IMG/VR virus record: IMGVR_UViG_3300035501_000484
Span: 64,001-128,000 of that record
From: a virus
DNA: 64,000 nt
Direction: 5' to 3' (one strand)
Both the position numbers and the translations under genes were made by a program. The notes under the pieces were generated by a model. That model was given only the letters and a program-made list of their open reading frames with translations. It was not told the origin of the DNA and did no database searches. Positions within the stretch are counted from its first letter, which is position 1. Each line of letters opens with the position of its first letter. Of this stretch, positions 1 to 64,000 are shown in pieces.

Positions 1-55
1 GTGTTATTGAGAATGGAGCTAGTTTTGCTAGATTTGAATATAAAGGAGAAAAGAA

Positions 56-394
56 ATGATTTATAGGTTATTGGGAACTGTTGGAATAATTTATAAAGAT
101 AGAGAATGGAGCATGAAACTCTTTGAGTCTATTGTAGAGCAGTTGCCGCGAGAGCTTATTAGTTGTGTACATAGAAGTAGTAAAGAATGTGAATGTATTT
201 TAACTACAGGTGATGTAATAAGGACTAAGTTTGCTGGAGATGTTAAAGGATTGAGATTTAATAGAGCTTTTATTGAGGAGTCTGTGACTGGAGAAGATTT
301 ACATGATGTATATAGTTGTATGATAAGTTCTGTTAGTACAGTGCATGATGGAGATAGGGTTGTTATAGATTCTAAGCCTATTGTGGATAAGTAA
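56..394 (+). CDS. hypothetical protein
   Basis: ORF-track ORF with a GGAG RBS about 8 nt upstream (aaggagaaaagaa-ATG). No recognisable motifs. Confidence 0.4.
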   Translation: MIYRLLGTVGIIYKDREWSMKLFESIVEQLPRELISCVHRSSKECECILTTGDVIRTKFAGDVKGLRFNRAFIEESVTGEDLHDVYSCMISSVSTVHDGDRVVIDSKPIVDK

Positions 395-553
395 CATTTT
401 AATTGTTTGTTAACATTTAACAAAATATTTAACACTTTTAGGTTTTTGCTAAAATTGGCGAAGAATGGTAAAAGATACGAAAGTTTGGACAAAATCAGAT
501 AAAATTTTAATCTGGATTTTAAAGTAAAGTATCATTCAATAGAAAGGAAATAA

Positions 554-1318
554 ATGATGACTTTACAAGAAATATGCAAAAAGTATGATGTATCAGAGAG
601 TTCAATGAAAACTGCTTTTCCACGTACTCAGCAATCTATATTAAAGAAACATGGTGTTAAGATAATAAAAGAAGGAAGAGGAGAAAAAGCCTCTTATAGT
701 GAAGAACTTATGGATGATAAAAGAGCTTTAACTATGTATAATGAACAAAAAGCTGAAATAATGACTAGTACAGAATCTTTTCAATTTATGAGTTGGGATT
801 TTTTAGTTTTACTTGCTATTATTACTACTCCAATGTTAGTATTTAGAGGAAGTTATGATGATTTTCTTAAATATGTAGATTTACCAACAACAGAAAATAA
901 TAGAAGAATGTTAAAAGATTCTTTAATTATGTTACAAGAAAGAGATATTATTAGTTATACTATTGATAAAACTAATAATAATTATTTTGTTGCCGCATTA
1001 TATAGACAAGCGGAAGAGCAAATGGGCATTAGTATTAACATGATAAGAACTTGTAAACAGCTTGCGGATAAACATCATAAGAGAAGTTGGATTCCATTAC
1101 TTAAAACTTGGATAGGTGTTGAAATGTTATCTAAGAATCAACCCTATACAGTCGAGAGTTTATGTGCTATGACCGGACTTTCCGCATATCAAATTAGAGA
1201 GAGCAATAAAATATTAAAAGAATCTGCAATTTATAGAACTTCTAAGGCTTATGCTAATTATAATACATGTATTGGGACTAAAGTAGATTTAAATGCAGAA
1301 GCATTTTATAATATATAA
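554..1318 (+). CDS. hypothetical protein with N-terminal HTH-like segment; possible replication-initiator or regulator next to the iteron/ori-like region
   Basis: 254-aa ORF. The N-terminus (LQEICKKYDVSESSMKTAF) resembles an HTH. It is followed directly by the direct-repeat + AT-rich region at 1320-2300. Confidence 0.5.
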   Translation: MMTLQEICKKYDVSESSMKTAFPRTQQSILKKHGVKIIKEGRGEKASYSEELMDDKRALTMYNEQKAEIMTSTESFQFMSWDFLVLLAIITTPMLVFRGSYDDFLKYVDLPTTENNRRMLKDSLIMLQERDIISYTIDKTNNNYFVAALYRQAEEQMGISINMIRTCKQLADKHHKRSWIPLLKTWIGVEMLSKNQPYTVESLCAMTGLSAYQIRESNKILKESAIYRTSKAYANYNTCIGTKVDLNAEAFYNI

Positions 1319-1339
1319 TATATAAAATTATTAAAATGT

Positions 1340-1650
1340 AGCATTTTTGTCTGGATTTAGCTTTTTACTTAACCAATATATAATTTTATATATTGTTCAA
1401 GTATTTTGCTTATTCCAGACAATTTTGTTAAAATTATTATAAACTTTAATCTAATTCTAAGGGATGTTTCATCCACGTAGTGGATGAAATCAGCCCGCAT
1501 AGATATACTTTTAGACAAATAAGCAATTTTTGTCGGGATTTAGCAAAATACTTAATGATATATGTAAAATTGCTTGTTAATTATTTTATTATATAGTTAA
1601 GTATTTTGCTTATTTTCAACAGGTTTTGCTAAAGTTGTTGGGAGAGTCTT
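1340..1650. repeat. iteron-like direct repeats (origin-like region)
   Basis: Two ~110-bp direct repeats at 1341-1450 and 1522-1645 (atttttgtc(t/g)ggatttagc … aagtattttgcttatt…). Shorter relatives at 441-520 and 1925-2030 (tttggc(g/t)ggaattaNtaaa; gagtgggttaga). Confidence 0.5.
1467..1489. repeat. perfect 10-bp inverted repeat with 3-nt spacer
   Basis: TTTCATCCAC-gta-GTGGATGAAA, sitting between the two long direct repeats. Confidence 0.5.
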
Positions 1651-1745
1651 TAGATGCGGGTAGGACTATTTTGAAATTTGATTTTTAATTTTTGATATGA
1701 GGAACGTTTGAAATTTTGATTTTTGATTATAAGGAGAATGATTGT

Positions 1746-1835
1746 ATGATAGATATTATTAATAGAATAATAGTTTTAGGTATTGTTCTTTGCTTATTGA
1801 TATTGATATTAACATTTGGAGAAGTAGAGGAATAA
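1746..1835 (+). CDS. tiny hydrophobic peptide (29 aa)
   Basis: ATG preceded by AAGGAGA. Product MIDIINRIIVLGIVLCLLILILTFGEVEE is largely one TM-like helix. Located inside the ori-like region. Confidence 0.3.
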   Translation: MIDIINRIIVLGIVLCLLILILTFGEVEE

Positions 1836-1928
1836 ATGATATTAGTTATTGCGGTAGGCGTCGGTGTTTGCGCGTGTGGGGCAATAATAAAAATAAATAT
1901 TAGAGAGGAATATTTTTTTGTTAGGTAA
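1836..1928 (+). CDS. tiny hydrophobic peptide (30 aa)
   Basis: ATG preceded by GAGG. Product MILVIAVGVGVCACGAIIKINIREEYFFVR. Lies directly after the previous peptide ORF. Confidence 0.3.
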   Translation: MILVIAVGVGVCACGAIIKINIREEYFFVR

Positions 1929-2049
1929 ATTTATTAAGATTTGGCGGGAATTACTAAATTTTATATATTTGTGAGGATTTGGCTGGAATTAATAAAATAA
2001 TAAAAATAAGTTGGCGGATTTTGTTGATGTTAAGAGTATGAGGGTTAGA

Positions 2050-2230
2050 TAAGAGAAGGTTATGTTTTAGGTTGGAAGAGAGTGGATAAATATAATATAA
2101 TATATAATTATTTGAGTGGGTTAGAGTGAAATATATTGTATAATTAGTATAATATTATAGAGAGGTGTTATATAATAATAATATAATATAATATATAATA
2201 TATTAATTTATATAATTTTAATGGAGTATT
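2050..2230. repeat. extreme AT-rich (TA)n-like tract; candidate DNA-unwinding element
   Basis: About 180 bp almost purely A/T with repeated 'ataatataatatataat' units. It follows the iteron-like repeats. Confidence 0.45.
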
Positions 2231-2379
2231 TATCGTATTTAATTAAGTTTAATAAGCAGTTTTATATAATTTAGCAAATATTTAACAAACATTTAGGCAG
2301 TAGAGGTGCGACCGGTATCAAGGCTCATGCAACCCTGGCCGCGACCATAGACACTCAATATTCGCTTTCCGCATTAAAA

Positions 2380-2403
2380 AAAGAGCCTTAGTGAAGGCTC
2401 TTT
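2380..2403 (-). terminator. rho-independent terminator (bidirectional form)
   Basis: AAAGAGCCTT-agtg-AAGGCTCTTT with an A7 run upstream on plus (a T-run on minus). Confidence 0.6.
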
Positions 2404-2759
2404 AGGAACTCCGCAATTATATCATCTGGATTCTTATCTTTTGTATTTACTTTTGTTACTTTAATTTCGACTGGGGCAATCTCATTCTCTAGTACCTTTA
2501 ATATCTCTACCATACCATCAAATGTTTCATCTGTAAGTGAAAATGGCTCTGATATGCCAAGAGCGACCATATATCCATCAACTGCGTGAATTACATTAGC
2601 TCTAGCTAACTCTATAGTCTCATTCTTTGTTGCCTCTTCTTGCTCTTGTTTTATCTCATCTAAGGCTGTTGCTATATCCTCTTCAATCTGATTAAGGATA
2701 TCATCTGAAGTCAACCCCTGCTTTAATAAGTCTTTTATTGGTAAGTCTTTGAAGTTCAT
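2388..2759 (-). CDS. hypothetical acidic early protein
   Basis: 123-aa ORF. Terminator hairpin 2380-2403 overlaps its stop codon, with an A-run upstream on plus (a T-run on minus). Confidence 0.6.
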   Translation of the reverse strand: MNFKDLPIKDLLKQGLTSDDILNQIEEDIATALDEIKQEQEEATKNETIELARANVIHAVDGYMVALGISEPFSLTDETFDGMVEILKVLENEIAPVEIKVTKVNTKDKNPDDIIAEFLKSLH

Positions 2760-3022
2760 ATATATATCATTTCTCCTTTTAATTATTTTATTTCTTTACT
2801 TTATATAAATATTATAACAAAAATTTTTATATTTTTCAAATGTGAGAGTGAGGCGGAATTTTCTATTATTGAACTTAGTTAGCTCCTAAAAATTGTGCTA
2901 TGAAAACAGTTTTATGAGTATTTGTCAGAAAGTAGCAAATTGCTAAAATTATCGAGGCAAATTTTGGTGCGTAGAAAAAATAGCTTTTTTTAATATTATA
3001 TCAAAAATTTTTGTGAATGTCA

Positions 3023-3116
3023 AATAACTAGCAAAAAGGCGGGCATATCAGGTAATTTCGGGATTTCGGTCGCCGGGCGAAAGGTCAAACAACTAGCGAA
3101 AAAAGGGGCATATGGG
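3023..3116. repeat. pair of ~30-bp direct repeats
   Basis: aaataactagcaaaaaggcgggcatatcagg at 3023-3052 and aaacaactagcgaaaaaaggggcatatgggg at 3087-3116, followed by a 9-bp-stem hairpin at 3134-3158. Confidence 0.45.
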
Positions 3117-3281
3117 GTGTGGGACGCGAACTCGGAGCGTCTCTAAAGAAGACGCTCCTGCAAGTATAACATCTCAACCGCACTTTGTCAATAGGTAAAA
3201 TTAATAAAATTTTTATTGATTTTTGTATATATTTTTCTTGACTTTTCGCTCGCACGTGCGGTTTACATAAGAAAAGAGAGG

Positions 3282-3545
3282 TTAGTCCTCTCTTTCAATA
3301 CTAAAGCAATCAATTTTACTTAAAGTTTGCAAAATTTCTGCAATTTCATCATCACATTTAACAATTATAAATTTTTTATCAACATAATAGTGAATTATTT
3401 TACAATTTTTTAAATTTTTGATTAAATTTAATATATTTTGATTAAAATCTGCCTTAAAAGTATCAAATAAATTAATTTTTATAGTATTTTTCATGTTTAA
3501 CCCTCTTTTCTGCGGTTTTGGCGGTATATAACCGCCTATCCGCAC
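3282..3545 (-). CDS. hypothetical early protein
   Basis: 87-aa ORF. Hairpin 3274-3294 overlaps the stop codon. Start overlaps the upstream gene's stop. Confidence 0.5.
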   Translation of the reverse strand: MRIGGYIPPKPQKRGLNMKNTIKINLFDTFKADFNQNILNLIKNLKNCKIIHYYVDKKFIIVKCDDEIAEILQTLSKIDCFSIERED

Positions 3546-3964
3546 TACTTCTTTTCTTTTGGCTTCCTTGTCTGTATTAAGTCTAATTTAAAATTGTCAT
3601 TTCCAATTGTAAATGTAATTAATTTACCCTTATTAACAATCTCTATATTTTCAGCAAACTTAGGAAGTAAATTAGCGATTTCCGCAATCACCATTTCTTT
3701 AGTAGGATTTTCTTTGTGACATCTTTCCTTTTGTGTTTTCTTTTGTGTAATATCTTTAGCTTGATGAATAGTAGCTGTAATTTTACTATCTTTAGCTTTC
3801 TTATCAAGTTCAATTTGTTCATCATTATCTAAATAACCTTCGTCCTCTAGCCACATTTCTATAGCCTCATCTTTTGTAAGCTCAAGATTTTTCATTGACT
3901 TTTCAATCTCTTTATCGGGGATTTTAATTGTTTTACCATTGAAATTGTAGTTCATATTAAGCAC
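3545..3964 (-). CDS. hypothetical early protein (paralog of 5543..5899)
   Basis: 139 aa. C-terminal half aligns by eye with 5543..5899 (…EIVNKGKLITFTIGNDNFKLDL versus …IKIINPQHEIQIKIGNNDYSITL). Its own promoter lies at about 4020-4060. Confidence 0.55.
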   Translation of the reverse strand: MLNMNYNFNGKTIKIPDKEIEKSMKNLELTKDEAIEMWLEDEGYLDNDEQIELDKKAKDSKITATIHQAKDITQKKTQKERCHKENPTKEMVIAEIANLLPKFAENIEIVNKGKLITFTIGNDNFKLDLIQTRKPKEKK

Positions 3965-4162
3965 CTCTCTTTTCTTTTCTTATATAAATATTATAACATA
4001 AAAATTTTTAAAAATCAATAGAAAATTTTAATTTTGTCAAATTTTTTTAATAGCTTTATTCATCCTTCCTTTTGTCTATATATATAGTATACATCATTTC
4101 AGGATTTTAAGCAATAGGCAAAATAAACAATAATGCAGTTAAAAATTTGTTGAATATACCTA

Positions 4163-4250
4163 TTGACAGGTCTAGGCTCGCCCGCGGAGAGAAGCGTATG
4201 CGGGCGAGCCTGCGAGCAATTAAAAAAGCCACTTATTTAAGTGGCTTTTA
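4163..4250 (+). ncRNA. hairpin-element family, copy A (subtype 2)
   Basis: TTGACAGG at 4163-4170 directly abuts a 12-bp GC-rich stem (4174-4185 and 4200-4211). Loop GGAGAGAAGCGTAT. Bidirectional terminator at 4227-4250. Conserved upstream segment at about 4100-4160 (…aaaatttgttgaatat…). Confidence 0.55.
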
Positions 4251-4271
4251 TCTGTGGGGCTTTTTCTCACT

Positions 4272-4670
4272 CTATGCAAGTGAGAAAAATGCCTTTTTCT
4301 TATCCTCAGTTCTTACAACCTCTCCAGTCTTAACCAACTTTGCAACCAAAGCTGATAATTTCTGATTTGTCATTGTTTTAGTTTCATCACCCTCTACATA
4401 AGCCTGTAGTCTGGTATCTACCATAAGCTCTGAAATTGTAACAGCTTTATTTAAATCTGCGAGAACCTCTTTAATAGTTACATAAATCTTCTCATTGGCA
4501 ACCTGTGTTTTAGTATTGCCACTCTTATTAGACTTTTTCTGCAAAAGCTCTAACTCATGGTTGATGAAGGCGAGAATGTCAGCCTTGTTAGCTGTATCAG
4601 AAGCCTCTACAATTTTTGCTACCATGTTAAAATAATCTTTCTTAGTTACCTTTACTGTTGAGTTTGTCAT
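4272..4670 (-). CDS. hypothetical early protein, family A (paralog of 8666..9076)
   Basis: 132 aa. Clearly homologous to the 8666..9076 product (same length, many identical blocks: ANKADILAFI…LLQKKSNKSGNTKTQ…KTMTNQKLSAL…VVRTEDKKKAFFSLA). Tandem strong promoters at 4728-4756 and 4869-4912. Terminator at 4227-4250. Confidence 0.7.
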   Translation of the reverse strand: MTNSTVKVTKKDYFNMVAKIVEASDTANKADILAFINHELELLQKKSNKSGNTKTQVANEKIYVTIKEVLADLNKAVTISELMVDTRLQAYVEGDETKTMTNQKLSALVAKLVKTGEVVRTEDKKKAFFSLA

Positions 4671-4727
4671 AATTCATTACCTCTTTCTTTCTTAAAATTT
4701 AATTAATTGGTTTCCTTTGATATATTT

Positions 4728-4756
4728 ATTATATCATTTCTTTATTCAGTTGTCAA
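4728..4756 (-). promoter_or_regulatory. early promoter (example of about 30 near-identical minus-strand promoters)
   Basis: Minus strand: TTGACA (rc of 4751-4756), 17 nt, TATAAT (rc of 4728-4733), followed by AAATATAT. The plus-strand signature 'atatatttattata…(a/t)ttgtcaag' recurs upstream of almost every minus-strand early gene between 2.7 and 16.1 kb. Often in tandem, for example 4869-4912, 9125-9166 and 9213-9253. Confidence 0.65.
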
Positions 4757-5063
4757 GTGTTTTTTTTAAATTTTTTCTTGAGATTTTAAACTCTTGAAAT
4801 TGTCTGTTAGTGTTATCTGTTGCTAGCAAACTTGTTTTCACTAAAACTATTAAGACGCTTTTCTTTATTTCTTATATATTTATTATATCATAATGAAATT
4901 TATTTGTCAAGCATTTTTTTTAAAAATTTTAATTTTTTTAGTGCTTGCTTTTTTCTTTTCTTCATTTGATATATTTATTATATCAAAAATTTTTATTAAT
5001 TACAATAGTTAAAATGACTAAATTTTAGGATAAAAATTTGTTAAATTTTAATGTAATTTTTCC

Positions 5064-5185
5064 TTGACAAAATGCCCAGCGTATGATATAATGGAAGTTC
5101 GGCGTGCCCACGAAGAGAAGCGCCCGTGGGCACGCCTGCCAGTTTCCGCAATAAAAAAGAAGTCTTTTCAGACCTCTTTATTTTT
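5064..5185 (+). ncRNA. hairpin-element family, copy B (subtype 1, own sigma70-like promoter)
   Basis: TTGACA at 5064-5069, 17-nt spacer, TATAAT at 5087-5092. Eight nt later a 12-bp stem GGCGTGCCCACG (5101-5112) pairs with CGTGGGCACGCC (5125-5136). Loop AAGAGAAGCGCC. Terminator at 5157-5185. Confidence 0.6.
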
Positions 5186-5186
5186 T

Positions 5187-5450
5187 CTATTGTTCATAAA
5201 ATGCGTTACCTTCTAAATCTGTAATTGCCATTAAATCACCTGAACCTTTAATAATAGTCAGATTTTCGTGTTCTTTAAAAGACATTTTTTCTTTAAGGTT
5301 TTCGATATATTCATCAATATCCTTTTCTCTTCCCTCTTTATCCTCATAAATAATAGAAGTTCCATATTGATTTGTATATTCGTTACTTTCAAACATGGTC
5401 TCATCAATATCTACTAATACATCAAAACTTACAGTTGCAATTGCTTTCAT
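5187..5450 (-). CDS. hypothetical early protein
   Basis: 87 aa. Followed on the minus strand by terminator hairpin 5157-5185. Confidence 0.55.
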   Translation of the reverse strand: MKAIATVSFDVLVDIDETMFESNEYTNQYGTSIIYEDKEGREKDIDEYIENLKEKMSFKEHENLTIIKGSGDLMAITDLEGNAFYEQ

Positions 5451-5542
5451 TTTAAAATCCTCTCTTTCTTTTTTAAAAGTTTATTTGTTTCATTTGATAT
5501 ATTTATTATAACACTTTATCTTTTGTATGTCAATAGTTTTTA

Positions 5543-5899
5543 TTATTTTTTTCTATGTTTTGTAAGAGTAATTGAATAATCATTATTACCAATTTTAATT
5601 TGAATTTCATGTTGCGGATTAATAATTTTAATTTCATCAGCTATTAGCATTTCAGCAATTACTTTAATAATTTCTACTTTTTCAGTATCAACTTTTAATG
5701 TGCGGTTTGCAGGTTTTTTGCTCTTAATATCTCCCTCATATCGCCTACCATTTGATTTATTTTTTAATTCCATTTCCGCAGCTTCTTCTTTTGTTACTGG
5801 TTCACCATCAGCTTCACATTCTTCCATAATTTGTTTGATTAATTTCTCTTTATCCATTGTTTTAACCTCTCTTTCCTTTTGATATATTAAGTATATCAT
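5543..5899 (-). CDS. hypothetical early protein (paralog of 3545..3964)
   Basis: 118 aa. See the paralog note for 3545..3964. Confidence 0.55.
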   Translation of the reverse strand: MIYLIYQKEREVKTMDKEKLIKQIMEECEADGEPVTKEEAAEMELKNKSNGRRYEGDIKSKKPANRTLKVDTEKVEIIKVIAEMLIADEIKIINPQHEIQIKIGNNDYSITLTKHRKK

Positions 5900-5951
5900 A
5901 CTTTCATTTTAATGTCAATAGGAAATTTGCGACGTGCAAAAAAGACAAGTG

Positions 5952-6671
5952 TTATTTAAACACCTGTCTCAATTCTAATTCTTTTCTTTTCTTTTGTGGC
6001 AACCGCCAACAAGCTGTATTAATAGATTTATCCATTTTCTTATGAGTGGCAAAACATTTTGCCATAATTTCAACTTCAATTTCTACATCTTCTAAACCTG
6101 TATGACTTTCTACAAAATCAGTATAATTTGTAAGATATTTATAACAACATTCTGCCGAAGTTTGAATGTTATTTTTTTCACTAACTAATCCATTCTGTAA
6201 AGCAAATTTTATATATGTAGTTCTATTTAGCACAGTTTGGCAAGCCATGTTCCAAATACAAAAGTATTCAGTCCCAAAAGGAAAAAACCACCTAATTAAT
6301 GATTTACTATGATAGCGAATTGCATTGTTTAAAGCTCTTTTATCAAAGCCCATGTTATAAGCACCAACTTTTTTAATTTTCCATGCTTTCATGTCAGTAT
6401 GTACTTGTTTTCTGATATTAAAAATAGATTTAATTGTTCTGTCACCATTTTTAATATCTTCCCAATATTGAGGAATTTTTTCAGCGAAATATGCACTTTT
6501 CATCATTTCTTGATTATCCAAAAAAGTTTCCGCAACTACATAACTTCTTCTTAAAACAATGTTACCTTTTCTATCTGTGATTGCATATCCAACATCATAA
6601 GGTAGTGGCTGTTCAATTGTGTTCGCTGTTTCTGTGTCAATTACTAAAAAGTATTCTTTTCTTCTTCCCAT
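5952..6671 (-). CDS. DEDDh-type 3'-5' exonuclease (DnaQ-like fold)
   Basis: FLVIDTETAN is an Exo I DxE motif. YNMGFDKRAL is an Exo II motif. HTGLEDVEIE is an Exo III H-x4-D motif. Promoter TTGATT-17-TATAAT lies at 6705-6733 (minus). Confidence 0.75.
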   Translation of the reverse strand: MGRRKEYFLVIDTETANTIEQPLPYDVGYAITDRKGNIVLRRSYVVAETFLDNQEMMKSAYFAEKIPQYWEDIKNGDRTIKSIFNIRKQVHTDMKAWKIKKVGAYNMGFDKRALNNAIRYHSKSLIRWFFPFGTEYFCIWNMACQTVLNRTTYIKFALQNGLVSEKNNIQTSAECCYKYLTNYTDFVESHTGLEDVEIEVEIMAKCFATHKKMDKSINTACWRLPQKKRKELELRQVFK

Positions 6672-6704
6672 GTTTGTTTACCTCTCTTTTTATTTGATAT
6701 ATTT

Positions 6705-6733
6705 ATTATACATCTTTATGGGAAAATAATCAA
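6705..6733 (-). promoter_or_regulatory. early promoter of the exonuclease gene
   Basis: Minus strand: TTGATT (rc of 6728-6733), 17 nt, TATAAT (rc of 6705-6710). Confidence 0.55.
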
Positions 6734-6781
6734 TATACAAAATACACAAAAATGCGGAAGAAAATTTGTTGAATATGTATA

Positions 6782-6872
6782 TTGACAGGAACTGGCAGGC
6801 TGACGTAGAGTAGCGTACGTCAGCCTGCCACCCAATTTAGCAAAAAGAAAGAGAGGTCTGAAAAGACCTCTC
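6782..6872 (+). ncRNA. hairpin-element family, copy C (subtype 2)
   Basis: TTGACAGG at 6782-6789. 15-bp stem 6793-6807 / 6816-6830 (TGGCAGGCTGACGTA…TACGTCAGCCTGCCA). Loop GAGTAGCG. Terminator at 6851-6872. Confidence 0.55.
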
Positions 6873-6876
6873 AAAT

Positions 6877-7080
6877 TTATGCTTCGTAAAATACTAAATC
6901 TCCATTATATACAGATGAAATACTTGTTTTTGTAATTTCGCCATGCGTATTTTTTAAATATTCTTCTAGAAGATTACATTCATCATCAGAAATATTATCT
7001 CTTACCTCGATAAAAGGTTGAATAATATCAACTGGGATATCAATAATTTCATCTGTAAATTTTGTTACTTTTAATTTCAT
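6877..7080 (-). CDS. hypothetical early protein
   Basis: 67-aa ORF. Terminator 6851-6872 lies directly downstream on minus. Confidence 0.5.
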   Translation of the reverse strand: MKLKVTKFTDEIIDIPVDIIQPFIEVRDNISDDECNLLEEYLKNTHGEITKTSISSVYNGDLVFYEA

Positions 7081-7084
7081 ATTT

Positions 7085-7321
7085 TTACACCTCTCTTATA
7101 TTATCAATTGTTAATTCTGCTGATACTTTTGTAACAAACTTTTCTGTAGGAATAAAAAAAGTGTTCCCTATTTCTAAATCAACTGTATTTTGATATTCAT
7201 TATCAACTTTTGTATCATTAATTTTCATACAAATAAATGGTCTTGTACCCCATAAGAATACATCTCCAACACTTAAATCATCAAATTTTGTTTGACCTGT
7301 ATATTTATTATTAATTTTCAT
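7085..7321 (-). CDS. hypothetical early protein
   Basis: 78-aa ORF from the track, packed against the neighbouring genes. Confidence 0.5.
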   Translation of the reverse strand: MKINNKYTGQTKFDDLSVGDVFLWGTRPFICMKINDTKVDNEYQNTVDLEIGNTFFIPTEKFVTKVSAELTIDNIREV

Positions 7322-7324
7322 AAT

Positions 7325-7483
7325 TTAATTTCTCCTCTTATCTGAAATTGGATTTAATAAATATTCATCTTTTAATTTAGTATATTTAGGTTGCGGACTT
7401 ATACCTAAAACCTTTCCTAGTCCAACTGCCTCTTGATATGAAATTACCTCTTTATTTCCTACTACATAAGTTAATTTTGTCAT
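7325..7483 (-). CDS. small hypothetical protein (52 aa, not in ORF track)
   Basis: ATG at 7483 is preceded by AGAGAGGAA. Translation MTKLTYVVGNKEVISYQEAVGLGKVLGISPQPKYTKLKDEYLLNPISDKRRN. Promoter-like repeat at 7505-7550. Confidence 0.4.
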   Translation of the reverse strand: MTKLTYVVGNKEVISYQEAVGLGKVLGISPQPKYTKLKDEYLLNPISDKRRN

Positions 7484-7559
7484 TTTAAAATTCCTCTCTT
7501 TCTTTTTATTTTATATATTTATTATAACATTTTATCTTTTGTATGTCAAGTATTTTTAT

Positions 7560-7820
7560 CTATTCTTCGTATAATACACACCCATTATATTTATCATTGC
7601 TTTCATTGCTTAGAATGTAAACCTCATTTAAACACATTGCTGTACTATCTAAGCCATATTTTTTTGAAATTTCATTAATAATATAATTATATAAATTATT
7701 TTCATCTATTCTATCAGTAACATAATCATTTGTATCACATGCCTTTAAATAAGGCTCAATAGTTGTTTTATCAGCTATATCTAATTTTATCGAAGCTCTT
7801 AATTCTACTTGTACTTTCAT
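7560..7820 (-). CDS. hypothetical early protein
   Basis: 86-aa ORF. Minus-strand promoter repeat (atatatttattata…gtcaag) lies upstream at 7835-7885. Confidence 0.5.
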   Translation of the reverse strand: MKVQVELRASIKLDIADKTTIEPYLKACDTNDYVTDRIDENNLYNYIINEISKKYGLDSTAMCLNEVYILSNESNDKYNGCVLYEE

Positions 7821-7907
7821 ATTTATACCTCTCTTTCATTTGATATATTTATTATACTACTTTATCTTTTGTATGTCAAGTATTTTTTTAAATTTTTTCT
7901 TTATTAT

Positions 7908-8177
7908 CTAATCTCTTTTGTAGTTCCTCAACTTCTTTATTTGTTTTTCCCATAAGTTCCAATTTTTATAAGCGTAATTCATAATCTCTACAGCGTGTTG
8001 TACAAACATTTGTTTACTAGCAATTTCACATAACCATTGGAATACTTGATAAATTTCAATTACATAAGGACTTTTTTCAAAGTCTGAAAAATGATATACA
8101 GTGTCGGGGTGCTTAGTGCTACCACCCCAACATTCACATACTAAATCATTTTCATTATTTTTAAAAATCCTAACCAT
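7908..8177 (-). CDS. hypothetical early protein
   Basis: 89-aa ORF. Upstream promoter repeat at 8205-8250. Confidence 0.5.
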   Translation of the reverse strand: MVRIFKNNENDLVCECWGGSTKHPDTVYHFSDFEKSPYVIEIYQVFQWLCEIASKQMFVQHAVEIMNYAYKNWNLWEKQIKKLRNYKRD

Positions 8178-8219
8178 TTTTTGTTACCTCTCTTTTCTTT
8201 TTTATTTATCTTATATATA

Positions 8220-8408
8220 TTAATTATAATAAAATTCTTTTAATTTGTCAAGTGTTTTTTCATTTTCTTTTTTTAATTGATACATTCTATTTCCTAAACA
8301 AAACAGGCAACCGCCATGACAGCGACAACTTTTATCAATTTGCTCGCAGTATTTATAATAAGGTTTTCTGTGTTCCCTCCCATATTTGATAGCTTTATCC
8401 ATGCTCAT
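8220..8408 (-). CDS. small Cys-rich protein (possible zinc-binding)
   Basis: 62 aa containing CEQIDKSCRCHGGCLFC. Confidence 0.45.
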   Translation of the reverse strand: MSMDKAIKYGREHRKPYYKYCEQIDKSCRCHGGCLFCLGNRMYQLKKENEKTLDKLKEFYYN

Positions 8409-8516
8409 TTTTATTTACCTCTCTTCCTTTTCTTCATATAGTATACACCTAATACGGGATTTTTACAATAGGCAAATAGACAAATTTTCTGCGGAAAATT
8501 TATGCAACATTACTAC

Positions 8517-8600
8517 TTGACAGGACTTGGGTCGCTCACATAGAGGAGCGTATGTGAGCGACCCATGCAAGAAAAGCCTTGGGAATTTTCCAAGGCTTTT
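8517..8600 (+). ncRNA. hairpin-element family, copy D (subtype 2)
   Basis: TTGACAGG at 8517-8524. 15-bp stem 8528-8542 / 8551-8565 (TGGGTCGCTCACATA…TATGTGAGCGACCCA). Loop GAGGAGCG. Terminator at 8574-8600. Confidence 0.55.
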
Positions 8601-8665
8601 AATTTATTCATTTATTAAATTTTTATTAAATTTGCAAGGCGGATTTGCTCCGCCTTGCTTTTCTC

Positions 8666-9076
8666 TTAGGCAAGTGAGAAAAATGCCTTTTTCTTATCCT
8701 CGGTTCTTACAACCTCATTTGTAGCACACAATTTCTTAACTAGTGCTGATAGTTTCTGATTTGTCATGGTCTTAGTTTCAGTACCTTCTACATAAGTCTT
8801 TAATCTATCATCAGTCATAAGCTCTGAAATTGTAACAGGCTTATCAGTTTCAGCAAGAACAGTCTTAATAGTATCTAGGATAGCTTCATTTGCCTGCTGT
8901 GTCTTAGTGTTACCACTCTTATTAGATTTCTTCTGTAGAAGTTCAACCTCATGGTCGATAAAAGCTAAGATGTCGGCTTTATTAGCGGTTTCCACACTTT
9001 CTACAATATTTCTTACCATTTCGAAATACTGTGCCTTTGTTACCTTTACTACCTTTGTTGTGTTTGTGTTTGTCAT
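8666..9076 (-). CDS. hypothetical early protein, family A (paralog of 4272..4670)
   Basis: 136 aa, homologous to the 4272..4670 product. Tandem promoters at 9125-9166 and 9213-9253. Downstream hairpins at 8633-8657 and 8574-8600. Confidence 0.7.
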   Translation of the reverse strand: MTNTNTTKVVKVTKAQYFEMVRNIVESVETANKADILAFIDHEVELLQKKSNKSGNTKTQQANEAILDTIKTVLAETDKPVTISELMTDDRLKTYVEGTETKTMTNQKLSALVKKLCATNEVVRTEDKKKAFFSLA

Positions 9077-9651
9077 AATTCATTACCTCTTTCTTTCTTT
9101 AAAATTATTTGTTTTTGTTTCCTTTAATATATTTATTATATCATTTCTTTATTCAGTTGTCAAGACTTTTTTTAAAAATCTTTTTAAGATTTTTCTTTTC
9201 TCTTTTGTTTTTCTATATATTTATTATACTATTTTATTTTTTGTTTGTCAAGAGTTTTTTATTTTTTTTGTTGTGGGAATTACTTTACATAATTCCCAGC
9301 AACTGCCTTGAGGCTCCCATCAGGATTGAAAAAAATAACATTATCTTGAATAACTCTAATTCCTTTAGCTCTTGCCTCAGCTCTAAAAACATAATCACTT
9401 TTATACTTTTTTAAAAAATCTGCTTTACTCATTTTTGTTTACCTCTTTCCTTTTCTTTTTATATATTTATTATATCATTTCTTATAAGGTTTGTCAAGAC
9501 TTTTTTTAAAATTTTTTATTTTTTTCTTGGTGTTGTTTCTGTCTTTCCCTTACCTTATATAAATATTATACTAAAATTTTTTATTAATTACAATAGTTAA
9601 AATGACTAAAATTATAGGATTATTTTTGTGTATTTTTTTTATTAAAAATCC

Positions 9652-9771
9652 TTGACAAAAAGTGCGGCGAGTGGTATAATAGAATTTTCGGGCAGCCACG
9701 TAGAGCAGCGTACGTGGCTGCCCCGTCAAGAATAAAAAAGAAAAGAGAGGTCTGAAAAGACCTCTCTAAGC
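9652..9771 (+). ncRNA. hairpin-element family, copy E (subtype 1 promoter)
   Basis: TTGACA at 9652-9657, 17-nt spacer, TATAAT at 9675-9680. Stem GGGCAGCCACGTA (9690-9702) pairs with TACGTGGCTGCCC (9711-9723). Loop GAGCAGCG. Terminator at 9748-9771. Confidence 0.6.
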
Positions 9772-10074
9772 ATAATCACCCTCATTATCTTGCCATTCTT
9801 CTTTTGTAATGATATCAAAATTACCCCAACAATCTGACCTAAAAAATTCTTGCGCCTGCTCGATAGCGTCATCATAATCTTCTAAGGTTTCATAGTCATC
9901 ACTATCGATATCTTCTGTTGCTAAATACATTAATGACTCTGTATGGTCTTGGACTAATTCATCTAAGTATTCATTCAAATGTTCTTTTGTTTGCTCTTGT
10001 TTAAAACAGATATATTTATCCTCATCAAAACCGCAGTAAGGAGTTGTTAAATAAAAATGAACGTATTGTTCCAT
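9766..10074 (-). CDS. hypothetical highly acidic early protein
   Basis: 102 aa, D/E-rich (DSDDYETLEDYDDAIEQAQEF). Long 5' UTR with 21-bp tandem repeats at 10102-10146. Promoter at about 10170-10215. Confidence 0.55.
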   Translation of the reverse strand: MEQYVHFYLTTPYCGFDEDKYICFKQEQTKEHLNEYLDELVQDHTESLMYLATEDIDSDDYETLEDYDDAIEQAQEFFRSDCWGNFDIITKEEWQDNEGDYA

Positions 10075-10212
10075 ATTTTCACCTTCTTTCTTTTAGGGCT
10101 GAACTTCTTTTCCTAAGCAATCAACTTCTTTACCAAGAAATCAATCGCCTGTACTTGTTAGAAGTCCGACACCCTTTATTTATATTTATTATATCATTTT
10201 ATTTTTCTTTTG

Positions 10213-10455
10213 TCAATAGATTTTATCAATTTTCATTGTTGTAATAGAAAAACAGTCTATAGGAGATAAACGACACACATCTTCTAATCGGTAGTATTTT
10301 CCATTTTCATCAAAAAAATCATCATCAGTTCTTTCAGCAATTTTAGTATTAATACAATTTTTAGCTTTTTCTTCAGTTGTAAAAATACCTATCGCTTTTT
10401 CACAACCATTTGCTATGTCAATGCACTCATTAACTATATACAATTTATTTATCAT
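10213..10455 (-). CDS. hypothetical early protein
   Basis: 80-aa ORF. Promoter repeat at 10470-10510. Confidence 0.5.
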   Translation of the reverse strand: MINKLYIVNECIDIANGCEKAIGIFTTEEKAKNCINTKIAERTDDDFFDENGKYYRLEDVCRLSPIDCFSITTMKIDKIY

Positions 10456-10506
10456 ATTTGATTGCCTCTCTTTTATTTGATATATTTATTATAGCATTTT
10501 ATTTTT

Positions 10507-10728
10507 TTATTTATCGCCCCATTTTAATTCAACTTTTCCAAAAGTTATTTTACAAGTAATAAGAATAAAAAGAAGTTCTTTATAACTTAAAATTGGAATA
10601 CAAGCAAAATATCCATTAAGAATAATTAATACTTGTTTAATTAATAATGGTGGAATAGCAATAAAGATAATTAATACTAATATTAATTTAACAATGCTAT
10701 TTACTATTTTTATATACTCTTCGTTCAT
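10507..10728 (-). CDS. small membrane protein
   Basis: 73 aa with two hydrophobic helices. Promoter TTGACC-17-TATACT at 10762-10790 (minus). Confidence 0.45.
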   Translation of the reverse strand: MNEEYIKIVNSIVKLILVLIIFIAIPPLLIKQVLIILNGYFACIPILSYKELLFILITCKITFGKVELKWGDK

Positions 10729-10761
10729 TTTTTTGTTACCTCTCTTTCATTTGATAATATA

Positions 10762-10790
10762 AGTATATCATAATATAGGATTAAGGTCAA
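10762..10790 (-). promoter_or_regulatory. early promoter, divergent from hairpin element F
   Basis: Minus strand: TTGACC (rc of 10785-10790), 17 nt, TATACT (rc of 10762-10767). It is back-to-back with the conserved upstream segment of the plus-strand hairpin module. Confidence 0.5.
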
Positions 10791-10839
10791 TGTACAGAAT
10801 AACTAAAATTTTGGTAAAAAATTTGTGCAACATTACTAC

Positions 10840-10920
10840 TTGACAGGAACTGGCTCAGCAACGTAGAGTAGCGTACGTTGCTGAGCCACTCAAAAGAAAA
10901 AAGAGGCTCAAGCCTCTCTT
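10840..10920 (+). ncRNA. hairpin-element family, copy F (subtype 2)
   Basis: TTGACAGG at 10840-10847. 15-bp stem 10851-10865 / 10874-10888 (TGGCTCAGCAACGTA…TACGTTGCTGAGCCA). Loop GAGTAGCG, identical to copy C, whereas the stems differ by compensatory changes. Terminator at 10899-10920. Confidence 0.55.
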
Positions 10921-10930
10921 AATAAACTAT

Positions 10931-11320
10931 TTACATTTTTAAACCTCTTTCCATAAGATATTGTATAGCCTTTTCACTGTCAAACCAGTTTAAAACGACT
11001 GATAAAGGTGGATTATCCTCTTTAAATTCGACAGTCATATACATATTATCTAATTGTTTAGTTTTCCATTCTTTTATGTCTTTGATATGTTTTATTGTCA
11101 TTGAATTAAAAAATGCAATTACTTGACCTTTTTTAAATTGCCATATATTAAAAGGTAAAAATATCCCATACTTACTATAATTTTCTTTTAAATTATCCCA
11201 TGTAAAATAAATTTTTTGATTTTGGATATTTTTTTCATCTGCCAAAGTTCTATTTGTAAAAGAGCTTATTAATTCATCTTTATAGTAAAATTTAAAGAAC
11301 CCTATATAAAAATTTGTCAT
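10931..11320 (-). CDS. hypothetical early protein
   Basis: 129-aa ORF. Terminator 10899-10920 downstream. Confidence 0.55.
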   Translation of the reverse strand: MTNFYIGFFKFYYKDELISSFTNRTLADEKNIQNQKIYFTWDNLKENYSKYGIFLPFNIWQFKKGQVIAFFNSMTIKHIKDIKEWKTKQLDNMYMTVEFKEDNPPLSVVLNWFDSEKAIQYLMERGLKM

Positions 11321-11324
11321 TTTA

Positions 11325-11450
11325 TTACCTCTCTTTTTTCTTTAATTCTTTTAATTTGTTAATTTGTTCGCCATATGTTGGCGGTTTGCCATTTACCGCT
11401 TTATATCTCCATATCCAGTTATTTAGAACTTGTTGAATTTTATCTGTCAT
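11325..11450 (-). CDS. small hypothetical protein (41 aa, not in ORF track)
   Basis: ATG at 11450 preceded by GAAGG. Translation MTDKIQQVLNNWIWRYKAVNGKPPTYGEQINKLKELKKKER. Confidence 0.3.
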   Translation of the reverse strand: MTDKIQQVLNNWIWRYKAVNGKPPTYGEQINKLKELKKKER

Positions 11451-11516
11451 AACCGCCAACCTTCTTTCTTTTCTTTATATATTTATTATACTACTTTATT
11501 TATCATTTGTCAACAG

Positions 11517-11795
11517 TTATTCTTCAACCACTGTTAAAAAATTTAAACATTTAGATTTTTCATCATACAAAATATGCAAGTGTCCTTCGTCTGCCACACA
11601 TTTCATAGTAGAGTGATTAATGACTTCTAACATTGTTAAGTCAGACATTTCTACATTTTCTTCTAAAGATACGCTATCTACAATATGTGGGATTATGATT
11701 TCATTCTCCGACTTCTCAATAAAATCAACTTCCATGAATGATAAAAAATTTTTAATTCTAGCAAAACTATTTCTAATAAAAATATTGTGTTCCAT
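11517..11795 (-). CDS. hypothetical early protein
   Basis: 92-aa ORF. Promoter-like sequence at 11830-11870. Confidence 0.5.
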   Translation of the reverse strand: MEHNIFIRNSFARIKNFLSFMEVDFIEKSENEIIIPHIVDSVSLEENVEMSDLTMLEVINHSTMKCVADEGHLHILYDEKSKCLNFLTVVEE

Positions 11796-11881
11796 TTTAT
11801 TACCTCTTTCTTTAAATGTTTTTTGTTTACATTTATATTATCTCTTTTGTATGTCAAGCATTTTAATTAAATCTTTTTCTA

Positions 11882-12349
11882 CTAGTTGCGATATTCCGCA
11901 ACTAGTAAATCAACTAATTTAATTAAAATATTTTCATTTGCATTAATTGTATCGCCTAAATTCCAACCAATTCTGATTTTTTCATTGTCATCTATTAAAA
12001 TTTGATAGCCGCCCTTTTTTCTAGTGCAATCGGCTTTTGTAGTGCCATATTTTACAAGATGAATTTCATCATATGGAAACTGATATTTTGCAAGCCATTC
12101 TTTTTTTGCTTTTCTAACTTTTTCATCATATTCTTTTGAGCTATCTTTTGCCAACCAACTTGTGATTACAATTTCCCAACCATTAGTTTTTAATAATCCT
12201 AAGATACTTGCAAGCGTGTCCATATCATACATTGGTTTTGCAATTTCATATGGTCTTGCATTTTCACTTCTCAAATCAACTAACCAATTTTCAACTCCAT
12301 ATAAATTTGCTAAAGTGCCGTCCATGTCAAATACTAATACTTTATTCAT
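11882..12349 (-). CDS. HAD-superfamily phosphatase, 5'(3')-deoxyribonucleotidase-like
   Basis: N-terminal VLVFDMDGTLANL matches the HAD motif I (DxDGT). Size and organisation match NT5C/YorS-like nucleotidases. Confidence 0.65.
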   Translation of the reverse strand: MNKVLVFDMDGTLANLYGVENWLVDLRSENARPYEIAKPMYDMDTLASILGLLKTNGWEIVITSWLAKDSSKEYDEKVRKAKKEWLAKYQFPYDEIHLVKYGTTKADCTRKKGGYQILIDDNEKIRIGWNLGDTINANENILIKLVDLLVAEYRN

Positions 12350-12442
12350 TTTTATTACCTCTCTTTTCTTTTCTTTATATATTTATTATAATACTTTATT
12401 TTTTATTTGTCAATAGTTTTTTTGAAAAAAGCTAAATTTTTT

Positions 12443-12889
12443 TTATTTAGCTTTTTTCAATTTTTCTAGCGTTCTTTCAACTACTATTTGAGCACCATTA
12501 AATTTAATTTGCACTTGTTTACCATTAATTTCTAAATCACCACTTACATAAAATGGTACATTGTCTTTACCTCTAAATTCTTGACCATTCATTTCAGAAA
12601 TAATTTTTTCAAACTGTACACCCTTATTATAATCACCATTTAAAATGTTTTCATTTCCAATTGATACAGCTCCTTTTTTAATTAATTGTTTTTGATAATT
12701 TTGAGGCAATCTTAATTGTAATTTTGCACAACCGCCCTTTTTACTACTTTCATGCTCAACTCTCATGTATCTTGGCATAATTTCGTTAACTTCTATCATA
12801 TAAACTTCATGTTTATAAATAAATCCTAAAATATAGCTATCTGCGGCTGAAAATTTTCTATAATTTCTAATCATTGTTTGTTTTGTCAT
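12443..12889 (-). CDS. hypothetical early protein
   Basis: 148-aa ORF. Promoter at about 12915-12960. Confidence 0.55.
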   Translation of the reverse strand: MTKQTMIRNYRKFSAADSYILGFIYKHEVYMIEVNEIMPRYMRVEHESSKKGGCAKLQLRLPQNYQKQLIKKGAVSIGNENILNGDYNKGVQFEKIISEMNGQEFRGKDNVPFYVSGDLEINGKQVQIKFNGAQIVVERTLEKLKKAK

Positions 12890-13174
12890 GGTCTTTTACC
12901 TCTTTCCTTTTCTTTATATATTTATTATAGCACGTTTAATGTGACTTGTCAACTACTTTTTTAAAATTTTTTTATTTTCCCCAATGGGGCTGTCAGTCAC
13001 CTTAAACCAACCGCCTAGCCATATACTAAACGACCAATCCAAGTAGTGTGACCTCCGCAACCCCTTTCCTTTATCTTATATATATATTATACTCCCACCA
13101 ACCGCAGAAGTCAATATACAAAATGACTAAAATTTCGGGATAAAATTTATGCAATTTTTTTCATCTTTTTCTCT

Positions 13175-13288
13175 TGACAAAAGTTGCTGGGTATGATATA
13201 ATAGATTTTTCGGCGTGCTGGCGAAGAGCAGCGTCCGCAAGCACGCCTTGGAAAATAAAAAGAAAAGAGAGGTTTTTAACCTCTCTTA
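13175..13288 (+). ncRNA. hairpin-element family, copy G (subtype 1 promoter)
   Basis: TTGACA at 13175-13180, 17-nt spacer, TATAAT at 13197-13202. Imperfect stem GGCGTGCTGGCG (13212-13223) with TCCGCAAGCACGCC (13234-13247). Loop AAGAGCAGCG. Terminator at 13266-13288. Confidence 0.55.
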
Positions 13289-13291
13289 TAA

Positions 13292-13516
13292 TTAATTTTT
13301 AATTAAGCCTTCATTAATAAGTATTTCATAAAACAATTTGCAAGTATCTTTATATTCTTCATCATTTTCAGCTATATATTTATAATCATTTTCACTAGCT
13401 TCATCTGGTACACCTTCAGCAATCCATAATTCAAAATTTTCTTCATCTTGCACTTCATCTCTTATGTATTTATCCATACTTTTTAAACACTGTACCTTTG
13501 CTTCTATTATTGTCAT
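13292..13516 (-). CDS. hypothetical acidic early protein
   Basis: 74 aa. Terminator 13266-13288 downstream. Confidence 0.5.
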   Translation of the reverse strand: MTIIEAKVQCLKSMDKYIRDEVQDEENFELWIAEGVPDEASENDYKYIAENDEEYKDTCKLFYEILINEGLIKN

Positions 13517-13597
13517 TTTGTTTACCTCTCTTTCCTTATCTTATAAATATATTATAATATAAATTTGTAAGTATGTCAATCCTTTTTATAAAATTTT

Positions 13598-13717
13598 TTA
13601 AATTATTTTAATGTAAAATAATCCATTACTAATTGAATAAGTAAAATCATACTGATTAACTTCTAAAAATCTTTTCACTTTTTCAAATGCCTCTCTATTT
13701 GTATACATTATTGCCAT
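13598..13717 (-). CDS. small hypothetical protein (39 aa, not in ORF track)
   Basis: ATG at 13717 with AAGAGAGGTAAAAT RBS. Translation MAIMYTNREAFEKVKRFLEVNQYDFTYSISNGLFYIKII. Confidence 0.3.
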   Translation of the reverse strand: MAIMYTNREAFEKVKRFLEVNQYDFTYSISNGLFYIKII

Positions 13718-13784
13718 TATATTTTACCTCTCTTTTCTTTATATATTTATTATAACATTTTATCTTTTGTATGTCAAGTATTTT

Positions 13785-13973
13785 TTATTCTTCTTCCATT
13801 TCATTTTCAATGTAGCTTTCAAATGTATTAAAGCCTGTTCTAGCATATACTATATTATCTAATATTGTGTTCCAATCGCCATTACAAATACATCTAACTA
13901 AATTAATTTCATTTGCGGTTGCAATTCCATATTCTATTATCATATCATATTTAATACATTCGTTTGTGTTCAT
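13785..13973 (-). CDS. hypothetical early protein
   Basis: 62-aa ORF. Promoter-like sequence at 13995-14045. Confidence 0.45.
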   Translation of the reverse strand: MNTNECIKYDMIIEYGIATANEINLVRCICNGDWNTILDNIVYARTGFNTFESYIENEMEEE

Positions 13974-14053
13974 TTTTTATTACCTCTCTTTTCTTTTCTT
14001 TATATATATAGTATACACCTTGCTATTTATATTGTCAAGACTTTTTTTAAATT

Positions 14054-14236
14054 TTCTTGAGCGGGAGTCGAACCCGCATTTACATTGTGCGTCGCATTAA
14101 GGATTACCACAGTATATTTATGTACCCAATTGTACAACCTTGCCTATCACCTGCTACCTGTTTCGCCATGAATTTACATAGGAATCGAACCTACACAGAC
14201 AGAACGCCAACAGCTTTTCCATTAAGCTATCAAGAA
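14054..14236 (-). ncRNA. tRNA-like composite element (two T-arms, one D-arm, long-range acceptor pairing); not a canonical tRNA
   Basis: Minus strand. Candidate 5' acceptor strand UUCUUGA is the rc of 14230-14236. Then UA, then D-arm GCUU-AAUGGAA-AAGC (rc of 14213-14227). T-arm 2 GUAGG-UUCGAUU-CCUAU is the rc of 14178-14194. T-arm 1 GCGGG-UUCGACU-CCCGC is the rc of 14061-14077. It is followed at once by UCAAGAA (rc of 14054-14060), which is exactly complementary to the candidate 5' acceptor strand. An insertion of about 120 nt separates the D-arm region from T-arm 1. No standard anticodon arm was found by eye. Confidence 0.35.
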
Positions 14237-14300
14237 ATAATTAATTTATTTTCTATAATTATAATACCATGTTTTTATTAATTTGTCAATAGTTTTTTTA

Positions 14301-14444
14301 TTATTTTTTATAAGTATACATAATAGTAAAGCCTGTTCTTACATCAGTATACATTGTGCAAAAAGCAATGTTTGGATTATTCTTTACTTTATTATAATAA
14401 TTAATCATTTGACCTTTGAATTGGAATGTTTTTGTATATGTCAT
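14301..14444 (-). CDS. small hypothetical protein (47 aa, not in ORF track)
   Basis: ATG at 14444 with AGAGAGGTAAACACC RBS. Translation MTYTKTFQFKGQMINYYNKVKNNPNIAFCTMYTDVRTGFTIMYTYKK. Confidence 0.3.
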   Translation of the reverse strand: MTYTKTFQFKGQMINYYNKVKNNPNIAFCTMYTDVRTGFTIMYTYKK

Positions 14445-14883
14445 GGTGTTTACCTCTCTTTCTCTCTTTCTATATTTATTATAGCACGTTTTCAGAAGTC
14501 TGTCAAGAGATTTTTTAAAAAAATTTTTTTATTTTCTATTCAGTTCTCTTTCCTTACCTTCTATATATAGTATACTACATTATACTAATAGAGTCAATAT
14601 ACAAAATGCACAAAATAAAATAATAAATTTTGTATAAAATGCTGAAATGCGGGAACCGCCTTACGAACCTAAGTTCTCGTTTTCTAACTGGAATTAGTTG
14701 CAACTAACCATGATAAGGCAAAACGAAAGCTGCGCGGCAGCTTTCGACCCGCCCAATTGTTTGAATTTTAGGAACAAAATAAAAAAGACCAAAAAACTCG
14801 TTTTTCACAAAATTTTTCTAGCCTTAGGTATCTTGGAGCTGAGCCGACCCGCACATGACCATGTACGAAATCGCTTGAAAGAA

Positions 14884-15051
14884 TTATTTCAAGAATGTAG
14901 CAATTGCTTTAAAACATACGTCCGCATTATCTTGAGAATGTGTATCTTCTTGTTCGCTGAAATAATTCATTGATGCATTAAGTAAATCTTTTACTGGTAT
15001 AAACTCAAATACTAACTGTAATGCGGCGAGTTCATTCAAATTATTGCCCAT
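14884..15051 (-). CDS. small hypothetical protein (55 aa, not in ORF track)
   Basis: ATG at 15051 with AAGGGAG RBS. Translation MGNNLNELAALQLVFEFIPVKDLLNASMNYFSEQEDTHSQDNADVCFKAIATFLK. Confidence 0.35.
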   Translation of the reverse strand: MGNNLNELAALQLVFEFIPVKDLLNASMNYFSEQEDTHSQDNADVCFKAIATFLK

Positions 15052-15195
15052 TGCATAAACTCCCTTCTTTATTTACTTTATATATATATTATATAATAAA
15101 TTTTTTAAAAAATCAATAAAAGAAAATTAATCAAGCTTTATAGAAACATAGACCGACCGCCCGCATGAAAAGAGAGGTTGAAAAACCTCTCTTAT

Positions 15196-15468
15196 TTATT
15201 TCCAACCTCTTTCTTCTTTAATTTTTTCGTATCTCTCTTTATTCTCTTGCTCTATCTTTTCTTTATCATATACTCTCATTTTTGTTTTTGTATATCCATA
15301 CTGTGTTAATTCTCTATTACTCCAATATCTTTTATTACAAATTTTAATAATTCCGTCCTCTTGAATTTTCTTTTTATTATCTATAATATATTGTTTACTA
15401 GGAACTTCTACTAATGTACTAACTGGTTTATAACCTTGATTTGAAATTAATGTTACTTGAATTATCAT
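15196..15468 (-). CDS. hypothetical basic early protein
   Basis: 90-aa ORF, K/E/R-rich C-terminus. Confidence 0.5.
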   Translation of the reverse strand: MIIQVTLISNQGYKPVSTLVEVPSKQYIIDNKKKIQEDGIIKICNKRYWSNRELTQYGYTKTKMRVYDKEKIEQENKERYEKIKEERGWK

Positions 15469-15537
15469 TTTATTTACCTCTCTTTATATATTTATTATAA
15501 TACGCTTAATTATAAGTTTATTAAGATTTCAGCCTAT

Positions 15538-15672
15538 TTATGAAGGCTGAAATCTTATTATTTGCCCATGTTTTCTAATTTCTATTTTTTTCTCTTGAGC
15601 ACTCATACCATGATACCATGCGTATGTTCCATCTTCAAATAAATACCAACCTTGTGTTTTTGTTCTTGCCAT
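15538..15672 (-). CDS. small hypothetical protein (44 aa, not in ORF track)
   Basis: ATG at 15672. Its upstream region is an exact 88-bp copy of the upstream region of 15762..15971. The 3' end runs through hairpin 15526-15553. Confidence 0.35.
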   Translation of the reverse strand: MARTKTQGWYLFEDGTYAWYHGMSAQEKKIEIRKHGQIIRFQPS

Positions 15673-15676
15673 AATT

Positions 15677-16064
15677 TTTATCCTCTCTTTCCTTTTCTTT
15701 ATATATTTATTATATACCTTATTAGTTATGCTGTCAAGACTTTTTTAAAAATTTTTTTATTTTATTTAAGCTCCCAATTTCTGTTATTTATATAAATATT
15801 ATTACCATAAAATTTTCCAATTGGTTCAGCGTTTTTTGCTACTATTCCAACGATATCTGTCACTTTATTTTGACCCCAAAAGCCATCTCTATCTTGAGTA
15901 TCTTCTACAAACTCTATTTCTGTATTATCGTCCATGTTTTTAATTATTTCCATTAATTCTCTTTTTGTCATTTTTATTTATCCTCTCTTTCCTTTTCTTT
16001 ATATATTTATTATATACCTTATTAGTTATGCTGTCAAGACTTTTTTAAAAATTTTTTTATTTTT
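15677..16064. repeat. exact 88-bp duplication of a promoter/RBS region
   Basis: 15677-15764 is identical to 15977-16064 (ttatcctctctttccttttctttatatatttattatataccttattagttatgctgtcaagacttttttaaaaatttttttatttt). Each copy lies upstream of a different small minus-strand gene. Confidence 0.7.
15762..15971 (-). CDS. hypothetical early protein
   Basis: 69-aa ORF. Upstream region 15977-16064 is identical to 15677-15764. Confidence 0.5.
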   Translation of the reverse strand: MTKRELMEIIKNMDDNTEIEFVEDTQDRDGFWGQNKVTDIVGIVAKNAEPIGKFYGNNIYINNRNWELK

Positions 16065-16125
16065 GTCTTGCTTTTTTCTTTTCTTCATCTTATGTATTTA
16101 TTATAGCATTGTTTACTACATACGT

Positions 16126-16178
16126 CAATAGACAAAATACACAAAATACCGCTTTGCTTTTGTGCATTTTGTCTATTG
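16126..16178. repeat. 21-bp inverted repeat (1 mismatch), 11-nt spacer
   Basis: CAATAGACAAAATACACAAAA at 16126-16146 and TTTTGTGCATTTTGTCTATTG at 16158-16178. The left arm equals the conserved 'upstream segment' motif of the hairpin-element family. Confidence 0.55.
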
Positions 16179-16229
16179 TTTTTATGTCAGTCTATTTTAA
16201 ATTACATGTGTTATTTTATCCGCCCTTAA

Positions 16230-16490
16230 ACTAGCAGTTAGTTGAACTAATATAAATTAGTCTGAACTACTTTTTGTTAGTTCCAGCTTACATTAGTTAG
16301 TGGTATCTAACTGTAATGAGTTTACACTAATTTATAAGACAAAACTTTTTTACTTTACATTTTAAGTTAGTCTAATCTAACTCAAGTTAGTTGCGACTAG
16401 TTCTAGTTAGTGATATCAATCTGGGATTAATCCTGCCTAACTTGAGTTAGCTTTTTCAAACAACAAATAATTGCAACTAACTCAAGTTAG
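16230..16490. repeat. cluster of CTAACT/AGTTAG half-sites including three 14-bp palindromes
   Basis: Palindromes CTAACTCAAGTTAG (16377-16390), CTAACTTGAGTTAG (16438-16451) and CTAACTCAAGTTAG (16477-16490). At least eight further AGTTAG or CTAACT half-sites in the same region. Non-coding region. Confidence 0.6.
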
Positions 16491-16829
16491 AAACCTCGGA
16501 TTTGCGCGACCAAAGCCGCGCCAATTTTAATTAAAGTAGATATAAGATTAAACTATTTTATATTTTATTAATCAAATTTTATTTTTATTATTCAATTTTA
16601 TTGAAATATAATATTATATTTAATTATTAATTCAATATTTTTTATTATTTAATATATATTTATTGTCCCGCATAATTAAAAAATAATAATATAATATTCT
16701 GGGCGTGTCTCAATAAAACTATCTAAAAAAATTCTCTCTAGCTACACAGCATACCTATGACAAAAGGTGGGGCAGTAATTTTGGGATTTTATTTTTTTGA
16801 AATGTAAAATGTGTTATGCCACGTACAAA

Positions 16830-16927
16830 AAATCTCCAAATGTATTTTAAAAATAAAAATATGAAAAATAAAATCTCCAAATATATTTTAAAATATAAAA
16901 AATGAAATCTCCAAATATATTTTAAAT
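16830..16927. repeat. three tandem direct repeats (~23-bp core, 34-41-bp period)
   Basis: aaatctccaaatgtattttaaaa (16830-16852), aaatctccaaatatattttaaaa (16871-16893) and aaatctccaaatatattttaaat (16905-16927). Confidence 0.65.
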
Positions 16928-17143
16928 ATCTTCCTCGCACAAACGAATTATATTATCAACTTCAATTTCTGCATTATCTAAAATTTTTTGTAAATCATTA
17001 AGGTCAAAATAAAAATATTTTCTTACTGTAATTAAAGTTTTTTTATATTCATCTGAAATAGCTAATTCATTAATCATATCGTTCAAAACTTTTATTATTT
17101 TATCTCTTTTTTCTATTTCTACTTTCATTTCTTTTATAGTCAT
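16922..17143 (-). CDS. hypothetical protein
   Basis: 73-aa ORF with predicted coiled-coil character. Confidence 0.5.
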   Translation of the reverse strand: MTIKEMKVEIEKRDKIIKVLNDMINELAISDEYKKTLITVRKYFYFDLNDLQKILDNAEIEVDNIIRLCEEDI

Positions 17144-17153
17144 ATTTACCTCC

Positions 17154-17390
17154 TTACAATGAAGATGCTATATCAATATCTGTATTATAAATAACATCTT
17201 TCGCATAATTAACTTCCCTATTTAAAACTACATATGCTGTTCTTAATGCAGATAATTCTTCTTCTGTAAATCTCTTAGAGTCATTAATCATATTAAGAAG
17301 ATTAGGTAATACTTCATCTTCCATTCTTTTTACTTTTTCTTCTAAGTGTCCAATTTTCATATCATACCTCCAAAAACATAGATTCCCCAC
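17154..17390 (-). CDS. hypothetical protein
   Basis: 78-aa ORF. Overlaps the upstream gene by about 34 nt. Confidence 0.5.
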   Translation of the reverse strand: MGNLCFWRYDMKIGHLEEKVKRMEDEVLPNLLNMINDSKRFTEEELSALRTAYVVLNREVNYAKDVIYNTDIDIASSL

Positions 17391-17755
17391 GTCAAAATAA
17401 TCTGTACCAAATGTATCAACTGGTCTTGTATTAAATTAATAGCTTTCTTATTAGCCTTCAAATCATCAACTATAGCATGAATACCCCAATTGATTACAAA
17501 AGTCAAAAGCAACATATTAAGCGGAATCCCCGACCCCGCCGCAACAATAGGAATATGAATCATAAAAGTCCAACTAAAAGCGTGTTCCATCAAAGCCATT
17601 ATATAATCATTCTTATATAAATCATCCGCAGCGTTCTTTTCCCACCATGACCTCTGCTTAGCAGAAGCTAACCAACCTTGTAAATAATAATCATCAACTA
17701 TATGAAAAAATATCATTGATAATAATAAAATTAATATTTTCATATCATACTCCAT
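17357..17755 (-). CDS. integral membrane protein (3-4 TM helices)
   Basis: 132 aa with hydrophobic segments ILILLLSMIFFHIV, FMIHIPIVAAGSGIPLNMLLLTFVINWGIHAIV and IILTWGIYVFGGMI. Confidence 0.55.
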   Translation of the reverse strand: MEYDMKILILLLSMIFFHIVDDYYLQGWLASAKQRSWWEKNAADDLYKNDYIMALMEHAFSWTFMIHIPIVAAGSGIPLNMLLLTFVINWGIHAIVDDLKANKKAINLIQDQLIHLVQIILTWGIYVFGGMI

Positions 17756-18021
17756 TTTATCGTAGTTTTAAGCATCGCAATTTCATTTCTAACGCCCTGT
17801 AATCTATCTTCAATGCTCTTTATAGCGGCTTCCCGCGGTATATAAAATGTTATTCCTTCCACAATAAAATCTAAAGGCATATTATTAAGAATTTCTTTAT
17901 TATGTAATATTGTATATATTTGCTCTTCTTCTCTTTCTAACTCTTGTATACGTTTTAGAGTTTTTGTTATATTATTTATTGTTTCATCTTCTATTGGATG
18001 AAATACTTGTTTCTCTTCCAT
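17740..18021 (-). CDS. hypothetical protein
   Basis: 93-aa ORF overlapping its neighbours (operon-like). Confidence 0.5.
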   Translation of the reverse strand: MEEKQVFHPIEDETINNITKTLKRIQELEREEEQIYTILHNKEILNNMPLDFIVEGITFYIPREAAIKSIEDRLQGVRNEIAMLKTTIKWSMI

Positions 18022-18039
18022 GTTGTTATAATACCTCTT

Positions 18040-18267
18040 TTATAAAATATCTACATTACCCGCATTTAAATAATTTTGATAATTAGTAGCAATATCTCGT
18101 ACATAAGACGCGGCAATTGTCAAATCTGTAGGCGATATATGAAATTCATTTAAACTTAATATCACTTCTTCATCTGACCTTAATAGTTCATTTTTTGCCT
18201 TGGAAAATATCTCCGCAACTTCCTTTATCTTAGTAAGTTTATCTTGTGTTTCATTAATATTGTTCAT
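18040..18267 (-). CDS. hypothetical protein
   Basis: 75-aa ORF. Confidence 0.5.
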   Translation of the reverse strand: MNNINETQDKLTKIKEVAEIFSKAKNELLRSDEEVILSLNEFHISPTDLTIAASYVRDIATNYQNYLNAGNVDIL

Positions 18268-18352
18268 TATTTTATTTTACCTCCGCGGTTGCTCGATTAG
18301 TCCTCCTCTAATCCAGCTTTATTTTCCTTACAGCCCTTATATTTATTTTATT

Positions 18353-18820
18353 TTATAATTCTCCTTCATATGTACATTGACCATTAAAAAATGGGCACTC
18401 TAAATCACATTGGTGCATTTCATCATATTTACAATGCGGGATTTTAAAATTAATAACAATTTCAGCTTCATCGAATTGTTTTTTCCATGAGGCTTGATTA
18501 TAGAATCTAGCGGCCATCCGCCACCCATACTTATTTAAAATATAATCATACATTTGTCTTAATCTATACTCTTGATTAAGACGATTTTCTTTCTTTTCTG
18601 CTTTTGTAAGAGGTCTAATCATATATGGTTCTTCTTTAGGAAATCTGCACCACATTATTTTTGAATCCTCTTGCTGTTCTTTTGTGGCTTCATTCCAATA
18701 TATTTTAGGTCGTGGATTAATGCGGATTCCGCCTGGTCTAACTGTGCTAATATGATTTTCCGCATCTAATATAGCTGCCCCTAAACCAGTCGCTACAAAT
18801 ATCTTATTATTTTCATACAT
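18353..18820 (-). CDS. hypothetical protein with C-terminal Cys/His cluster
   Basis: 155 aa. C-terminal HCKYDEMHQCDLECPFFNGQC. First gene of the leftward unit, divergent from the plus promoter at 18903. Confidence 0.55.
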   Translation of the reverse strand: MYENNKIFVATGLGAAILDAENHISTVRPGGIRINPRPKIYWNEATKEQQEDSKIMWCRFPKEEPYMIRPLTKAEKKENRLNQEYRLRQMYDYILNKYGWRMAARFYNQASWKKQFDEAEIVINFKIPHCKYDEMHQCDLECPFFNGQCTYEGEL

Positions 18821-18902
18821 ATTTATTTACCCTTCTTTATTTTTTATAATATAATTATATCATTTATTTTTTTGAAAATCAATTAAAGTTTTTCGTCCTA
18901 GT

Positions 18903-18931
18903 TTGACAAAAGAAAAATTTTGTATTATAAT
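18903..18931 (+). promoter_or_regulatory. sigma-A-type promoter of the plus-strand (structural) block
   Basis: TTGACA at 18903-18908, 17-nt spacer (aaagaaaaattttgtat), TATAAT at 18926-18931. The same 'TTGACAAAAG…TTTTGTA-TATAAT' form recurs at 35889-35917. Confidence 0.6.
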
Positions 18932-18963
18932 ATAATTATGGGAAGAAAAGAAAGGAGCGCTTT

Positions 18964-20139
18964 ATGGAAAATAAAAATTCACTTCTTTCTGATGAAGAGT
19001 TTAATGATAAGATTCAAGAAAAAGCAGATAAAAAAATTGAAGAACAAATCATTGAAGAGAATATCAAGCCGACTAGGAAATTAGATTATTCTTTAAAAAC
19101 ACCTGAAGAAAGAAACGAATTAGTTAAAAAAATTATTGATGAAACTCCTCCTGAACAGCTTACTAACAGATATTTAGAAATTTTGAGCGATTATATTATT
19201 TTTGCTATGGATAAGAAAGAAAGACAACAAAAGAAAATTTTAACTGATAATAGAATGGTAACTGTAAACAAGAGAGAAACATCATTTCAAGGATTAGCAG
19301 GGCAGCTTGAAAATGGAGAAGATGGTATATATAATATGATTGCAAATGACAAAAATATTATTTTTACTCCAAAAATTGAGATTACTCAAAAGGATATAGA
19401 TGAAATTCCTGCATTAAAAGATTTAGTTGCGGCAATTAAAGAAGTTGAAAAACAAGCTAAGACGGCAACTGGTAAAAAGAAATTTTTATTAATGAAACAA
19501 TTAATTGAAATGCGGAGAGACCAGTATGAAATTAGAAAGGCTTACCGCCAACCAATGTATTTTACAAATGCAATAAAAAGTTTTTCAAAGATGTCTTTTG
19601 ATGAACATATAGAAATTACTCCAGAAGGAGAAATTAAGAGTAATGGACTAGTATCATTCTTTAATCCGAAGCATATTTCTGCATTACTTTGTAATTATTC
19701 AAGATTAAAAGAAGATTCTTGGGGTAAGTTTTGGTCTGATTCTTATTTTTTAATGGAAGATTTAGATAATTTAATTGAAAAAACTTTAAAAGATAAATAC
19801 CCGCTTTATTACGATCTCTTGATTTATAAAATTGATGGGAAACCTAATGCGGAAATACAAAAATTATTATATGAAAAACATGGAATTAAACATTCAGTAG
19901 AATATTTATCATCTTTATGGAGAAATAAAATTCCTAAGTTATTGGCGGAGCAAGCTCAAGAAGATTATATAGATTGGTATTATTTAACACAAGAGTATGG
20001 TAAATATAAACGTTGCTCAAGATGTGGACAAATTAAATTAGCGGATAATAGATTTTTTTCAAAAAATAAAACTTCAAAAGATGGATTTTACAGTATATGC
20101 AAGGATTGTAGAAACCATAAAACTAGCTTAAAGAAGTAA
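18964..20139 (+). CDS. hypothetical protein with C-terminal zinc ribbon
   Basis: 391 aa. C-terminal CSRCGQ…CKDC. First gene downstream of plus promoter 18903-18931. Confidence 0.6.
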   Translation: MENKNSLLSDEEFNDKIQEKADKKIEEQIIEENIKPTRKLDYSLKTPEERNELVKKIIDETPPEQLTNRYLEILSDYIIFAMDKKERQQKKILTDNRMVTVNKRETSFQGLAGQLENGEDGIYNMIANDKNIIFTPKIEITQKDIDEIPALKDLVAAIKEVEKQAKTATGKKKFLLMKQLIEMRRDQYEIRKAYRQPMYFTNAIKSFSKMSFDEHIEITPEGEIKSNGLVSFFNPKHISALLCNYSRLKEDSWGKFWSDSYFLMEDLDNLIEKTLKDKYPLYYDLLIYKIDGKPNAEIQKLLYEKHGIKHSVEYLSSLWRNKIPKLLAEQAQEDYIDWYYLTQEYGKYKRCSRCGQIKLADNRFFSKNKTSKDGFYSICKDCRNHKTSLKK

Positions 20140-20154
20140 TGAAAGGAGGCTATT

Positions 20155-21381
20155 ATGCCTAGTTGTGTATGTCAAAAATGCGGAAAGACAATGGATGTTA
20201 AGCAATTTTATACATATAAAAATGGTAGTAAAACTGAATTATGTAAGAAATGTTTAACTATGCATGTTGACCCCTTTAATCCTGATACTTATGTATGGTT
20301 AATGGAAAAAATGGATGTCCCATATTTACCAGAAGAATGGAATGTATTAAGAGATAAAGACTATGCCAAAAATCCAGCTAAATTAAGTGGAATGGCGGTA
20401 TTTGGTAAATATCTTTCTAAGATGAAATTAAAGCAATATGTGGATAAAGAAACAGGCAAACCATATGGATACGCGGATTCTGAAAGATTACAAAATAAAA
20501 ATTTACAAAAGAAACAAGAAGAAATAGAAGCACAAAAGAAATTTGAAGAAGATACATTAGCAGCTTATGAGCGTGGAGAAATTAGTGAATCACAGTATAA
20601 AACTTTAACAAGTACAGAAGCTCAGCATCAAGCTGCGGAAGCTGCCTTTGCAGCGGGAACATCAACACCTCCCGTGCCATTTATAGGTAATAATAATCCA
20701 TATAATGAAGATAATTTTATGAGCGAGGATGAATTAGCAAATCCCGCGGCAGATTTAACTGAAGAAGATAGATTATATTTAGCTATGAAATGGGGCAGAT
20801 TATATAAACCTAATGAATGGGTTGAACTTGAAAAGAAATATACTGAAATGATGCAGTCTTTTGATATACAAGATTCTGATACTACAGGAACTTTGATTCT
20901 TATCTGTAAAACATATCTTAAGATGAACCAAGCGATCGACGTGGGTGATATGGATGGGTTTCAAAAGCTTTCAAGGGTGTATGATTCGTTACGAAAGTCA
21001 GCTAAATTTACCGCAGCGCAGAATAAAGAAGACAAAAATGACTTTGTTGATTCTGTTGGTGAATTAGTCACTATGTGTGAAAAAGAAGGTTTCATTCCTA
21101 GATATGCTACTGACATCCCGCAAGATAAAGTTGATGTCACATTAAAAGACATGAATAATTATGTTAAAAAACTTGTAACTCAAGATTTAGGTTTTGGTCA
21201 ACAAATTGAAGATTCAATTAAGAAATTACAAATTCAGAAAGAAATGCGTGAATCTGATGATGGATTTGATTTTGAAGATGATGAAAAACCATTAGAAACA
21301 CAAGATTATGAAGAATTTTTTGACCAGATTCAAGAGCAAAAAGAAAAAGATTTAAAAATTTTTACTGAGGAGGAAGGATAA
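20155..21381 (+). CDS. zinc-ribbon protein; possible terminase small subunit (by position only)
   Basis: 408 aa. N-terminal CVCQKCGK…CKKC. Its stop overlaps the start of the terminase large subunit (ATGG at 21381). Confidence 0.55.
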   Translation: MPSCVCQKCGKTMDVKQFYTYKNGSKTELCKKCLTMHVDPFNPDTYVWLMEKMDVPYLPEEWNVLRDKDYAKNPAKLSGMAVFGKYLSKMKLKQYVDKETGKPYGYADSERLQNKNLQKKQEEIEAQKKFEEDTLAAYERGEISESQYKTLTSTEAQHQAAEAAFAAGTSTPPVPFIGNNNPYNEDNFMSEDELANPAADLTEEDRLYLAMKWGRLYKPNEWVELEKKYTEMMQSFDIQDSDTTGTLILICKTYLKMNQAIDVGDMDGFQKLSRVYDSLRKSAKFTAAQNKEDKNDFVDSVGELVTMCEKEGFIPRYATDIPQDKVDVTLKDMNNYVKKLVTQDLGFGQQIEDSIKKLQIQKEMRESDDGFDFEDDEKPLETQDYEEFFDQIQEQKEKDLKIFTEEEG

Positions 21382-22952
21382 TGGCATTAGCAGATTTAAT
21401 GGAATTATCTTTATCTAAAGGTAAAAAAATAGGTTTGTCAGAAGAGCGTATTAAAGAGCAAATTCCTATATTGCGGCAGTACATTGCTTTTTGGCGCGAA
21501 TACCCAGATATATTTGTAGATTTTCTTTGTGGAGATAATCCTGAAAATTTCTCTCTATATTTTTATCAACGCATATTTCTGCGCGGAGTTATGCGTCATA
21601 GATATGCATACGCGACCTTTCCACGAGCGTACTCGAAATCTTTTCTTTCGGTTTTGATATTAATGCTTCGTTGTATCTTATTCCCTGGAAGTCACTTATT
21701 CGTAACCACAGGTGGAAAAGAGCAAGCTGCAGGTATTGCAAAAGAAAAAGTAGAGGAATTATGTAAGTTAATTCCGGGTATAAGAAATGAAATTGATTGG
21801 ACGCGTGGTGTATCTAAATCATCTAAGGATAATGTTGAATATGTATTTAAAAATAAAAGCCGATTAGATATCATGGCGGCAAGACAGTCTTCGCGTGGTA
21901 AACGTGCGACTGGAGGATTAGTTGAGGAGTGCATTTTGGTAGATCAGACCATGCTTAATGAAGTAATCATACCTACCATGAATGTCAACAGGCGACTACC
22001 TGATGGCTCTAGACATGAAGAAGAAACTGTAAATAAGAGTCAAATATTTGTAACAACCGCGGGTTGGAAGAATACATTTGCATATGAAAAACTTCTACAA
22101 ACATTAATTCAACAAATTATAGACCCAGATGAAGCTATCGTATTAGGTGGAACTTGGCGAGTTCCTGTTATGGAAAAATTGCTTCAAAAGAGCTTTATTG
22201 AAGAATTAAAGATGGATGGAACTTATAATGATGCGTCCTTTGCGCGTGAATATGAGTCTGAATGGAGTGGGGACGCGGAGAATGCTTTCTTCTCGTCTGA
22301 AAAAATAGACAAATACCGAGTTTTACTGCAACCAGAGTATGAGTTCAGCGGTCGTTCATCGAAATCCGCGTATTATGTTTTAGGAGTTGACGTTGGTAGA
22401 TTGGATTGCACTACCGAGGTTTGTGTAATCAAAGTAACGCCGCAGCCGCAAGGAAGTTCATTAAAAACTCTCGTTAACCTTTATACTTTTGATGAAGAAC
22501 ATTTTGAACAACAAGCTATTAATATTAAAAAACTTTATTATAAATATAAAGCAAGAGCAATTGCACTTGATGCTAATGGTATCGGAGCTGGATTAGTAGA
22601 TTACATGGTAAAAGGGCAAGAAGATATTGATGGTACTTATTTACCTCCTTTTGGTGTAGATAACGATGAAAAAGGTGACTATAAAAAGTATAGAACTGAT
22701 GATATGGAAAGAGATGCTTTATTTTTAATTAAAGCAAATGCCCCAATGAATACAGAAGCTCATGCTTATGTTCAAGTCCAATTAGCCAGTGGAAAAATTA
22801 AATTTTTAATTGATGAACAGCAAGCTAAAAATAAATTAATGGGAACTAAAGTTGGACAAGCTATGGATGCTACTAAACGTGCAGAATATCTCAAACCTTT
22901 TGTTTTAACCTCGATTCTTCGTGAACAAATGCTAGGTAATTTGGCAGCATAA
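21381..22952 (+). CDS. terminase large subunit (possibly 5' exon of an intron-split gene)
   Basis: 523 aa. Deviant Walker-A-like ATFPRAYSKSF and a Walker-B-like LVEECILVDQ. Sits directly upstream of the portal-like gene. A group I intron core starts immediately after the stop codon. Confidence 0.55.
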   Translation: MALADLMELSLSKGKKIGLSEERIKEQIPILRQYIAFWREYPDIFVDFLCGDNPENFSLYFYQRIFLRGVMRHRYAYATFPRAYSKSFLSVLILMLRCILFPGSHLFVTTGGKEQAAGIAKEKVEELCKLIPGIRNEIDWTRGVSKSSKDNVEYVFKNKSRLDIMAARQSSRGKRATGGLVEECILVDQTMLNEVIIPTMNVNRRLPDGSRHEEETVNKSQIFVTTAGWKNTFAYEKLLQTLIQQIIDPDEAIVLGGTWRVPVMEKLLQKSFIEELKMDGTYNDASFAREYESEWSGDAENAFFSSEKIDKYRVLLQPEYEFSGRSSKSAYYVLGVDVGRLDCTTEVCVIKVTPQPQGSSLKTLVNLYTFDEEHFEQQAINIKKLYYKYKARAIALDANGIGAGLVDYMVKGQEDIDGTYLPPFGVDNDEKGDYKKYRTDDMERDALFLIKANAPMNTEAHAYVQVQLASGKIKFLIDEQQAKNKLMGTKVGQAMDATKRAEYLKPFVLTSILREQMLGNLAA

Positions 22953-24136
22953 ACAGTAATGTTTATGAATAATAACCTTTCTAATTGCGGGAAACTCCAA
23001 AAATTTTAAAATTTTTGGACAATCCGCAGCAAAGTTATTTATATAATTTTTACATTCTTATGGAAGGAAAAACTTTATGGAGGTAAGAATGTAATTATGA
23101 AAAAATTAATTATTAACAACATAGAAACTGATTATGATATAAATGAACAAGGAGAAATTTATAGTCATAAAACTAATAAAACTTTAACTGGTACTGTTTA
23201 TAATACTGGTTATAAAATGGTAAGACTAACAACTAAAGAAGGAAAAAAAGGATATGCAGTGCATAGATTAGTTGCAGAAACTTTTATTCCTAATCCAGAT
23301 AATTTGCCTATTGTAAATCATAAAGACGGAAATAAATTAAATAATTGCGTAGATAATTTAGAATGGGTAACTCAATCAGAAAATAGAGTTCATGCAATAA
23401 AAACTGAAATAAGTAAATTAGCGACTGGAAAAAGAATAAAAATAGATTTAGATAATAGTGATAAAGATTGGAAACAATATCAAAATACTAATTATATGGT
23501 ATCTAAAGATGGAGAAGTATATAATACTAAAACCAATATTATATTAAAACAAACCCCAAACAAAAGTGGATATATTAGATATACATTAAGAATTAATAAT
23601 CAAAACGTATCAAAACAAGCTCATATCTTAGTGATGGAAGTTTGGGGAAATCAAGAAATTTTATCTAATCAAGTTGTTAATCATAAAGATGGAAATAAGA
23701 CCAACAATAACATAGAAAACTTAGAAGTCGTTTCAAAAAGTGAAAATACTATTCATGCTTGTTATCAACTGAATAAATTGGTTAAACCAGTTATCCAAAC
23801 AACGATAGATAATAAAGAAATTCAATATCCAAGTATTTCAGAGGCGGCAAGAATATTAAAAGTAACTGATGGCGCAATTCGGTATGCATTAAAAAATAAT
23901 TCTAAATGTTGTAATAGTTATTGGAAATATAAATAAAATGTTCAACGACTATCCCGTGGGAAGATGAGAAGCTTCTATAGGAGTAGGGCCGAAGCTAATG
24001 CGGTGGGTGAGAACCCCTTAAATCGAAATGGAAGGCTCCTTAATTGAAATTGAGGATGAAGATATAGTCTAATCTCTAGTGAAAGCTAGAGCTGTAATAA
24101 CAGATATAATTTTGCGAATTATATGAATATAAATGG
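22953..24136 (+). mobile_element. group I intron (IA-like core) carrying an HNH homing-endonuclease ORF
   Basis: P element AATTGCGGGAAA at 22983-22994. P5 hairpin at 22995-23018. Q element AATCCGCAGC at 23021-23030. An 11-bp hairpin (P6a, 23050-23094) sequesters the ORF's GGAGG RBS. R element GTTCAACGACTA at 23940-23951. S element AAGATATAGTC at 24059-24069. P9 hairpin at 24074-24091, plus hairpins at 24092-24103 and 24104-24124. The exact splice sites were not determined. Confidence 0.7.
23097..23936 (+). CDS. HNH homing endonuclease (tandem HNH_3-type domains), intron-encoded
   Basis: Two copies of the HNH signature: VNHKDGNKLNNCVDNLEWVTQSENRVHA and VNHKDGNKTNNNIENLEVVSKSENTIHA. The ORF lies between the intron Q and R elements. 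Confidence 0.8.
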   Translation: MKKLIINNIETDYDINEQGEIYSHKTNKTLTGTVYNTGYKMVRLTTKEGKKGYAVHRLVAETFIPNPDNLPIVNHKDGNKLNNCVDNLEWVTQSENRVHAIKTEISKLATGKRIKIDLDNSDKDWKQYQNTNYMVSKDGEVYNTKTNIILKQTPNKSGYIRYTLRINNQNVSKQAHILVMEVWGNQEILSNQVVNHKDGNKTNNNIENLEVVSKSENTIHACYQLNKLVKPVIQTTIDNKEIQYPSISEAARILKVTDGAIRYALKNNSKCCNSYWKYK

Positions 24137-24310
24137 AATCTTGTGGAGCAAAATGATGGAATTAATATTATCTTAAAACAATCGACTAAAGCAGTTAAGA
24201 AGGATAAATTTTCTGCTTTTGAGTATGGTTTATATTATATTAAACAAGAGGAAGAAAGAAAGCGTAAGAGAAGACATAGCGGAATTGGACAAATGATGTT
24301 TTTCACTTAA
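24110..24310 (+). CDS. start-less in-frame ORF; candidate 3' exon of the intron-split gene
   Basis: Stop-to-stop ORF of 66 codons with no ATG until its last 5 codons (…NLVEQNDGINIILKQSTKAVKKDKFSAFEYGLYYIKQEEERKRKRRHSGIGQMMFFT*). It begins inside the intron's 3' helices. Confidence 0.25.
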   Translation, partial: FCELYEYKWNLVEQNDGINIILKQSTKAVKKDKFSAFEYGLYYIKQEEERKRKRRHSGIGQMMFFT

Positions 24311-24378
24311 AAATTTGGGTAGAAGTAAGAAAAATAATTAAAAGTTTTTTAAAGTAAAGTATAATAAGGAGGACACGA

Positions 24379-24735
24379 ATGAGAGCATCTAGAGGGGAAA
24401 TCAAGATAGAAGAAATTTTGGCGGATGCCGGCTTAAATTTTCAAGAAGAATATAGTTTTCCTGACCTTGTAAGTACGAATGGTCGTGCGTTGAGGTTCGA
24501 TTTTGCTGTCTTTGATGATAATGATGAATTAGATTTTTTAATAGAGTTTCAAGGGATACAACATTATGAGCCGAAGAGTAAATTTGGCGGATTGTCAGGT
24601 TTGCGGAAACAGCAATTTAATGATATGCAAAAAAGGGAGTATTGTGCTAAGCATGGATACACCCTGATTGCTATACCCTATTGGGATGAACCTAGAGTTG
24701 ACTACGATTACATCATGACAGCCGCAGGCTATTAA
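24379..24735 (+). CDS. DUF559/Vsr-like (PD-(D/E)xK fold) putative endonuclease
   Basis: 118 aa with RFDFAVFDD…LDFLIEFQGIQHYEP. This resembles the D…(I/V)E(x)DG-x-QH core of DUF559 / very-short-patch-repair-like nucleases. Adjacent to the intron and HEG. Confidence 0.4.
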   Translation: MRASRGEIKIEEILADAGLNFQEEYSFPDLVSTNGRALRFDFAVFDDNDELDFLIEFQGIQHYEPKSKFGGLSGLRKQQFNDMQKREYCAKHGYTLIAIPYWDEPRVDYDYIMTAAGY

Positions 24736-24753
24736 ATATTAATTTAAGTAAAT

Positions 24754-24782
24754 TTGACAAAAACAGAATTTTATGATATACT
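24754..24782 (+). promoter_or_regulatory. sigma-A-type promoter upstream of portal gene
   Basis: TTGACA at 24754-24759, 17-nt spacer, TATACT at 24777-24782. Confidence 0.5.
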
Positions 24783-24800
24783 ATAATTAGAAAGGTTAAG

Positions 24801-26426
24801 GTGTCTATCTTGATTAATAGAAGAGAAGAAATAAAGAGAAAAGGCTTCGATATGAGGTCTGCACAAGACACCCCAGATGTATATATTCCTAGAAGCGTTC
24901 CTAGTGACTATTCTAAAATAAAAGTAGGTATTAAATCTCTCGAAGATGCAGTTTATAAACTAGGTGATTATAAAAAAATTAGTCCAAGATTAGCAGATAA
25001 ACAAACTGTTTTAAGAGCTATTCATACTGGAGATTTAATTACAATGAAAGAAATTTCTAATTTCTTTTATAAGACTAGCGGTATTTATCGTAGATTATGT
25101 CAATATATGGCATATTTATATAGATATGATTGGATGGTAACTCCTTATGTTTATGGAGATAAAGTAAATCAAACTAAAATTGTTGATGGCTTTAATAAGA
25201 GCTTAACTTATCTTGATAACTTTGAAGTAAAGCGTTTTTGCGGAGACACCGCATTAAAAGTTTTACGAAATGGATGTTACTATGGATATTTAATACCTCA
25301 AAATGATAAAATGGTAATTCAAGAACTTCCTGTGGAATATTGTCGTTCTAGATTTTCTGTTAATCAACGCCCAGCAGTAGAATTTAATATGAGGTTTTTT
25401 GATGATATATTTAGAGATGAAATTCAAAAAACTAAAATGTTAAATTTATTTCCTGCGGAGTTTAGAAAAGGATATGATGCTTTCCGCAACGGACGTTTAG
25501 TACCAGACTATCCAGGAGATACATCAGGTTGGTATCTATTAGATACTAAAAGTGTTATAAAATTTAATATTAATGGAGAAGATTATCCAGCTTTTATTTC
25601 TGTCATTCCCGCCATTATAGACCTGGACGCCGCGCAAGAGTTAGATAGAAGAAAAATGCAACAGAAATTATTAAAGATTATTATTCAGAAAATGCCGTTA
25701 GATAAAAATGGTGATTTAATCTTTGATGTAGATGAAGCAAAAGAGTTACATAATAATGCGGTTAATATGCTTGGAAAAGCAATAGGCATTGATGTCTTAA
25801 CTACTTTTGCAGATGTTGATGTTGCGGATATGGCGGATAAGAATACCACAACAACAGTTGATGAATTAAGTAAGGTAGAACGTACTGTTTATAATGAATC
25901 TGGTACAGCGCAGAACTTATTTAATACAGATGGTAATATTGCTCTTGAAAAATCAATTTTAAATGATGAGGCTTCAATGAATAATCTAGTATTACAGTTT
26001 GAAGCATTTTTAAATGATTTATTAACTCCATTCAATAAGAGTCCAAAGAAACTTTGTTATAAAGTTCAAATCTTACCTACAACAATTTATAATTATAAAG
26101 ATTTAGCTAAATTGTATAAGGAACAGACTCAATTAGGGTATTCAAAGATGTTGCCTCAAATTGCTCTTGGTCAGTCTCAAAGTTCAATTTTAGCAAATGC
26201 TTATTTTGAGAATGATATACTTGATTTGGTTAATGTATTTATTCCACCAATGTCATCTAATACTATGAGCGCGGATATGTTAAGTAAAAAGAGCAATAAT
26301 AATAGTAACACTTCAAAACAATCTAATACAGATGGAACAAAAAGTAATGGAGAAGTGGGCAGAAATGAAAAAGAAGATTCAGAGAAATCTGAAAAAACTT
26401 TGAAAAATATAGAAAGTGCAAGTTAG
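24801..26426 (+). CDS. portal protein (putative)
   Basis: 541 aa. Positioned right after the terminase/intron. C-terminal N/S-rich tail. Own TTGACA-17-TATACT promoter at 24754-24782. Confidence 0.45.
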   Translation: MSILINRREEIKRKGFDMRSAQDTPDVYIPRSVPSDYSKIKVGIKSLEDAVYKLGDYKKISPRLADKQTVLRAIHTGDLITMKEISNFFYKTSGIYRRLCQYMAYLYRYDWMVTPYVYGDKVNQTKIVDGFNKSLTYLDNFEVKRFCGDTALKVLRNGCYYGYLIPQNDKMVIQELPVEYCRSRFSVNQRPAVEFNMRFFDDIFRDEIQKTKMLNLFPAEFRKGYDAFRNGRLVPDYPGDTSGWYLLDTKSVIKFNINGEDYPAFISVIPAIIDLDAAQELDRRKMQQKLLKIIIQKMPLDKNGDLIFDVDEAKELHNNAVNMLGKAIGIDVLTTFADVDVADMADKNTTTTVDELSKVERTVYNESGTAQNLFNTDGNIALEKSILNDEASMNNLVLQFEAFLNDLLTPFNKSPKKLCYKVQILPTTIYNYKDLAKLYKEQTQLGYSKMLPQIALGQSQSSILANAYFENDILDLVNVFIPPMSSNTMSADMLSKKSNNNSNTSKQSNTDGTKSNGEVGRNEKEDSEKSEKTLKNIESAS

Positions 26427-26439
26427 AGGAGAAATATAA

Positions 26440-27801
26440 ATGCATCAGTCTATTGCTACTATAGATAAGCCTGAATTTATAAATCTCAAACCCATGGATA
26501 TTAATCCTTTACTTAGTACTTGCGAAATTAAAGTTCTCTATTTAGGTGAAAACCGCAACCATAGTTATATAGATAAAAATGTTGCGACAGAGATGGCTAA
26601 GACTCTTAGAGGAGCGCCTATTGTAGGATATTATAAAGAGTCTAAAGAAGATTTCGCAGACCACGGTGAGAGAATTATATTTGATGATGAAGGCATTAAA
26701 TTTGAATGTATGACAGTTCCTTATGGTTTTGTCTCTCCTGACGCTAAAGTTTGGTTTCAAACATTTGAAGATGAAGATGGCTTAGGAAATACTATTAAAA
26801 GAGAGTATTTAATGACAACAGGCTATCTATGGACAGGTCAATTTGAAGAGTGCCAATCTATTGTTGAGGGCGATGGTAAGCCACATTCAATGGAATTAGA
26901 TGAAAATACAGTTAAAGGTGAATGGACAAAAAATTATAAAACAGGCATGGATTTTTTCATTATAAATGACGCAATTTTTTCAAAGTTGTGTGTTTTAGGT
27001 GAAGATGTTGAGCCTTGTTTTGAAGGTTCTTCCATTACCGCGTCAAAAGTAAGTGCTAACTTTACTAAGGTTGATGATGATTTTAAAAGAACTTTATATA
27101 CTATGATGCAAGAGTTACGTTTTGCATTAGAAGGAGGACAAACTATGGAGAATAATACTTCTGGAATTCAAGATTCTTCAGCGGTTAAGGACAATTTTAA
27201 TTTAGACAATACTGCTGAAAATCAAATTAATACAGAAGGGGCAACTTCTACTGAAGGAACAAATTCTGCTGCAACTGAATTTGTTAATAAAGAAGAAGAA
27301 GATGATAAGAATAAAAATGATGATAGTCAGAATAAAGATAACTCTGATGCGTCTAATTCTGAGGATAAGACAACTAAGGAAGATGACAAGAAGAGTGATG
27401 AAGATGAAACTAAAAAGAAATATTCGTTGCTTGAAAGTCAGTATGCAGAGTTAAATGCTAAGTTCGCGGCTATCCAAGAAGATTATCAAGCTCTTAAGAA
27501 ATTTAAAGCTAACATTGAAAATAAAGAAAAAGACGAATTAATTAATCGCTTTTATATGTTAGATGATGAAGATAAGAAAGATATTATAGCTAATAAATCT
27601 AAGTTTAGTTTAGATGATATTGAAGCTAAACTTTCAGTTATTTATGCAAAGAAAACAATTGCGGCTGGACAACCACAGACTAAGACAGAAGGAACTTCTG
27701 ATAAGTCAGTTGTAACTACTTTCAATTTAAATGATAATATGAATAGTGGAATCCCAGATTGGGTTAAAGCCGTAGAAGAAACAGAAAATTCTAAAAATTA
27801 A
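26440..27801 (+). CDS. scaffolding-like / head maturation protein
   Basis: 453 aa. Acidic low-complexity middle section (EEEDDKNKNDDSQNKDNSDASNSEDK…) and a C-terminal coiled coil (LESQYAELNAKFAAIQEDYQALKKF). Lies between portal and capsid. Confidence 0.35.
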   Translation: MHQSIATIDKPEFINLKPMDINPLLSTCEIKVLYLGENRNHSYIDKNVATEMAKTLRGAPIVGYYKESKEDFADHGERIIFDDEGIKFECMTVPYGFVSPDAKVWFQTFEDEDGLGNTIKREYLMTTGYLWTGQFEECQSIVEGDGKPHSMELDENTVKGEWTKNYKTGMDFFIINDAIFSKLCVLGEDVEPCFEGSSITASKVSANFTKVDDDFKRTLYTMMQELRFALEGGQTMENNTSGIQDSSAVKDNFNLDNTAENQINTEGATSTEGTNSAATEFVNKEEEDDKNKNDDSQNKDNSDASNSEDKTTKEDDKKSDEDETKKKYSLLESQYAELNAKFAAIQEDYQALKKFKANIENKEKDELINRFYMLDDEDKKDIIANKSKFSLDDIEAKLSVIYAKKTIAAGQPQTKTEGTSDKSVVTTFNLNDNMNSGIPDWVKAVEETENSKN

Positions 27802-27828
27802 CATTTTATATAGGAGGAGAATTGAAAT

Positions 27829-28413
27829 ATGGCTGAAACTACACAGATTGGTAGAAGAGGCTTTGGTCAAGTAGAGCCTAACCATCTTTCAGGTATTATC
27901 ACTGGTCAAATTTTAGCTATGCTTCCTGTTGATACTAAAGCAATGGGAACTATAATTGAAAATGGTAGATTTGCTAAATATGATTATGCTACTGGTAAAG
28001 TAAATCTTACTGGACCTGGTGAATGGATGCTTATCTATAATGAAATAAAATTATATGATGAAAGAAAGCAAAGCAATAAAGATTTTGCTATGATTGCTGA
28101 TAATTATACAGATGGAGAAATTGTTCCTAGATTAATTTCTACTGTATTAGGAGATGTTTATACAACAAATACTTTTGGAAAATCAGAAGGAAAAAATAGT
28201 CCTATCACATTAGGAGCTGATTTAACAGAGAATTTCGATGTTGATGGTATTTCATTGGATGTTGGGAATAAACTTTGTGTTGATAAGACAACTGGATATT
28301 TAATTTTAGAGGATGGCGAGAATGCTGATAAAACAGGTCCAGTATTCCAAGTTGTTAAAGTTTATACAATGGCTGATGGGCAACCAGGCGTTAAGATTAT
28401 GAGAATTGCGTAA
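27829..28413 (+). CDS. head-associated structural protein (hypothetical)
   Basis: 194 aa with AGGAG RBS. Immediately upstream of the capsid gene. Confidence 0.45.
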   Translation: MAETTQIGRRGFGQVEPNHLSGIITGQILAMLPVDTKAMGTIIENGRFAKYDYATGKVNLTGPGEWMLIYNEIKLYDERKQSNKDFAMIADNYTDGEIVPRLISTVLGDVYTTNTFGKSEGKNSPITLGADLTENFDVDGISLDVGNKLCVDKTTGYLILEDGENADKTGPVFQVVKVYTMADGQPGVKIMRIA

Positions 28414-28430
28414 TAGGAGGAAAATAGATA

Positions 28431-29495
28431 ATGGCATTAAGTAAAGAAAATTTAATTGAATTAGCTAGAGCTAATGCTAGAGCTTCATTGAATCCTTCCG
28501 CAACATATTCTTTTGGCGATAAGGTTTTGTCTGGTGAGGCTCTTAATAATACTTTTATTAAAGAATTAAATGAGTTAGGAAATACTCCTCAAAATTTCCG
28601 AGAAAATCAGAATTTGATTTATACATTACTTGAAGTTGGTTTAACTGAGGTGCTCCCAGTTAAGGTTCTTCAAAATTATGGACAGTTTGCAGATGTTAAG
28701 ACATACGCACAGGGTACAAAACCTGTATTTAAAGTTAATATTAGTGAAGCATCTAGAAAACGTGCTAAGCAGTTTGTAACAAAAGTAGGTTTAGCTGGTA
28801 GATATGAAACCTTCAAGCTTGATGGTTATACATTAGAAGTACCAACTAGCGCATACGGTGGAGCTGCTAGAGTTGAGTGGGAAGAAATGCTCGATAAGAG
28901 ATTTACACTTAACGATTATTATAGTTTAGTTCTTGAGGGACTTGATGAAACTATTTATAGAGAAATTGCAAAGTCTCTTGAAGCTACTATAGAGAATATT
29001 AAGGCAATAAATAAGACAGTTCAATCTACTTTCTATGAGAAAGAAATGGATAGATTACTTGCTACAGCAGATGCTTATGGTAAATCTACTATTTATTGTA
29101 CTTTTGAATTTGCCTCTACTATGATTCCTCAAGAAGCATGGGCCTCAGATGCGATGAAAGACCAAATTTGGAATAATGGTTATTTTACATCTTATAAAGG
29201 GCATAATGTAATTATTCTTCCTCAATCTTTTGAAGATGAGACAAATGCTCAGAAAGTAATTGACCCTTCAATTTGCTATATTATTCCTACTGGAGCTGAG
29301 AAGCCTGTAAAAGTTGCCTTTGAAGGCTCTGCTCAAGTTAAGTCTTTTGAAAACCGCGATTGGTCTACAGAACTTCAGACATACCAAAAAGTTGGTGTTG
29401 CTACATATTTAGTAAATCCAGGCATTTGTGTATATAAGAATACTAGTCTAAGTAAAAGTAATAAAGGACTAGAAGATAATTATCAAGGGGTCTAG
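28431..29495 (+). CDS. major capsid protein (putative)
   Basis: 354 aa (HK97-fold size range). Downstream of portal and scaffold. Followed by a strong terminator hairpin at 29508-29553. Confidence 0.5.
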   Translation: MALSKENLIELARANARASLNPSATYSFGDKVLSGEALNNTFIKELNELGNTPQNFRENQNLIYTLLEVGLTEVLPVKVLQNYGQFADVKTYAQGTKPVFKVNISEASRKRAKQFVTKVGLAGRYETFKLDGYTLEVPTSAYGGAARVEWEEMLDKRFTLNDYYSLVLEGLDETIYREIAKSLEATIENIKAINKTVQSTFYEKEMDRLLATADAYGKSTIYCTFEFASTMIPQEAWASDAMKDQIWNNGYFTSYKGHNVIILPQSFEDETNAQKVIDPSICYIIPTGAEKPVKVAFEGSAQVKSFENRDWSTELQTYQKVGVATYLVNPGICVYKNTSLSKSNKGLEDNYQGV

Positions 29496-29507
29496 AAAAT
29501 AATTTTA

Positions 29508-29553
29508 TTGGGAGAATAGAATAATGAAAATTATAGTATTCTCCCAATTTTTT
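29508..29553 (+). terminator. terminator after major capsid gene
   Basis: TTGGGAGAATA…TATTCTCCCAA 11-bp stem followed by TTTTTT. Confidence 0.6.
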
Positions 29554-29584
29554 CATAATAGAGATAAAAGGAGAAAAAATAAAT

Positions 29585-30166
29585 ATGGATAAAAATACTT
29601 TAATTAAAATTGCAAATAGGAACTCTGGACGAGTAGGCTATCAAATTCCAGAAATGGGAGTTAATCGTCAATTTGCTGCAAGAGAAACAAAAGAAATTAC
29701 TTTTGAAGAATTAGAAAAATTATCTTTTACTCCTGGCGGAATGACATTACTAGAAGATTATTTAGTTGTAAGAAATGAAGAAGCTCTTGAAGCTATTGGT
29801 ATAAAAGTTGAACCTGAATATTTTTATTCAACAGATGATATTAAGCGTATTTTAAATACAGGTAGTTTAAATGAATTTCTTGATTTATTAGATTTCGCTC
29901 CAGATGGAGTATTGGATGAAGTTAAGGATTTAGCGGTTTCTCTGCCTTTGAATGATATGTCTAAGAGAAACGCAATTTTAGAAAAATTAAAATTTGATGT
30001 AACAAAAGCAATTGAAGTTAGAAATACTAAATTTGATGGCGGAGATGAGGATACATCGAGCGCAACTCAGGCTCCAAAGCGTAGAGTAGTTACAACCGCC
30101 GCATCTACAGTGACAACCGCGCGCCGTACTGAAGCTCCAAAATACACTGTAGTAAATAAAGAATAA
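29585..30166 (+). CDS. head-tail connector/neck protein (hypothetical)
   Basis: 193 aa in the post-capsid position. Basic C-terminus. Confidence 0.4.
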   Translation: MDKNTLIKIANRNSGRVGYQIPEMGVNRQFAARETKEITFEELEKLSFTPGGMTLLEDYLVVRNEEALEAIGIKVEPEYFYSTDDIKRILNTGSLNEFLDLLDFAPDGVLDEVKDLAVSLPLNDMSKRNAILEKLKFDVTKAIEVRNTKFDGGDEDTSSATQAPKRRVVTTAASTVTTARRTEAPKYTVVNKE

Positions 30167-30187
30167 TTGTAGAATGGAGGATGTATT

Positions 30188-30760
30188 ATGGCTGAAGAAG
30201 CGCGTCAAACTACATCCTTCTCTTTAATATATGATAGTTTTTTAAATAAAATCACTGATGATATGTATCTTGAACTTACAGAATTAGATACATTTAGATT
30301 ATTAGAAGAGTTATTAATTGAGGCAATACCTTGGTTTGAATTTCCTAGACATAATCTTAATGATTATGAATTAGGCTGGACTGAAGAAGAAACTTATCAA
30401 GGTGTAGAGAGCGATGGAGTTGAAGTCCCGCTTACTATTTATGGGGCAGGTAATTTCAATTGTCTTTTGACTCAAGAAGAAATAAGTATATTATCTTCTT
30501 ATATGATAGTTGTTTGGTTAAGTCAGCAATTGGCAAGTGTAGAGAATACCCGCATGAAATATAGCGGTTCAGATTTTAAATTTACAAGTCAAGCAAATCA
30601 TATGCAGAAACTTCTTGCGTTAAAGAAGGATTATGAAAGAGAAGGATTCCATTTACAAAGATTATACAAACGAAGAAAAATAAGTGATGATGGTACTATT
30701 CAATCTACTTTTAGTACTATAATGACTTCTTCTTTTGTAAATAATACAAGGAGAAGTTAA
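30188..30760 (+). CDS. neck/head-completion protein (hypothetical)
   Basis: 190-aa ORF in the structural block. Confidence 0.4.
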   Translation: MAEEARQTTSFSLIYDSFLNKITDDMYLELTELDTFRLLEELLIEAIPWFEFPRHNLNDYELGWTEEETYQGVESDGVEVPLTIYGAGNFNCLLTQEEISILSSYMIVVWLSQQLASVENTRMKYSGSDFKFTSQANHMQKLLALKKDYEREGFHLQRLYKRRKISDDGTIQSTFSTIMTSSFVNNTRRS

Positions 30761-30761
30761 T

Positions 30762-31091
30762 ATGAAATTAAAACATAATATTATAATAAATGACAGCTCA
30801 ATAGATAAAAGTTTAAAAAGATTAACTAACTTAATTTATAAATTATTACCTGAGAGGGAAGAAAATTTAGATTGGGAAAGTCCTTTACAAACTATTATAG
30901 TTGAGCTTACAGGGATGAATAGATTGTTAATCGACCAGCAAGATATTTTATTTCCTTTATTATGTAAATTAGAGGGACTATTTACTTTAACTGAACAAGA
31001 AGATTTTCAATTATTTAGAAGAACAATCTTTGAATGTTTAAGTTTAATAAGTAATTTAAGAGAACAGATATGTCAGGGCTTGAAGGATTAA
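30762..31091 (+). CDS. hypothetical structural protein
   Basis: 109 aa. Overlaps the next gene by 22 nt, typical of morphogenesis operons. Confidence 0.4.
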   Translation: MKLKHNIIINDSSIDKSLKRLTNLIYKLLPEREENLDWESPLQTIIVELTGMNRLLIDQQDILFPLLCKLEGLFTLTEQEDFQLFRRTIFECLSLISNLREQICQGLKD

Positions 31092-32107
31092 GAACAAGAT
31101 TAGATTACAGAGGCGGAAGTAGCGCGGAGCGTCGATTCCAAAATGATAAAGAAAGGAGTCTTAAAAGGTCACTTTTATATTCCTATCAGGCGGAAACCGC
31201 GATTTTAGCTGATGGTAGAGAATTTCGTTGTTTAATTAATACAGAAAAAACAAAAGCTGATTATGATTGTAAAATAATTTCTATTCCATATAAAGATGTT
31301 TGTCTTGGAAGAATAGATGAAGATGGGAATGAAATTGTTCAAAAGCCAAATGGAAAAACTCAGCTTGAAGAAATAGGTATGAAATGTGGAGATGTTTTTA
31401 AATGGAAACAAACTGATACCTATTGGCTTGTTTTTTTAGAGAAGATTGAAGAAGATGCTTATTTTAGAGCGGAAATATACAAATGTGAAGAAGAAGTTAC
31501 AATTAATGATAAAAAGTATCATATTTATGTTAGAGGTCCAGTAGAGACTGAAATAGATTGGAATTTAAAACAAAATACTAATTGGAGTCTTTTAAATTAT
31601 TCTTTAGTTATTTATATTACCAAAGATGATAATACTCTTGATTATTTTCATAGATTTCAAAATCTTAAAATAGGAAACAAGAATTGGGAAGTTAAAGTTG
31701 CTAATCCTTATTATGGAAATAATATTATTGAAGTTTGTTTAGGTGAATATTTTACCAATGAACTTAATGACCACTATGAAGAACAAGAGAAGATAAAATT
31801 AGAGAACGCGGAAACCTTGCCTGAAGAAGAAAAGTATATAGATGGTCCTACTATTGTATCTCCTTATGAGAGATATACATATACATTACAAGGAACTATC
31901 GGACGAGAATGGATGGTTAAAGATATTAAGAAAAATGAAAAAGATGAATATCTTAATACTTCTAAAGCCATTATAATGGAGACTAGTGAAGATTATAGCT
32001 CTGTTGTAATTGGAATTGATACAGGTAAGAGTGGTAAATTTGTTTTAATATGTAAAGATGCTTATGGTATTAATATTGAACTTATTATTGAGATAAAATC
32101 AATTTAA
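31070..32107 (+). CDS. hypothetical structural protein
   Basis: 345-aa ORF. Confidence 0.45.
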   Translation: MSGLEGLRTRLDYRGGSSAERRFQNDKERSLKRSLLYSYQAETAILADGREFRCLINTEKTKADYDCKIISIPYKDVCLGRIDEDGNEIVQKPNGKTQLEEIGMKCGDVFKWKQTDTYWLVFLEKIEEDAYFRAEIYKCEEEVTINDKKYHIYVRGPVETEIDWNLKQNTNWSLLNYSLVIYITKDDNTLDYFHRFQNLKIGNKNWEVKVANPYYGNNIIEVCLGEYFTNELNDHYEEQEKIKLENAETLPEEEKYIDGPTIVSPYERYTYTLQGTIGREWMVKDIKKNEKDEYLNTSKAIIMETSEDYSSVVIGIDTGKSGKFVLICKDAYGINIELIIEIKSI

Positions 32108-32129
32108 TTTGAGATAAAAGGAGAATAAG

Positions 32130-32711
32130 ATGAAAAGAGATTTAGCAAGAGTATCAAAAATAAAATCATCTTTTTTATCTTGTGAAAAGGATTTTGAAGC
32201 TATTATAAGGAAACTTTTTATAGAAAGTCATCCTTATAGTGATGAATTAAAAAGATTGCTTATTATAAATACAAAAGATTGTTTAGATAATACAACTGAT
32301 GAAACTTATAATAAGGCAATTAATATGTCTTTAACAGAATTAAGAAAAAAAGGTTATATAAAACTTGAACCAAAAATTAGGATGCCAGAGCATGCAGATG
32401 TAATGTCATATATAATTATTGGTTTTGATAATTTTACTCCATCTTCAAATACAGAGGCAAGAGATTGTACAGTAACATTTGACATTTTATGTCATACTGA
32501 TTATTGGGATATAGGTGATTATAGATTAAGACCTATAAGAATTGCGGGAATTATAGATGGATTACTTAATGGAACTAAATTATCTGGGATTGGAACATTG
32601 CAATTCGCGGGATGTAATGAATTAATTTTAGATGAAAATCTATCTGGTTATAGCTTATCATACAGAGCAGTTCATATGTCTGATGATAAGATTCCGCCTA
32701 AAGAGGATTAA
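32130..32711 (+). CDS. hypothetical structural protein
   Basis: 193-aa ORF. Its stop overlaps the next start (ATGCTTG). Confidence 0.45.
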   Translation: MKRDLARVSKIKSSFLSCEKDFEAIIRKLFIESHPYSDELKRLLIINTKDCLDNTTDETYNKAINMSLTELRKKGYIKLEPKIRMPEHADVMSYIIIGFDNFTPSSNTEARDCTVTFDILCHTDYWDIGDYRLRPIRIAGIIDGLLNGTKLSGIGTLQFAGCNELILDENLSGYSLSYRAVHMSDDKIPPKED

Positions 32712-33457
32712 TGCTTGATTATTTAACTTTATCAAGTGGGATAGATGTTCCTTTTCCGAAGGCTCAAGTTTCTATCCACCAGCCGCGAATAAAAGAAATA
32801 GCTTTTATAGGTGAAGATGCTTTCTTTCTTGGTTGTGAAATATTAAATTTTTCAAAAGATTTATTAGGTGAAGAGGACAAAGTTAATTTAGAGAATAAAA
32901 CAAATTTTGATGTATTAATGTCAATAATGAAAGATAAAAGAAACTCTGCTATGCAACAACATAGAATTAGTGCGATGATGGTGCTATCTTTAATGTTTCC
33001 AAATTATAGAATTGCTCTTGATAAAGAGTCTATAAATTTAATAGAAGAGGAAGATTTAACTAAAATTCATAAAATTAACAGTAATAATTTTGAAGAATTT
33101 AAAGACATTATTGTAGAGATATTTTGTTTAAGACAAAATGAAGACCAAGGTCTAGCTTATAATCCAAGTGGACCTAAAGCAGCGGAACTTGCTGCTAAGT
33201 TTAAAAAGGCGCGTGCGAAGGTTGCCGCAACAAAGAAAACAACTAAAATTTCTATTTTAAATAGATATATGTCAATTCTTACTGTTGGACTTCAATTACC
33301 TTATGAAGTTTTAAATGAATATACTGTATATCAATTGTTTGAAGAATTTAATAGATTTGAATTAAAGCAATCATTTGATTTGTATATTGATACTAAACTT
33401 GCAGGCGCAAAAGATGTAAAAGAAGTAGATAATTGGATGAAGGACCTTCATTCATAA
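32711..33457 (+). CDS. hypothetical structural protein (tail completion/terminator position)
   Basis: 248-aa ORF. Confidence 0.4.
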   Translation: MLDYLTLSSGIDVPFPKAQVSIHQPRIKEIAFIGEDAFFLGCEILNFSKDLLGEEDKVNLENKTNFDVLMSIMKDKRNSAMQQHRISAMMVLSLMFPNYRIALDKESINLIEEEDLTKIHKINSNNFEEFKDIIVEIFCLRQNEDQGLAYNPSGPKAAELAAKFKKARAKVAATKKTTKISILNRYMSILTVGLQLPYEVLNEYTVYQLFEEFNRFELKQSFDLYIDTKLAGAKDVKEVDNWMKDLHS

Positions 33458-33495
33458 ATCTTATATTTTGAAATTAAACAAGGAGGAAAACATAT

Positions 33496-34449
33496 ATGAA
33501 ATTTGGTGTACGTGAGTGCGCGAATATCGTATTTAAGGCTAAGTCTGATGTAAATATTGGTACTAAAACTTTTAAAAAGGGTCAGCCTGTTCTCTATATT
33601 GATACTGCAAAAACTTCCACAATGGAAGGAGCTGCTACTACAGTATATGCTAGTGGTGGACGTGGAAATACTAGATTAATAGGTTGGGAAGGTGAGAAGA
33701 CTCTTACATTCACAGTTGAGGATGCTCTTTTATCTCCAATGGGATTTGCTATTTTATCAGGTGCGGGTTTATTTGGAACTGGTAAACATAGTGAGACAGA
33801 CAAGATTCATTTCCATACAACTACTTATACAACAGTAAGTGAAGTAACTGGAGATGGCGATACTAAGAGTTTAGTTGTAGATTTAACAGATGCTATTGCA
33901 GTAGGAGAAGCAGTTTGTGATACAACAGGACTTACTTTTGTAGCTTTAACAGAAGAAGATGGTTCTATTAAGACTGTTATAGATACAAGTGCTATTGCTG
34001 TAAAAGATAACAAAATTACAATTACAGATACTACAGTTAAAGCTGGAGATTCTGTATTTGTTGATTATTATATTCTTAAAGATGAAGCTGATGTTGAAGA
34101 GTTACAGATTGATGCTGAACATTTTGCTGGTTACTACTATGTAGAGGCAGATACATTATTTAGACGTCAGAGTGATGGTGTAGATTTACCTGCTAATTTA
34201 ACATTCCCTAATGTTAAGATTCAGTCTAACTTTACATTTACAATGGCTTCAACTGGAGACCCAAGTACATTTACATTTACTATGGATGCTTACCCAGGCT
34301 ATACATTATTTGATAAGACAAAGAAAGTTCTTTGTGTAATGCAGATTGCAAATGATGAAATTGGAGCTAGTGAAGCAACAGGTCATACTATCATGGATAC
34401 ACATGACCATTCTTCAACAACTGTTAAAGCTGAAAGTGAATCAGACTAA
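33496..34449 (+). CDS. major tail protein (putative)
   Basis: 317 aa, T/S/G-rich beta-type composition. Followed by a strong terminator at 34459-34488, typical of an abundant structural gene. Lies upstream of the chaperone and tape-measure genes. Confidence 0.4.
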   Translation: MKFGVRECANIVFKAKSDVNIGTKTFKKGQPVLYIDTAKTSTMEGAATTVYASGGRGNTRLIGWEGEKTLTFTVEDALLSPMGFAILSGAGLFGTGKHSETDKIHFHTTTYTTVSEVTGDGDTKSLVVDLTDAIAVGEAVCDTTGLTFVALTEEDGSIKTVIDTSAIAVKDNKITITDTTVKAGDSVFVDYYILKDEADVEELQIDAEHFAGYYYVEADTLFRRQSDGVDLPANLTFPNVKIQSNFTFTMASTGDPSTFTFTMDAYPGYTLFDKTKKVLCVMQIANDEIGASEATGHTIMDTHDHSSTTVKAESESD

Positions 34450-34458
34450 TAAAATATA

Positions 34459-34488
34459 AAGAGGGCGGAAACGCCCTCTTATTTTTGT
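34459..34488 (+). terminator. terminator after major tail gene
   Basis: AAGAGGGCG-gaaa-CGCCCTCTT followed by ATTTTTGTTT. Confidence 0.7.
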
Positions 34489-34495
34489 TTATGAG

Positions 34496-35887
34496 GTGAT
34501 AATTATGAGTGCGATAGGTAATTATATTCATTTAAATTTTAAAAATTATCAACAATATGGAACAGCTCAGTATGGAGAAAGCCCTCAATATTTTATAAAT
34601 AGTTATAATGCTCAAAAAGCTAAAAATCAACAGCAAATTCAGGTATTAAAAAATAGAGATATTTCTCAAGCTACCTTAGAAGAATTAAAAAGAAGAGTTG
34701 CAAATGAATCAAATCAAAATGAAGCTAGACAATTAGCTCAATTACAATTAAATTATTCTCAAGCAGAAAATGATTTTTCTACAAATACAAAGGCTAAAAT
34801 TTTATCTGAGGTGGGTAAAAATATAGGTAAAGTAACTTATTTAACAAATAAAAATATTATATCTGATAATAGTTTAGTAAAAATAGAAGAAGCTATTAAA
34901 TATAGAAATAGACTTTATGATAATATTGATAGTTTAAATAAAGATATGGAAAATCCTAATCATAAATTTAAGGATTTAGAAGGAAGAATCCAAACTATTA
35001 TTAATAATTTTGATGGTTTTTTTAATAGTTTAGGAATATCTACTATATATGGAAATCTTTCTTCTTTATTTAAGATTAAAGCGGATTCTAATACTTTAAC
35101 GGCTTTAAAAGCATTTGTTCAAACAATATCGTTAAATGAAGCTAATAAGGCTACATTTAATGGTGTATATGGAGAAACTTTAGTAAATATGGCGGATGAT
35201 GTTGCACAAAATCTTGGTCAAAAAGAATTAATTAATTATACAAAAGAGGCATTAAAAACTGGCGCTATAACTAGCACTTTTCAGATAGATGAAACTATGA
35301 TTTCTAAAGAGGTACAGCAAATTTTTCAACAAGATACAGGAATTAATTTATATCAAATTAGAAGTTCTCAAAATAAAGTTGATGCTTCTATCACAATTAA
35401 AAACCAAAAAGTTGAGGCTTCTGTTAAAGCATATACTCCTAAAGGAAACATTTTAACTCCGCATTTACAAGATGTTAGTTTAATATCATCTTTAGTTACA
35501 ACAGAAAATCAATTTGGGAATCACTGGTTAAATTTACATATGCAAAGTGCAAAAAATATGAGTTCTAATACTAGTGATGCAGATGAAATTTTAAAACAAC
35601 ATATCGCATACGAGGCGCTTGCCGCAGGTAACTTATTAAAAACAGATGCTACAATAGCAGATACTTTTGTGGCTATAGATGTTGTAAAAGGAAGAGTTTA
35701 TGTTCAAAGGATATCAGATATTTTATCTAATGATTTTTCTAGTTTTATTTTTAAACCTGTATTACAAAGTCTTACTTTTGAAAATAATAGAGCAGATACT
35801 TGGGAACAAAGAATTTCAAATATTTTACAACAAATTCATCAAAATAAGATTAGTGTTTCATATAGAGTAAATATGAAGGAAATTTAA
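34496..35887 (+). CDS. hypothetical N/Q-rich protein
   Basis: 463 aa, no recognisable motif. Confidence 0.45.
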   Translation: MIIMSAIGNYIHLNFKNYQQYGTAQYGESPQYFINSYNAQKAKNQQQIQVLKNRDISQATLEELKRRVANESNQNEARQLAQLQLNYSQAENDFSTNTKAKILSEVGKNIGKVTYLTNKNIISDNSLVKIEEAIKYRNRLYDNIDSLNKDMENPNHKFKDLEGRIQTIINNFDGFFNSLGISTIYGNLSSLFKIKADSNTLTALKAFVQTISLNEANKATFNGVYGETLVNMADDVAQNLGQKELINYTKEALKTGAITSTFQIDETMISKEVQQIFQQDTGINLYQIRSSQNKVDASITIKNQKVEASVKAYTPKGNILTPHLQDVSLISSLVTTENQFGNHWLNLHMQSAKNMSSNTSDADEILKQHIAYEALAAGNLLKTDATIADTFVAIDVVKGRVYVQRISDILSNDFSSFIFKPVLQSLTFENNRADTWEQRISNILQQIHQNKISVSYRVNMKEI

Positions 35888-35888
35888 T

Positions 35889-35917
35889 TTGACAAAAGAA
35901 AAAATTTGTAATATAAT
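35889..35917 (+). promoter_or_regulatory. sigma-A-type promoter upstream of chaperone/tape-measure genes
   Basis: TTGACA at 35889-35894, 17-nt spacer (aaagaaaaaatttgtaa), TATAAT at 35912-35917. Confidence 0.55.
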
Positions 35918-35949
35918 TATTATATAAAGAGATAAAAGGAGTAAGGAAA

Positions 35950-36510
35950 ATGACAAAAGTAAGTTATGCTAATTTAAAATTAAAAGTAAACAGTGATATT
36001 AATACTTTTGATTTTGATGGACAAAAGATTGAAGTTTTAAAATATTTACCTATTGATGATAAATATTCTTTAATTAATATTACACTTCAAAAAGCTCAAG
36101 AAGATGGAATTTATAATCCAATGAAAATTGATATGTATTTTAACCTTCATTTAATATATATGTATAGTAATTTATCTTTTACAGATAAACAAAAAGAGAA
36201 TGAAAATAAAATATATGATACTTTAAAAACTAATGGATTTATAGATGCTTTTCTTCAAGCCATGGAAGAAGATGAATATAATGAGTTGTTTAATTATATG
36301 GAAGCAGTAATCGCGGAAAGAACTAGATATAATACTACTACTGCGGCAATTATTTCTAATGTTATTAACAATCTTCCTACTAATGCGCAAGCTGCTGCGG
36401 ATATAGTTAATTCATTCGACCCAGAGAAATATCAAGCAGTTATAGATTTTGCAACTGCGGCAAATGGTAATAGACCTTTAGATAATTCTAATGTAGTTCC
36501 AATTAAATAG
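35950..36510 (+). CDS. tail assembly chaperone (putative, by position)
   Basis: 186 aa directly upstream of the tape-measure gene. Own TTGACA-17-TATAAT promoter at 35889-35917. Hairpin 36531-36567 lies between it and the TMP gene. Confidence 0.3.
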   Translation: MTKVSYANLKLKVNSDINTFDFDGQKIEVLKYLPIDDKYSLINITLQKAQEDGIYNPMKIDMYFNLHLIYMYSNLSFTDKQKENENKIYDTLKTNGFIDAFLQAMEEDEYNELFNYMEAVIAERTRYNTTTAAIISNVINNLPTNAQAAADIVNSFDPEKYQAVIDFATAANGNRPLDNSNVVPIK

Positions 36511-36590
36511 GTCAAAATAGATTAAAAGATATGCCTTTACTATTAATAATAGTAAAGGCATTTTATTATGTTTAGGAGGAAAAAGGAGAA

Positions 36591-39500
36591 ATGGCTAATA
36601 AAATTAATTTTCAAATTGGTTTTAATGTTGATAGAAGCGGATTAAATGAAATAAAATCTGCGTTACAACAAATTCAGCAACAAGCTAATCAAGCCATGCA
36701 ATCTGGGACTTTAACAAATGAATTAAAGGAGGCTTCTACTGCCGCAAGACAGTTAGAAAGTATTTTAAATAGTTCTTGGAATAGCAAATTAAATCAATTA
36801 GATTTAAGTAAAGTTAATACTAGCATTAAAAATACTTATGGTAGTGTTAGCCAATTAAAGACTGTAATGGAATCATCTGGTGCTGCGGGTGCCACTGCAT
36901 ATAATCAGTTTGCATCTGCGGTATTGAATACTAATTTACAATTAAAACAGAGTAATAAATGGTTAGATGAAATGGCTATTACTTTAAGTAATACTGTAAG
37001 ATATAATCTTGCATCTGCTATTATGAATAAAGTATCTAGTTCAATTCAACAGGCTTATTATTATACATTAGACTTAGATGAATCTTTAAATAATATAAGA
37101 ATAGTTACAAATAAATCTGCGGATGATATGGCGGAGTTCGCTGTTCAGGCGAATAAGGCAGCTAAAGCATTGGGACAGTCAACTACTGCGTACACTAATG
37201 CGAGTTTAATTTACTATCAGCAAGGTTTAAGTGATGAAGAAGTTGCGGCTAGGTCAGATATAACCCTGAAAACCGCAAACGTAACAGGGCAGTCTACATC
37301 AGAAGTATCTGAAGAGCTGACTGCAGTTTGGAATGGTTATAAAGTTAGCGCAGAAGAAGCGGAATTATATGTAGATAGAATGGCGGCCGTAGCAGCATCA
37401 ACCGCATCTGACTTGGAAGAATTATCTACAGGTATGTCTAAGGTTGCATCAGCTGCCGCAGCTCTTGGTGTAGGTGAAGACCAGTTAGCTGCTCAGTTAG
37501 CTACTATTGTATCTGTAACTCGTCAGGCTCCCGAATCTGTTGGTACTGCACTAAAGACTATTTATGCTCGTATGTCAGACATTGAAGCTGGGGTAGATGA
37601 GGAAGGTGCTACATTAGGCACATATTCTGGCGCTATGGCAGAAATGGGTATTAACGTACTTGATGCTAATGGTAAATTAAGAGATATGGGTGAAGTTATT
37701 GAAGAAATTGGCGGAAAATGGAGTGACTTCACTAGAGAGCAACAAATATCTTTAGCTCAAACTATGGCTGGTACTCGTCAGTATAATAATTTAATTGCAT
37801 TATTTGATAATTGGAGTGATTATACTGAAACTTTAGAAGTTGCTCAAAATGCAGCTGGAACTTTACAAGAACAGCAAGATATTTATATGGAAAGCACTGC
37901 TGCTCATTTACAACAGTTAAGCACAGAAGCAGAAAAGACATATAATATTTTATTTAATGCAGATGCAATTAATGATACCGCGGATGCTATGACAGGGTTA
38001 TTAAGTCTTTTTAATAATTATTTAACTGGTTTAAATGGTGGAATTAATTCTCTTGTTCATATGGGTAGTGTAGTTGCTAATGTTTTTAGCAATCAAATTG
38101 GTAAAGCCATTAGTCAAAGTGTTATTAATGTTGAGGCTTATAGGTCTAATTTAGACGCTATTGTATTAAAGCAAAATATTATAAGCGCTCATGCTGCACA
38201 AGGTGAAATTGTTACTTCAGATAGTGCGCAGGTTAATAAAGAAATTGAAATTGCCCAACAAATTTTACCAATTAGACAAGCCTTAACTCAAGAACAATAT
38301 AATGAGTTAATGACAGAGCAGAAAAAAATTGGAGAATTAGAGCAAGAAATTGTAGAAATAGAATCATATCGTCAAATATCTGAATCAATATTAAATGATG
38401 CTAATGCTACAACAGCAGAGTATCAAGAAAGATTAGGATATGAACAGCAATTTTTATCAAGTTATAGACAGCAAGAGCAAGCTTTAATAAGAGCAACAAG
38501 ATTATATTCAGAATTAACAGATGCAGATAAAACAGCTAGAGGTGGAGATTTAGAACGAATAGAGTTATATTCAGTCTTAAATGATTTAGATTTATCTATG
38601 TTACAAACTGAAGAGTCAAGAGAGGCTGTCTCTGAGATTATGAACGCTTTAGATGATGAAGAAATAGTTGATGCCTCTAAATTAAAACAAATCTTACAAG
38701 AACAGCATAACACTATATCTGAACAAATTAATACGGTTAATCAATTAACTGAAGCATTACAACATAAACAACAAGCTGAAGATGGGACTTTAAATAAATT
38801 AAGAGAAGAGCAGCAGGCTAGAGAAGGCATTGTTTCAACTGTTGTTGAGCAAACTCAAAGGCAGCAAATGCTAACACAAGCTATTTCTGGTACTATGACA
38901 ATTATTTCTGGTTTGACGACAATATTAGGGGCAATTAAAACTGCTAATAATGAAAATTTAACAATTGCAGAAAAAACAGAATCTATTATCACTTCATTAT
39001 TAGTTTCATTACCAATGATAATTAGTAATTTTAAAAATATAAGTCAAATAGTTCCAGGACTAGCTACTGGTATTTCATCTTTGGCTTTAAAAATCGCAGG
39101 ACTCGCGGGGGTAGAATTAAAAACTACTACAGTTACAACTTCATTAAGTGTGGCTTTAGGAATGTTTAAAGAACTTCTTCTTGGACCCGTAGGGATAGCT
39201 CTTGGAGCTACATTATTGGCAGTTAGTGGAGTTGTCGCTGTAATTTGGGCATCTGTAAAAGCTTATAATGCAGATGCGGATGCCGCGGAAGCCGCAGCAG
39301 AACAAGTTGAAAATTTAACAGATAGATATAATGAATTAAATGAAGCTGCATCTAATTTAAAAGACACTATATCTGACTATGATGATGCTATTGATGCATT
39401 AGCGGATTTAGACAAAAGAACAGATGAATATGCAGAATCCTTAGAGGAAGCTAATGAAAAAGCTAAAGAATTAATTGAGACATATGGTTTATTTGATGAT

Positions 39501-42500
39501 TGGTCTATGAAAAATGGATTAATTACAATAAATCAAGACGCTTTAGATAGTGTTTTAGCAGAAGCAGAAGATAAAGTTAATAATGCAGTAATACAAAAAT
39601 ATCTTGCTCAAATTAAATCAAATCAAGCTGAATTAACAAGTAGTTTTACAAATACGCGTCGTAGCATAGGCTCAGTAGTTCTTGATAATTCAGACCCATA
39701 TTATGATGGAACTGATGTGCGTACTTTTACAAATGATGAAATAGAAGAAGTAAGTAATGCTTTTAGAGAATTGAAAAGTCAACTTGGAGATAGCTATGAT
39801 GTTGTTTTAAAAGATAATGATGCTTTAGAACAAAATTTATTAAATTTAGGTAGTTTATCTGATATTGAGATAGAAAATATTGATGCTATTATTAAAAATA
39901 AAGATGCTTTTGATGAACTTGTTGATTCTATAAATAAAACTATAGAAGCTAATAATTATTATGCAGAACAATTATTAAGTCAGACTATTTCAAGCAAATA
40001 TGGCAGTGAAATAACTGCAATGGCTACAGACGAAGAGGGGAATGTAGATACAGCTTTTGCGAATCAGTTGGTTGATATTATTACTAAAAAATCTATTCAA
40101 GATAAGGCTGATAGCGGAGATTTACTAGAAGATAAAATTAGTGGAATTGAAGATGATATTAAAAATGTTACCTCTAAGAATGATAAACTTCAAGCTTATT
40201 TACGTCAAACAGGATATATAGGTGAGAATGAAACTATAGATAATGAGTCTTTAATTAAATTATATGCTGAAAAAATTCAAAATTTAGATATTGATAATAC
40301 TTATAAGGCTAAAAGTAATTGGAGAGGAACGACAGGAACTTTAACAAGCGGCACTGGAGAAAAAGTTATTGATAAAGTTTCTCTTCAAACTATGCGAGAG
40401 GCTCTCGCATATGATGCTGATTTTCAAAGTATTCAACAGGAATACGCTGATTCAATAGTTAATACAGAAGATAATTTTGTTAAGTCTTTACAAACTTTAG
40501 TTAGTAGCGCTGATGAAATGGGTAGGAAATATAATGCTGATTTTACATCTGCTATAATAAATTCTACGAGTGATTTTGAAGCAAGTGGAGAAGAAGGCAT
40601 ACCAACTATAGATTTTTCTGATATTTTTAGTGATATAAGTGCTAATGAATTAGAAGAGTTATTTAATATGAGTGCGGATGACCTTTATGAAGCTTTTGGT
40701 GGAAAAGAGGCTCTTAGTGAAATTGGTTTTGCTTCTGCGGAGGATTTTCAAGAGGCTTTTCAATCTGGTTTTGTTGGTTGGGAATGGAATATTGAAGATG
40801 CTGTTAGCAGCGCTATGTCTTCTATAGATGACGAAATTGATGCTTTAGGTCTTAGTAAAGCTAAAACTTCTGAATATAAAGATGAAATTCAAGAATATGC
40901 TGAATATATTATGCAGACTGCGGAGTATAATGAAGATTTTGCGGATAGTCTCTCTAAGGATGCAGATGCCGCGGTTACAGTTGCTAACGCAGTTGTTCAT
41001 ATGAATAAAGCTATTGACACTCTTGCAGATAATATAGATGATTGGTCAAGTGTATTAAAGAAGAGTAGTAAATCTAGTCAAGAATTTGGAGAGGCTTTAA
41101 GTGGAGTTGCAGATGCATTAGGGGATATTTTTGGGATTGATTCTACTTATATTGATAGTGATTTTATAACAAGCAATTTAGCTGAAATCGAAAAAGCAGC
41201 TACTGGTGATGAAGTTGCAATTGAAAGTTTAAGAGAATCTTTAACTAATGATATAGTTGTTAATATTGTTGCTCATAATGAATTAGACGAGAACATGACT
41301 CAAAGTTTAATGAATGATATTAATAATTTATTAGATAATATTCCTGATTCAATTGAAATAGGAACTTCTCTTGATATAGATAATTTATCAGCAGATGAAG
41401 CTAAATTTATGCAAGCTATGCAAGAAATTATTAATTCTGCTCAATTAACTGTTGACCAAGCTAATGCACTATTTGGTACAATGGGATTTGATGTTGAATT
41501 TGAAACTGCGCAAATTCCAGTCGAAAGAACTGGACACCAGACAGTTACAACAACTGAAGTAGAAGAATGGGGTGAAGTTCCAGGAATATTTAATACTCAA
41601 AAATATCCTAAAGTAATGAGTACTAAGACTACTCAAGGAGACCCTTATACTTATACTGAATATGTTGAAGCTGTTGCGATGTCTACTGATAAATCAGGTT
41701 CTACTCCTAAAATAAAAGGTATAACTCGCAAAGCAAATAGTTCATATAGTAATTATTCATCTAAGAATTCTGGTGGAAAATCTCCTGGAACTAGTAAATC
41801 TTCATCTGGTAGCTCATCTAATCCAGATAGAATGGATAAGATGGAAGAAAAAGATGAAATTGATATTTTCCATGATATTAATTTACAAATAAAAGCATTA
41901 ACAGAATCTTTAAATAGACTTCAAAAGCAAGAAGAGAAATTAACTGGTAAAGATTTAATTAATAATTTAAATAAACAGTTAGAAGTATTAGAGAAACAAA
42001 AAGCTGCTTATAAAACTAAAATTGAGCTTGCTAAGCAAGAAATGGCAGAACTGCAACAGATATTAGCTCTTCAAGGTATTACATTTGATGATGAAGGTTA
42101 TATTAGCAATTATACAGAAGTAATGCAAGCTAAACTTAATTACTTAAATGATTTAATTGCTCAATATAATGCTATGTCAAAAGATGAACAGTCTAATTTT
42201 AAAGATACTATCGAGCAAGCTAAGACAGAGTATGAAGAATTTAAAAAGAGACTTGATGAATATGATGAATTAATATCTCAAACCATTCCTGAGTTGGAAG
42301 ATTCAATTCAAGATGCTATCAATCAAGAGATTGAAATTAACATTGAAAAATTTACAATGGAAATTGAAATCAGACTTGATATGTCAGAAGCGGAAAGAGA
42401 TTTCAATGAATTTCAGCGGAAAGTGCTCAATCAAGCGGATAGAACTAATCCATTTAAGGATGCGGATGAGCTGATTAAGGACGCTCAGCAAGGTCTAAAG

Positions 42501-44981
42501 GATTATGAGTCTTATTTTAATACTGCGGGAACAGGAACTGGCTCAATTCAGAAATTAACTGAACAAGTTAATAGCACTATGGACCAGATTAGACAGATAG
42601 AATCTGAAGGTTGGGCTTCAGCTTATGGAGATGATAAAGTTTCCGCGATGGAAGATTTACAGAAATATTATGAAGAATTAATGACTGAATTAGAAGATAT
42701 TGTTGATTTAGTTGATGAAATTAAAGATACATATCTTGATATGATTGATGAAGCTACTGACGCTTTTGAAAAGCAAGTAGACCAATATGAATATATTTTA
42801 GATTTAATTGACCATGATATGAATGTAATTGGACTTCTCTATGGCGATACCGCATATGCGCAAATGGCTAATTATTATTCTCAAATGGAACAAAATAATA
42901 ATAAAGAATTAGACTTCTTAAAGAAACGTGTAGCTTATGCTAAAGAAATGATGGATATAGAAACTGATGCAGAAGCTAAAGAAAAATGGGAAGAAGAATG
43001 GGAAACTGCATTATCTGAATTGAATGATGCTGTTGAAGATGCCGTTCAGAATCTCATTGATAAGTATACTAATTCTATTAATCAGATATTTGATGAATTA
43101 AATAAGAAAGTTACAAGCGGATTAGGTTTAGATTATGTTGATGATGAGTGGGATTTAATTAATAAAAATGCTGACCAATATTTAGATACTATTAATAGTT
43201 TATATGCAATTCAAGAGTTAGAAAGTAAATATGTAGATGCCATTAATGATTATAGTGGAAATATAACTGCTCAACAGAAATTAAATAGTTTAATGGATGA
43301 GCAGATAAGTATGTTACAAACTAAAGATAAATTAACTCAATATGATGTTGACCGCGCTAATGCTTTATATGAGATAGCTCTAAAAGAAATTGCTCTACAA
43401 GAAGCTCAACAAAATAAGTCAAGTATGAGATTAAGACGTGATTCTCAAGGAAATTATAGTTATCAATTTGTTGCAGACGAAGATAGTATTGCTCAAGCAC
43501 AGCAAGATTTACTTGCCGTGCAAAATAGTTTATATAATTTAGATAAAGACCAATATAAAGAAAATCTTGATGAGATTTATGAATATTATGTTGAGTTTCA
43601 AGAGAAATATGTTGAGATTATGACAGATATGTCACTCACAGATGAAGAGAGGTTAGAGAGGACTAAATTACTACAAGAGCAATATGGAGATTTAATTAAT
43701 GGACTTGTAGAACAGAATGAAGAGATTAGACAGAACTTGCAGGAATCTACTTTTATTTCTCTTGAAGGATTATATGCGGCAGATGCTGAGTCATTTGAAG
43801 ATATGACTGGAATGAATATTGAAGCATTTAGAAACATGACGGATGAAGAATTAGATGTATTTATGAATACTTTAGTTCCTCAATGGGATTCTGGTGTTCA
43901 ACATATGGCTGATGTATTCGCGGGTGACGGTGGTTTAATACCCACATGTCAAGATGCATTTGAACAGTTAAATGAAACTACAATGGATTATCAGAATAGT
44001 TTAGATGAACTGGAAGAAGCGGCAGGTATCGATTTTGACTCTATGGCAGCAGGTTATGACATGAATATAGAGGCTGCTCAAGAACTTCTTTATGCTAATG
44101 ATGATTTAATTCTTAAGTACATGGAAGAAATTGATGCAATTCAAGCAGTAATATCTAACTTAAATGATTTGATTAATGAATATAAAGCAGCTCAGCAGGC
44201 AGCTATAGCAGCTACTGAAGCAGCTTATGCATTTATTCAAGCTCAAAATGCGGCTAATGCAGCTGCAGCGAGCGCTGTTAATGGCAATAATTATAATTAT
44301 AGTTATTCTGCACCAAGTGTTTCAACTACGACATCTTCAGGTGCGAGTTCTACAGGAAGTGGTAGTAGCAGTACTTCAAATAAAGCTTCTTCTTCTTCAA
44401 CTTCAACAGCTGCAACTGAACAATATAAATTAAAAGTTTATGCAAGTCAAAATGATTCTACAGGATATTATTATACATATAGTGGAAGTAAAGAGAGTTT
44501 AGATAGTTCTGGAGTAAAAATAGTTTATGTTGGAAATGAAGGCGGAGATTGGACACATCCTTATGAAGTATTTAAAAATAATAGAAGTGTAGGATATGCA
44601 GATAGCGATTATTGGACTAAGTATGATACAGGTGGATACACAGGTGAATGGGGTAGTGATGGTAAAGTTGCGATGCTTCATCAAAAAGAACTTGTATTAA
44701 ATGCAGACGATACAAAGAATATTCTAAGTGCAGTAAATATTGTAAGAGATATTGCTAGTGTATTTGATAATTTAAATACAAATATCTTAAGTAGATTATC
44801 AGGACTTATATCTGGACTTGATACTTCTATAAGCGGCATTTCCGCATTTTCGGATACTCTTGAACAAAATGTACATATAGAGGCTAACTTCCCTAATGTA
44901 CAGAGTTCAAATGAAATCCAAGATGCTTTCAATAACTTAGTAAATATTGCTTCACAACGAGCATTTAGCACAACTAGATAA
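36591..44981 (+). CDS. tail tape-measure protein (2796 aa)
   Basis: Giant ORF. Cluster of hydrophobic TM-like segments around residues 770-890 (…GLATGISSLALKIAGLAGV…GPVGIALGATLLAVSGVVAVIWASV). Coiled-coil-rich remainder. TMP-like motifs (TMAGTRQYNNLIALFDNW; C-terminal GGYTGEWGSDGKVAMLHQKELVLNADDTKNIL). Terminator at 44985-45011. Confidence 0.9.
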   Translation: MANKINFQIGFNVDRSGLNEIKSALQQIQQQANQAMQSGTLTNELKEASTAARQLESILNSSWNSKLNQLDLSKVNTSIKNTYGSVSQLKTVMESSGAAGATAYNQFASAVLNTNLQLKQSNKWLDEMAITLSNTVRYNLASAIMNKVSSSIQQAYYYTLDLDESLNNIRIVTNKSADDMAEFAVQANKAAKALGQSTTAYTNASLIYYQQGLSDEEVAARSDITLKTANVTGQSTSEVSEELTAVWNGYKVSAEEAELYVDRMAAVAASTASDLEELSTGMSKVASAAAALGVGEDQLAAQLATIVSVTRQAPESVGTALKTIYARMSDIEAGVDEEGATLGTYSGAMAEMGINVLDANGKLRDMGEVIEEIGGKWSDFTREQQISLAQTMAGTRQYNNLIALFDNWSDYTETLEVAQNAAGTLQEQQDIYMESTAAHLQQLSTEAEKTYNILFNADAINDTADAMTGLLSLFNNYLTGLNGGINSLVHMGSVVANVFSNQIGKAISQSVINVEAYRSNLDAIVLKQNIISAHAAQGEIVTSDSAQVNKEIEIAQQILPIRQALTQEQYNELMTEQKKIGELEQEIVEIESYRQISESILNDANATTAEYQERLGYEQQFLSSYRQQEQALIRATRLYSELTDADKTARGGDLERIELYSVLNDLDLSMLQTEESREAVSEIMNALDDEEIVDASKLKQILQEQHNTISEQINTVNQLTEALQHKQQAEDGTLNKLREEQQAREGIVSTVVEQTQRQQMLTQAISGTMTIISGLTTILGAIKTANNENLTIAEKTESIITSLLVSLPMIISNFKNISQIVPGLATGISSLALKIAGLAGVELKTTTVTTSLSVALGMFKELLLGPVGIALGATLLAVSGVVAVIWASVKAYNADADAAEAAAEQVENLTDRYNELNEAASNLKDTISDYDDAIDALADLDKRTDEYAESLEEANEKAKELIETYGLFDDWSMKNGLITINQDALDSVLAEAEDKVNNAVIQKYLAQIKSNQAELTSSFTNTRRSIGSVVLDNSDPYYDGTDVRTFTNDEIEEVSNAFRELKSQLGDSYDVVLKDNDALEQNLLNLGSLSDIEIENIDAIIKNKDAFDELVDSINKTIEANNYYAEQLLSQTISSKYGSEITAMATDEEGNVDTAFANQLVDIITKKSIQDKADSGDLLEDKISGIEDDIKNVTSKNDKLQAYLRQTGYIGENETIDNESLIKLYAEKIQNLDIDNTYKAKSNWRGTTGTLTSGTGEKVIDKVSLQTMREALAYDADFQSIQQEYADSIVNTEDNFVKSLQTLVSSADEMGRKYNADFTSAIINSTSDFEASGEEGIPTIDFSDIFSDISANELEELFNMSADDLYEAFGGKEALSEIGFASAEDFQEAFQSGFVGWEWNIEDAVSSAMSSIDDEIDALGLSKAKTSEYKDEIQEYAEYIMQTAEYNEDFADSLSKDADAAVTVANAVVHMNKAIDTLADNIDDWSSVLKKSSKSSQEFGEALSGVADALGDIFGIDSTYIDSDFITSNLAEIEKAATGDEVAIESLRESLTNDIVVNIVAHNELDENMTQSLMNDINNLLDNIPDSIEIGTSLDIDNLSADEAKFMQAMQEIINSAQLTVDQANALFGTMGFDVEFETAQIPVERTGHQTVTTTEVEEWGEVPGIFNTQKYPKVMSTKTTQGDPYTYTEYVEAVAMSTDKSGSTPKIKGITRKANSSYSNYSSKNSGGKSPGTSKSSSGSSSNPDRMDKMEEKDEIDIFHDINLQIKALTESLNRLQKQEEKLTGKDLINNLNKQLEVLEKQKAAYKTKIELAKQEMAELQQILALQGITFDDEGYISNYTEVMQAKLNYLNDLIAQYNAMSKDEQSNFKDTIEQAKTEYEEFKKRLDEYDELISQTIPELEDSIQDAINQEIEINIEKFTMEIEIRLDMSEAERDFNEFQRKVLNQADRTNPFKDADELIKDAQQGLKDYESYFNTAGTGTGSIQKLTEQVNSTMDQIRQIESEGWASAYGDDKVSAMEDLQKYYEELMTELEDIVDLVDEIKDTYLDMIDEATDAFEKQVDQYEYILDLIDHDMNVIGLLYGDTAYAQMANYYSQMEQNNNKELDFLKKRVAYAKEMMDIETDAEAKEKWEEEWETALSELNDAVEDAVQNLIDKYTNSINQIFDELNKKVTSGLGLDYVDDEWDLINKNADQYLDTINSLYAIQELESKYVDAINDYSGNITAQQKLNSLMDEQISMLQTKDKLTQYDVDRANALYEIALKEIALQEAQQNKSSMRLRRDSQGNYSYQFVADEDSIAQAQQDLLAVQNSLYNLDKDQYKENLDEIYEYYVEFQEKYVEIMTDMSLTDEERLERTKLLQEQYGDLINGLVEQNEEIRQNLQESTFISLEGLYAADAESFEDMTGMNIEAFRNMTDEELDVFMNTLVPQWDSGVQHMADVFAGDGGLIPTCQDAFEQLNETTMDYQNSLDELEEAAGIDFDSMAAGYDMNIEAAQELLYANDDLILKYMEEIDAIQAVISNLNDLINEYKAAQQAAIAATEAAYAFIQAQNAANAAAASAVNGNNYNYSYSAPSVSTTTSSGASSTGSGSSSTSNKASSSSTSTAATEQYKLKVYASQNDSTGYYYTYSGSKESLDSSGVKIVYVGNEGGDWTHPYEVFKNNRSVGYADSDYWTKYDTGGYTGEWGSDGKVAMLHQKELVLNADDTKNILSAVNIVRDIASVFDNLNTNILSRLSGLISGLDTSISGISAFSDTLEQNVHIEANFPNVQSSNEIQDAFNNLVNIASQRAFSTTR

Positions 44982-44984
44982 ATA

Positions 44985-45011
44985 AAGGGAGAGTTTAATA
45001 CTCTCCCTTTT
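44985..45011 (+). terminator. terminator after tape-measure gene
   Basis: AAGGGAGAGT-ttaat-ACTCTCCCTT followed by TT. Confidence 0.55.
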
Positions 45012-45032
45012 AACCATTTATGGATAATTAAC

Positions 45033-45061
45033 TTGACAAAAAAATAATATTATGATAGAAT
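45033..45061 (+). promoter_or_regulatory. sigma-A-type promoter upstream of the 1354-aa tail protein
   Basis: TTGACA at 45033-45038, 17-nt spacer, TAGAAT at 45056-45061. Lies directly after the TMP terminator. Confidence 0.45.
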
Positions 45062-45085
45062 TAAGAGAGAAAAGGAGATAAAGGT

Positions 45086-48000
45086 ATGAATAGTATAGAA
45101 ACCTCTATCTGTGATGCTATTGAATTAATTGTTGATAGAGCAATTTCACAGGCAAGCTATGATAAAACTATTCAAGCGACTATTGTAGAGTGTACAGATT
45201 CAACTATAGGTAAGTATAAAGTAAAATACCAAGATAGTACATTCTATGCTTATTCAAGCGGAACTGATGTTAGTTATACTGCGGGAGCCTCTGTATATAT
45301 CTTAGTTCCAGGTAATGACATGAGTAAAGATAAAACTATCTTAGGCACAACTAAAAAACTTGGAATTAATTATGTTGCAACAGTAGAAGGTGACGAGGCA
45401 TATGAAATAGTTGGAAGTAACTGTATTTCATCAACAAATAAATTCTCAATGAGTTCTTATAGAAAAGATGCTTATACTAAAGTTTTATATAGCAAGACTT
45501 ATAATAGTAATCAAAATTTAATTACTTTAAATAAAACTGCTATTAATGAATATATAAAAACTTCTAATACTATAATATGCGGAGCTTTATTTAAAACATC
45601 TCTTCCTGTAGAACAACAATATCGAGGTAACTATGGTATTATTTTTGCTTTAGATTTTATAGATAATGCAACGAATGAAACAGTTACAAGATATTATACA
45701 ATAGATGTAGATAAAATGACAGGTAATCCATATAAGTTAATTTCAGAAACTAGACAATATGGAATATTTGAAATAGATAATAAGAATTTTAAAGAAATTA
45801 ATTATATAAGTATATTTACATATAATTTCCCTAATAGTAAAGATGAAAATTTATGTGTAGATGATATATTTGTGAATGATATTGAATTGTATGGCGCAGA
45901 GCCGCTTAGCGAGGATGATATCAACAATTATAGTTTAACAATCGCAACTCCGCAAGGAAAATATTTTGATGATACTTCTTTAGATTCAGAAGTACGGACC
46001 TTACAGGCGCAAGTCCGCGTGAAGGGCAAAGTAATTGATAATGATTCTCAATCTCTTCCTTTTTATTGGTTTATTGAACACGTTGGGGTAACAAGTAATA
46101 GTCAGTATTATAACAAATATGGCGGTCAAGGTTGGAAGTGCTTAAATAATTTTAATGTAATTTCTGCGGCAACTGCAACTGAAGATGCTATTATAGAATG
46201 GATTCCCGCGTCTTATAATTTTACAGTTAAAAAGAGTGATGTAACTGCAAAAGAAGTAAAATATAAATGTGCAGTTGTTTATGACGGTACAGTTATTACT
46301 AAAACTATTATTATTAAAAATTTATCATCTGAATATGATGTTTCTATTGTTTCAGATGTAGGGACTCAATTTTATTTTGATATAGGTTATCCTACGTTAC
46401 AATGCTTAGTAGGCGGGAAGTCGCCTAGTGGATATTCTTACTCTTGGGCTGTTGTTGATAATAGCGGGACTTTTCAAAGTTTAGCAGAAACTCCGCAAGA
46501 AAATGCTGATTATGCTAGCACATTAAATGAATATAATATATTAATGTCTTTAATAGATAGTCAACAACTTATGTATGAGGCTAATAAAGAAAGAATTAAT
46601 AATTTAAAGAATAAACTTGATGAATATGAAAAAATAACAAGAGTTGAAGGTAATACAATTTATCATTTAAATGTAAATACAATTACAAATTTTAGCACTT
46701 ATCAATGTACAGTTTATTTTGCTAATTTATATATAGGTACAGCTTCAATTACTTTAACTAATAAACTTGAGGCGGAAGGTGCTTATAGTTTAATTATAAA
46801 TGATGGTGCTTATGTATATAAATATAATGAGAATGGTGTAAGTCCAGCCAGCGCTTCATTAGATTCTCCTATTGATATAAAAGCATTAACATTTAATTTA
46901 TATGATAATCTAGGTAATAGAATAGATGATGATGTAGTTAAACGTTGTAATATACAATGGATAGTTCCTTCTTCAAATACTATGATTAGTATTCCTAGTA
47001 GTTATACGCCAACTTCTACAGATGCAGAAAATAAAACTGAAACTTATAGTAATATAATGTCTTTAAGTTATAAGATTTCAGATAGATATGATATTACTAA
47101 AACTAGAAATAATATACAATTATTAGTTAATTATCAAGGAATGAGCTTATCTGCGGTAACAGATTTTACTTTTATAAAAGAAGGTGAACCTGGAACTAAT
47201 GGTACTGAATTTACTTGTAAAATTGTTCCTAATATAGCGAGCGGAGCTACTGCACCTTTATATCCTACAATTACTCAATTAACTAATAAAAGTTGGTCGA
47301 TTAACTATACTCCTGTTAATAGTAATAAATTCTTTAGAGCGCAATTGTGGCATAATGAAAATAAGATATTAGATAGTGTAAGTTCTGCTAATTCTACAGA
47401 AGGTAAAAAAGCTACTATTAAATGGAGTATTTTAAAGAATAAATATACAAGTAGTATTTCAGATACAAGCGCATTGAGTGTAGATGAAAGTACAGGGACA
47501 TTTAGCTTTAGCGGCTTTACAGACACAACTCCCGCGCATATAGCTAAAGTTACTATTGAATATGATGATGTAGTTTACTATGCAACGATGCCAATTATTA
47601 CTGTTAAATTAAGTAATAATAATTATAGAGTTAATTTAAAAGAATATACAGGTTTTAGATATGCTACATATACTTCAGATGGTCAAAGTCCTAAATATGA
47701 TAATGTTAATCCTTTTGAAATTTTAGTTACTAAATATATTAATAATTATTATGAAGATATAGGTGTATTAAGTTCTTATGGATTAACTTATACATGGAGT
47801 TATTTAGGTAGAATATATGAAAGTTCATGGGTTAGTAGTATAAATTTAGGGAATAGAAGTGTTTCTGACACTCTTGCTATTAATCAAAAGGCGGTTAAAC
47901 CTTTAGATAGCTTTGACGGACAATGTGTTACTAATGCAGTTGAGTGTATTATTAAAGCATCTGGAACTGAAGTAGCCAGAATACATATACCAATTCATTT

Positions 48001-49150
48001 AATGCTAAATAGATATGGAAATTCTGCATTAAATGGCTGGGATGGTAATAGTATTAATATAGATGCAGATGGCGGTTTTATTTTAGCTCCACAGGTGGGC
48101 GCTGGTATTAAAGAGACTGATAACAGCTTTACTGGAGTTTTAATGGGAAAAGTTAAGGAATCAGGACAGACTTCCGCAGATATTGGATTATTTGGATATG
48201 CTAAAGGTACTAGAAGTATCTTTTTAGACGCAGAGACTGGTAAAGCGAGATTTGGAGCTAATGGTAAGGGGCAAATAATTATTGACCCTGAGAGTAATAA
48301 GGCTCAGATATATTCAGGTAATTATAGCACATCTAATAAAACTGGTATGATGATTGATTTAACCACTCCAGAAATTAGATATGGTAGCGGGAATTTTTAT
48401 ACTACAAGTACTGGTATAGTTCATGCGATTAGCGCAGTTATTGAAGGTGATATCACTGCAAATACTGGATATATCGGTGGTAAAAATGGATTTGTTATTA
48501 CTACTAATAAATTATATAATGGTAAAATTTCTTATAGTGATTCTTCTAATGGAATTTATATTGGAACGGATGGGATTGCTCTTGGTTCAAGTAATAAATT
48601 CTGTGTAGATAAAAATGGAAATTTAACTGCTAAAAGTGCCGTGGTTGAAGGAGAAATTACTGCTAAAAAGGGTAATATTGGTGGATTTACTATTACGAGT
48701 AATAGTTTATATAATGGTAAATCTGCTTTTAGTGATGCTAATGATGGTGTATATATAGGAACTAATGGTATTGCTCTTGGAGCTAATAATTCTTTTAAAG
48801 TTTCTTCAAGTGGAGTTATAACAGCGGTTAGGATTGATGGTGAAGCTGTAAATCAAATTAATACCATTATTAATAATTCAAAAGCTATGCAAACTGCGAA
48901 TGAAGCTATTAATGCAGCTAAATCCGCAGCAGCGACTGCTCAATCAGCAGCTAATACTGCACAAAATACAGCTAATACAGCTAATAGTGCTGCCGCTACA
49001 GCTAAATCAGCCGCGGAGACGGCTCAAAATACAGCTAATGGACTAGCAACAGATGTTAGAAATACTTATAATTCAATTAATACTATAAATGGTTGGATTA
49101 ATCAATTATCTGGTCAATTAAGAAACTTAGGGCAACCAGGAATAAGTTAA
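45086..49150 (+). CDS. large tail protein (distal tail/tail fiber) with C-terminal repeats and Ala-rich coiled coil
   Basis: 1354 aa. C-terminal tandem repeats of about 75 aa (…GYIGGKNGFVITTNKLYNGKISYSDSSNGIYIGTDGIALGSSNKF… / …GNIGGFTITSNSLYNGKSAFSDANDGVYIGTNGIALGANNSF…). Then AINAAKSAAATAQSAANTAQNTANTANSAAATAKSAAETAQNTA. Promoter at 45033-45061. Confidence 0.5.
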   Translation: MNSIETSICDAIELIVDRAISQASYDKTIQATIVECTDSTIGKYKVKYQDSTFYAYSSGTDVSYTAGASVYILVPGNDMSKDKTILGTTKKLGINYVATVEGDEAYEIVGSNCISSTNKFSMSSYRKDAYTKVLYSKTYNSNQNLITLNKTAINEYIKTSNTIICGALFKTSLPVEQQYRGNYGIIFALDFIDNATNETVTRYYTIDVDKMTGNPYKLISETRQYGIFEIDNKNFKEINYISIFTYNFPNSKDENLCVDDIFVNDIELYGAEPLSEDDINNYSLTIATPQGKYFDDTSLDSEVRTLQAQVRVKGKVIDNDSQSLPFYWFIEHVGVTSNSQYYNKYGGQGWKCLNNFNVISAATATEDAIIEWIPASYNFTVKKSDVTAKEVKYKCAVVYDGTVITKTIIIKNLSSEYDVSIVSDVGTQFYFDIGYPTLQCLVGGKSPSGYSYSWAVVDNSGTFQSLAETPQENADYASTLNEYNILMSLIDSQQLMYEANKERINNLKNKLDEYEKITRVEGNTIYHLNVNTITNFSTYQCTVYFANLYIGTASITLTNKLEAEGAYSLIINDGAYVYKYNENGVSPASASLDSPIDIKALTFNLYDNLGNRIDDDVVKRCNIQWIVPSSNTMISIPSSYTPTSTDAENKTETYSNIMSLSYKISDRYDITKTRNNIQLLVNYQGMSLSAVTDFTFIKEGEPGTNGTEFTCKIVPNIASGATAPLYPTITQLTNKSWSINYTPVNSNKFFRAQLWHNENKILDSVSSANSTEGKKATIKWSILKNKYTSSISDTSALSVDESTGTFSFSGFTDTTPAHIAKVTIEYDDVVYYATMPIITVKLSNNNYRVNLKEYTGFRYATYTSDGQSPKYDNVNPFEILVTKYINNYYEDIGVLSSYGLTYTWSYLGRIYESSWVSSINLGNRSVSDTLAINQKAVKPLDSFDGQCVTNAVECIIKASGTEVARIHIPIHLMLNRYGNSALNGWDGNSINIDADGGFILAPQVGAGIKETDNSFTGVLMGKVKESGQTSADIGLFGYAKGTRSIFLDAETGKARFGANGKGQIIIDPESNKAQIYSGNYSTSNKTGMMIDLTTPEIRYGSGNFYTTSTGIVHAISAVIEGDITANTGYIGGKNGFVITTNKLYNGKISYSDSSNGIYIGTDGIALGSSNKFCVDKNGNLTAKSAVVEGEITAKKGNIGGFTITSNSLYNGKSAFSDANDGVYIGTNGIALGANNSFKVSSSGVITAVRIDGEAVNQINTIINNSKAMQTANEAINAAKSAAATAQSAANTAQNTANTANSAAATAKSAAETAQNTANGLATDVRNTYNSINTINGWINQLSGQLRNLGQPGIS

Positions 49151-49159
49151 AGGATAAAA

Positions 49160-49372
49160 ATGGAAGAATTAAATATAAATTTAAAATGTGAAAAATTTAA
49201 ATCAGAAATTATAGATATAATTAATAAAAGTAATTTACCTATTTCTTCAGTTTATTATATCTTTCAGTTAATAGTTAAAGATTTAGAAGAAACTTATTAT
49301 GATACTTTAAAATATGAATTAGCAAAAATTCAAGAAGAGGGAAAAAATAATGGACAAGTTAAAGATAGCTAA
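49160..49372 (+). CDS. hypothetical protein
   Basis: 70-aa ORF. Confidence 0.4.
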   Translation: MEELNINLKCEKFKSEIIDIINKSNLPISSVYYIFQLIVKDLEETYYDTLKYELAKIQEEGKNNGQVKDS

Positions 49373-49556
49373 AGTTATAGATGAAATTAATAATTTCAAT
49401 GAAGAAGTTCCTATTGGATGTGAAGCTGCAAATGTAGATTTACCAACTGGAGATACTTTACTTGATTTTATTGGTAATTGGAATATTAAAGAAAAGGGTT
49501 CTATAGCAAGTTATATTGAACAATTAGAAGAGCGTATTTCAGCTTTAGAACAATAA
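49350..49556 (+). CDS. hypothetical protein
   Basis: 68-aa ORF overlapping the upstream gene. Confidence 0.4.
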   Translation: MDKLKIAKVIDEINNFNEEVPIGCEAANVDLPTGDTLLDFIGNWNIKEKGSIASYIEQLEERISALEQ

Positions 49557-49601
49557 TTGGTCTATCTAAATTAATCTCAATATATTTGATTTTAAAATAT
49601 A

Positions 49602-50117
49602 TTGAGATTTAATTTAGGAGGTTTTATAATTAATATGTTACAATTATTAGAAAGCTATTCCATATCGGAAATTATAATTTTCTTTATTGTTTTTTGTTTA
49701 GCTATAAAAGAAGCTATTACTTTCTATGATTGGACTAAAACGAGATTACAGCAAGGTTATAATAAAAATTTAAAAGAGAAAGAGGATAAAGATAGTATTA
49801 GGGCAGAACTTAATACAGTTAGTGATTCTTTTCATAAAAAAGAACAAGAAATGAGTGAAGGTTTTAAGCAAATTAATGAACAGATTAATGATTTATCTGA
49901 AAAAATTAATTTATTAATAAATTCAGACAAAGATGATATAAAAGCTTTTATTACAAAAGAACATCATTATTTTTGTTATCAAAAAAAATGGATAGATGAT
50001 TATAGTTTAGATTGTATAGAAAAAAGGTTTGAACATTATAAACAAGAAAAAGGAAATTCTTTTGTAGAGAGCTTAATGGAAGAACTGCGGTCGTTACCCA
50101 AGCAACCTCCGCAATAA
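49602..50117 (+). CDS. hypothetical membrane-anchored protein
   Basis: 171 aa with an N-terminal hydrophobic segment IIIFFIVFCLAIKEAI. Confidence 0.45.
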   Translation: MRFNLGGFIINMLQLLESYSISEIIIFFIVFCLAIKEAITFYDWTKTRLQQGYNKNLKEKEDKDSIRAELNTVSDSFHKKEQEMSEGFKQINEQINDLSEKINLLINSDKDDIKAFITKEHHYFCYQKKWIDDYSLDCIEKRFEHYKQEKGNSFVESLMEELRSLPKQPPQ

Positions 50118-50147
50118 AGTAAAAAAGAGAAAAAAGGAGATTTTATT

Positions 50148-52862
50148 ATGGCGGGAATTGGAAATAATTTATATCCTCCAATTGTAGATACATTTATGCC
50201 TGCTTTTGTTAGAACCCAGCCTTGTAAAATATATTTTTCATTATCTGCATATAATAGCTTAGATGATATTCTAAATGCACAAGTTATAGTAAATAATCAA
50301 AGTACAAATATGTCTGCATTAAATTCAGAAGGTTACCCTACTGGAATTAAAATAACTAATATTAATTCAGATTCATCAAGAGACTCAGATGATAAATATT
50401 ATATAGTAATTAATCCTTCTGATTTAGAGGATGGGTTTGAATTAAATCAATTTTATAAAGTGCAAATTAGATTTACTAGTTCAAGTGCAACCGCACCAGA
50501 AGATACTAAAAAAATAGCTTCATGGTTGACAGATAATGAAAAATATTTTTCTGAATGGTCTACAGTTTGTATAATAAAAGGTATACAACAACCGACTTTA
50601 TATATTAAAGGGTTTGAAGATAATACAAGTGACCAAACAATATTTACAACTTCAATTGTAGATTTTATTGGACAAATGTATTATTCAGCTAATTCTACTA
50701 TTGAAAAAGAATATTTAAAAAGTTATAGGATTCAAATTTACAATAGAGATAAATTAGATACTCCATTAGCAGATAGTGGAGAAATTTTTTCCAATTCTTA
50801 TAATCCAAATGAAATTAATTATACTTTAGATTATCAATTGGAAGAAGGAATTTCATATTCAGCTTACATAACTTATACTACTAATAATTTATATACTGAA
50901 ACAAAAGTATTTAATTTTATTATTATTGGTTATGGTATTGAGAAATTAAATGCAACTATGACTGCGGAATCTGATGAAGAAGAAGGCAGAGTAAAAATCC
51001 ATATATTAGGTAAGACCGTTGATAGATTTACTGGTAATATAACTATTAGACGAGCATCTAGTACAAGTAATTTTTTAATTTGGGAAGATATTTATACTGT
51101 TGCTATTATAGGAAGTGATATGCTTGATTTTACTTGGTATGACAATACCGTTGAAAGTGGAATCTGGTATAAATATTGCGCACAAAGAAGAAATTCAAGA
51201 GGCGATAGAGGTTCTATTATTGAGATAGAGTCTCCAATAATGATTTCTTTAGAGTATAGTTTCTTATCTTATGGAGATAAACAATTAAAATTAAAATTTG
51301 ATAATGAAATTAGTTCATTTAAATATGTTATTGCGGAAAGTAAAACTGATACAATAGGCTCTCAATATTCTTTTATTAGAAGAAATGGCAATATGAAATA
51401 TAGGCAGTTTCCTATGACTGGATTAATCACTCGCTTTTGTGATGAGAATAATTTATTTGCAACAGAAGAAGAGGTTTATCAAAGCAATATTGATTTATAT
51501 AATGAGTATAATCAAGTTTATAAAATTAATGAATATAATGATAGAATATATGAGAAAAAATTCAGAGATTTAGTTATGGACTTTTTATATAAAGATAATG
51601 TAAAACTATTTCGCTCTACAACAGAAGGTAATATATTAGTTAAATTAATGGATATTAGTTTTACTCCTAATCAAACTTTAGGTAGAATGATATATTCATT
51701 TTCAGCAACAGCATATGAAGTTGCGGAAGCTAATATTACTAATTATAATACGTATAATATTCAGTCAAGTGGCGGATACGATACTTATCTTCAATATTCT
51801 TCTTCTAAGCTAGGACAGATACAAGAAGTCTTACCTGCTAATAAAGATATATTAAATATTATTCAAGATAAATATTCAAATAGTGCAAGTGATGGATTTA
51901 AAAATGTTGTTAATTATTTAAGTTATTTAAGAGTTGAATTTAATTCTAAACCTTATTTAATTGCGGATGACCCTGCTTTAGGAATCTTACCCGCGACTTC
52001 CGTGCAAACTAAATATGCTAATTTAATTCAAGGTTATATTCTTTATATAAATGGTAATCCTATCATAGTAAGTGATAAAGGATTTTATGAATTAAGGGAT
52101 GAAGATATACAAATTACATCTTTAGCTGTTCCAGTTGCAAGTGATGTTACTATTGATTATATATGTAATTTAAGTGAAATTGAAAATGTTAGTACATTAG
52201 CTAGTCAAGTTTATTATTATCAAAAAGTTGGACAATGCTGGGGCAATTTTGCAGTTAATGAATCTATTATTAATAAGATTTATTTAAAATATTTACTTGA
52301 TTATCCAACATATTATCAAAAATTAATTTCAGTTAATGGTGTTAATATAGAAGCTGACAGGGGAACTGTAGTTTATGTTAAGGACTCTTCTGACGATGAT
52401 TTTTATAGAGAAGTTATAGGAGAGACAGAAACATTACAACTTTATAATGATGATGCAACTATTGAAGGACTATATTTTGGTGGAGTCCATCTTGATGAAT
52501 ATACAGGCTTAGATACTAATAATATGTTGCCTACTCAATTTAAAGATACTGGTATGAAAGTTACTAGTGTAGATGATATTGCTAGTCCTATTGAAAATGG
52601 AGTATATTGGATTGCTTCTTTAGGATTAGAAGTTCAAAATTATAACAATGATACAGATACTATAACTATTAATTCAAGTGATGTAGAATTAAAAACCGCT
52701 CAAGAGTATATGGTATATCTACAGCGTTATTTTGATAAAGATAGTAATAGATATATTTATTATAAAGGTCAGTGGTGTCTGTTTGGTAATGAAAATGATG
52801 TGTTATGTAGTGTTGACGCATTAGTTGATTATTATTGTGAAGTTATGAAAGGAGAGTATTAA
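50148..52862 (+). CDS. large tail/baseplate protein
   Basis: 904 aa with AAAAGGAGA RBS. Located between tail-fiber genes. Confidence 0.5.
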   Translation: MAGIGNNLYPPIVDTFMPAFVRTQPCKIYFSLSAYNSLDDILNAQVIVNNQSTNMSALNSEGYPTGIKITNINSDSSRDSDDKYYIVINPSDLEDGFELNQFYKVQIRFTSSSATAPEDTKKIASWLTDNEKYFSEWSTVCIIKGIQQPTLYIKGFEDNTSDQTIFTTSIVDFIGQMYYSANSTIEKEYLKSYRIQIYNRDKLDTPLADSGEIFSNSYNPNEINYTLDYQLEEGISYSAYITYTTNNLYTETKVFNFIIIGYGIEKLNATMTAESDEEEGRVKIHILGKTVDRFTGNITIRRASSTSNFLIWEDIYTVAIIGSDMLDFTWYDNTVESGIWYKYCAQRRNSRGDRGSIIEIESPIMISLEYSFLSYGDKQLKLKFDNEISSFKYVIAESKTDTIGSQYSFIRRNGNMKYRQFPMTGLITRFCDENNLFATEEEVYQSNIDLYNEYNQVYKINEYNDRIYEKKFRDLVMDFLYKDNVKLFRSTTEGNILVKLMDISFTPNQTLGRMIYSFSATAYEVAEANITNYNTYNIQSSGGYDTYLQYSSSKLGQIQEVLPANKDILNIIQDKYSNSASDGFKNVVNYLSYLRVEFNSKPYLIADDPALGILPATSVQTKYANLIQGYILYINGNPIIVSDKGFYELRDEDIQITSLAVPVASDVTIDYICNLSEIENVSTLASQVYYYQKVGQCWGNFAVNESIINKIYLKYLLDYPTYYQKLISVNGVNIEADRGTVVYVKDSSDDDFYREVIGETETLQLYNDDATIEGLYFGGVHLDEYTGLDTNNMLPTQFKDTGMKVTSVDDIASPIENGVYWIASLGLEVQNYNNDTDTITINSSDVELKTAQEYMVYLQRYFDKDSNRYIYYKGQWCLFGNENDVLCSVDALVDYYCEVMKGEY

Positions 52863-54874
52863 TGAAATATTCATATTTAAATGACTCTGCTTTCTTAAAA
52901 GAAATAGACTCTTTAAAACTAAAAGAACAATATGTAAAAATTGTTCTTTTAGACTTTAAAGAAAATCCTATTAAAGAAATTCAAGGATATGCAACTGGCG
53001 GAAATCTTAATTTAAATGGTTCTTCTAGTGTAAGAAGAACTGGAACAGTAAATATGATTGCTTATGAATATGAAAATGATTTAACTAATGTAAATAATTT
53101 AATTTCTATTAATAAGAAAATTAAATTAGAAGTAGGAATTAAAAATACCACAAATAAATATTCAGAGTATCCTATTATCTGGTTTCCGCAAGGAACTTAT
53201 GTTATTATTAATCCTTCTATAACACATTCAACAAGCGGTGTTAATATATCTTTACAACTAAAAGATAAAATGTGTTTATTAAATGGAGACTGCGGAGGCA
53301 TCATTCCTTCTTCTGTTACATTCCATGAATATGAAACTACAGATGAAAATGGTAATATAGTTTTAACATATCCAACTATTTATCAAATTATACAAGAGCT
53401 AGTAAATCATTTTGGTGGAGAGCAATTAGGTAAAATTATTATTAGTGATATAGATACCAGAATTAAAAAAGTTATGAAATGGGTTGGAAGTTCTCCAATT
53501 TATATTATAAAGAAAATATCTGGTGAAACTGTGCAATATATAGCGACAACTAATGAAGCTACAGCAGTTGCAGCAGGTAATTATAAAATGTATGAATATG
53601 GAGAAGATATAGGCTATATTTATACTGATTTTATTTACCCTGATGAATTAATTGGGGATGCTGGTAATTCTGTATGTGATATATTGGATAAAATAAAAAA
53701 TACATTAGGTAATTATGAATATTTTTATGATATAGATGGAAATTTTATTTTTCAAGAGATAAAAAATTATTTAAATACTTCACAAGCATCTATAGAACTA
53801 GATAAAATGACTAAAGATGATTATTTAATAGATATGAGCAAAGGTAAATCTGTTTATACTTTTGATGATGGCTCTTTAATTATTTCTTATTCTAACACTC
53901 CGCAATATGGAATGATTAAGAATGATTTTATAGTATGGGGATTAAAAGAAAATTCAGAAGGAATAGAAATTCCAATACGCTATCATCTTGCTATTGATAG
54001 CAAACCTACTATTGGAAATACATATCCTTGTTTTTTTTATGAAGACCCCGATGATGGATTAACAAAAGCTAAAAGTCCTATTAAATATTCTAGTAAAAGT
54101 TATTTTCCTAAAAAAGGAGTTGCGGAAACCTTCTATATGGCGGAAGATACCCAGCTTATTTATAAATGGGATGCCGCTAATCAAGAATACACAAAAGTTT
54201 CTGAAGGTCAAGTAAATATAACTACTAAAGATTGGAGAACAGAATTATATTTATCTGGTGTTGAAAGTGAACCATTTGGTAGTGATTCTAATTATTATTA
54301 TACTGAGCTTTTGAACGAATGGCCTAAGTTATACGACGTAGAGAAGGGCGAATTTTATGCTAGTGCATTAAAAACTCCAAGTGGAATTGAATATTATTTA
54401 GATTTTATTGACTCTACTGCGGCAATATCTGAGTTTAGCGTTTCTAATATCGGTCGCCGCACAAAAGTAGTTAGTGATGACAGTATAAATTGTATCTTTG
54501 AACCAGAAATACCTGATTTAATTTTACTTGATACATCAGATGAAGATATTGCAACTTTAAGAACAGAATGTGAAAATAAAGGACAAGATTATATTCAATT
54601 AGATAGTTCAATATATAGTATGATAGCTAGCGGAGGAGAATCTAATTCCGCATATGAAGCAGTAAGAGAATTATTATATCAATATACTAGTTATAATGAA
54701 AGCATTACTTTAAGTGCAATACCCATTTATTATTTAGAACCAAATACTAGAATAACAGTACGAGATAATGAAAGTGGTATTTATGGAGATTATATGATTA
54801 ATACAATTTCTCTTCCTCTTGATATTACAAGTACGATGTCAATTTCTTGTACAAGAGCGCTTGAGAGATTTTAA
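52862..54874 (+). CDS. large tail/baseplate protein
   Basis: 670 aa. Start overlaps the upstream stop (TAATG). Confidence 0.5.
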   Translation: MKYSYLNDSAFLKEIDSLKLKEQYVKIVLLDFKENPIKEIQGYATGGNLNLNGSSSVRRTGTVNMIAYEYENDLTNVNNLISINKKIKLEVGIKNTTNKYSEYPIIWFPQGTYVIINPSITHSTSGVNISLQLKDKMCLLNGDCGGIIPSSVTFHEYETTDENGNIVLTYPTIYQIIQELVNHFGGEQLGKIIISDIDTRIKKVMKWVGSSPIYIIKKISGETVQYIATTNEATAVAAGNYKMYEYGEDIGYIYTDFIYPDELIGDAGNSVCDILDKIKNTLGNYEYFYDIDGNFIFQEIKNYLNTSQASIELDKMTKDDYLIDMSKGKSVYTFDDGSLIISYSNTPQYGMIKNDFIVWGLKENSEGIEIPIRYHLAIDSKPTIGNTYPCFFYEDPDDGLTKAKSPIKYSSKSYFPKKGVAETFYMAEDTQLIYKWDAANQEYTKVSEGQVNITTKDWRTELYLSGVESEPFGSDSNYYYTELLNEWPKLYDVEKGEFYASALKTPSGIEYYLDFIDSTAAISEFSVSNIGRRTKVVSDDSINCIFEPEIPDLILLDTSDEDIATLRTECENKGQDYIQLDSSIYSMIASGGESNSAYEAVRELLYQYTSYNESITLSAIPIYYLEPNTRITVRDNESGIYGDYMINTISLPLDITSTMSISCTRALERF

Positions 54875-54892
54875 TATAGAAAGGAGACTACA

Positions 54893-55588
54893 ATGAGTTA
54901 TAGTATTGGACAATTTAGAAGAACTCAACTATCAGCTGACTCATATCAAAATCCTCAAACGTATACACTCACAACAGTAAAAAATGATTCTGGAATTACT
55001 CAATTTGATGATATATGTATACAACTTCAAGGAGCTAATATTTTAAATAGTAAAACTAGTTATTATTTAAAATTTAGAGTAAAACAAAGAACAGATTCTG
55101 TACAGGATTTTACATTAAAGTTAGAGAACTCTTCTATTGATGAAGATACCATTCAAAGTGTAGATTATTATAGTGTAGATTATGGTTCAGACTATACTTA
55201 TTTTGAATTAATAATTACACCAAATTCTACATATGACCAAATTATTTTAGAATTAAATAGAATTGCTTTAGATTATTCTATAGAAAATACATTAAAAGAT
55301 ACTCATGGTCGAGTTATGTCATGTGAAATTATTGAATTTTATTCAATTTATAATGTTATAGATTATTTAAGTAGTTCTTATGCGGGACTATCTGAATTAA
55401 GTAAGATAGGTATCCAGGGTCCGCCTGGTCTAATTATGTGTATAAATGGAGAACAAATTAGAATTGGAAGAACTGGAATATATGAAATTAATAATGGATT
55501 AACTATTCAATCTATTGGATTTATTTTAAAAGAATCCACTTTTTACTCTGATGGATTAGATTATTTCATTATGGATTTTCAATATTAA
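54893..55588 (+). CDS. hypothetical tail protein
   Basis: 231-aa ORF. Confidence 0.45.
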   Translation: MSYSIGQFRRTQLSADSYQNPQTYTLTTVKNDSGITQFDDICIQLQGANILNSKTSYYLKFRVKQRTDSVQDFTLKLENSSIDEDTIQSVDYYSVDYGSDYTYFELIITPNSTYDQIILELNRIALDYSIENTLKDTHGRVMSCEIIEFYSIYNVIDYLSSSYAGLSELSKIGIQGPPGLIMCINGEQIRIGRTGIYEINNGLTIQSIGFILKESTFYSDGLDYFIMDFQY

Positions 55589-55600
55589 GGAGGAAAAAGG

Positions 55601-57532
55601 ATGTTAGGAAGTTTTTATGGCGGAAAAGCTGGCGCGTCTTTCGTTATAGTTAAAGATTATGCATCAGTTAGCGCCATGGCTGAAGATTTTACCAAAGGAC
55701 CTCAATTTGAATTAGTTAATTTTGGAGAATATGTATTAATTAATACAGTAAATAAGAATGACCCTGATAATGGTAAGATATATCGAAGAGGTTATGATTA
55801 TTTAAATGACCTTGGTGGAGCTTTATATGTTGGTACTATAGTAGGTCCCGCAGGTAAAGCGCCAATGTTAGAACTAATGACTATGATGGAAGTAGACAAA
55901 AAGCAAGCTACTGAAGGATATGATATTAGAAGAGGAGAAGGCTCATACGCTCCTACTGAGAATCTGGTTCCTGGTAAAGATGGTGATACTTATAATGATG
56001 AAATTCAATGGAATTACTGTAGTATCAGAGATGAAAATGAAGAAGACTGTACTGCTTATATAGGTTTTAAAATTCCTTATACAGTAATTGATTTTATTGC
56101 TAGTTCAGTAAGTCCATATTATAATAGAGATAATAACACTTCTAATTTCAGTAATACTGATTTAATAGATAGAAGTGATGATAAGCAACATCCATTTTAT
56201 GAAAAATGGAATGTTAGTATTCCAAAAGGTATTAAAGGAGATGCTTTTAAAAACTTTAGAGTAATAGAAGCAAGTACTTCAATTCAAAATTACGACGGGC
56301 GCGATGATGATATAGATAACAAAAGAAAAGTATTAGTATATGACTATTATCATTATGATAAATTAGAAAGCGGAGAGCCAGTTACTATGTATTTAGGTGA
56401 TTATAATATGATAACTGGAATCACACTCGATAATGATGGTACTTTTACTATTGAGTATTCACATAATGATACAATAACCTATCCTAAATTAGTTAAGTGG
56501 ATTACTTCTATTACATTAAATGGCACTACAGGCGCTTTTAATGTAACTTATAATGAAGGCACTAAATATGATACTAATTTACGCTGGGTTAATAATGTAA
56601 TATTAGCGGAAGATGGAACAGTTACTTTAAAATATACAACAGGTAATGATGTAGTTTTAAATAATAAAATAAAATGGATAACAAGTGTTGAGGTCGCCGC
56701 TAATGGAACTATCACAGTTACCTATAATGATAAATCAACTGATGTTTTTGATAAAAAAATCCAATGGATTTCTTCCATTTCTTTAACTGATGAAGGATTA
56801 CTAACAGTTAAATATAATAATGGGACAACAGATTATACTAAAAATTTAGTATGGGCTACAGATGTAAAAATAGCTGATGATGGAACAATCACAGTTACTT
56901 ATAATAATGGAACTAAAACTGAACATGAGAAATATCTTAAAGTAGTCTCTAATATGAAAGTAAATTCTGATGATACTAATTTAGCTAGTCCGGGTAACCA
57001 AAAACTTCATGTAACTTATAATACAGGCGATGAAGAAGATATAGGTTCCCCATTAAATTATATTATGAAAATGGCTATTAATGAAGATAATTACCATTTC
57101 TTAATACTTTATAGCGACCCCGAAAAGAGGCAAGAACTAATAAATCAAGGGATTGCTGCAACTTATAATAATATAAATGGCTGGCTAGATTTAGGAGCTA
57201 TTAGAGATTATAGTGGATTATTAATTGGACCTCATTTAAAAAAAGAAGATGATAATAATTTAAGTAGTTCTTCAACTATTACATCAGTTTATTTAAATCA
57301 ATTATACCCAAATGGATTAACTGGAACTGATAGTGGTAAAGTAATAATTGTAGAAATTTCATCTACAGATAAATTCTTTTACGCTTTTGATTATGATGCT
57401 ATGTCTTGGTATTATTTAGGTTCTTTATCTAGCACTCCAATTATCGTTGGAAAAGCTTCTGACTCTGATATTACAACTAAAATGAGTGCCTTAAATGATG
57501 GCGGCATTTGGTTTATACTTGAGGAGAACTAA
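55601..57532 (+). CDS. tail fiber/receptor-binding-like protein with ~30-aa tandem repeats
   Basis: 643 aa. At least five repeats of the form K(I/L)xW(I/V)(T/S)S(I/V)xLxxxGT(I/L)TV(T/K)YN(N/D)G(T/S). Confidence 0.5.
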   Translation: MLGSFYGGKAGASFVIVKDYASVSAMAEDFTKGPQFELVNFGEYVLINTVNKNDPDNGKIYRRGYDYLNDLGGALYVGTIVGPAGKAPMLELMTMMEVDKKQATEGYDIRRGEGSYAPTENLVPGKDGDTYNDEIQWNYCSIRDENEEDCTAYIGFKIPYTVIDFIASSVSPYYNRDNNTSNFSNTDLIDRSDDKQHPFYEKWNVSIPKGIKGDAFKNFRVIEASTSIQNYDGRDDDIDNKRKVLVYDYYHYDKLESGEPVTMYLGDYNMITGITLDNDGTFTIEYSHNDTITYPKLVKWITSITLNGTTGAFNVTYNEGTKYDTNLRWVNNVILAEDGTVTLKYTTGNDVVLNNKIKWITSVEVAANGTITVTYNDKSTDVFDKKIQWISSISLTDEGLLTVKYNNGTTDYTKNLVWATDVKIADDGTITVTYNNGTKTEHEKYLKVVSNMKVNSDDTNLASPGNQKLHVTYNTGDEEDIGSPLNYIMKMAINEDNYHFLILYSDPEKRQELINQGIAATYNNINGWLDLGAIRDYSGLLIGPHLKKEDDNNLSSSSTITSVYLNQLYPNGLTGTDSGKVIIVEISSTDKFFYAFDYDAMSWYYLGSLSSTPIIVGKASDSDITTKMSALNDGGIWFILEEN

Positions 57533-57800
57533 TATGAATGGCTTTTATAATCAAATAATTGGACCTTTTGAAGAGAATGAGGAAATAATGGATTTAATAT
57601 CAGAACAAAATTCTGATATTAATTCTATTATTAAACTAGGTATCCAATCTAAAACAAGACATGAAGTATATATAAATAATGTTCTTTTTGAATTAGGAAA
57701 AACAGGTATATTAGAAACTGACTATGGAGTTAATATTACTTCAATTCGTTTTAATCAAAAAGAAGATGCAAGCACTATTATAGATTTTATATGCGAGTGA
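57495..57800 (+). CDS. hypothetical protein
   Basis: 101-aa ORF overlapping the end of the fiber gene. Confidence 0.4.
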   Translation: MMAAFGLYLRRTNMNGFYNQIIGPFEENEEIMDLISEQNSDINSIIKLGIQSKTRHEVYINNVLFELGKTGILETDYGVNITSIRFNQKEDASTIIDFICE

Positions 57801-57808
57801 GGTAAAAT

Positions 57809-58402
57809 ATGGCGGTTTGTAAAAGAGTATCAGTAAAAGATGATGATGGAAGTTTTACTATGATTGACCTTGGAGCCAGTGCAGAAAATGTCAATTTAAA
57901 AAGTGGAACTAGTGTAGAAGATTATTTAAAAGAAGATAATTTTACAATAAAAGCAGATAAAGTTTTTTTAAATAGCGGGACTACAGTGGAAGATTATTTA
58001 AATCAAGATACTTTTGTTTTATTAAAAACTTTAAATGATTTTAGTTTAACAGAAAATGCTACTATTACATTAAATACGGGAGTTTCTAGTACAGATTTTA
58101 AATATTTAATGATATTTTCTGAATATAATGGAAGTACAATGGAGATTAAGCAAATTCCAATTCTTGCTTATAATAATCCAATTAAATTATCTTATTCTTT
58201 AATAGACATAGATTCAAATGGATTAATTTCAGTTCAATATGATATTAAATTAATATCTAGCACTGTATTACAAGTTGCAAATATTCGTTCAAATGAAATT
58301 AAAGTAATTGAAGAAGATGATGTTAAAACTTTAAGTTTTAAGACTTTTACTGATGATAATGATAAAAAATATAAAATTACAAATATTTATGGTATTAAAT
58401 AA
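57809..58402 (+). CDS. hypothetical tail protein
   Basis: 197 aa. Strong terminator at 58409-58448 downstream. Confidence 0.45.
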   Translation: MAVCKRVSVKDDDGSFTMIDLGASAENVNLKSGTSVEDYLKEDNFTIKADKVFLNSGTTVEDYLNQDTFVLLKTLNDFSLTENATITLNTGVSSTDFKYLMIFSEYNGSTMEIKQIPILAYNNPIKLSYSLIDIDSNGLISVQYDIKLISSTVLQVANIRSNEIKVIEEDDVKTLSFKTFTDDNDKKYKITNIYGIK

Positions 58403-58408
58403 AATACA

Positions 58409-58448
58409 AGCTGAGAATAGCAATTAATGCTATTCTCAGCTATTTTTT
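58409..58448 (+). terminator. terminator after tail-fiber block
   Basis: AGCTGAGAATAGC-aattaat-GCTATTCTCAGCT followed by ATTTTTTT. Confidence 0.7.
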
Positions 58449-58611
58449 TGTCTAAAATTTGGAAATGTTCATCTCTTATAACTAAAATTAACTAGGTACT
58501 AAATTTTAACAATTTAATAAATTTTAATGAAAATTTGGGGCAAATTAAGAAATTTACTACAAAGCAAAATTCATATAATAATGTCAAAGATGAGAGAAAG
58601 GAGATAGTTAT

Positions 58612-59046
58612 ATGACCTATTACAATCCAAATTATTATATGAATAATGTATATCCATATAGTAATCAATATCCAATGCCTATGCAACAGCCTCAACAAAT
58701 GCAACCTACATATCAAATGAATAATCAGCCACAACAGAGTTTAAATGGAAAAATAGTTGATAGCGAAGATATTGTTAGAGCTACAGAAGTTCCAATAGGC
58801 GGATACGGAATTTTTCCTAAAGCAGATTTGAGTGAAATTTATATTAAATCATGGAATAACAATGGTACTACAAGTGTTATTACTTTTAAGCCTATGGCGC
58901 AAACTCAAACAGAAATAAAGAAAAGTAATGAAGAAATGATATTACAAAAAATTGAAACATTAGAAAATAAAATAGATATGTTCTTGGCGCAGCCTTCAGT
59001 TGAGGCTCCACAAGTAAAGAAAGAGGTGGCAAAGAATGGCTTCTAA
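58612..59046 (+). CDS. Q/N/Y/P-rich (prion-like N-terminus) protein
   Basis: 144 aa. N-terminal MTYYNPNYYMNNVYPYSNQYPMPMQQPQQMQPTYQMNNQPQQ, then a globular C-terminal part. GAGGAG RBS. Confidence 0.5.
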   Translation: MTYYNPNYYMNNVYPYSNQYPMPMQQPQQMQPTYQMNNQPQQSLNGKIVDSEDIVRATEVPIGGYGIFPKADLSEIYIKSWNNNGTTSVITFKPMAQTQTEIKKSNEEMILQKIETLENKIDMFLAQPSVEAPQVKKEVAKNGF

Positions 59047-59281
59047 TATGAATCCTATGCAATTTATACAATTTATTTGTAGCAGCGGAAATCCGCAACA
59101 ATTTGTAATTAATATGTTAGAACAAAGGTCATCTAATAATCCAATGATGGCTAATTTATTAGACCTTGCTAAAAAAGGAGATACAAAAGGAATAGAAGAA
59201 GTAGCTAGGAATGCTTGCAAAGAGCAAGGAAAAGATTATGATAAAGAATTTGCAAATTTTAGACAAATGCTAGGTTTGTAA
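59036..59281 (+). CDS. hypothetical small protein
   Basis: 81-aa ORF overlapping the upstream stop. Confidence 0.4.
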   Translation: MASNMNPMQFIQFICSSGNPQQFVINMLEQRSSNNPMMANLLDLAKKGDTKGIEEVARNACKEQGKDYDKEFANFRQMLGL

Positions 59282-59318
59282 ATTTTAATAAATAAATATT
59301 TTTAATAGGAGGTAACTT

Positions 59319-60152
59319 ATGTTTAATTCAGGAGAAGGCTATAGTCTTACTGATATCGCGGCTGCATCAGGTAGAAATGGTTATGGAGACAGCTTTATGG
59401 GTAATGGTGCTTGGTGGATTATTATCTTATTCTTATTCATATTCTCTGGATGGGGAGGTAATGGATTCGGAGGAGCTAATTCCGCAGCTGCTCAAGGTGC
59501 TTTAACAAGAGCTGATTTATGTCAAGATATGAATTTTAATCAGCTTGAAAGTTCAGTTAGAGGAGTTCAGCAAGGACTTTGTGATGGCTTCTATGCTATG
59601 AACACAGGTATGTTAAATGGTTTTGCTAATGCTCAGCAAACTATGTGTGCAGGTTTTGGTGGTTTAACTAACACATTAAATCAAAATACTAATGCATTAC
59701 AGCAAGACATTACTGGTGTGACTATTGCTAATATGCAGAATACTAACGCATTACAGCAAGATATTAATGCTAATACTGTTGCAAATATGCAGAACACAAA
59801 TGCACTTCAATCTCAAATGGCTCAATGCTGCTGCGATAATAGAGCTGGTCAAAAAGATATTGAGTTCCAGCTTGCATCAAACACTTGCGATGTTAAAAAC
59901 ACTATTCAAAACACAACAAGAGACATCATTGATAACCAGAATTGTGCGACAAGAAGCATTTTAGATTTCTTAGTTCAAGATAAACTTTCTACATTACAGG
60001 CAGAAAATCAGAACTTGAAATTCGCAGCTAGTCAGTGTGCACAGAACAACTATCTTGTTAGTCAATTAAGACCAGCTCCAATACCTGCATATCAAGTAGC
60101 TAATCCATATATTGGATATGGACTTGGATATGGTTGTGAATGTGGAGCTTAA
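59319..60152 (+). CDS. Cys-rich single-pass membrane protein with tandem NMQNTNALQQDI repeats
   Basis: 277 aa. TM segment GAWWIIILFLFIFSGWGG. Three repeats of NMQNTNALQ. Multiple Cys residues (CCCDNRAG, CDVKN, CATRS, GYGCECGA). Confidence 0.5.
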   Translation: MFNSGEGYSLTDIAAASGRNGYGDSFMGNGAWWIIILFLFIFSGWGGNGFGGANSAAAQGALTRADLCQDMNFNQLESSVRGVQQGLCDGFYAMNTGMLNGFANAQQTMCAGFGGLTNTLNQNTNALQQDITGVTIANMQNTNALQQDINANTVANMQNTNALQSQMAQCCCDNRAGQKDIEFQLASNTCDVKNTIQNTTRDIIDNQNCATRSILDFLVQDKLSTLQAENQNLKFAASQCAQNNYLVSQLRPAPIPAYQVANPYIGYGLGYGCECGA

Positions 60153-60170
60153 TTAAAATTAAATAACTTA

Positions 60171-60611
60171 TTGGAGGTAAAATACAAAATGGCTGAATAT
60201 ACAGCAAATGCGGTTCAAACAGTTGCCGCAAATCAAGATGTATTATTTACAAGCGAGCCTATTAGCGGAAATTGCTCCATTCTACACCGTAGTGGTAGTG
60301 GATTAGTTACATTGCGCGGCATTACTCGCCAATGCCGCGCAAGATTTAAAGTAACTTTTAGTGGAAATATAGCAATTCCATCTACGGGCACAGCTGGAGC
60401 TATCTCTATATCAATTTCCGCAAATGGAGAACCTTTAGATAGCTCAACTATGATTTCCACTACATCTACTGTTGCTCAATTTAATAATGTTTCTAGCGCA
60501 GTATTTATAGATGTTCCTATTGGATGTTGCACTCAAATAGCAGTTAAAAATATTAGCACTCAGGCAATTAGTGTACAAAATGCAAATTTATTAGTAGAAA
60601 GAGTGGCATAA
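60171..60611 (+). CDS. C1q/TNF-like (BclA C-terminal-domain-like) protein
   Basis: 146 aa. Its pattern (…ANQDVLFTSEPISGN…GLVTLRGITRQ…FKVTFSGNIAIPSTGTAGAISISISANGEPL…) resembles the jelly-roll C-terminal domain of Bacillus/Clostridium collagen-like exosporium proteins. Assignment by eye only. Confidence 0.3.
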   Translation: MEVKYKMAEYTANAVQTVAANQDVLFTSEPISGNCSILHRSGSGLVTLRGITRQCRARFKVTFSGNIAIPSTGTAGAISISISANGEPLDSSTMISTTSTVAQFNNVSSAVFIDVPIGCCTQIAVKNISTQAISVQNANLLVERVA

Positions 60612-60622
60612 GGAGATAAAAT

Positions 60623-60877
60623 ATGGACAAATTAAAATATATTAAAAATACATTAATAGATACTGCAATGTCACATATGAACGATTTAAAAGCAGTTGAT
60701 GCGCATGAGCTAGGTGAAGTAATAGATATGATTAAAGATATAGAAGAAGCTATCTATTACTGTCATATCTCAAAAGCGATGGAAAAAGATGAAGAAGAAG
60801 TAGTTCATCATACATTGCCTTATATGGTACATGAACATTATAAGGAAACAATGGAAGAAAAAGAAATGAAAAAATAA
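60623..60877 (+). CDS. hypothetical small acidic protein
   Basis: 84 aa. Followed by bidirectional terminator 60941-60976. Confidence 0.45.
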   Translation: MDKLKYIKNTLIDTAMSHMNDLKAVDAHELGEVIDMIKDIEEAIYYCHISKAMEKDEEEVVHHTLPYMVHEHYKETMEEKEMKK

Positions 60878-60940
60878 CTTATATATTATAGACCTAATTG
60901 ATAGAAATATCAGACCTAATTATAATATAAAAGCCAATAA

Positions 60941-60976
60941 GGAGAAGTAGCGCCAACTACTTCTCCTATTTTTTTA
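60941..60976. terminator. bidirectional terminator between convergent plus and minus blocks
   Basis: GGAGAAGTAG-cgccaa-CTACTTCTCC. T-run downstream on plus (TATTTTTTTA). A-rich tract on the other side. Confidence 0.65.
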
Positions 60977-61477
60977 TTCCCAGTTTATTTCATTACTTAA
61001 TTTATTAACATATGCGTATCCTATTCCTATAGCATCTGCCTCATCATCATTAACAGTAATCCCAAAATTTTCTTTTACAAATTTTATATCCGCGGACTTC
61101 AGTGTCTCGCGCTTTACACCTCGTCCTGTGTGTATACCACATGCCGCCCGCCATTCATTAGGATAAGTATATTCTACTTCTATTGTATTAAAGCGTTCAT
61201 GTATTAAAAAAGCAATTGCCGCTTGAAGGTACATTAACGCCTTATGTGTTTTGATATTCTGTAAACCTTGTTCTGGTCTAACTTCCTCTAAAATAATTTT
61301 ATCTATTTTTTCTTTTGTTAAAATTTGCTCTAGTTCAGTAATCATTTTATTTATACGTTTTATTAAATCTGTTGATGATGCAGTAATACAACCATAACTT
61401 TCTAATTTTTGTTCGTTAAAAATTGCATATCCTGTTGCCTTAGTGGAAGCATCCAAGCTTAATATTTTCATCCACAT
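60974..61477 (-). CDS. ruvC: RuvC-family Holliday junction resolvase
   Basis: N-terminal MKILSLDASTKATGYAIF matches the RuvC motif I (LGIDPG…TGYAV). Size 167 aa. Promoter TTGACA-17-TATAAT at 61498-61526 (minus). Confidence 0.75.
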   Translation of the reverse strand: MWMKILSLDASTKATGYAIFNEQKLESYGCITASSTDLIKRINKMITELEQILTKEKIDKIILEEVRPEQGLQNIKTHKALMYLQAAIAFLIHERFNTIEVEYTYPNEWRAACGIHTGRGVKRETLKSADIKFVKENFGITVNDDEADAIGIGYAYVNKLSNEINWE

Positions 61478-61497
61478 TCCTCCTGTTCTATAACTAG

Positions 61498-61526
61498 ATT
61501 ATAACACAAAAATTTAGTTTTGTCAA
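61498..61526 (-). promoter_or_regulatory. promoter of ruvC
   Basis: Minus strand: TTGACA (rc of 61521-61526), 17 nt, TATAAT (rc of 61498-61503). Confidence 0.55.
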
Positions 61527-61547
61527 CTTTTATTTAAACATAAAAAA

Positions 61548-61577
61548 TAAGAGTGAATTATTTATCACTCTTATCAT
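61548..61577 (-). terminator. terminator hairpin upstream of ruvC promoter
   Basis: AAGAGTGA-attattta-TCACTCTT flanked by A/T runs. Confidence 0.45.
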
Positions 61578-61691
61578 TTATCAATTCTTTTAGATATAAA
61601 TAATAAAATAAAGACCAATCATCTTCTTCATCAATAATAGGCTCATAATTATTTATTATTATTGATATTTCTTCTATTGTTTTTATATTTT

Positions 61692-61958
61692 TCATAATAC
61701 TCTAGGTTCTTCATAAAATTGAATATCTGAATATCTATCTTCTAAATATTCAATAAACTCGTTAGAGTCCATGCAATTAAAGATAAAAGATTCTTCTGTG
61801 TAATCCTTGCCAAAAGTATCTTCTATAGCATCTATTATATCATAAATACCTCTGTCTTTTTTAAGAAAAGGCTTTAAATCTTTAGTATCAAGAAAAGCTT
61901 TCTCTTTAGCTTGCCATTCTAAGCTTTCTTTCCAACTCATTTCAGCCATTCCAATCAT
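61692..61958 (-). CDS. hypothetical protein
   Basis: 88 aa. Start overlaps the dUTPase stop. Confidence 0.5.
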   Translation of the reverse strand: MIGMAEMSWKESLEWQAKEKAFLDTKDLKPFLKKDRGIYDIIDAIEDTFGKDYTEESFIFNCMDSNEFIEYLEDRYSDIQFYEEPRVL

Positions 61959-62398
61959 TAATTAGTCCCTGTGCTACCAAAACCGCCATCTCCGCGTTCT
62001 GTATCGCTCAATTCATCTACTACAGTAAAATCAACAGGTATAAATGGCATTATAACTAGTTGAGCAATTCTTTCACCAGCTTCAATAATCATTTCTTCAT
62101 CTGTATCATTACGAAGAGCAACAATACATTCTCCCCTATAATCTGAGTCTATAACACCTACACAGTTAGCTGGTCTAAGTCCCTTTTTAGTAGCTAAACC
62201 GCTTCTTGCAAATATAGCTCCAAAAGTATTTTCTGGCAATTCAATTGAAATTCCCGTTCCAATTTTTTCAACATTATGAGCACCGATTTCTATAGGTTTA
62301 GTTGTTGCAGCATGTAAGTCATATCCCGCAGCTTTTTCACTTCCTCTTGTTGGAACTTTAGCATTTTCATTTAATAATTTAATTTTTATATTTTCCAT
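61958..62398 (-). CDS. dut: dUTP diphosphatase (dUTPase)
   Basis: All canonical dUTPase motifs are present: AGYDL, RSGLA, GVIDSDYRGE, GERIAQL and RGDGGFGSTG. Confidence 0.95.
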   Translation of the reverse strand: MENIKIKLLNENAKVPTRGSEKAAGYDLHAATTKPIEIGAHNVEKIGTGISIELPENTFGAIFARSGLATKKGLRPANCVGVIDSDYRGECIVALRNDTDEEMIIEAGERIAQLVIMPFIPVDFTVVDELSDTERGDGGFGSTGTN

Positions 62399-62668
62399 TT
62401 ACTCATCCTCCGAAAAGGCACTTCCTGATGTATTATAACTTACTGTTGCAGAACCAATAGGCTCTTTTTCATCATCAAAAACCTTGGTAAGGGTAACTCT
62501 ATACCACTCTTCCACTACCTCTCCTTTTTGCTTGCGCTCACGATGAACAGAAGTATATTTATCAAGAGTAAATCCAGTATCAGCTTTAGCATCATTTATT
62601 AATTGCGCAGCCTCTCTTTCCGTATCTGCTCTATAGGTTTCATCAACCTTAATTAAATATTTGCTCAT
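62399..62668 (-). CDS. hypothetical protein
   Basis: 89-aa ORF tightly packed between dut and the next gene. Confidence 0.5.
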   Translation of the reverse strand: MSKYLIKVDETYRADTEREAAQLINDAKADTGFTLDKYTSVHRERKQKGEVVEEWYRVTLTKVFDDEKEPIGSATVSYNTSGSAFSEDE

Positions 62669-62689
62669 ATCCTTTTATCTCCTAATTCT

Positions 62690-62950
62690 TTAAACTATAT
62701 TTATCTCAAGTGTATTTTTATCATATTTAACCATTTCAGCTTCTTTAATCTTTTTACTTAGTCCTTTATTATATTGTTTTGGACCAACTAAATCTAATTG
62801 ACTTACATCATATTCTTGCATAAGAGCAAAAATAGTTTCACTTATTTCATCTATAGTTGGAGAAGCTGAATCTAATTTATTACCATCTTCATAAACATAA
62901 AAATTCTGTTTCATATCAAATGGCTTTATCACACCTATTATTTTCTTCAT
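62690..62950 (-). CDS. hypothetical protein
   Basis: 86-aa ORF. Confidence 0.5.
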   Translation of the reverse strand: MKKIIGVIKPFDMKQNFYVYEDGNKLDSASPTIDEISETIFALMQEYDVSQLDLVGPKQYNKGLSKKIKEAEMVKYDKNTLEINIV

Positions 62951-62959
62951 ATTTATGCC

Positions 62960-63337
62960 TCACTCAATAACTCCAGTATCATAAGGAAATAAATAATAAA
63001 CAAGAGCTTCATCATCTGCGGAAATCCATATTTCAAAGGCATCTTTAGCCTCAGTTAAATCGATTGAAATGACGTCCCCGCGATTATCTAAACATTCTTT
63101 TAGACCTTCCATTATTTTCTTTATTGTTATATCATCTTTATTTCCTAAATTAAATAAAGTAAAATTATATGTTTCTCTATTTAATAACATAAAATATTTA
63201 TCATTTTGAGCTAAAAAGAACTGTTTAATTTCTCTTAATCTTTTATTTAAATCAGTATGAGTAAGAGGAGCTTCTAATTTGGCAGCACTTTTAGCTACTT
63301 CATATACAGTTCCTAATGCTACATCTACATCTGACAT
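62960..63337 (-). CDS. hypothetical protein
   Basis: 125-aa ORF. Confidence 0.5.
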   Translation of the reverse strand: MSDVDVALGTVYEVAKSAAKLEAPLTHTDLNKRLREIKQFFLAQNDKYFMLLNRETYNFTLFNLGNKDDITIKKIMEGLKECLDNRGDVISIDLTEAKDAFEIWISADDEALVYYLFPYDTGVIE

Positions 63338-63339
63338 AT

Positions 63340-63855
63340 TTATTCTCCTTTTATTGTTTTTCCTATTGATATTATATCATTTATTTTTTCTTTTGTCAAA
63401 ATTCTTTGATTTTTACTTCCTCGCCATTTTAATGTAATATCACGTTCTTCTTCAATATAAGCTCCATCAATTATTACATCTATATTTTGTAATATATTTG
63501 CAATACAAGGATTTAAAAATATATCTTCAATATCATATCCAGTCCATATAAAAATTTTTATATTTGGATAAATTTCTTTTACTTTAAGAATTAATCTTAA
63601 AATATATTCTCTATTTTCTTCGCACAGCGGCTCCCCGCCTAAGATACTTAAGTTCCGTTGTATATTATTTTTATTAATTAAAGAAAGTATTTTTTCTGTT
63701 AATTCATTTTCATCTATTTCAATTCCGCCATTAAAGTCCCAGGTAGAAGAATTAAAACAACCTTTGCAATGTCTATGGCAACCTTGAGTGAAGAGAGAGA
63801 CGCATACGTTCTCTCCATTCACTACATCATTTCCAATTATACTAGCATATCTCAT
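63340..63855 (-). CDS. nrdG: anaerobic ribonucleoside-triphosphate reductase activating protein (radical SAM)
   Basis: 171 aa. Radical-SAM cluster GCHRHCKGCFN (CxxxCxxC) near the N-terminus. Its ATG overlaps the stop of the upstream nrdD (ATGA). Confidence 0.8.
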   Translation of the reverse strand: MRYASIIGNDVVNGENVCVSLFTQGCHRHCKGCFNSSTWDFNGGIEIDENELTEKILSLINKNNIQRNLSILGGEPLCEENREYILRLILKVKEIYPNIKIFIWTGYDIEDIFLNPCIANILQNIDVIIDGAYIEEERDITLKWRGSKNQRILTKEKINDIISIGKTIKGE

Positions 63856-64000
63856 CTGTGTTTTACCCTCATTTCAACCTCTTGTTGTTTTCCTTTGTTA
63901 AAGGCAGTTGTATAGTTTCCAGTGAGATAGCCTGTTACTCTACGAAGACGTTGAATATGTTCGCTATTACACATTGGACATTCTTCTCCTAATTCATCAG
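63852..64000 (-). CDS. nrdD: anaerobic ribonucleoside-triphosphate reductase, C-terminal fragment (window edge)
   Basis: Minus-strand translation of the last 49 codons: DELGEECPMCNSEHIQRLRRVTGYLTGNYTTAFNKGKQQEVEMRVKHR*. It shows the C-terminal CxxC zinc site and the glycyl-radical motif RVTGY of class III RNR. Confidence 0.8.
   Translation of the reverse strand, partial: DELGEECPMCNSEHIQRLRRVTGYLTGNYTTAFNKGKQQEVEMRVKHR

Follow-up and report, generated by a model that had tools for sequence, protein, structure and literature searches.

What are the seven very stable, G+C-rich hairpins that lie on the plus strand at early-operon boundaries in an uncultured gut phage of about 140 kb, and in which molecule do they act? 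In the window (the whole 64,000-nucleotide stretch of DNA analysed here), all seven were located where the original prediction had placed them, and each (7/7) occupies the unused, non-coding side of a two-way promoter cassette. The proposal that they are paralogous structured elements, linked to promoters and antisense to early genes, is supported, the observation itself being confirmed and its interpretation upheld in part. The late region is free of comparable G+C-rich hairpins, which are restricted to the early region. Comparison with Rfam gave zero matches, as expected from the claim that the elements belong to no described family; ssoA, N4-type promoters and intrinsic terminators were each rejected as their identity. 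The family is real, conserved among related phages and undescribed. Its members may serve as small RNAs, as antisense-control elements or as DNA elements.

Along the plus strand, the copies follow the order A2-B1-C2-D2-E1-F2-G1, where 1 denotes a full promoter before the hairpin and 2 a −35 box only. All have G+C-rich stems of 12–15 bp. The type-2 hairpins are A (4174–4211; perfect 12-bp stem AGGCTCGCCCGC/GCGGGCGAGCCT, loop with GAGAAGCG, motif at 4189–4196), C (6793–6830; motif 6808–6815), D (8528–8565; motif 8543–8550) and F (10851–10888; motif 10866–10873), the last three with perfect 15-bp stems and the loops GAGTAGCG (C and F) and GAGGAGCG (D). The type-1 hairpins are B (5101–5136; 12-bp stem, loop AAGAGAAGCGCC, motif 5115–5122), E (9690–9723; perfect 13-bp stem, loop GAGCAGCG, motif 9703–9710) and G (13212–13247; 12-position stem with one G/A mismatch, loop AAGAGCAGCGTC, motif 13226–13233). 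Folding gives two hairpins for every module, at z-scores between −5 and −10. The near-loop mismatches of B and G, A/C on the plus strand, become G-U on the minus strand, where these two hairpins fold slightly better.

The stems vary while remaining complementary, as had been noted: in the seven-copy alignment, 92.4% of the cells of the 15-pair helix are paired, compared with 26–41% when the partner is slid, 10/15 pairs are altered on both sides, and none of 500 shuffles reached the observed pairing or covariation score. In strain variants (90–97% identical), stem changes keep or restore pairing, as in a compensatory A-T>G-C change in F and in the replacement of the G/A mismatch of hairpin G by a T-A pair in the variant L052. 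The covariation is genuine, but selection on RNA does not follow from compensatory change alone: of the 97 paired cells in the window alignment only 1–2 are G-U, and an asymmetric loop is found inverted in place between two close relatives, both of which are the behaviour of a DNA palindrome. Such a near-absence of G-U is atypical of RNA-only selection and more in line with a DNA palindrome, or with an element used on both strands. Stems are free of mismatches in 27/34 modules of the window and its relatives, a proportion subject to ascertainment bias.

The loop, described earlier as AGAG-N-AGCG, is invariant as GAG-N-AGCG, and the bases flanking this core vary. GAGNAGCG occurs eight times on the plus strand, seven of them inside these loops, and zero times on the minus strand, with about 0.75 occurrences expected per strand. 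Conservation is greater in the loop than in its flanks (C and F are identical at 18/18 positions around the loop, compared with about 60–65% in the flanks). Constraint on the loop is borne out by the strain variants, in which it changes at N only (A>T in B, T>C in C).

As predicted, perfect TTGACA-17-TATAAT promoters (12/12) precede the stems of B (5064–5092, TG-extended), E (9652–9680) and G (13174–13202), all on the plus strand, with the stem starting 8 nt beyond the promoter in B and 9 nt beyond in E and G. The plus strand of 3900–13400 has no other sigma-70-type promoter scoring 12/12, and a hairpin follows each of the three; the 13 perfect minus-strand promoters of the same interval are followed by a hairpin in 0/13 cases. 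A, C, D and F do lack a −10: plus-strand TTGACAGG (4163–4170, 6782–6789, 8517–8524 and 10840–10847, respectively) stands 3 nt ahead of the stem. In A this −35 is homologous to the type-1 −35, and about 25 nt that include the −10 are missing; D likewise has the −35 only. The scan returned TTGACA-18-TAGAGT (10/12) for C, with the second hexamer inside the loop, and the same match for F. With no usable −10, these four copies nevertheless have the most perfect stems, including the longest flawless ones, and conserved loops, which makes a picture of seven small RNA genes incomplete and argues that the hairpin has a value independent of its own promoter. Copy F lies downstream of the type-1 promoter of E, with no plus-strand terminator in between.

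A minus-strand early promoter, P_X, stands back-to-back with each module, as originally proposed (7/7). The P_X promoters are TTGCTT-17-TATACT in A (4086–4114, under the scan threshold and recognised by eye and alignment), TTGTAA-17-TATAAT in B (4977–5005) and E (9565–9593), TTGATT-17-TATAAT in C (6705–6733, driving the gene at 5952–6671), TTGTAA-17-TATACT in D (8440–8468), TTGACC-17-TATACT in F (10762–10790) and TTGACT-17-TATAAT in G (13086–13114). On this coding arm of the cassette the −35 is non-consensus in 7/7, whereas the interval holds 13 perfect early promoters, so the boundary divides differently controlled units. The conserved AT-rich upstream segment reported before is present, but it corresponds to the −35 and upstream region of this divergent promoter together with a shared block. 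In module G the block is CAATATACAAAATGACTAAAATTTCGGGATAAAATTTATGCAA (13110–13173), and each of the seven modules has a homologous copy, as do relatives. It is a perfect 21-nt palindrome at 16126–16178, and in the related contigs L034 and L035 it contains the inverted repeat TTGCACAAA-N14-TTTGTGCAA; this symmetry suggests a cassette that may be bound by a dimeric regulator.

Beyond each hairpin lies a terminator, and its proposed bidirectionality holds for A, B and D, which have a plus-strand T-run, and fails for C, E, F and G. The terminator after A (4224–4249, both strands; read directly, with an A-run before and a T-run after the stem) ends the minus-strand gene 4272–4670, and that after D (8572–8600, both strands, from the scan), near a second hairpin with a T-run at 8634–8658, ends 8666–9076. 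After B (5156–5179), T-runs flank both sides and pairing is full on the minus strand only, owing to G-U; this terminator ends 5187–5450. Those after C (6851–6872), E (9744–9767) and F (10899–10920) have a T-run on the minus strand only and end the genes 6877–7080, 9766–10074 and 10931–11320, and that after G (13265–13287), with its T-run on the minus strand, ends 13292–13516. In the terminator scan, D appeared on the plus strand, and the minus-strand entries were B, C, E, F and G. These terminators serve mainly the minus-strand genes. The G+C-rich hairpins themselves are not ordinary terminators, as had been argued, a U-tract being absent after them on either strand. The hairpin is always 6–20 nt beyond the minus-strand terminator, and in the window hairpin, terminator and cassette are associated one-to-one; at 12422–12460, a terminator without a cassette has no hairpin.

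Related uncultured phages share the architecture (about 15 contigs, with proteins only 34–79% identical); in the cultured Enterococcus relative, none was seen. Across 34 non-redundant promoter-plus-hairpin modules from the window and these contigs, the −10 lies 7–9 nt from the stem in 26/34, and in L013 all five modules read TTGACA-17-TATAAT, 7–8 nt, stem. Variants include face-to-face promoters, a second loop class (GACCC) and −35-only copies, which recur in distant relatives (L046 at 13971 and 16129; L059 at 8428 and 5149), again pointing to a hairpin that is useful without its own promoter. Loop orientation matches promoter direction for the GAG-N-AGCG/G-W-G-R-AGCG class (7/7 in the window, 3/3 in L013) and for the GACCC class in 7/8 (L034, L035, L044, L045 and L059/60). 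Loop conservation is not family-wide: in L036–38 the loops are 3 nt long and face-to-face promoter pairs flank one hairpin, and the close relatives L037 and L038 carry one asymmetric loop in opposite orientations at the same site, showing that such inversion is mechanically easy. The product of a gene that recurs beside the elements is a winged-helix protein whose weak matches point most to DNA-binding regulators; no RNA-binding protein was identified.

Our preferred explanation, held tentatively and with rather less than even confidence, is that the elements are 5′-clamped small or antisense RNAs with the loop as a recognition site. The element would be the non-coding arm of a divergent early-promoter cassette between two minus-strand early operons, laid out on that strand as operon Y, terminator, hairpin, antisense promoter (or −35), shared block, P_X with its weak −35, and operon X. 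For the three type-1 copies (B, E and G), host RNA polymerase would use the consensus sigma-A/sigma-70-type promoter and start 1–3 nt before the 12–15 bp clamp, giving an RNA with an almost flush, very stable 5′ hairpin followed by the back side of the operon Y terminator. Termination there would yield a two-hairpin RNA of about 80–100 nt (B, and also A and D, judging by their terminators); otherwise, the terminator stem having no U-tract behind it in the plus direction, the RNA would continue antisense to operon Y (E and G, and C and F if transcribed). The G+C clamp could shield the 5′ end from 5′-end-dependent RNases. The apical GAG-N-AGCG, constant while the stems change, is a putative site for a trans-acting phage or host protein, which would decide the fate or use of the hairpin RNAs. 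The four TTGACAGG copies, having lost the −10, would be internal hairpins of plus transcripts from an upstream type-1 promoter. The analysis demonstrates structure, covariation, loop constraint, promoter consensus, a fixed promoter–stem distance, strand bias and conservation in relatives; transcription with its start and end, 5′ protection, and the existence and identity of a loop-binding factor are inferences.

An unlikely alternative is that the cassette is two-way by nature and its geneless antisense arm an insulator whose function is transcription itself, its RNA being inert in trans. A polymerase sitting on the antisense promoter, or starting from it, would meet read-through from operon Y and leave operon X solely under its own weak, regulated promoter, while hairpin and terminator hold the antisense RNA short and inert. 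Short convergent non-coding transcripts in bacteria reportedly reinforce bidirectional terminators, which counts in its favour. The one-to-one association described above, the seven non-consensus P_X −35 boxes beside 13 perfect early promoters, the palindromic block at 16126–16178 with the L034/L035 repeat, and the face-to-face promoters of L036–38, readable as polymerase traps, all suit such an arrangement. An insulator leaves unexplained the conserved, oriented loop sequence, the exact start of the hairpin at the transcript 5′ end and the perfect stems where the antisense −10 is lost; the perfect consensus of the antisense promoters also speaks against it, since promoters that were unwanted would be free to decay.

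Doubtful is a nut/put-like action, in which the nascent hairpin, with or without a phage protein on its loop, would modify the polymerase that made it, so that terminators are ignored and the early operons are transcribed in antisense. Collisions and double-stranded RNA would then silence these operons in an early-to-middle switch, with type-2 copies as reloading sites within the long transcripts. The promoter-proximal hairpin with a conserved loop and free stems resembles protein-binding RNA hairpins, type-1 promoters have type-2 copies downstream on their own strand, no plus-strand U-tract accompanies the terminators of C, E, F and G, and the operator-like upstream block could time the switch. 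Yet 2.4–18.9 kb holds no plus-strand genes needing expression, consensus promoters of their own serve several late genes as well as the first gene on the plus strand, and the terminator after B is usable on the plus strand. A boxA-like single-stranded element and a second conserved hairpin are both absent, stem and loop sizes differ from those of boxB, and no N-like or Q-like protein was recognised.

A DNA-level role, which we consider improbable, would have the palindrome adopt a cruciform or single-stranded fold, its loop serving as the target at which a primase or a structure-specific phage enzyme would nick, prime or recombine the DNA; the single strand could be the non-template strand during transcription or, at a fork leaving the origin-like region at 16.1–16.9 kb, the template of the lagging strand. 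Rolling-circle plasmid origins, with a G+C-rich cruciform and a nick site in its loop, are one precedent and single-strand origins a second. The stems nearly devoid of G-U pairs and mismatches, the loop inversion between L037 and L038, the independence of type-2 copies from a complete promoter, and the fact that every copy uses one strand and lies to one side of an iteron/AT-rich region agree with such a role. A G+C-rich hairpin with an active site in its loop within an A+T-rich replicon (PMC5062986) offers a further precedent. The 9-mer GCTACTCTA of the pT181 IR-II nick region (sequence verified) recurs in loops C and F when these are read on the minus strand, and TAGCGT, the CS-6 of ssoA (PMC4598088), is contained in the same loops; both likenesses depend on the variable N and are therefore limited to 2/7 copies. 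RSB and any similarity to plasmids are missing, neither the scanned ORFs of the window nor the 10 kb to its right yielded a recognisable Rep, HUH or nickase gene, and extruded cruciforms would be hazardous to a phage that, like this one, encodes a RuvC-like resolvase. The fixed 7–9 nt to a consensus double-strand promoter and a loop orientation that follows it indicate transcription instead.

That the hairpins are back-up terminators or 3′-end protectors acting on minus-strand RNA that has passed the operon terminator is highly improbable: their constant position 6–20 nt past it and the slightly better minus-strand fold of B and G agree with this, but the minus-strand sequence after the hairpin is AAAATTCTATTATA or GTTCCTGTCAA, with no U-tract, the terminator at 12422–12460 does without a hairpin, and loop constraint and antisense-promoter coupling go unexplained. 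Scarcely credible is an absence of function, with template-switch ‘correction’ maintaining perfect palindromes and cassette duplication spreading them, since, for all the perfect complementarity, missing G-U intermediates and loop inversion between close relatives, the loop is conserved above its flanks with N alone varying, orientation is consistent, promoter spacing is fixed, and the feature is kept across contigs as diverged as those described above.

The family consists of seven G+C-rich hairpins, A-G, on the plus strand of the window (4174-4211, 5101-5136, 6793-6830, 8528-8565, 9690-9723, 10851-10888 and 13212-13247). All seven elements of the original prediction were found where it had placed them, and a separate search for perfect inverted repeats of high G+C content picked up all of them, with no comparable G+C-rich hairpins in the late region. 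Stem length is 12-15 bp and loop length 8-14 nt, and the one genome holds seven different stems. In a seven-copy alignment of the 15-pair helix, 92.4% of the cells are paired, compared with 26-41% with slid partners; 10 of the 15 pairs have changed on both sides, and none of 500 shuffles reaches the observed pairing or covariation score. The stems are thus complementary despite their differing sequences, as had been proposed. The predicted fold of each module, with a z-score between -5 and -10, comprises the hairpin and that of the terminator. The loops carry the motif GAG-N-AGCG, in which N is variable; the plus strand has eight copies of GAGNAGCG (about 0.75 expected), seven of them in the hairpin loops, and the minus strand has none. 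No described element is known to have this loop, as originally suspected: Rfam 15 gave no match in the whole window at gathering thresholds, E-value searches of 2000-14000, 13500-17000 and 1-4000 gave sub-threshold matches at chance level, none on the hairpins as such, and literature searches returned no described equivalent of the hairpin cassettes. The hairpin family is real, statistically solid, conserved and undescribed.

The modules are of two types, defined by promoters that, like the terminators, were called as consensus matches only. In type 1 (B, E and G), a textbook TTGACA-17-TATAAT promoter ends 8-9 nt ahead of the stem; within 3900-13400, no other plus-strand promoter of the sigma-70 type is perfect. 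Type 2 (A, C, D and F) indeed has no -10: alignment with B, E and G reveals that the roughly 25 nt holding it are missing, leaving TTGACAGG, 3 nt and then the stem. A loop-borne -10 for type 2 (TTGACA-18-TAGAGT) was rejected, as it fits C and F and neither D, A nor the -35-only copies of the related contig L046, and so was cruciform extrusion placing a -10 beside the -35, for which there is no suitable hexamer downstream.

On the other side of each module lies a back-to-back minus-strand promoter. Such a divergent promoter is present in all seven, its -35 always non-consensus (TTGCTT, TTGTAA three times, TTGATT, TTGACC and TTGACT), and 13 perfect minus-strand promoters occur elsewhere in the stretch. 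The A+T-rich upstream segment is conserved, as had been noted, but it is the region common to both divergent promoters. At 16126-16178 this block forms a 21-nt inverted repeat, 95% complementary, and in the related contigs L034 and L035 it contains TTGCACAAA-N14-TTTGTGCAA. Because of this inverted-repeat symmetry, we consider the cassette to be symmetric, with promoters in both directions and the module as its non-coding arm; a dimeric regulator probably sits on it. Each terminator is that of a converging minus-strand gene. In A, B and D the T-runs would allow termination in either direction, in keeping with the bidirectional terminators first described, whereas C, E, F and G have a minus-strand T-run only; even in B, the terminator stem pairs completely only on the minus strand.

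The phage is uncultured and has a G+C content of about 29%. Small minus-strand genes, the majority with their own consensus TTGACA-17-TATAAT promoter, occupy about 2.4-18.8 kb, and a plus-strand block begins at 18,964 with an ORF annotated by PHROGs as 'sigma factor', followed by genes for the terminase, the portal, a tape-measure protein of 2,796 aa and the tail. To the right of the window there are genes for NrdD, RecJ, a helicase and a polymerase of the Pol III alpha type. Positions 1-16671 are identical to a JGI metagenome contig, and a 139,648-bp contig encodes a protein identical to one from the window. The nearest named relatives, at the protein level only, are phAss-1 from the human gut, for which a Clostridia host has been proposed (PMC10607447), and the ~140-kb Enterococcus phages EF1/VRE9; a DNA search of known phage genomes found no relative of the early region. 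The 'sigma factor' ORF (18964-20139, plus strand) matches only PHROG 5767 (E 1e-55), with no Pfam, NCBIfam or PDB sequence match, and its product ends in a CxxC...CxxC zinc ribbon like endonuclease VII and HNH-associated fingers; an assignment as HUH nuclease, from a single weak PDB match (E 0.25) that neither Pfam nor NCBIfam bore out, was dropped. Despite this ORF, several late genes carry sigma-A-like promoters. A homing-endonuclease gene (HNH_3 and NUMOD; 23097-23936, plus strand) lies between terminase and portal, and an nSTAND3/AAA ATPase gene (L051 17349-18464) lies just beyond the window's left edge in the source contig, with a homologue at the same location in a 145-kb relative.

The cassettes recur in related uncultured phages. 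The exact loop pattern has 33 matches in IMG/VR, 32 by chance and one in a true relative, L013 (40% G+C). Each of the five modules in L013 has TTGACA-17-TATAAT, a gap of 7-8 nt, a stem of 12-15 bp with a loop of 12-14 nt, and a terminator whose orientation suits the opposite strand. Further contigs (L034-L042, L044-L046 and L059/L060) were added through protein-anchored searches and look-ups. Among 34 non-redundant promoter-hairpin modules, the -10 lies 7-9 nt from the stem in 26, the promoter is almost always on the strand opposing the early genes, and the stem has no mismatch in 27, a count biased by how the hairpins were found. Copies with a -35 only, like type 2, occur in L046 (13971 and 16129) and L059 (8428 and 5149); a full promoter on one side faces a bare TTGAC on the other in L039 (12438 and 15235), L045 (3962) and L046 (9312); and in L036-38 a face-to-face pair of perfect promoters surrounds one short G+C hairpin (L037 and L038, ~8560-8600; L036, 8543-8625 and 12343-12437), their -10 elements being some 34-40 bp apart. 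The loop is not conserved across the family; loops sort into classes. The class G-W-G-R-AGCG is found in the window, L013 and partly L039, and a GACCC-type class (GCGACCCAT, GCAACCCAT, ATGACCCGC, GTGACCGAG, AGGACCC and TGGACCGTG) in L034, L035, L044, L045 and L059/60, on the promoter-sense strand in seven of eight cases. The cultured Enterococcus relative has the same gene layout. As VRE9_3 has no perfect G+C-rich hairpin in 49.7 kb including the early region, where separate examination revealed one weak promoter with hairpin only, no cultured model was found.

Short-term changes were followed in two strain variants, L052 and L054, which are 90-97% identical to the window. Loop changes are confined to N (A>T in B, T>C in C). 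In the stems, F has one compensatory pair (A-T>G-C), the G/A mismatch of G is a T-A pair in a strain variant, and D has gained outer pairs. Between L037 and L038, the asymmetric hairpin core is exactly inverted with the flanking promoters unchanged, and in L036 the core is shortened. Hairpin inversion is thus easy, and the uniform loop orientation in the window (seven of seven) despite this argues for selection on orientation. Gene replacements between the window and L052 start at the module ends of B (~5171) and F (~10921), which suggests that the cassettes may serve as recombination joints for early-gene shuffling.

In this respect the cassettes resemble the PeSL ('promoter-early stem-loop') regulatory cassettes reportedly described in T4-type phages by Arbiol et al. 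in 2010. Both are short, repeated cassettes of a host-type early promoter and a stem-loop, located in a hyperplastic region among small early ORFs, and in both, strain mosaics break at or near the cassette. Unlike in PeSL, the hairpin here is not the terminator and lies 7-9 nt downstream of a promoter facing away from the genes, its loop is conserved and oriented, and the cassette is two-way. The family has the features of a PeSL-like early cassette as a general description only, namely promoter and stem-loop repeated between small early ORFs. It is best filed under phage early regulatory cassettes or small-RNA genes, as a new variant.

Two ~130-aa paralogues (4272-4670 and 8666-9076) converge on modules A and D, and homologues converge on modules in L013 and L046. 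The protein has 65 homologues, all from uncultured contigs. Its model (pLDDT 89) is composed of a helical hairpin and a winged helix, with weak structural likeness to MarR/BlaI/ArsR regulators and Z-alpha domains (best E 4e-3). The winged-helix paralogue is a candidate for a factor binding the cassette or the hairpin. Each paralogue gene ends in an extra conserved hairpin (..CTCACT..GCAAGTGAGAAAAATGCC; 4261-4289 and 8634-8677), besides the module terminator.

Tentatively, we favour a role for the hairpins in RNA, as the 5' clamp of a small RNA (in B and, judging by their terminators, A and D) or as the protected 5' end of an antisense RNA (E and G). The loop would be the recognition site in both the small-RNA and the longer antisense-RNA versions. 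The 7-9 nt spacing would place the RNA 5' end 1-3 nt before the clamp. Type-2 hairpins would fit an RNA role if they lay inside plus-strand RNAs begun at a type-1 promoter further upstream; the modules run A2-B1-C2-D2-E1-F2-G1, and E and F have no plus-strand terminator between them. This reading is suggested by promoters that are consensus with a spacing fixed at 7-9 nt, by the restriction of hairpins to gene-less promoters and by a loop orientation that tracks promoter direction. A purely RNA role is opposed by four observations: the best stems and conserved loops belong to the -35-only copies, G-U pairs are nearly absent from the stems, near-loop A/C mismatches become G-U on the opposite strand, and loop inversion is a palindrome-type dynamic. 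The asymmetry between G-U and A-C as a guide to the functional strand is 3 versus 0, too few to decide.

Known 5'-terminal stabiliser stem-loops of bacterial and phage mRNAs (ermC, ompA and SP82 early RNA) are single, head coding mRNAs and are not known to have a conserved loop. The modules share with them a strong hairpin almost at the (here predicted) 5' end, an arrangement that in Firmicutes blocks 5'-end-dependent decay, and differ in their predicted non-coding transcripts and in forming a multi-copy family. Convergent gene/non-coding-RNA pairs are said to share bidirectional terminators (Ju, Li and Liu, 2019). As in such pairs, the predicted short antisense transcript would begin just past the gene's terminator and run into it; unlike in them, two-way terminators are found only in A, B and D, and the extra 5' hairpin with its conserved loop has no counterpart. 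If made as RNA, the hairpins would constitute an undescribed multi-copy phage ncRNA family with a testable recognition loop in widespread uncultured ~140-kb gut phages, and a handle on early-gene timing in phages that have no obvious polymerase switch.

Every hairpin accompanies both a minus-strand terminator and a cassette, and the only early terminator that lacks a cassette (12422-12460) also lacks a hairpin. A cassette acting purely as an insulator between early operons is a possibility we regard as rather doubtful, beside loops that keep one orientation. REP/BIME palindromes of enterobacteria are, like the modules, multi-copy, G+C-rich and located at operon 3' ends; their copies have a common stem sequence, whereas here the stems all differ, the loop is common and each copy is tied to a promoter.

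Equally doubtful in our judgement is a new kind of promoter-coupled, loop-specific signal, carried on nascent RNA or displaced non-template DNA. It would mark early-operon boundaries in a clade of large siphophages of Firmicutes and attract a factor made by the phage, such as the winged-helix paralogues whose genes lie beside several modules; the factor would switch the cassette from the expression of early genes to processive antisense transcription or site-specific DNA processing, and lineage loop 'codes' (GAG-N-AGCG versus GACCC) would co-evolve with the factor. CRISPR-repeat mimics (solitary repeats or RNA anti-CRISPRs) reproduce one host repeat, stem included, and were rejected on the seven different stems in one genome. 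A Shine-Dalgarno mimic, Chi site, tRNA D-arm, SRP or sarcin-ricin mimic, each of which presumably fits at most one or two copies, was rejected because the fit depends on the variable N.

A nut-like antisense switch, one of the roles first put forward, is unlikely. In lambda nut, a single-stranded boxA precedes boxB, a short (5 bp) stem with a GNRA-like pentaloop, and acts with an N-type protein that reads the loop, the stem being a mere scaffold; HK022 put consists of two adjacent conserved stem-loops of ~70 nt, active without a protein. The modules share with both promoter-proximal hairpins, here of a predicted RNA, that could act on their own polymerase. Unlike nut, they have a 12-15 bp stem and an 8-nt loop, without boxA, without a second conserved hairpin and without downstream genes on that strand; only 1-3 nt precede the hairpin in the predicted RNA, no antiterminator family or N-like protein was matched among the early ORFs scanned, and lambda nut was rejected. 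HK022 put was rejected because the second module hairpin is the neighbouring gene's terminator, unconserved in sequence or spacing.

Action of the hairpin as DNA is still less likely. If the hairpins did act in this way, a large double-stranded DNA phage would be using hairpin-specific DNA signalling, which is rare. Like rolling-circle plasmid origins (pT181 IR-II; ssoA), they are G+C-rich hairpins in an A+T-rich replicon; they would likewise have their functional sequence in the loop and act in a strand- and orientation-specific way, and a G+C-rich cruciform with its active site in the loop has a precedent in such a replicon (PMC5062986). Unlike those origins, there are seven copies with seven stems in one genome, coupled to double-strand promoters. 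No Rep_trans/HUH initiator gene was recognised among the window ORFs scanned or the genes called in the 10 kb to the right, in a ~140-kb genome of which all but about 60 kb was available. The 9-mer GCTACTCTA of the pT181 IR-II nick region, verified in pT181, is present on the minus strand of loops C and F; the match is broken by N in the other five copies, and its register within the hairpin also differs. In ssoA, CS-6 is TAGCGT in a terminal loop and the RSB is TTATGCCGAGAAAATTT-like (PMC4598088). Here, TAGCGT occurs only in loops C and F on the plus strand (the others have A, G or C at the first position). ssoA was rejected because the RSB has no match in the window with up to three mismatches allowed, and because a blastn search of 72,556 plasmids with module D yielded nothing better than chance (E >= 0.5). 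N4-type early promoters, which serve a giant virion RNA polymerase, have hairpins with a 5-7 bp stem and 3-nt loop; they were rejected, as the stems and loops here are larger and the sole giant ORF (36591-44981, 2796 aa) encodes a tape-measure protein (PF10145, E 5.5e-28).

Use of the hairpins as back-up terminators is highly improbable. Read directly with their flanks, none of the seven is called an intrinsic terminator on either strand (G+C-rich stem, then a U-tract within 0-2 nt on the transcribed strand), in line with the original view that they are not ordinary terminators; the hairpins so called are separate ones 6-20 nt beyond. That the hairpins have no function is the least credible reading of all. 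Whether RNA or DNA is the agent, the strict arrangement (consensus promoter, 7-9 nt, perfect G+C palindrome with a lineage-specific loop) offers a simple search rule by which regulatory cassettes and the limits of operons could be located in phage genomes that lack annotation. The -35-only copies and face-to-face promoter pairs are the most informative experimental targets.

Other non-coding features lie in and around the early region. The stretch at 1300-2300 is A+T-rich and non-coding, with TTTTGTC(T/G)GGATTTAGC as a repeated motif and, at 2133-2220, tandem repeats of the ATATA type; since the source contig extends further left, it does not mark the end of the genome. At 3134-3163 on the minus strand, within a long non-coding stretch (2760-3280), a perfect-looking promoter, TTGACA-17-TATACT, has a G+C hairpin of 9-10 bp (GGAGCGTCT/AGACGCTCC) 4 nt beyond it; 2270-2405 and 3040-3170 were rejected as further family members, being not significantly structured or not alike. 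Two tRNA-like stretches at 14040-14230 (minus strand), with T-arm-like GGTTCGA(C/T)TCC, are not called by ARAGORN, and Rfam tRNA matches 14178-14229 at 20.4 bits (E 0.77); they may be degenerate or interrupted tRNA genes. At 14580-14775 on the plus strand, the module upstream block (GTCAATATACAAAATGCACAAAAT...) is followed, in place of TTGACA and hairpin, by a G+C-rich multi-branched structure of ~125 nt closed by GCGGG/CCCGC (z -3.0), which may be a different ncRNA on an unused cassette arm. An origin-like region at 16120-16930 combines the cassette-block palindrome with four copies of CTAACTCAAGTTAG spaced 20, 40 and 40 nt apart (16377-16490), tandem repeats rich in A+T (16547-16664) and direct repeats of 34-41 nt (16829-16926).

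What the first reader, a model, noticed from the sequence alone, without database searches (positions are those of the whole stretch)
14054..14236. tRNA-like composite element with two T-arms and 183-nt-spanning acceptor complementarity
The minus strand carries two perfect T-arm motifs:
- GCGGG-UUCGACU-CCCGC, the rc of 14061-14077;
- GUAGG-UUCGAUU-CCUAU, the rc of 14178-14194.

It also carries a D-arm GCUU-AAUGGAA-AAGC two nt after a 7-nt segment UUCUUGA. That segment is exactly complementary to the 7 nt (UCAAGAA) that follow T-arm 1. The arrangement gives a tRNA-like acceptor/D/T frame with a ~120-nt insertion where the anticodon arm should be. Neither half folds as a standard tRNA.

Candidate explanations:
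- an intron-containing or degenerate tRNA;
- a tmRNA-like or tRNA-mimic RNA;
- a relic of tRNA 3'-end sequences.

It sits in the middle of the early block, in a region where only spurious plus-strand ORFs were called.
Basis: seen in the sequence. Interest (0 to 1): 0.55.

Follow-up and report, generated by a model that had tools for sequence, protein, structure and literature searches.

The report
Two-unit tRNA-like RNA gene in phage
An uncultured phage carries, under its own early promoter, a 183-base RNA gene made of two broken tRNA-like units whose outer ends pair into one tRNA-shaped frame; it cannot decode codons and is most likely a tRNA mimic, but no function has been shown.

Summary
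On the minus strand, 14236..14054 holds a 7/7 Watson-Crick acceptor helix, a canonical D-arm two bases after the 5' strand, and two perfect T-arms. None of these frames appeared in 100 shuffles of the window.

It is not a standard tRNA, a tmRNA or any Rfam family. ARAGORN's intron mode calls "tRNA-Leu(UAA) with a 106-nt intron", but it makes such a call for 89% of shuffled interiors, so the call is uninformative.

A tRNA covariance model I built splits the element into two tandem tRNA-like units, each with its own D-arm and T-arm. Neither unit has a usable anticodon arm. Each unit's own acceptor strands pair only at chance level. The 5' strand of unit A pairs perfectly with the 3' strand of unit B.

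The element sits alone between two sigma-70-type promoters, with no ORF, in a block of about 35 promoter-plus-small-gene cassettes. It is a G+C island. It is absent from relatives that keep both flanking genes. Related phages carry other non-decoding tRNA-like units.

Best reading: an early-expressed, non-decoding tRNA mimic processed by RNase P and RNase Z. The main rival is a decayed pair of tRNA genes. No covariation or expression data exist.

The parts
14261..14289 (-). Sigma-70-type promoter of the element: -35 TTGACA at 14289..14284, a 17-nt spacer ending in TG, and -10 TATTAT at 14266..14261. The inferred transcription start is near 14254, which gives a leader of about 17 nt.
   Evidence: 11 of 12 consensus matches, TG extension. 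The start site is inferred from spacing and has not been mapped.
14054..14236 (-). The whole composite tRNA-like element, 183 nt, 42.6% G+C.
14230..14236 (-). Acceptor 5' strand UUCUUGA (the 5' end of unit A). U8 and A9 follow at 14229..14228.
   Evidence: It pairs 7/7 Watson-Crick with 14060..14054.
14213..14227 (-). D-arm 1, GCUU-AAUGGAA-AAGC, with A14, A15, G18, G19 and A21 in place.
14203..14211 (-). 5' strand GUUGGCGUU of the long helix that takes the place of the anticodon stem ("stem X").
   Evidence: It is present in the unconstrained minimum-free-energy fold. Pair probabilities are 0.58-0.77. The L003 SNP G->A at 14211 changes a G.U pair to A-U.
14178..14194 (-). T-arm 2, GUAGG-UUCGAUU-CCUAU (the T-arm of unit A). 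It is identical to the T-arm of the tRNA-Asn of Bacillus phage Izhevsk.
   Evidence: Nearest-neighbour thermodynamics alone prefers a competing hairpin.
14169..14236 (-). Unit A: a tRNA-like unit consisting of acceptor 5' strand, D-arm 1, 18 nt in place of the usual 23, T-arm 2, and then GUAAAUU where an acceptor 3' strand would be. GUAAAUU pairs only 3/7 with the unit's 5' strand.
   Evidence: 17.9 bits, rough E about 1e-4; Rfam tRNA 20.4 bits, local match.
14172..14179 (-). First copy of the 8-nt direct repeat AUGUAAAU, overlapping the end of T-arm 2.
14122..14135 (-). D-arm 2, GUAC-AAUUGG-GUAC (the D-arm of unit B): four Watson-Crick pairs and a loop with A14, G18 and G19.
   Evidence: aligned to the D-arm of the tRNA model.
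14059..14139 (-). Unit B as matched by the model: UU, D-arm 2, a 38-nt anticodon region, UAAAU, and T-arm 1. The 7 nt where its own 5' acceptor strand would lie (GGCAAGG, 14144..14138, just outside this match) pair only 3/7 with UCAAGAA.
   Evidence: 14.6 bits, rough E about 1e-3.
14084..14093 (-). 3' strand GACGCaCAAU of stem X, with one bulged A.
14078..14085 (-). Second copy of AUGUAAAU. Its last six bases form the variable loop before T-arm 1, and U48 could pair with A15.
14061..14077 (-). T-arm 1, GCGGG-UUCGACU-CCCGC.
14053..14060 (-). Acceptor 3' strand UCAAGAA (14060..14054) plus discriminator A (14053). No CCA is encoded; the next bases are AAU.
14010..14038 (-). Promoter of the next cassette (the 62-aa gene). 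It marks the 3' boundary of the unit. No terminator lies between it and the element.
   Evidence: The nearest minus-strand terminators are at 14746..14724 and 13287..13265.

Best explanation
The element is a gene for a non-decoding, tRNA-shaped RNA.

It is built from two tandem tRNA-derived units. Unit A resembles tRNA-Asn. The origin of unit B is unknown. The 5' half of A (acceptor strand, D-arm 1, 5' strand of the stem) pairs with the 3' half of B (3' strand of the stem, variable loop, T-arm 1, acceptor strand). Together they form one outer cloverleaf frame. That frame keeps the elbow contacts: U8-A14, G18/G19 with the T-loop, and A15-U48.

The inner halves, T-arm 2 followed by D-arm 2, lie in the order of a circularly permuted tRNA. 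They sit on a 9-bp helix where the anticodon stem should be.

Shown here: the sequence anatomy; the dedicated consensus promoter; the absence of an ORF and of a terminator; the G+C island; and the cassette-like presence or absence among relatives.

Inferred:
- The RNA is made immediately after infection.
- Host RNase P cuts before U1.
- RNase Z cuts after A73, and CCA is then added.
- This releases a stable RNA of about 186 nt. It would also cut the co-terminal early transcripts that read through the element.
- The RNA acts as a tRNA mimic. It would be a decoy or sponge for a host factor that recognises the acceptor/T-arm/elbow of tRNA, for example a tRNA-directed defence nuclease or a tRNA-processing enzyme.

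My confidence in the decoy step alone is about 0.2.
For: - **Frame.** The acceptor is 7/7 Watson-Crick, placed exactly 2 nt before D-arm 1 and directly after T-arm 1. No such frame occurred in 100 shuffles. The two T-loop motifs compare with 0.01 expected.
- **Two units.** My covariance model finds two tandem units, each with a D-arm and a T-arm. All four arms are perfectly paired. The units' own acceptors pair 3/7, which is the random level, whereas the swapped pair is 7/7. Neutral decay of two tRNA genes would not be expected to produce this pattern.
- **Stem X.** It appears in the minimum-free-energy fold with pair probabilities of about 0.7. The only SNP in the element turns G.U into A-U in this stem.
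- **Transcription unit.** The element has its own promoter (TTGACA, 17-nt spacer, TG, TATTAT) and no ORF. It is the clearest ORF-less unit among about 35 promoter-plus-ORF cassettes.
- **Composition.** The element is 42.6% G+C, in the top 1.2% of 183-nt windows. The interior alone is 43%.
- **Cassette behaviour.** Promoter plus element is an extra cassette. In L297-L299 the homologous 47-aa and 63-aa genes are adjacent without it.
- **Conservation.** The element is identical in all variants found apart from the one SNP in L003. In L301 it has 0/183 differences, while the next 80 nt have 10.
- **Relatives.** Related phages carry other clearly non-decoding tRNA-like units. In L026 a GAAA tetraloop replaces the anticodon loop. 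L021 has a unit without a D-arm, with a GAAA-capped stem and fold z = -4.7. L298 has its own promoter and a 6-nt loop.
Against: - There is no covariation. Every copy found is nearly identical, and the one supporting SNP is a single event.
- The low divergence could reflect mosaic recombination and the way the loci were found, not selection.
- The element as a whole, and its interior, fold no better than shuffled sequences. The z-score is -0.69 for the whole element and +0.4 to +1.05 for interior segments.
- Nearest-neighbour thermodynamics gives T-arm 2 a pair probability of 0.01 and prefers a competing hairpin.
- The stretch between T-arm 2 and D-arm 2 forms no acceptor-like stem.
- The distribution is narrow: one phage lineage, with no homolog in IMG/VR, GenBank phages, JGI metagenomes or GTDB genomes at the sensitivity available.
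- There are no expression data and no partner protein. No RtcB, Ro60 or RNA ligase was found among the 30 ORFs scanned.
Confidence: 0.45

Rival explanations
1. Decaying tRNA genes. Two neighbouring phage tRNA genes, one of them a tRNA-Asn, lost their function, and the element is a transcribed or silent pseudogene pair. The A-5'/B-3' complementarity would be left over from a rearrangement such as an internal duplication or an insertion into one tRNA gene.
For: - Both anticodon arms are destroyed, and neither unit passes a tRNA threshold.
- The interior folds no better than shuffles.
- Unit A aligns with a phage tRNA-Asn apart from a 5-nt gap in the anticodon loop.
- The 8-nt repeat AUGUAAAU flanks 86 nt and looks like the scar of a rearrangement.
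- Distribution is limited to one lineage, and the element is absent from relatives.
- Fragments and expanded tRNA frames are common in phage tRNA arrays.
Against: - All four arms and both T-loops match the consensus perfectly in a genome of about 30% G+C. Only the two inner acceptor strands are at random level, while the outer pair is 7/7.
- The element has a dedicated consensus promoter, and there is no tRNA array anywhere in the 64-kb window.
- The G+C island extends through the interior that does not resemble tRNA.
Confidence: 0.28
2. A cis-acting processing signal, working as tRNA-like "punctuation" in the way plant-mitochondrial t-elements or the MALAT1/mascRNA module do. Its job would be to let RNase P and RNase Z cut the overlapping early transcripts, or to give the downstream mRNA a protective 5' structure. 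The released RNA would be a by-product.
For: - There is no terminator between 14724 and 13287 on the minus strand. Transcripts from the promoters at 14506, 14289, 14038, 13777 and 13579 should therefore be co-terminal and read through the element.
- L021 has a tRNA-like minihelix 4 nt after a stop codon.
- t-elements are documented in PMC1920247.
Against: - A promoter only about 17 nt upstream and another directly downstream leave little that needs separating.
- An acceptor/T minihelix would be enough for cleavage. Two D-arms, two T-arms and 183 nt are not needed.
Confidence: 0.12
3. An intron-containing tRNA. About 106 nt would be spliced out to give a working tRNA; ARAGORN's call is tRNA-Leu(UAA).
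For: ARAGORN -i calls tRNA-Leu(taa) with a 106-nt intron at position 30/31. Group I introns exist in related phages. Expanded tRNA frames that pass the Rfam tRNA threshold exist in other phages.
Against: - The same call is made for 445 of 500 shuffled interiors.
- The proposed loop CUUAAUG has U at position 37, and the stem has two G.U pairs.
- The 12-nt variable region cannot form the arm that a tRNA-Leu needs.
- The L003 SNP would create an A x C mismatch in that stem.
- There is no Intron_gpI match, nor any ribozyme match, even at E<=10. At 106-135 nt the insert is shorter than group I introns as I recall them (roughly 200 nt or more).
- No splice junction gives a loop with U33 and R37 when read directly from the sequence.
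Confidence: 0.06
4. A miniature tmRNA-like molecule, with a tRNA-like domain plus an internal tag reading frame (GCG AAA ... UGG UAA; 21 codons counting the AUG).
For: The T-arm matches Rfam tmRNA (E = 0.0011 for 17 nt). An open frame of 21 codons lies at 14169..14104.
Against: - ARAGORN's tmRNA mode is negative.
- The Rfam score is 13.8 bits against a gathering score of 47, and covers the T-arm only.
- Position 3:70 is C-G, not the G.U needed for alanine charging.
- A true D-stem is present, unlike in tmRNA.
- No pseudoknots are evident.
- An open frame of this length is unremarkable by chance.
Confidence: 0.02
5. A small protein gene: a 36-codon TTG-initiated ORF at 14137..14027, preceded at 8 nt by AGGUGAU.
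For: The ORF and the Shine-Dalgarno-like sequence are present.
Against: - Nearly all the flanking early genes use ATG with an AGAGAGGTAA-type ribosome-binding site.
- Gene callers did not call this ORF on identical contigs.
- It would have to overlap T-arm 1 and the acceptor strand by chance.
- An open frame of 36 codons is not unusual in a stretch of 43% G+C.
Confidence: 0.03

Closest known systems
YrlA-type bacterial and phage Y RNAs (tRNA-like domain; Chen et al. 2014, PMC4201824; bioRxiv 10.1101/312249)
   Same: Both are non-decoding tRNA mimics that keep the D-loop/T-loop elbow. The inner part of this element has the YrlA order: stem strand, T-arm, intervening segment, D-arm, stem strand. 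This is the order of a circularly permuted tRNA. One YrlA, from M. smegmatis, is cut by RNase P and receives CCA.
   Different: In this element the RNA ends lie in a true open acceptor stem, not in a Ro-binding stem. The GNCGAAN0-1G motif is not met; the sequence here is GGCGAAAC, and it is in the wrong place. No acceptor-like hairpin forms between T-arm 2 and D-arm 2. No Ro60/Rsr or RtcB gene was found in the ORFs scanned. There is no Rfam match.
tmRNA tRNA-like domain
   Same: Both have an acceptor stem plus T-arm, with a long insertion between the 5' and 3' halves. T-arm 1 resembles the tmRNA consensus T-arm.
   Different: This element has a full D-arm, no G3.U70, no pseudoknots, and is 183 nt long where the Rfam tmRNA model has 374 positions. 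ARAGORN and Rfam are both negative.
tRNA genes with an expanded or interrupted anticodon arm in phage tRNA arrays (seen here: L090/L120, L045/L077, L034, L126)
   Same: Both have an intact acceptor/D/T frame with tens of extra bases where the anticodon arm should be. Some carry an internal hairpin that looks like a T-loop.
   Different: Those lie inside tRNA arrays, are 100-150 nt long, and L090 scores 54.9 bits with Rfam tRNA. This element stands alone under its own early promoter, has a second D-arm, and scores below threshold. No sequence homology to them was shown.
tRNA-like processing modules: plant-mitochondrial t-elements (PMC1920247), MALAT1/mascRNA, gammaherpesvirus tRNA-miRNA chimeras (the last two from my own knowledge)
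   Same: All are tRNA-like folds that do not decode and are recognised by RNase P and RNase Z.
   Different: Those are single minimal tRNA-like units attached to another functional RNA. Here no attached cargo is evident.
tRNA scaffold used in RNA engineering, in which the anticodon arm is replaced by a cargo RNA (Ponchon and Dardel; from my own knowledge)
   Same: The architecture is the same: a tRNA frame carrying a foreign insert on the anticodon stem. In the engineered case this gives processing and stability in bacteria.
   Different: That one is an engineered construct. Here the insert is itself tRNA-derived and is not measurably structured.

Membership tests
Canonical tRNA (Rfam RF00005) | 7-bp acceptor stem followed by a discriminator base | tested here: met
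   UUCUUGA/UCAAGAA pair 7/7 Watson-Crick, followed by A73.
Canonical tRNA (Rfam RF00005) | D-arm and T-arm with the conserved elbow nucleotides (U8, A14, G18, G19, G53, U54, U55, C56, A58, C61) | tested here: met
   All are present in D-arm 1 and T-arm 1, and mostly also in D-arm 2 and T-arm 2.
Canonical tRNA (Rfam RF00005) | 5-bp anticodon stem and 7-nt loop with U33 and R37, one base after the D-stem | tested here: not met
   135 nt lie between D-arm 1 and T-arm 1. No such arm exists in either unit. ARAGORN's default mode finds nothing.
Canonical tRNA (Rfam RF00005) | Score at or above the family's gathering threshold | tested here: not met
   No gathering-level match. The best local match scores 20.4 bits against 29. 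My own model gives 17.9 and 14.6 bits.
tRNA with a group I intron | Intron with the group I catalytic core | tested here: not met
   No RF00028 match even at E<=10, although the same library finds such introns in L020 and L021. The insert is only 106-135 nt.
tRNA with a group I intron | Removing the intron restores a canonical anticodon arm | tested here: not met
   ARAGORN -i's solution has U37 and two G.U pairs. It is no better than what 89% of shuffled interiors yield. A natural SNP breaks it.
tmRNA | G3.U70 alanine identity pair | tested here: not met
   Position 3:70 is C-G.
tmRNA | Detected by tmRNA models, with pseudoknots and a tag frame | tested here: not met
   ARAGORN's tmRNA mode is negative. 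Rfam tmRNA matches the T-arm only, at 13.8 bits against 47.
YrlA / Y RNA | Ro60-binding motif GNCGAAN0-1G near the 5' end, in a stem formed by the RNA termini | tested here: not met
   The only similar string is GGCGAAAC, which is internal and fails the motif. The termini form an acceptor stem.
YrlA / Y RNA | T stem-loop, closed acceptor-like stem-loop and D stem-loop, in that order | tested here: inconclusive
   T-arm 2 and D-arm 2 lie in that order inside stem X. The 41 nt between them form no stable stem (z = -0.8).
YrlA / Y RNA | Encoded next to a Ro60/Rsr gene, often with RtcB | tested here: not met
   No TROVE or RtcB domain was found in the 30 ORFs scanned. Not every ORF of the window was scanned, and the rest of the genome is unseen.
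Viral 3' tRNA-like structures (Tymovirus type) | Match to the family model | tested here: not met
   12.5 bits against a gathering score of 40.
tRNA-like RNase P/Z processing modules | Cleavage by RNase P at the 5' end and by RNase Z at the 3' end of the tRNA-like fold | not testable with these tools
   The substrate features are present: a 12-bp acceptor/T stack, U at position -1, and no encoded CCA. No enzymatic or RNA-end data exist.

The most novel reading that the evidence does not exclude
The element would be a new kind of phage early RNA: a "double-elbow" tRNA mimic. An outer tRNA frame, assembled from the outer halves of two tRNA units, would carry an inner module shaped like a circularly permuted tRNA.

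It would belong to a wider, undescribed repertoire of non-decoding tRNA mimics in this phage group. Other members would include the GAAA-capped units of L021 and L026, and the L298 unit. These RNAs would be used immediately after infection to occupy or mislead host factors that recognise tRNA, for example tRNA-directed defence nucleases.
Probability: 0.2. Interest if true: 0.75.

Novelty: new variant of a known kind. Interest (0 to 1): 0.48.

Why it matters
Phage tRNA genes are usually discussed as decoders, or as spare parts against anticodon nucleases. If this RNA is functional, tRNA shape alone, without any anticodon, would be a commodity that phages express at the very start of infection.

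It would also show that such mimics can be assembled from two tRNA units by swapping which halves pair.

It bears on annotation too. Standard tools either miss the element or, in intron mode, give a confident-looking but meaningless isotype.

The same search turned up many expanded, nested or multi-T-arm tRNA frames in unrelated phages. This points to a poorly charted class of tRNA-derived RNAs.

Tried and rejected
- **ARAGORN and Rfam.** ARAGORN's default and tmRNA modes, and Rfam at gathering thresholds, found nothing. Rfam at E<=10 gave only partial tRNA and tmRNA T-arm matches, with no ribozyme, intron or Y-RNA match.
- **ARAGORN intron mode.** It called tRNA-Leu(UAA). I rejected the call after the shuffle control.
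- **Small ribozymes.** I inspected the sequence by eye for HDV-like (theta) and hammerhead cores, prompted by AUGGCGAA and CGAAAC. The required P1 strand and CUGAUGA partners are absent. The theta-ribozyme paper (PMC10879173) gave no usable consensus sequence.
- **Recoding and a suppressor tRNA.** The distant relative phAss-1 uses genetic code 15 and has tRNA-Sup(CUA). This window and its closer relatives use the standard code, and no CUA, UCA or UUA loop fits.
- **Attachment site.** No host or phage tRNA shares the T-arm plus acceptor or the 5' half, and no integrase was seen among the ORFs examined.
- **Mobile insertion with an 8-bp target duplication.** There are no terminal inverted repeats and no other copy in the window.
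- **Antisense target in the window.** Nothing beyond 12-nt chance matches.
- **Homolog searches.** I searched GenBank phages by DNA, ran eight IMG/VR pattern scans, one metagenome scan and one GTDB scan, and looked up homologs of the flanking proteins. Only near-identical copies turned up. L194 and L277/L284 share CCUAUGUAAA after a T-loop, but their proteins are unrelated to those of this window, and the match is compatible with chance.
- **Selection test from divergence.** Inconclusive because of mosaicism and ascertainment bias.
Full report
**1. Setting**

The window comes from an uncultured phage of about 30% G+C. Its portal protein is 72% identical to that of a human-faecal "Bacteriophage sp." fragment. 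It is 39% identical to that of phAss-1, a gut phage of the "code 15 clade".

Unlike phAss-1, this window and its closer relatives use the standard genetic code.

Positions of roughly 2,000 to 18,900 form a minus-strand early block. It holds about 35 near-consensus sigma-70-type promoters, and almost every one is followed by a strong ribosome-binding site and a small ORF. ARAGORN finds no tRNA anywhere in the 64 kb.

**2.

On the minus strand the order of features is:
- UUCUUGA at 14236..14230, then UA;
- D-arm GCUU-AAUGGAA-AAGC at 14227..14213;
- 135 nt that include T-arm 2, GUAGG-UUCGAUU-CCUAU, at 14194..14178;
- T-arm 1, GCGGG-UUCGACU-CCCGC, at 14077..14061;
- UCAAGAA at 14060..14054, directly after T-arm 1, then A.

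The two outer 7-mers are 7/7 Watson-Crick complementary. GGTTCGANTCC occurs only at these two places in the window, against 0.01 expected. A scanner for the whole frame finds one hit in the window and none in 100 dinucleotide shuffles.

The nucleotides that build the tRNA elbow and core are all present in the outer frame: U8, A14, A15/U48, G18, G19, A21, G53-C61, U54-A58, U55 and C56.

**3. What standard tools say, and why it is not a tRNA, tmRNA or known family**

ARAGORN's default and tmRNA modes are negative, and so is Rfam at gathering thresholds.

At E<=10, Rfam gives only two relevant partial matches. One is a local tRNA match of 20.4 bits covering D-arm 1 plus T-arm 2, with 13 nt in place of the anticodon arm. 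The other is a 17-nt match of T-arm 1 to tmRNA, at 13.8 bits against a gathering score of 47. No intron, ribozyme or Y-RNA family appears.

I kept the acceptor/D/T frame fixed and shuffled the inner 135 nt. ARAGORN -i still called an intron-bearing tRNA in 445 of 500 cases, with every isotype represented. The call therefore confirms the frame and says nothing about the interior.

The proposed anticodon arm is also poor. It has two G.U pairs and U at position 37, its 12-nt variable region cannot form the arm of a tRNA-Leu, and a natural SNP would break it (see section 5).

**4. Anatomy: two tandem tRNA-like units with swapped pairing**

I built a covariance model from 26 phAss-1 tRNAs plus two tRNA-Gln genes. 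I ran it without filters over 13500-14900. It reports two adjacent minus-strand matches.

- **Unit A**, 14236..14169, 17.9 bits, rough E about 1e-4. It has the acceptor 5' strand, UA and D-arm 1. About 18 nt follow where 23 are expected, then T-arm 2, then GUAAAUU in the place of an acceptor 3' strand.
- **Unit B**, 14139..14059, 14.6 bits, rough E about 1e-3. It has UU and a second D-arm, GUAC-AAUUGG-GUAC, at 14135..14122. A 38-nt anticodon region follows, then UAAAU and T-arm 1.

All four arms are fully paired. The units' own acceptor strands are not: A-5' against A-3' pairs at 3 of 7 positions, and B-5' against B-3' also at 3 of 7. That is what random sequence gives. A-5' against B-3' pairs at 7 of 7.

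The same swap holds one level further in. GUUGGCGUU, just after D-arm 1, pairs with GACGCaCAAU, just before the variable loop of unit B. This gives a 9-bp helix with one bulge ("stem X"). Stem X appears in every unconstrained minimum-free-energy fold and has pair probabilities of 0.58-0.77 (in that run my D-stem constraint was offset by one base).

The outer cloverleaf is therefore the 5' half of A plus the 3' half of B. What remains inside stem X is T-arm 2 followed by D-arm 2. This is the order seen in circularly permuted tRNAs and in the tRNA-like domain of YrlA Y RNAs.

Unit A resembles a tRNA-Asn. It starts with U1. It aligns with the tRNA-Asn of Bacillus phage Izhevsk apart from a 5-nt gap in the anticodon loop, and the T-arms are identical. 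BLAST E is 7, so this is a lead and not proof.

**5. Comparative evidence is thin**

Exact-protein look-ups of the two flanking genes returned the element in JGI contigs. L002 is 100% identical to the window. L003 is about 2.6% diverged over 3.2 kb.

Across all variants the element shows one substitution. It is G->A at 14211, in L003. It turns the first G.U pair of stem X into A-U, and it would make an A x C mismatch in ARAGORN's stem.

L301 was found through a flanking protein that is 97% identical. There the element has 0/183 differences, while the next 80 nt have 10. The upstream gene is equally unchanged, so a recombination breakpoint explains this as well as selection does.

More distant homologs of the 62-aa gene (60-80% identity) have no element. 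In L297-L299 the 47-aa and 63-aa genes are separated only by a promoter. Promoter plus element therefore behaves as an extra cassette, like the protein cassettes around it.

No homolog was found in GenBank phages, IMG/VR, the metagenome collection or GTDB genomes. No "parent" tRNA with the same acceptor was found either.

**6. Evidence for and against function**

For function:
- The element has a dedicated promoter (TTGACA, 17-nt spacer, TG, TATTAT) and no ORF.
- All tRNA-like arms are perfectly preserved in an AT-rich genome.
- The pairing pattern is selective: the outer pairs are perfect and the inner ones random.
- The G+C island extends through the interior. The element is 42.6% G+C, in the top 1.2% of windows.
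- Related phages show the same theme. L026 has a promoter- and terminator-bounded RNA whose tRNA-like module carries a GAAA tetraloop instead of an anticodon loop (R1 17.9 bits). L021 has a 59-nt unit made of acceptor, GAAA-capped stem and T-arm, 4 nt after a stop codon (fold z = -4.7). L298 has a 70-nt tRNA-like unit under its own promoter, with CUA in a 6-nt loop.

Against function:
- There is no covariation and there are no expression data.
- The whole element and its interior fold no better than shuffles (z = -0.69, and +0.4 to +1.05).
- Nearest-neighbour thermodynamics prefers a hairpin that competes with T-arm 2.
- No stem forms between T-arm 2 and D-arm 2.
- No plausible partner was found. 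There is no RtcB, Ro60 or RNA ligase among the 30 ORFs scanned. There is only a weak HAD/PNKP-phosphatase-like ORF at 11882-12349.

**7. Most likely mechanism**

Shown: the anatomy, the promoter, the lack of a terminator up to 13287..13265, and the cassette behaviour.

Inferred:
- Early transcription by host RNA polymerase.
- Folding of the outer frame into an L shape.
- RNase P cleavage before U1; position -1 is U.
- RNase Z cleavage after A73, because no CCA is encoded, followed by CCA addition.
- Together these would release a stable RNA of about 186 nt that cannot decode.

I commit to "non-decoding tRNA mimic" at about 0.45. Within that, I regard a decoy or sponge for a host factor that reads the acceptor/T-arm/elbow as the most plausible role, at about 0.2. 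The same cleavages would also cut the co-terminal early transcripts. That is the basis of the processing-signal rival.

The main rival is a decayed pair of tRNA genes (0.28). Intron-containing tRNA, tmRNA-like RNA and small-protein readings are each below 0.1.

**8. Comparison with known systems and novelty**

The element works most like YrlA-type tRNA mimics and like tRNA-scaffolded RNAs. It fails the membership tests for tRNA, tmRNA, group I intron tRNA, YrlA and viral TLS (see the membership table).

It is best filed as a new variant of a known kind, namely tRNA-derived non-decoding RNAs. Its unusual features are the two-unit, swapped-pairing architecture and its position as a stand-alone early cassette.

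I score interest as moderate (0.48). The structure is real and odd, but its function is unproven and its distribution is narrow.

Noticed in passing
window 12953-13114 (minus strand): A second early unit without a convincing ORF. A TTGACT-17-TATAAT promoter is followed by a long hairpin of about 95 nt, rich in G.U pairs (GGGGUUGCGGAGGUCAC...GUGACUGACAGCCCC; the fold of the 162-nt stretch is -44.7 kcal/mol). It may be another early non-coding RNA.
   Followed up: partly
window 10060-10216 (minus strand): A strongly structured leader of about 90 nt lies between a consensus promoter and the ORF that starts at 10074 (the fold of the 157-nt stretch is -31.5 kcal/mol).
   Followed up: no
window 2900-3195 (minus strand): The most G+C-rich stretch of the window (48.6%). 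It contains a 10-bp GC hairpin and a repeated motif, ATATGCCC(C/G)CCTTTTT(T)GCTAGTT(G/A)TTTGAC, each copy ending in a -35-like TTGAC. Its function is unknown.
   Followed up: no
L126 13625-13771 (IMG/VR contig): A complete tRNA-Lys(UUU), including CCA, is nested between nucleotides 34 and 35 of an otherwise perfect tRNA-Gln(UUG) frame, which is followed by G-CCA. Excision of the inner tRNA by RNase P and RNase Z would leave two halves of the outer tRNA that would then need ligation.
   Followed up: partly
L194 about 9929-10140, minus strand (reverse-complement positions 1564-1775): A 212-nt frame, GCCACUU...AAGUGGC, encloses four T-arms. It lies directly after an RtcB RNA-ligase gene and before a tRNA-Gln. 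One of the T-arms plus its flank (GUAGGUUCAAUUCCUAUGUAAAU..CAGGUGAU) resembles T-arm 2 of the window element.
   Followed up: partly
L090 9789-9904, L120 (same element), L045 and L077 (119-nt element): These are tRNA frames of 116-119 nt in phage tRNA arrays. The anticodon arm is replaced by a long irregular arm that contains a T-loop-like hairpin. Rfam tRNA scores L090 at 54.9 bits with a 56-nt local end. Other expanded frames of 100-150 nt were seen in L034, L056, L067 and L102.
   Followed up: partly
L298 2222-2291; L026 4033-4105 (minus); L021 1544-1606 (minus): Relatives of the window phage carry other tRNA-like units that cannot decode. L298 has a 70-nt unit under its own promoter with CUA in a 6-nt loop. 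L026 has a unit with a GAAA tetraloop in place of the anticodon loop, inside a longer RNA bounded by a promoter and a terminator. L021 has a 59-nt unit without a D-arm and with a GAAA-capped stem, 4 nt after a stop codon.
   Followed up: partly
window 11882-12349 (minus strand): An early 155-aa ORF with weak similarity to HAD phosphatases of the polynucleotide-kinase (PNKP) or 5'-3' deoxyribonucleotidase type (Pfam 25 bits against a cut-off of 27.6; PHROG E = 2e-7). Homologs in relatives carry the same faint hit.
   Followed up: partly
window 23097-23936; L021 14838-15071 and L020 9492-9725: The window has an HNH/NUMOD homing-endonuclease ORF. Two relatives have a group I intron (100 bits). 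Mobile introns and endonucleases therefore circulate in this phage group.
   Followed up: no
window 14027-14169 (minus strand): Two small open frames lie inside the element. One has 21 codons from AUG (14169..14104) and no Shine-Dalgarno sequence. The other has 36 codons from UUG (14137..14027), with AGGUGAU 8 nt upstream. AGGUGAU is complementary to the 16S rRNA 3' end (from my own knowledge).
   Followed up: partly

Follow-up and report, generated by a model that had tools for sequence, protein, structure and literature searches.

A probable mobile group I intron carrying an I-HmuI-like homing endonuclease gene in the terminase large-subunit gene of an uncultivated gut phage

The terminase large-subunit gene (terL) in the window, which here means the whole 64,000-nt stretch of viral DNA that was analysed, is read from its sequence as split by a group I intron that contains an HNH endonuclease gene, inside codon Leu518 and 57 codons before the true end of the gene. 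We conclude with high confidence that the insertion is a mobile intron of the subgroup-IA type, spliced out to give a 575-aa TerL and carrying an I-HmuI-like homing endonuclease. The intron occupies positions 22934-24135 on the plus strand (1202 nt, its first base following the U of the 5' splice site and its last being omega-G). Exon 1 (21381..22933, plus strand; placed by the ORF list and a PHROG match) provides codons 1-517 and the CU that begins codon Leu518, and exon 2 (24136..24310, plus strand) the third base of that codon, 57 codons and the stop. When joined in silico the exons are in frame and encode 575 aa, which is the length of the closest homologues and 52 aa more than the 523 aa of the called ORF. 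The in-frame UAA (TAA in the DNA, 22950-22952) that ends the mis-called 523-aa ORF sits in helix P2 of the intron. A sequence-only reading of the same DNA had suspected that the terminase stop is intronic and that the mature protein gains about 50-60 aa, and both suspicions are borne out. The start-less ORF that it had marked at 24110-24310 is also present, but exon 2 begins only at 24136, and 24110-24135 is part of the P9.2 hairpin and the tail of the intron.

The conserved sequence elements proposed for the ribozyme core were all found in place, namely P (AATTGCGGGAAA, 22983-22994), Q (AATCCGCAGC, 23021-23030), R (GTTCAACGACTA, 23940-23951) and S (AAGATATAGTC, 24059-24069), the last two being the sole exact copies in the window, together with the P9 hairpin (24074-24091). 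The helices all lie on the plus strand. In P1 (22930..22946) exon UGCU (22930-33) is bound by GGCA of the internal guide (22943-46), the splice site being marked by a U.G wobble (U22933.G22943); this helix is invariant in 8/8 variants. P10 pairs guide AUUU (22939-42) with exon 2 GAAU (24136-39); it has 4 bp only and is weaker in some of the eight variants, in which 93.5% of its cells are paired and G.U becomes A-U where exon 2 begins with A. The intron ends in ...AAUG in all variants; the U.G splice pair, omega-G and P10 of group I introns are all present. The P2 hairpin (22948..22967, CAUAAACA-GUAA-UGUUUAUG) shows compensatory changes in 5/8 pairs. The Rfam alignment places the 5' strand of P3 at 22976-81, P4 at 22986-91 with 23023-28 (two compensatory pairs), P5 at 22996-23005 with 23010-19 (one compensatory pair) and P6 at 23029-30 (5' strand) and 23940-41 (3' strand), and P6a follows with strands at 23035-44 (5') and 23927-36 (3') and one compensatory pair. 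The 3' core consists of P7 (23945 and 23947-51 with 24065-70), P3' (24030-35) and P8 (24037-44/24049-56), and P9 (24074-79/24086-91), P9.1 (24092-95/24100-03) and P9.2 (24104-11/24117-24) are each kept in 8/8 variants.

Eight diverged variants of the intron keep P1-P10, with 98.6% of 591 pair cells paired (74 pairs in 15 helices) and compensatory changes in 18 of the 74 pairs. In slid controls, where the 3' partners were moved by 1-3 columns, pairing falls to 37-50% of cells and compensatory pairs number two at most, and none of 500 shuffles was as good as the observed pairing and compensation. The core helices P3-P9, with the P3/P7 pseudoknot, are thus backed by covariation, and the Rfam alignment gives the same P3, P4-P6, P7, P8 and P9 as the scored structure. 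The suggested scan with the group I intron model RF00028 succeeded in part. The region searched alone gave two complementary partial matches (22986-23092, 27.8 bits, E 1.2e-4; 23829-24091, 39.2 bits, E 4.8e-8), while the window copy stayed below the gathering threshold of 50 bits as one match, and a scan of the whole window gave nothing at the gathering score and nothing at E <= 0.01. Neither half reaches 50 bits because the 840-nt ORF splits the core, as is expected with such a loop insertion; ORF-less copies of the intron in the same codon score 98 bits (L154) and 84.3 bits (L180 and L188).

Four peripheral helices lie between 23952 and 24017, in the interval from P7 to P3' (23952-54/23980-82, 23960-63/23972-75, 23988-91/24001-04 and 24005-07/24015-17). 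Two of these have compensatory changes in the eight-copy set, and the remaining two covary in a wider IMG/VR family, the 3-bp P7.1 as judged by alignment inspection. In the classification of Michel and Westhof, extra helices P7.1/P7.2 between P7 and P3' mark subgroup IA (IA2-like phage introns). The intron has these helices and is of the subgroup-IA type, the name being taken from that scheme and not from a subgroup-specific model. The wider family of 3' cores is found in at least 119 IMG/VR contigs and has covarying hairpins. RNAalifold on a MAFFT alignment of these cores recovered 13 pairs only, because the variable hairpins were misaligned, and the hand-derived structure was therefore scored on the closer variants; P9.2, off by one register in MAFFT, was checked sequence by sequence. 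The 3' core (R element, peripheral P7.x, P3', S element and P9) is also 72-80% identical to stretches of Staphylococcus phage K (within its annotated split lysK) and of Bacillus phages AR9/PBS1, which differ from the present intron in their host genes (endolysin, RNA polymerase), guides and endonuclease genes.

The structure suggests how the terL pre-mRNA would be spliced. Guide GGCA would pair with the exon end UGCU to form the U.G wobble of P1, and a guanosine bound in P7 would attack after U22933; guide AUUU would then align exon 2 through P10, and attack by the freed exon after omega-G 24135 would ligate the exons and restore the 575-aa TerL. Unspliced RNA would be translated to the UAA in P2, giving a 523-aa product that lacks the conserved C-terminal 57 residues. 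Several group I introns of the Bastillevirinae splice in vivo and not in vitro (PMC11878797), and since some bona fide phage introns behave in this way, protein-independent self-splicing is not to be assumed. A need for a protein factor, such as a maturase-like activity supplied by host, phage or the intron's own ORF, would also be in line with the AT-rich core and the short P3 and P10. Such dependence nevertheless appears rather unlikely, as the ORF-less introns of L154 and L180 persist without an intron-encoded protein, core scores against RF00028 are strong and the set of peripheral helices is full. Catalytic self-splicing is the presumed route.

The intron could in principle be real and splicing-dead, which would make terL a pseudogene and the phage a decaying or defective one, and some members of the family (L176/L150) do have a decayed endonuclease ORF. 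We regard this as very improbable for the window copy, whose core pairings, U.G pair, omega-G, J8/7 and P7 sequences are intact and match functional relatives, whose two exons are open and in frame and whose endonuclease ORF is intact. The same arrangement moreover recurs on several independent contigs of up to 139.6 kb.

The boundaries of the intron are fixed to the base, because in the intron-less alleles L123-126 the DNA is contiguous at the junction, with the alignment to exon 1 stopping exactly at 22933, and because a single G precedes exon 2 in L130 and L180. With a slash for the junction, the predicted ligated sequence is ...CAAAUGCU/GAAUCUUG... (also written CAAAUGCU/GAAUCUUGUG and CAAAUGCU/GAAUCUUGUGG), intron-less L123 has ...GAGCAAATGCT/TAATCTTGTAGAAG... 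at positions ~6520-6590, and the predicted junction peptide of the spliced TerL is ...EQMLNLVEQNDGINIILK. Among the matches listed, over 100 homologues without an interruption, 575-584 aa long, continue ...REQML/NLVE... over the junction (...SILREQML-NLVEENEG... in the intron-less homologues), and all 12 C-termini inspected run through. This alignment bears out the view that the intron splits terL, which the sequence-only reading had given as an alternative to an insertion after the gene, as well as its expectation that the C-terminus continues past the intron. That TerL truly ends at ...MLGNLAA (523 aa), with an intergenic or degenerate intron and with 24110-24310 open by chance or forming a small gene of its own, would agree with how the identical contig L002 was annotated automatically (separate 523-aa and 55-aa products and an unexplained gap), but is refuted by the homologues, since none of those listed ends there and all 120 matches listed are 547-584 aa long, and is made exceedingly improbable by the contiguous intron-less DNA, by phrog_24618, which bridges the exons (profile positions 1-172 in exon 1, 178-229 in the exon 2 ORF), by the dense invariance of exon 2 (residues 519-534 unchanged in 18/18 aligned homologues) and by the absence at 24136 of both a start codon and a ribosome-binding site for exon 2. 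An exact-sequence look-up of the 523-aa ORF returned no record. The main practical effect of an intron that splits terL is that gene callers mis-annotate the gene as 523-aa and 55-aa pieces, and phylogenies or packaging predictions made from the 523-aa fragment would miss the conserved C-terminal segment. An intein or a programmed frameshift was also considered and does not fit an intervening sequence in which every frame has stops and the ribozyme core is complete; nor does an assembly chimera fit, since the same arrangement is found in independent samples.

The interrupted gene is a YonF-type terL of an SPbeta-like packaging module. The protein matches phrog_2 (E 2.4e-20) and phrog_5909 (E 1.2e-10), and in tblastn it is 45-47% identical to the annotated TerL of Geobacillus virus E3 and Enterococcus phage H1. 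The gene order is YonG_N, terL, a 118-aa gene, portal, YonD_N and YonB, so that both the sequence and the position near the portal gene are those of a terminase large subunit. No Pfam terminase model matched at its cut-off (best Terminase_6C, E 0.068), PDB sequence and profile searches for the TerL fold gave nothing meaningful, and no close relative came up among GenBank phages when the region was searched by megablast. The conservation of exon 2 suggests that it may carry a catalytic residue of the nuclease, a suggestion that draws on conservation because the AlphaFold2 model of TerL, built on a shallow 18-sequence alignment (pLDDT 37.6), was discarded.

The HNH homing-endonuclease gene (23097..23936, plus strand; 840 nt, 279 aa) lies in the P6a loop, with its stop codon in the 3' strand of P6a. 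The two HNH signatures noticed in this ORF correspond to two HNH_3 stretches in Pfam (74 bits against a cut-off of 24.8), accompanied by NUMOD4 (32 bits, cut-off 23.4) and, just under its cut-off of 22.8 bits, NUMOD1 (21.4 bits). Two [NUMOD4-like + HNH_3] modules thus come before a NUMOD1-like helix-turn-helix tail. The modules are 41% identical over 92 aa, and the motif NHKDGNK..NN..NLE..SEN..H is intact in both and conserved in five orthologues with an intact ORF. The protein has more than 100 full-length homologues and matches phrog_59 (E 4e-70) and I-HmuI (PDB 1U3E, E 1.8e-16). Just upstream of the endonuclease AUG, also in the P6a loop, is a conserved 11-bp hairpin (23050..23094, plus strand; 23050-23060 with 23084-23094; -12.4 kcal/mol, z = -3.9, 0/200 shuffles folding as well), the stem of which is kept with differing sequences in L127, L130 and L132. 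The hairpin had been described as sequestering the ribosome-binding site, which is right as to the hairpin itself; the GGAGG (23079-23083) is located at the 3' edge of its loop and is occluded rather than base-paired, because the stem covers the spacer between GGAGG and the AUG. The hairpin may act in the translation of the endonuclease gene.

I-HmuI, from the DNA-polymerase intron of Bacillus phage SPO1, is likewise encoded by a group I intron. Its N-terminal beta-rich module and HNH motif align to residues 6-99 of the present protein and its C-terminal helix-turn-helix, weakly, to residues 217-268. I-HmuI has one module and only nicks, whereas here the [NUMOD4-like + HNH] module occurs twice in tandem. 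Group I introns in terL are reportedly known from older literature on Lactobacillus phage LL-H. Splicing has been demonstrated in the Bastillevirinae for terL group I introns that carry PHROG-59 HNH genes (PMC11878797). As in the window, terL is interrupted there by a group I ribozyme with the endonuclease gene in a peripheral loop (e.g. SIOphi TerL), the ORF falls in the same PHROG (P59: HNH with NUMOD4 and I-HmuI-like domains), and some terL genes have 2-3 introns (PMC11878797), as in relatives of this phage. Unlike the Bastillevirinae, the present case concerns an uncultivated phage from the gut, ~140 kb in size, whose terL is of the SPbeta/YonF type and shares no more than 45-47% identity with that of the nearest isolates. 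Among isolates with a split terL, Enterococcus phage EF1 comes closest; its gene is interrupted around aa 198-230 and 290, in contrast to Leu518 here, 57 codons from the end. The terL of the gut-phage clade has several further intron sites in the same gene, and relatives of this phage with 2-3 introns in terL were observed.

Among relatives the Leu518 site occurs empty, with an intron containing an intact ORF, with a broken ORF (L176/L150) and with an ORF-less intron (L154/L180). The closest terL relative (80% nt identity) is without the intron, which is carried by more distant relatives with 67-71% nt identity in exon 1; in these the endonuclease ORF is 75-85% and the 3' ribozyme half 80-87% identical to those of the window. 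Between phages the intron is thus more alike than the terL genes. An IMG/VR search with the 5' splice-site and guide pattern returned 77 loci, 10 with the intron, the others not being relatives. By analogy with characterised relatives, the endonuclease would nick or cut the intron-less terL of co-infecting relatives, with sites such as GAGCAAATGCTTAATCTTGTAGAAG as putative targets, and recombinational repair would copy the intron into the cut allele (homing). The intron endonuclease of PhiPA3 has been described as a weapon in phage-phage competition (PMC11620839). We consider doubtful the combined proposal that the present enzyme is a single-chain double nickase, each HNH module cutting one strand to give a double-strand break, that it serves as a weapon against the packaging gene of intron-less co-infecting phages, and that the terL of the gut clade stands out as an intron hotspot, with six or more sites occupied and as many as four introns in a single gene. 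The type of element is already well known, a selfish phage intron that reveals no new mechanism. One site shows the life cycle of a homing intron from the empty allele through intact and broken endonuclease genes to the ORF-less intron, which makes the clade a convenient natural system for intron and endonuclease turnover. The host of the uncultivated ~140 kb clade is possibly Megamonas.

Downstream of terL and outside the intron lies a resident 118-aa gene (24379..24735, plus strand). The sequence-only reading had seen here a DUF559-like nuclease gene with a fresh promoter, suggestive of a mosaic mobile insertion. The promoter (TTAAAA-16-TATAAT) is at chance level, the scan giving 11 sites where 11.6 +/- 3.3 are expected by chance, and its -10 box is not conserved. 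The mosaic insertion is rejected because the gene also occurs, co-diverging, in intron-less relatives: it stands between terL and the portal gene in intron-less and intron-bearing relatives alike (92% identity in intron-less), and among the top 120 matches listed it is always 118 aa long and 79-92% identical. A Pfam search of the protein gave no DUF559 match and sub-threshold hits only (DUF2726 E 0.031, RAP E 0.042, RmuC E 0.089), and a PDB sequence search gave nothing. The gene product is a putative small nuclease, matching phrog_9084 'homing endonuclease' (E 1e-28) and phrog_559 (E 4e-27), and for PHROG 559 a VSR signature has been reported (PMC11878797).

The upstream ORF (21381-22952, 523 aa) matches PHROG terminase families, and phrog_24618 spans both sides of the interruption, its positions 1-172 corresponding to residues 349-518 of this ORF and its positions 178-229 to the start-less ORF at 24110-24307. 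With both pieces concatenated as query, more than 7,000 relatives were found in the database; the best 120 of these are 547-584 aa long, with 100% query coverage in nearly all. The C-termini of the homologues that were read have the form ...SILREQML-NLVEENEGVNIILKQS..., and the window pieces read ...SILREQML(GNLAA*) and (FCELYEYKW)NLVEQNDGINIILKQS... at the junction. Homologue C-termini thus run through the junction, which bears out the sequence-only reading that the large terminase gene (terL) is split by an intron and that the protein continues into the reading frame at 24110-24310. In the related intron-less contigs L123-126 the equivalent of 22933 directly adjoins that of 24136 in the alignment, which places the intron at 22934-24135 (1202 nt). 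The last base of the 5' exon is U and that of the intron is G; rejoining of CU and G would restore Leu518 and give a spliced TerL of 575 aa, equal to the closest homologues. The window sequence, ..AAUG|GAAU, leaves room for a one-base ambiguity, which is settled by the variants in L130 and L180 (..AAUG|AAAU, with a single G).

Residues 519-534 and K540-D541-K542-F543-S544-A545, all encoded by exon 2 (24136-24310), are unchanged in 18 of 18 aligned homologues. This conservation suggests that exon 2 is important to TerL, and D541 would be the final acidic residue in its RNase-H-like nuclease site. The gene order is that of an SPbeta-like packaging module (YonG_N protein, YonF-like terL, a 118-aa gene, portal, YonD_N, YonB), and the nearest isolates in TerL, Geobacillus virus E3 and Enterococcus phages H1 and EF1, share just 45-47% identity. 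Public gene calls on L002:4285-7214 (JGI 3300043101), a contig identical to the window here, give terL as 523-aa and 55-aa products with the HNH gene between them, and the intron is therefore unannotated in those calls; a look-up of the 523-aa product of the window found no exact-sequence record. Further upstream, the 391-aa ORF at 18964-20139 gave a match to a PHROG "sigma factor" family (E 1e-55) and, in its Cys-rich C-terminal end, a weak match to endonuclease VII and HNH families; relatives keep this ORF upstream of the YonG-like gene.

Inspection of the sequence confirmed all four group I core elements on the + strand, P at 22983-22994, Q at 23021-23030, R at 23940-23951 and S at 24059-24069, the last two each with one exact copy in the 64-kb window. 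In the proposed check against Rfam RF00028, a search of the whole window returned no Rfam match, either at the gathering threshold or at E <= 0.01, and a search of 22800-24500 alone gave two partial RF00028 matches on the + strand. The first (22986-23092; 27.8 bits, E 1.2e-4) covers model positions 60-138, that is P4-P6, and the second (23829-24091; 39.2 bits, E 4.8e-8) aligns well over P7' to P9; the model is split in two because the 840-nt ORF interrupts the core. ORF-less copies at the same codon score 98 bits (L154) and 84.3 bits (L180/L188) against a threshold of 50. In these copies the P6a loop measures 10-38 nt, compared with 882 nt in the window, which identifies the endonuclease gene as an insertion in L6a.

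The structure derived from the window was scored on eight distinct intron variants, over 74 pairs in 15 helices (P1, P10, P2, P3, P4, P5, P6, P6a, P7, four between P7 and P3', P8 and P9). Across these variants 98.6% of the cells are paired, and 18 of the 74 pairs show compensatory changes: five in P2, two each in P4, P8 and P9, one each in P5 and P6a, and three and two in two of the four helices between P7 and P3'. None of 500 shuffles reached the observed pairing and compensation, and moving the 3' partners by 1-3 columns left 37-50% paired with at most two compensatory pairs. P9, P9.1 and P9.2 are formed by differing sequences in all variants, and the tail after P9.2 is always 10-11 nt and ends in AAUG. 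Subgroup IA is characterised by helices between P7 and P3', and the intron is placed there by established classification, not by means of a subgroup-specific model. The R-to-S core matches at least 119 IMG/VR contigs, with covarying hairpins, and is 72-80% identical to sequence in the annotated split lysK gene of Staphylococcus phage K and in Bacillus phages AR9/PBS1; judged by these matches it is part of a large phage family.

The 840-nt ORF with two HNH stretches that had been read between Q and R is present at 23097-23936 (+ strand). Its 279-aa product contains two Pfam HNH_3 stretches (74 bits, cut-off 24.8) and NUMOD4, with NUMOD1 near threshold. It matches I-HmuI (PDB 1U3E; E 1.8e-16), with residues 6-99 aligning well and the C-terminal helix-turn-helix region weakly. 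A [NUMOD4-like + HNH_3] unit is duplicated internally (residues 11-100 and 137-227, 41% identity), and NHKDGNK..NN..NLE..SEN..H is intact in both copies, as it is in intact-ORF orthologues. I-HmuI, the characterised relative, has one module and nicks only, whereas the protein of the window has two, and it is conceivable that it acts as a single-chain double nickase. The tandem architecture is common, with full-length homologues of 275-290 aa numbering over 100, one of them encoded in another terL intron (L132); a text search of a limited set of papers found none on a tandem-HNH homing endonuclease, which is weak evidence. The ribosome-binding site had been described as sequestered in an 11-bp hairpin. 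The hairpin exists (23050-23060/23084-23094, upstream of the endonuclease AUG; z-score -3.9), and L127, L130 and L132 preserve it by compensatory changes, but GGAGG lies at the loop-stem edge, and the stem therefore covers the spacer and not the Shine-Dalgarno sequence itself. By analogy with I-TevI, the hairpin may limit translation of the endonuclease.

The intron is absent from L123, the closest relative in terL (80% nt identity), and carriers are more distant, with 67-71.5% nt identity to the window in exon 1; the best 80 of 442 IMG/VR terL relatives are all uninterrupted. At the same codon the intron occurs with an ORF in L127-129, L130/131, L132, L133, L174, L176/L150 and L158/L177/L144/L169, and without one in L154 (339 nt) and L180/L188 (352 nt). 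The endonuclease ORFs of carriers are 75-85% identical to that of the window and the 3' ribozyme halves 80-87%. Decay stages of the same element are all represented, from the broken ORF of L176/L150 (longest open stretch 103 codons) to the ORF-less introns. This pattern of presence and absence, divergence and ORF decay matches the classic cycle of homing-endonuclease-gene invasion, decay and loss. The Leu518 codon is CTT, TTA, CTG or CTA, mostly CTT or TTA, in 46 intron-less alleles (L123-126, L211-L290), and all intron-bearing alleles have GCU|G or GCU|A. Possible reasons for this T-to-G/A difference at exon-2 position +1 are a P10 requirement, co-conversion and immunity to the endonuclease.

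The nuclease gene and fresh promoter that follow had been taken as signs of a mosaic mobile insertion, and neither held up. The 118-aa gene (24379-24735, + strand) lies at the same place between terL and portal in intron-less and intron-bearing relatives, which rules it out as a passenger of the intron. Its product is always 118 aa among the best 120 matches (79-92% identity), and its divergence keeps pace with that of its neighbours (92% aa identity to L123, compared with 90.6% for TerL); these comparisons mark the gene as a resident that did not arrive with the intron. The supposed promoter, TTAAAA-16-TATAAT at 24338-24365, belongs to a set of 11 promoter-like sites, for which chance predicts 11.6 +/- 3.3, and even the closest relative does not keep it. 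Between terL and the 118-aa gene, some 60-90 nt before the latter, L132/L133 have a GC-rich, terminator-like inverted repeat (GTGGGCATTCATTATTAAATGCCCAC); the corresponding interval of the window has no such hairpin. For the 118-aa protein the label "DUF559-like" is plausible at most. The protein has sub-threshold Pfam matches only (DUF2726, RAP, RmuC) and matches PHROG 9084 and PHROG 559, the latter a terL-intron nuclease family for which a survey reports a VSR signature (PMC11878797). It is small, highly conserved and fixed in position across the clade, and it shares homology with the PHROG 559 nuclease-like domain; it may have been domesticated from a homing endonuclease, as a single domain, or may serve as an accessory nuclease in packaging. 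Close homologues of the HNH and 118-aa proteins (P0125, P0292) are named by NCBI as Megamonas funiformis proteins, which hints at Megamonas as host of the clade; one terL homologue carries a Methanobrevibacter MAG label, probably through a binning error.

Group I introns in terL are already known. Such introns split 5 of 52 terL genes in Bastillevirinae, with 2-3 introns in some of them; they carry PHROG-59 HNH genes, and their splicing has been demonstrated in vitro or in vivo (PMC11878797). The terL homologue of Enterococcus phage EF1 contains an HNH gene annotated as "phage intron", at sites that differ from Leu518. The host clade, the Leu518 site and the tandem-HNH enzyme would be mildly new here.

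In this phage clade terL is an intron hotspot. Up to four introns interrupt the gene in L158/L177/L144, L127-129, L132, L174 and L180/L188, with exon pieces of aa 1-83, 85-113, 113-347, 338-518 and 519-575 in L158 and other breakpoints near aa 113, 200, 230, 280 and 405; the encoded proteins are LAGLIDADG, GIY-YIG and further tandem-HNH. The window has the Leu518 intron only. A distant TerL in L011:1-3500 (IMGVR_UViG_3300045988_104925; 22% identity to the TerL of the window, alignment to aa 32-520) precedes a group I-type core with a P4-like GAATTGCTGGAAA near 1672, R at 1794 and S near 1903, which has no match at the Rfam gathering threshold; next come a 384-aa TnpB (2052-3206; OrfB_IS605 + Cas12f1-like TNB) and the portal gene. 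This arrangement looks like an IStron-type chimera of a group I intron and an IS605-family element, at about the same relative position in terL.
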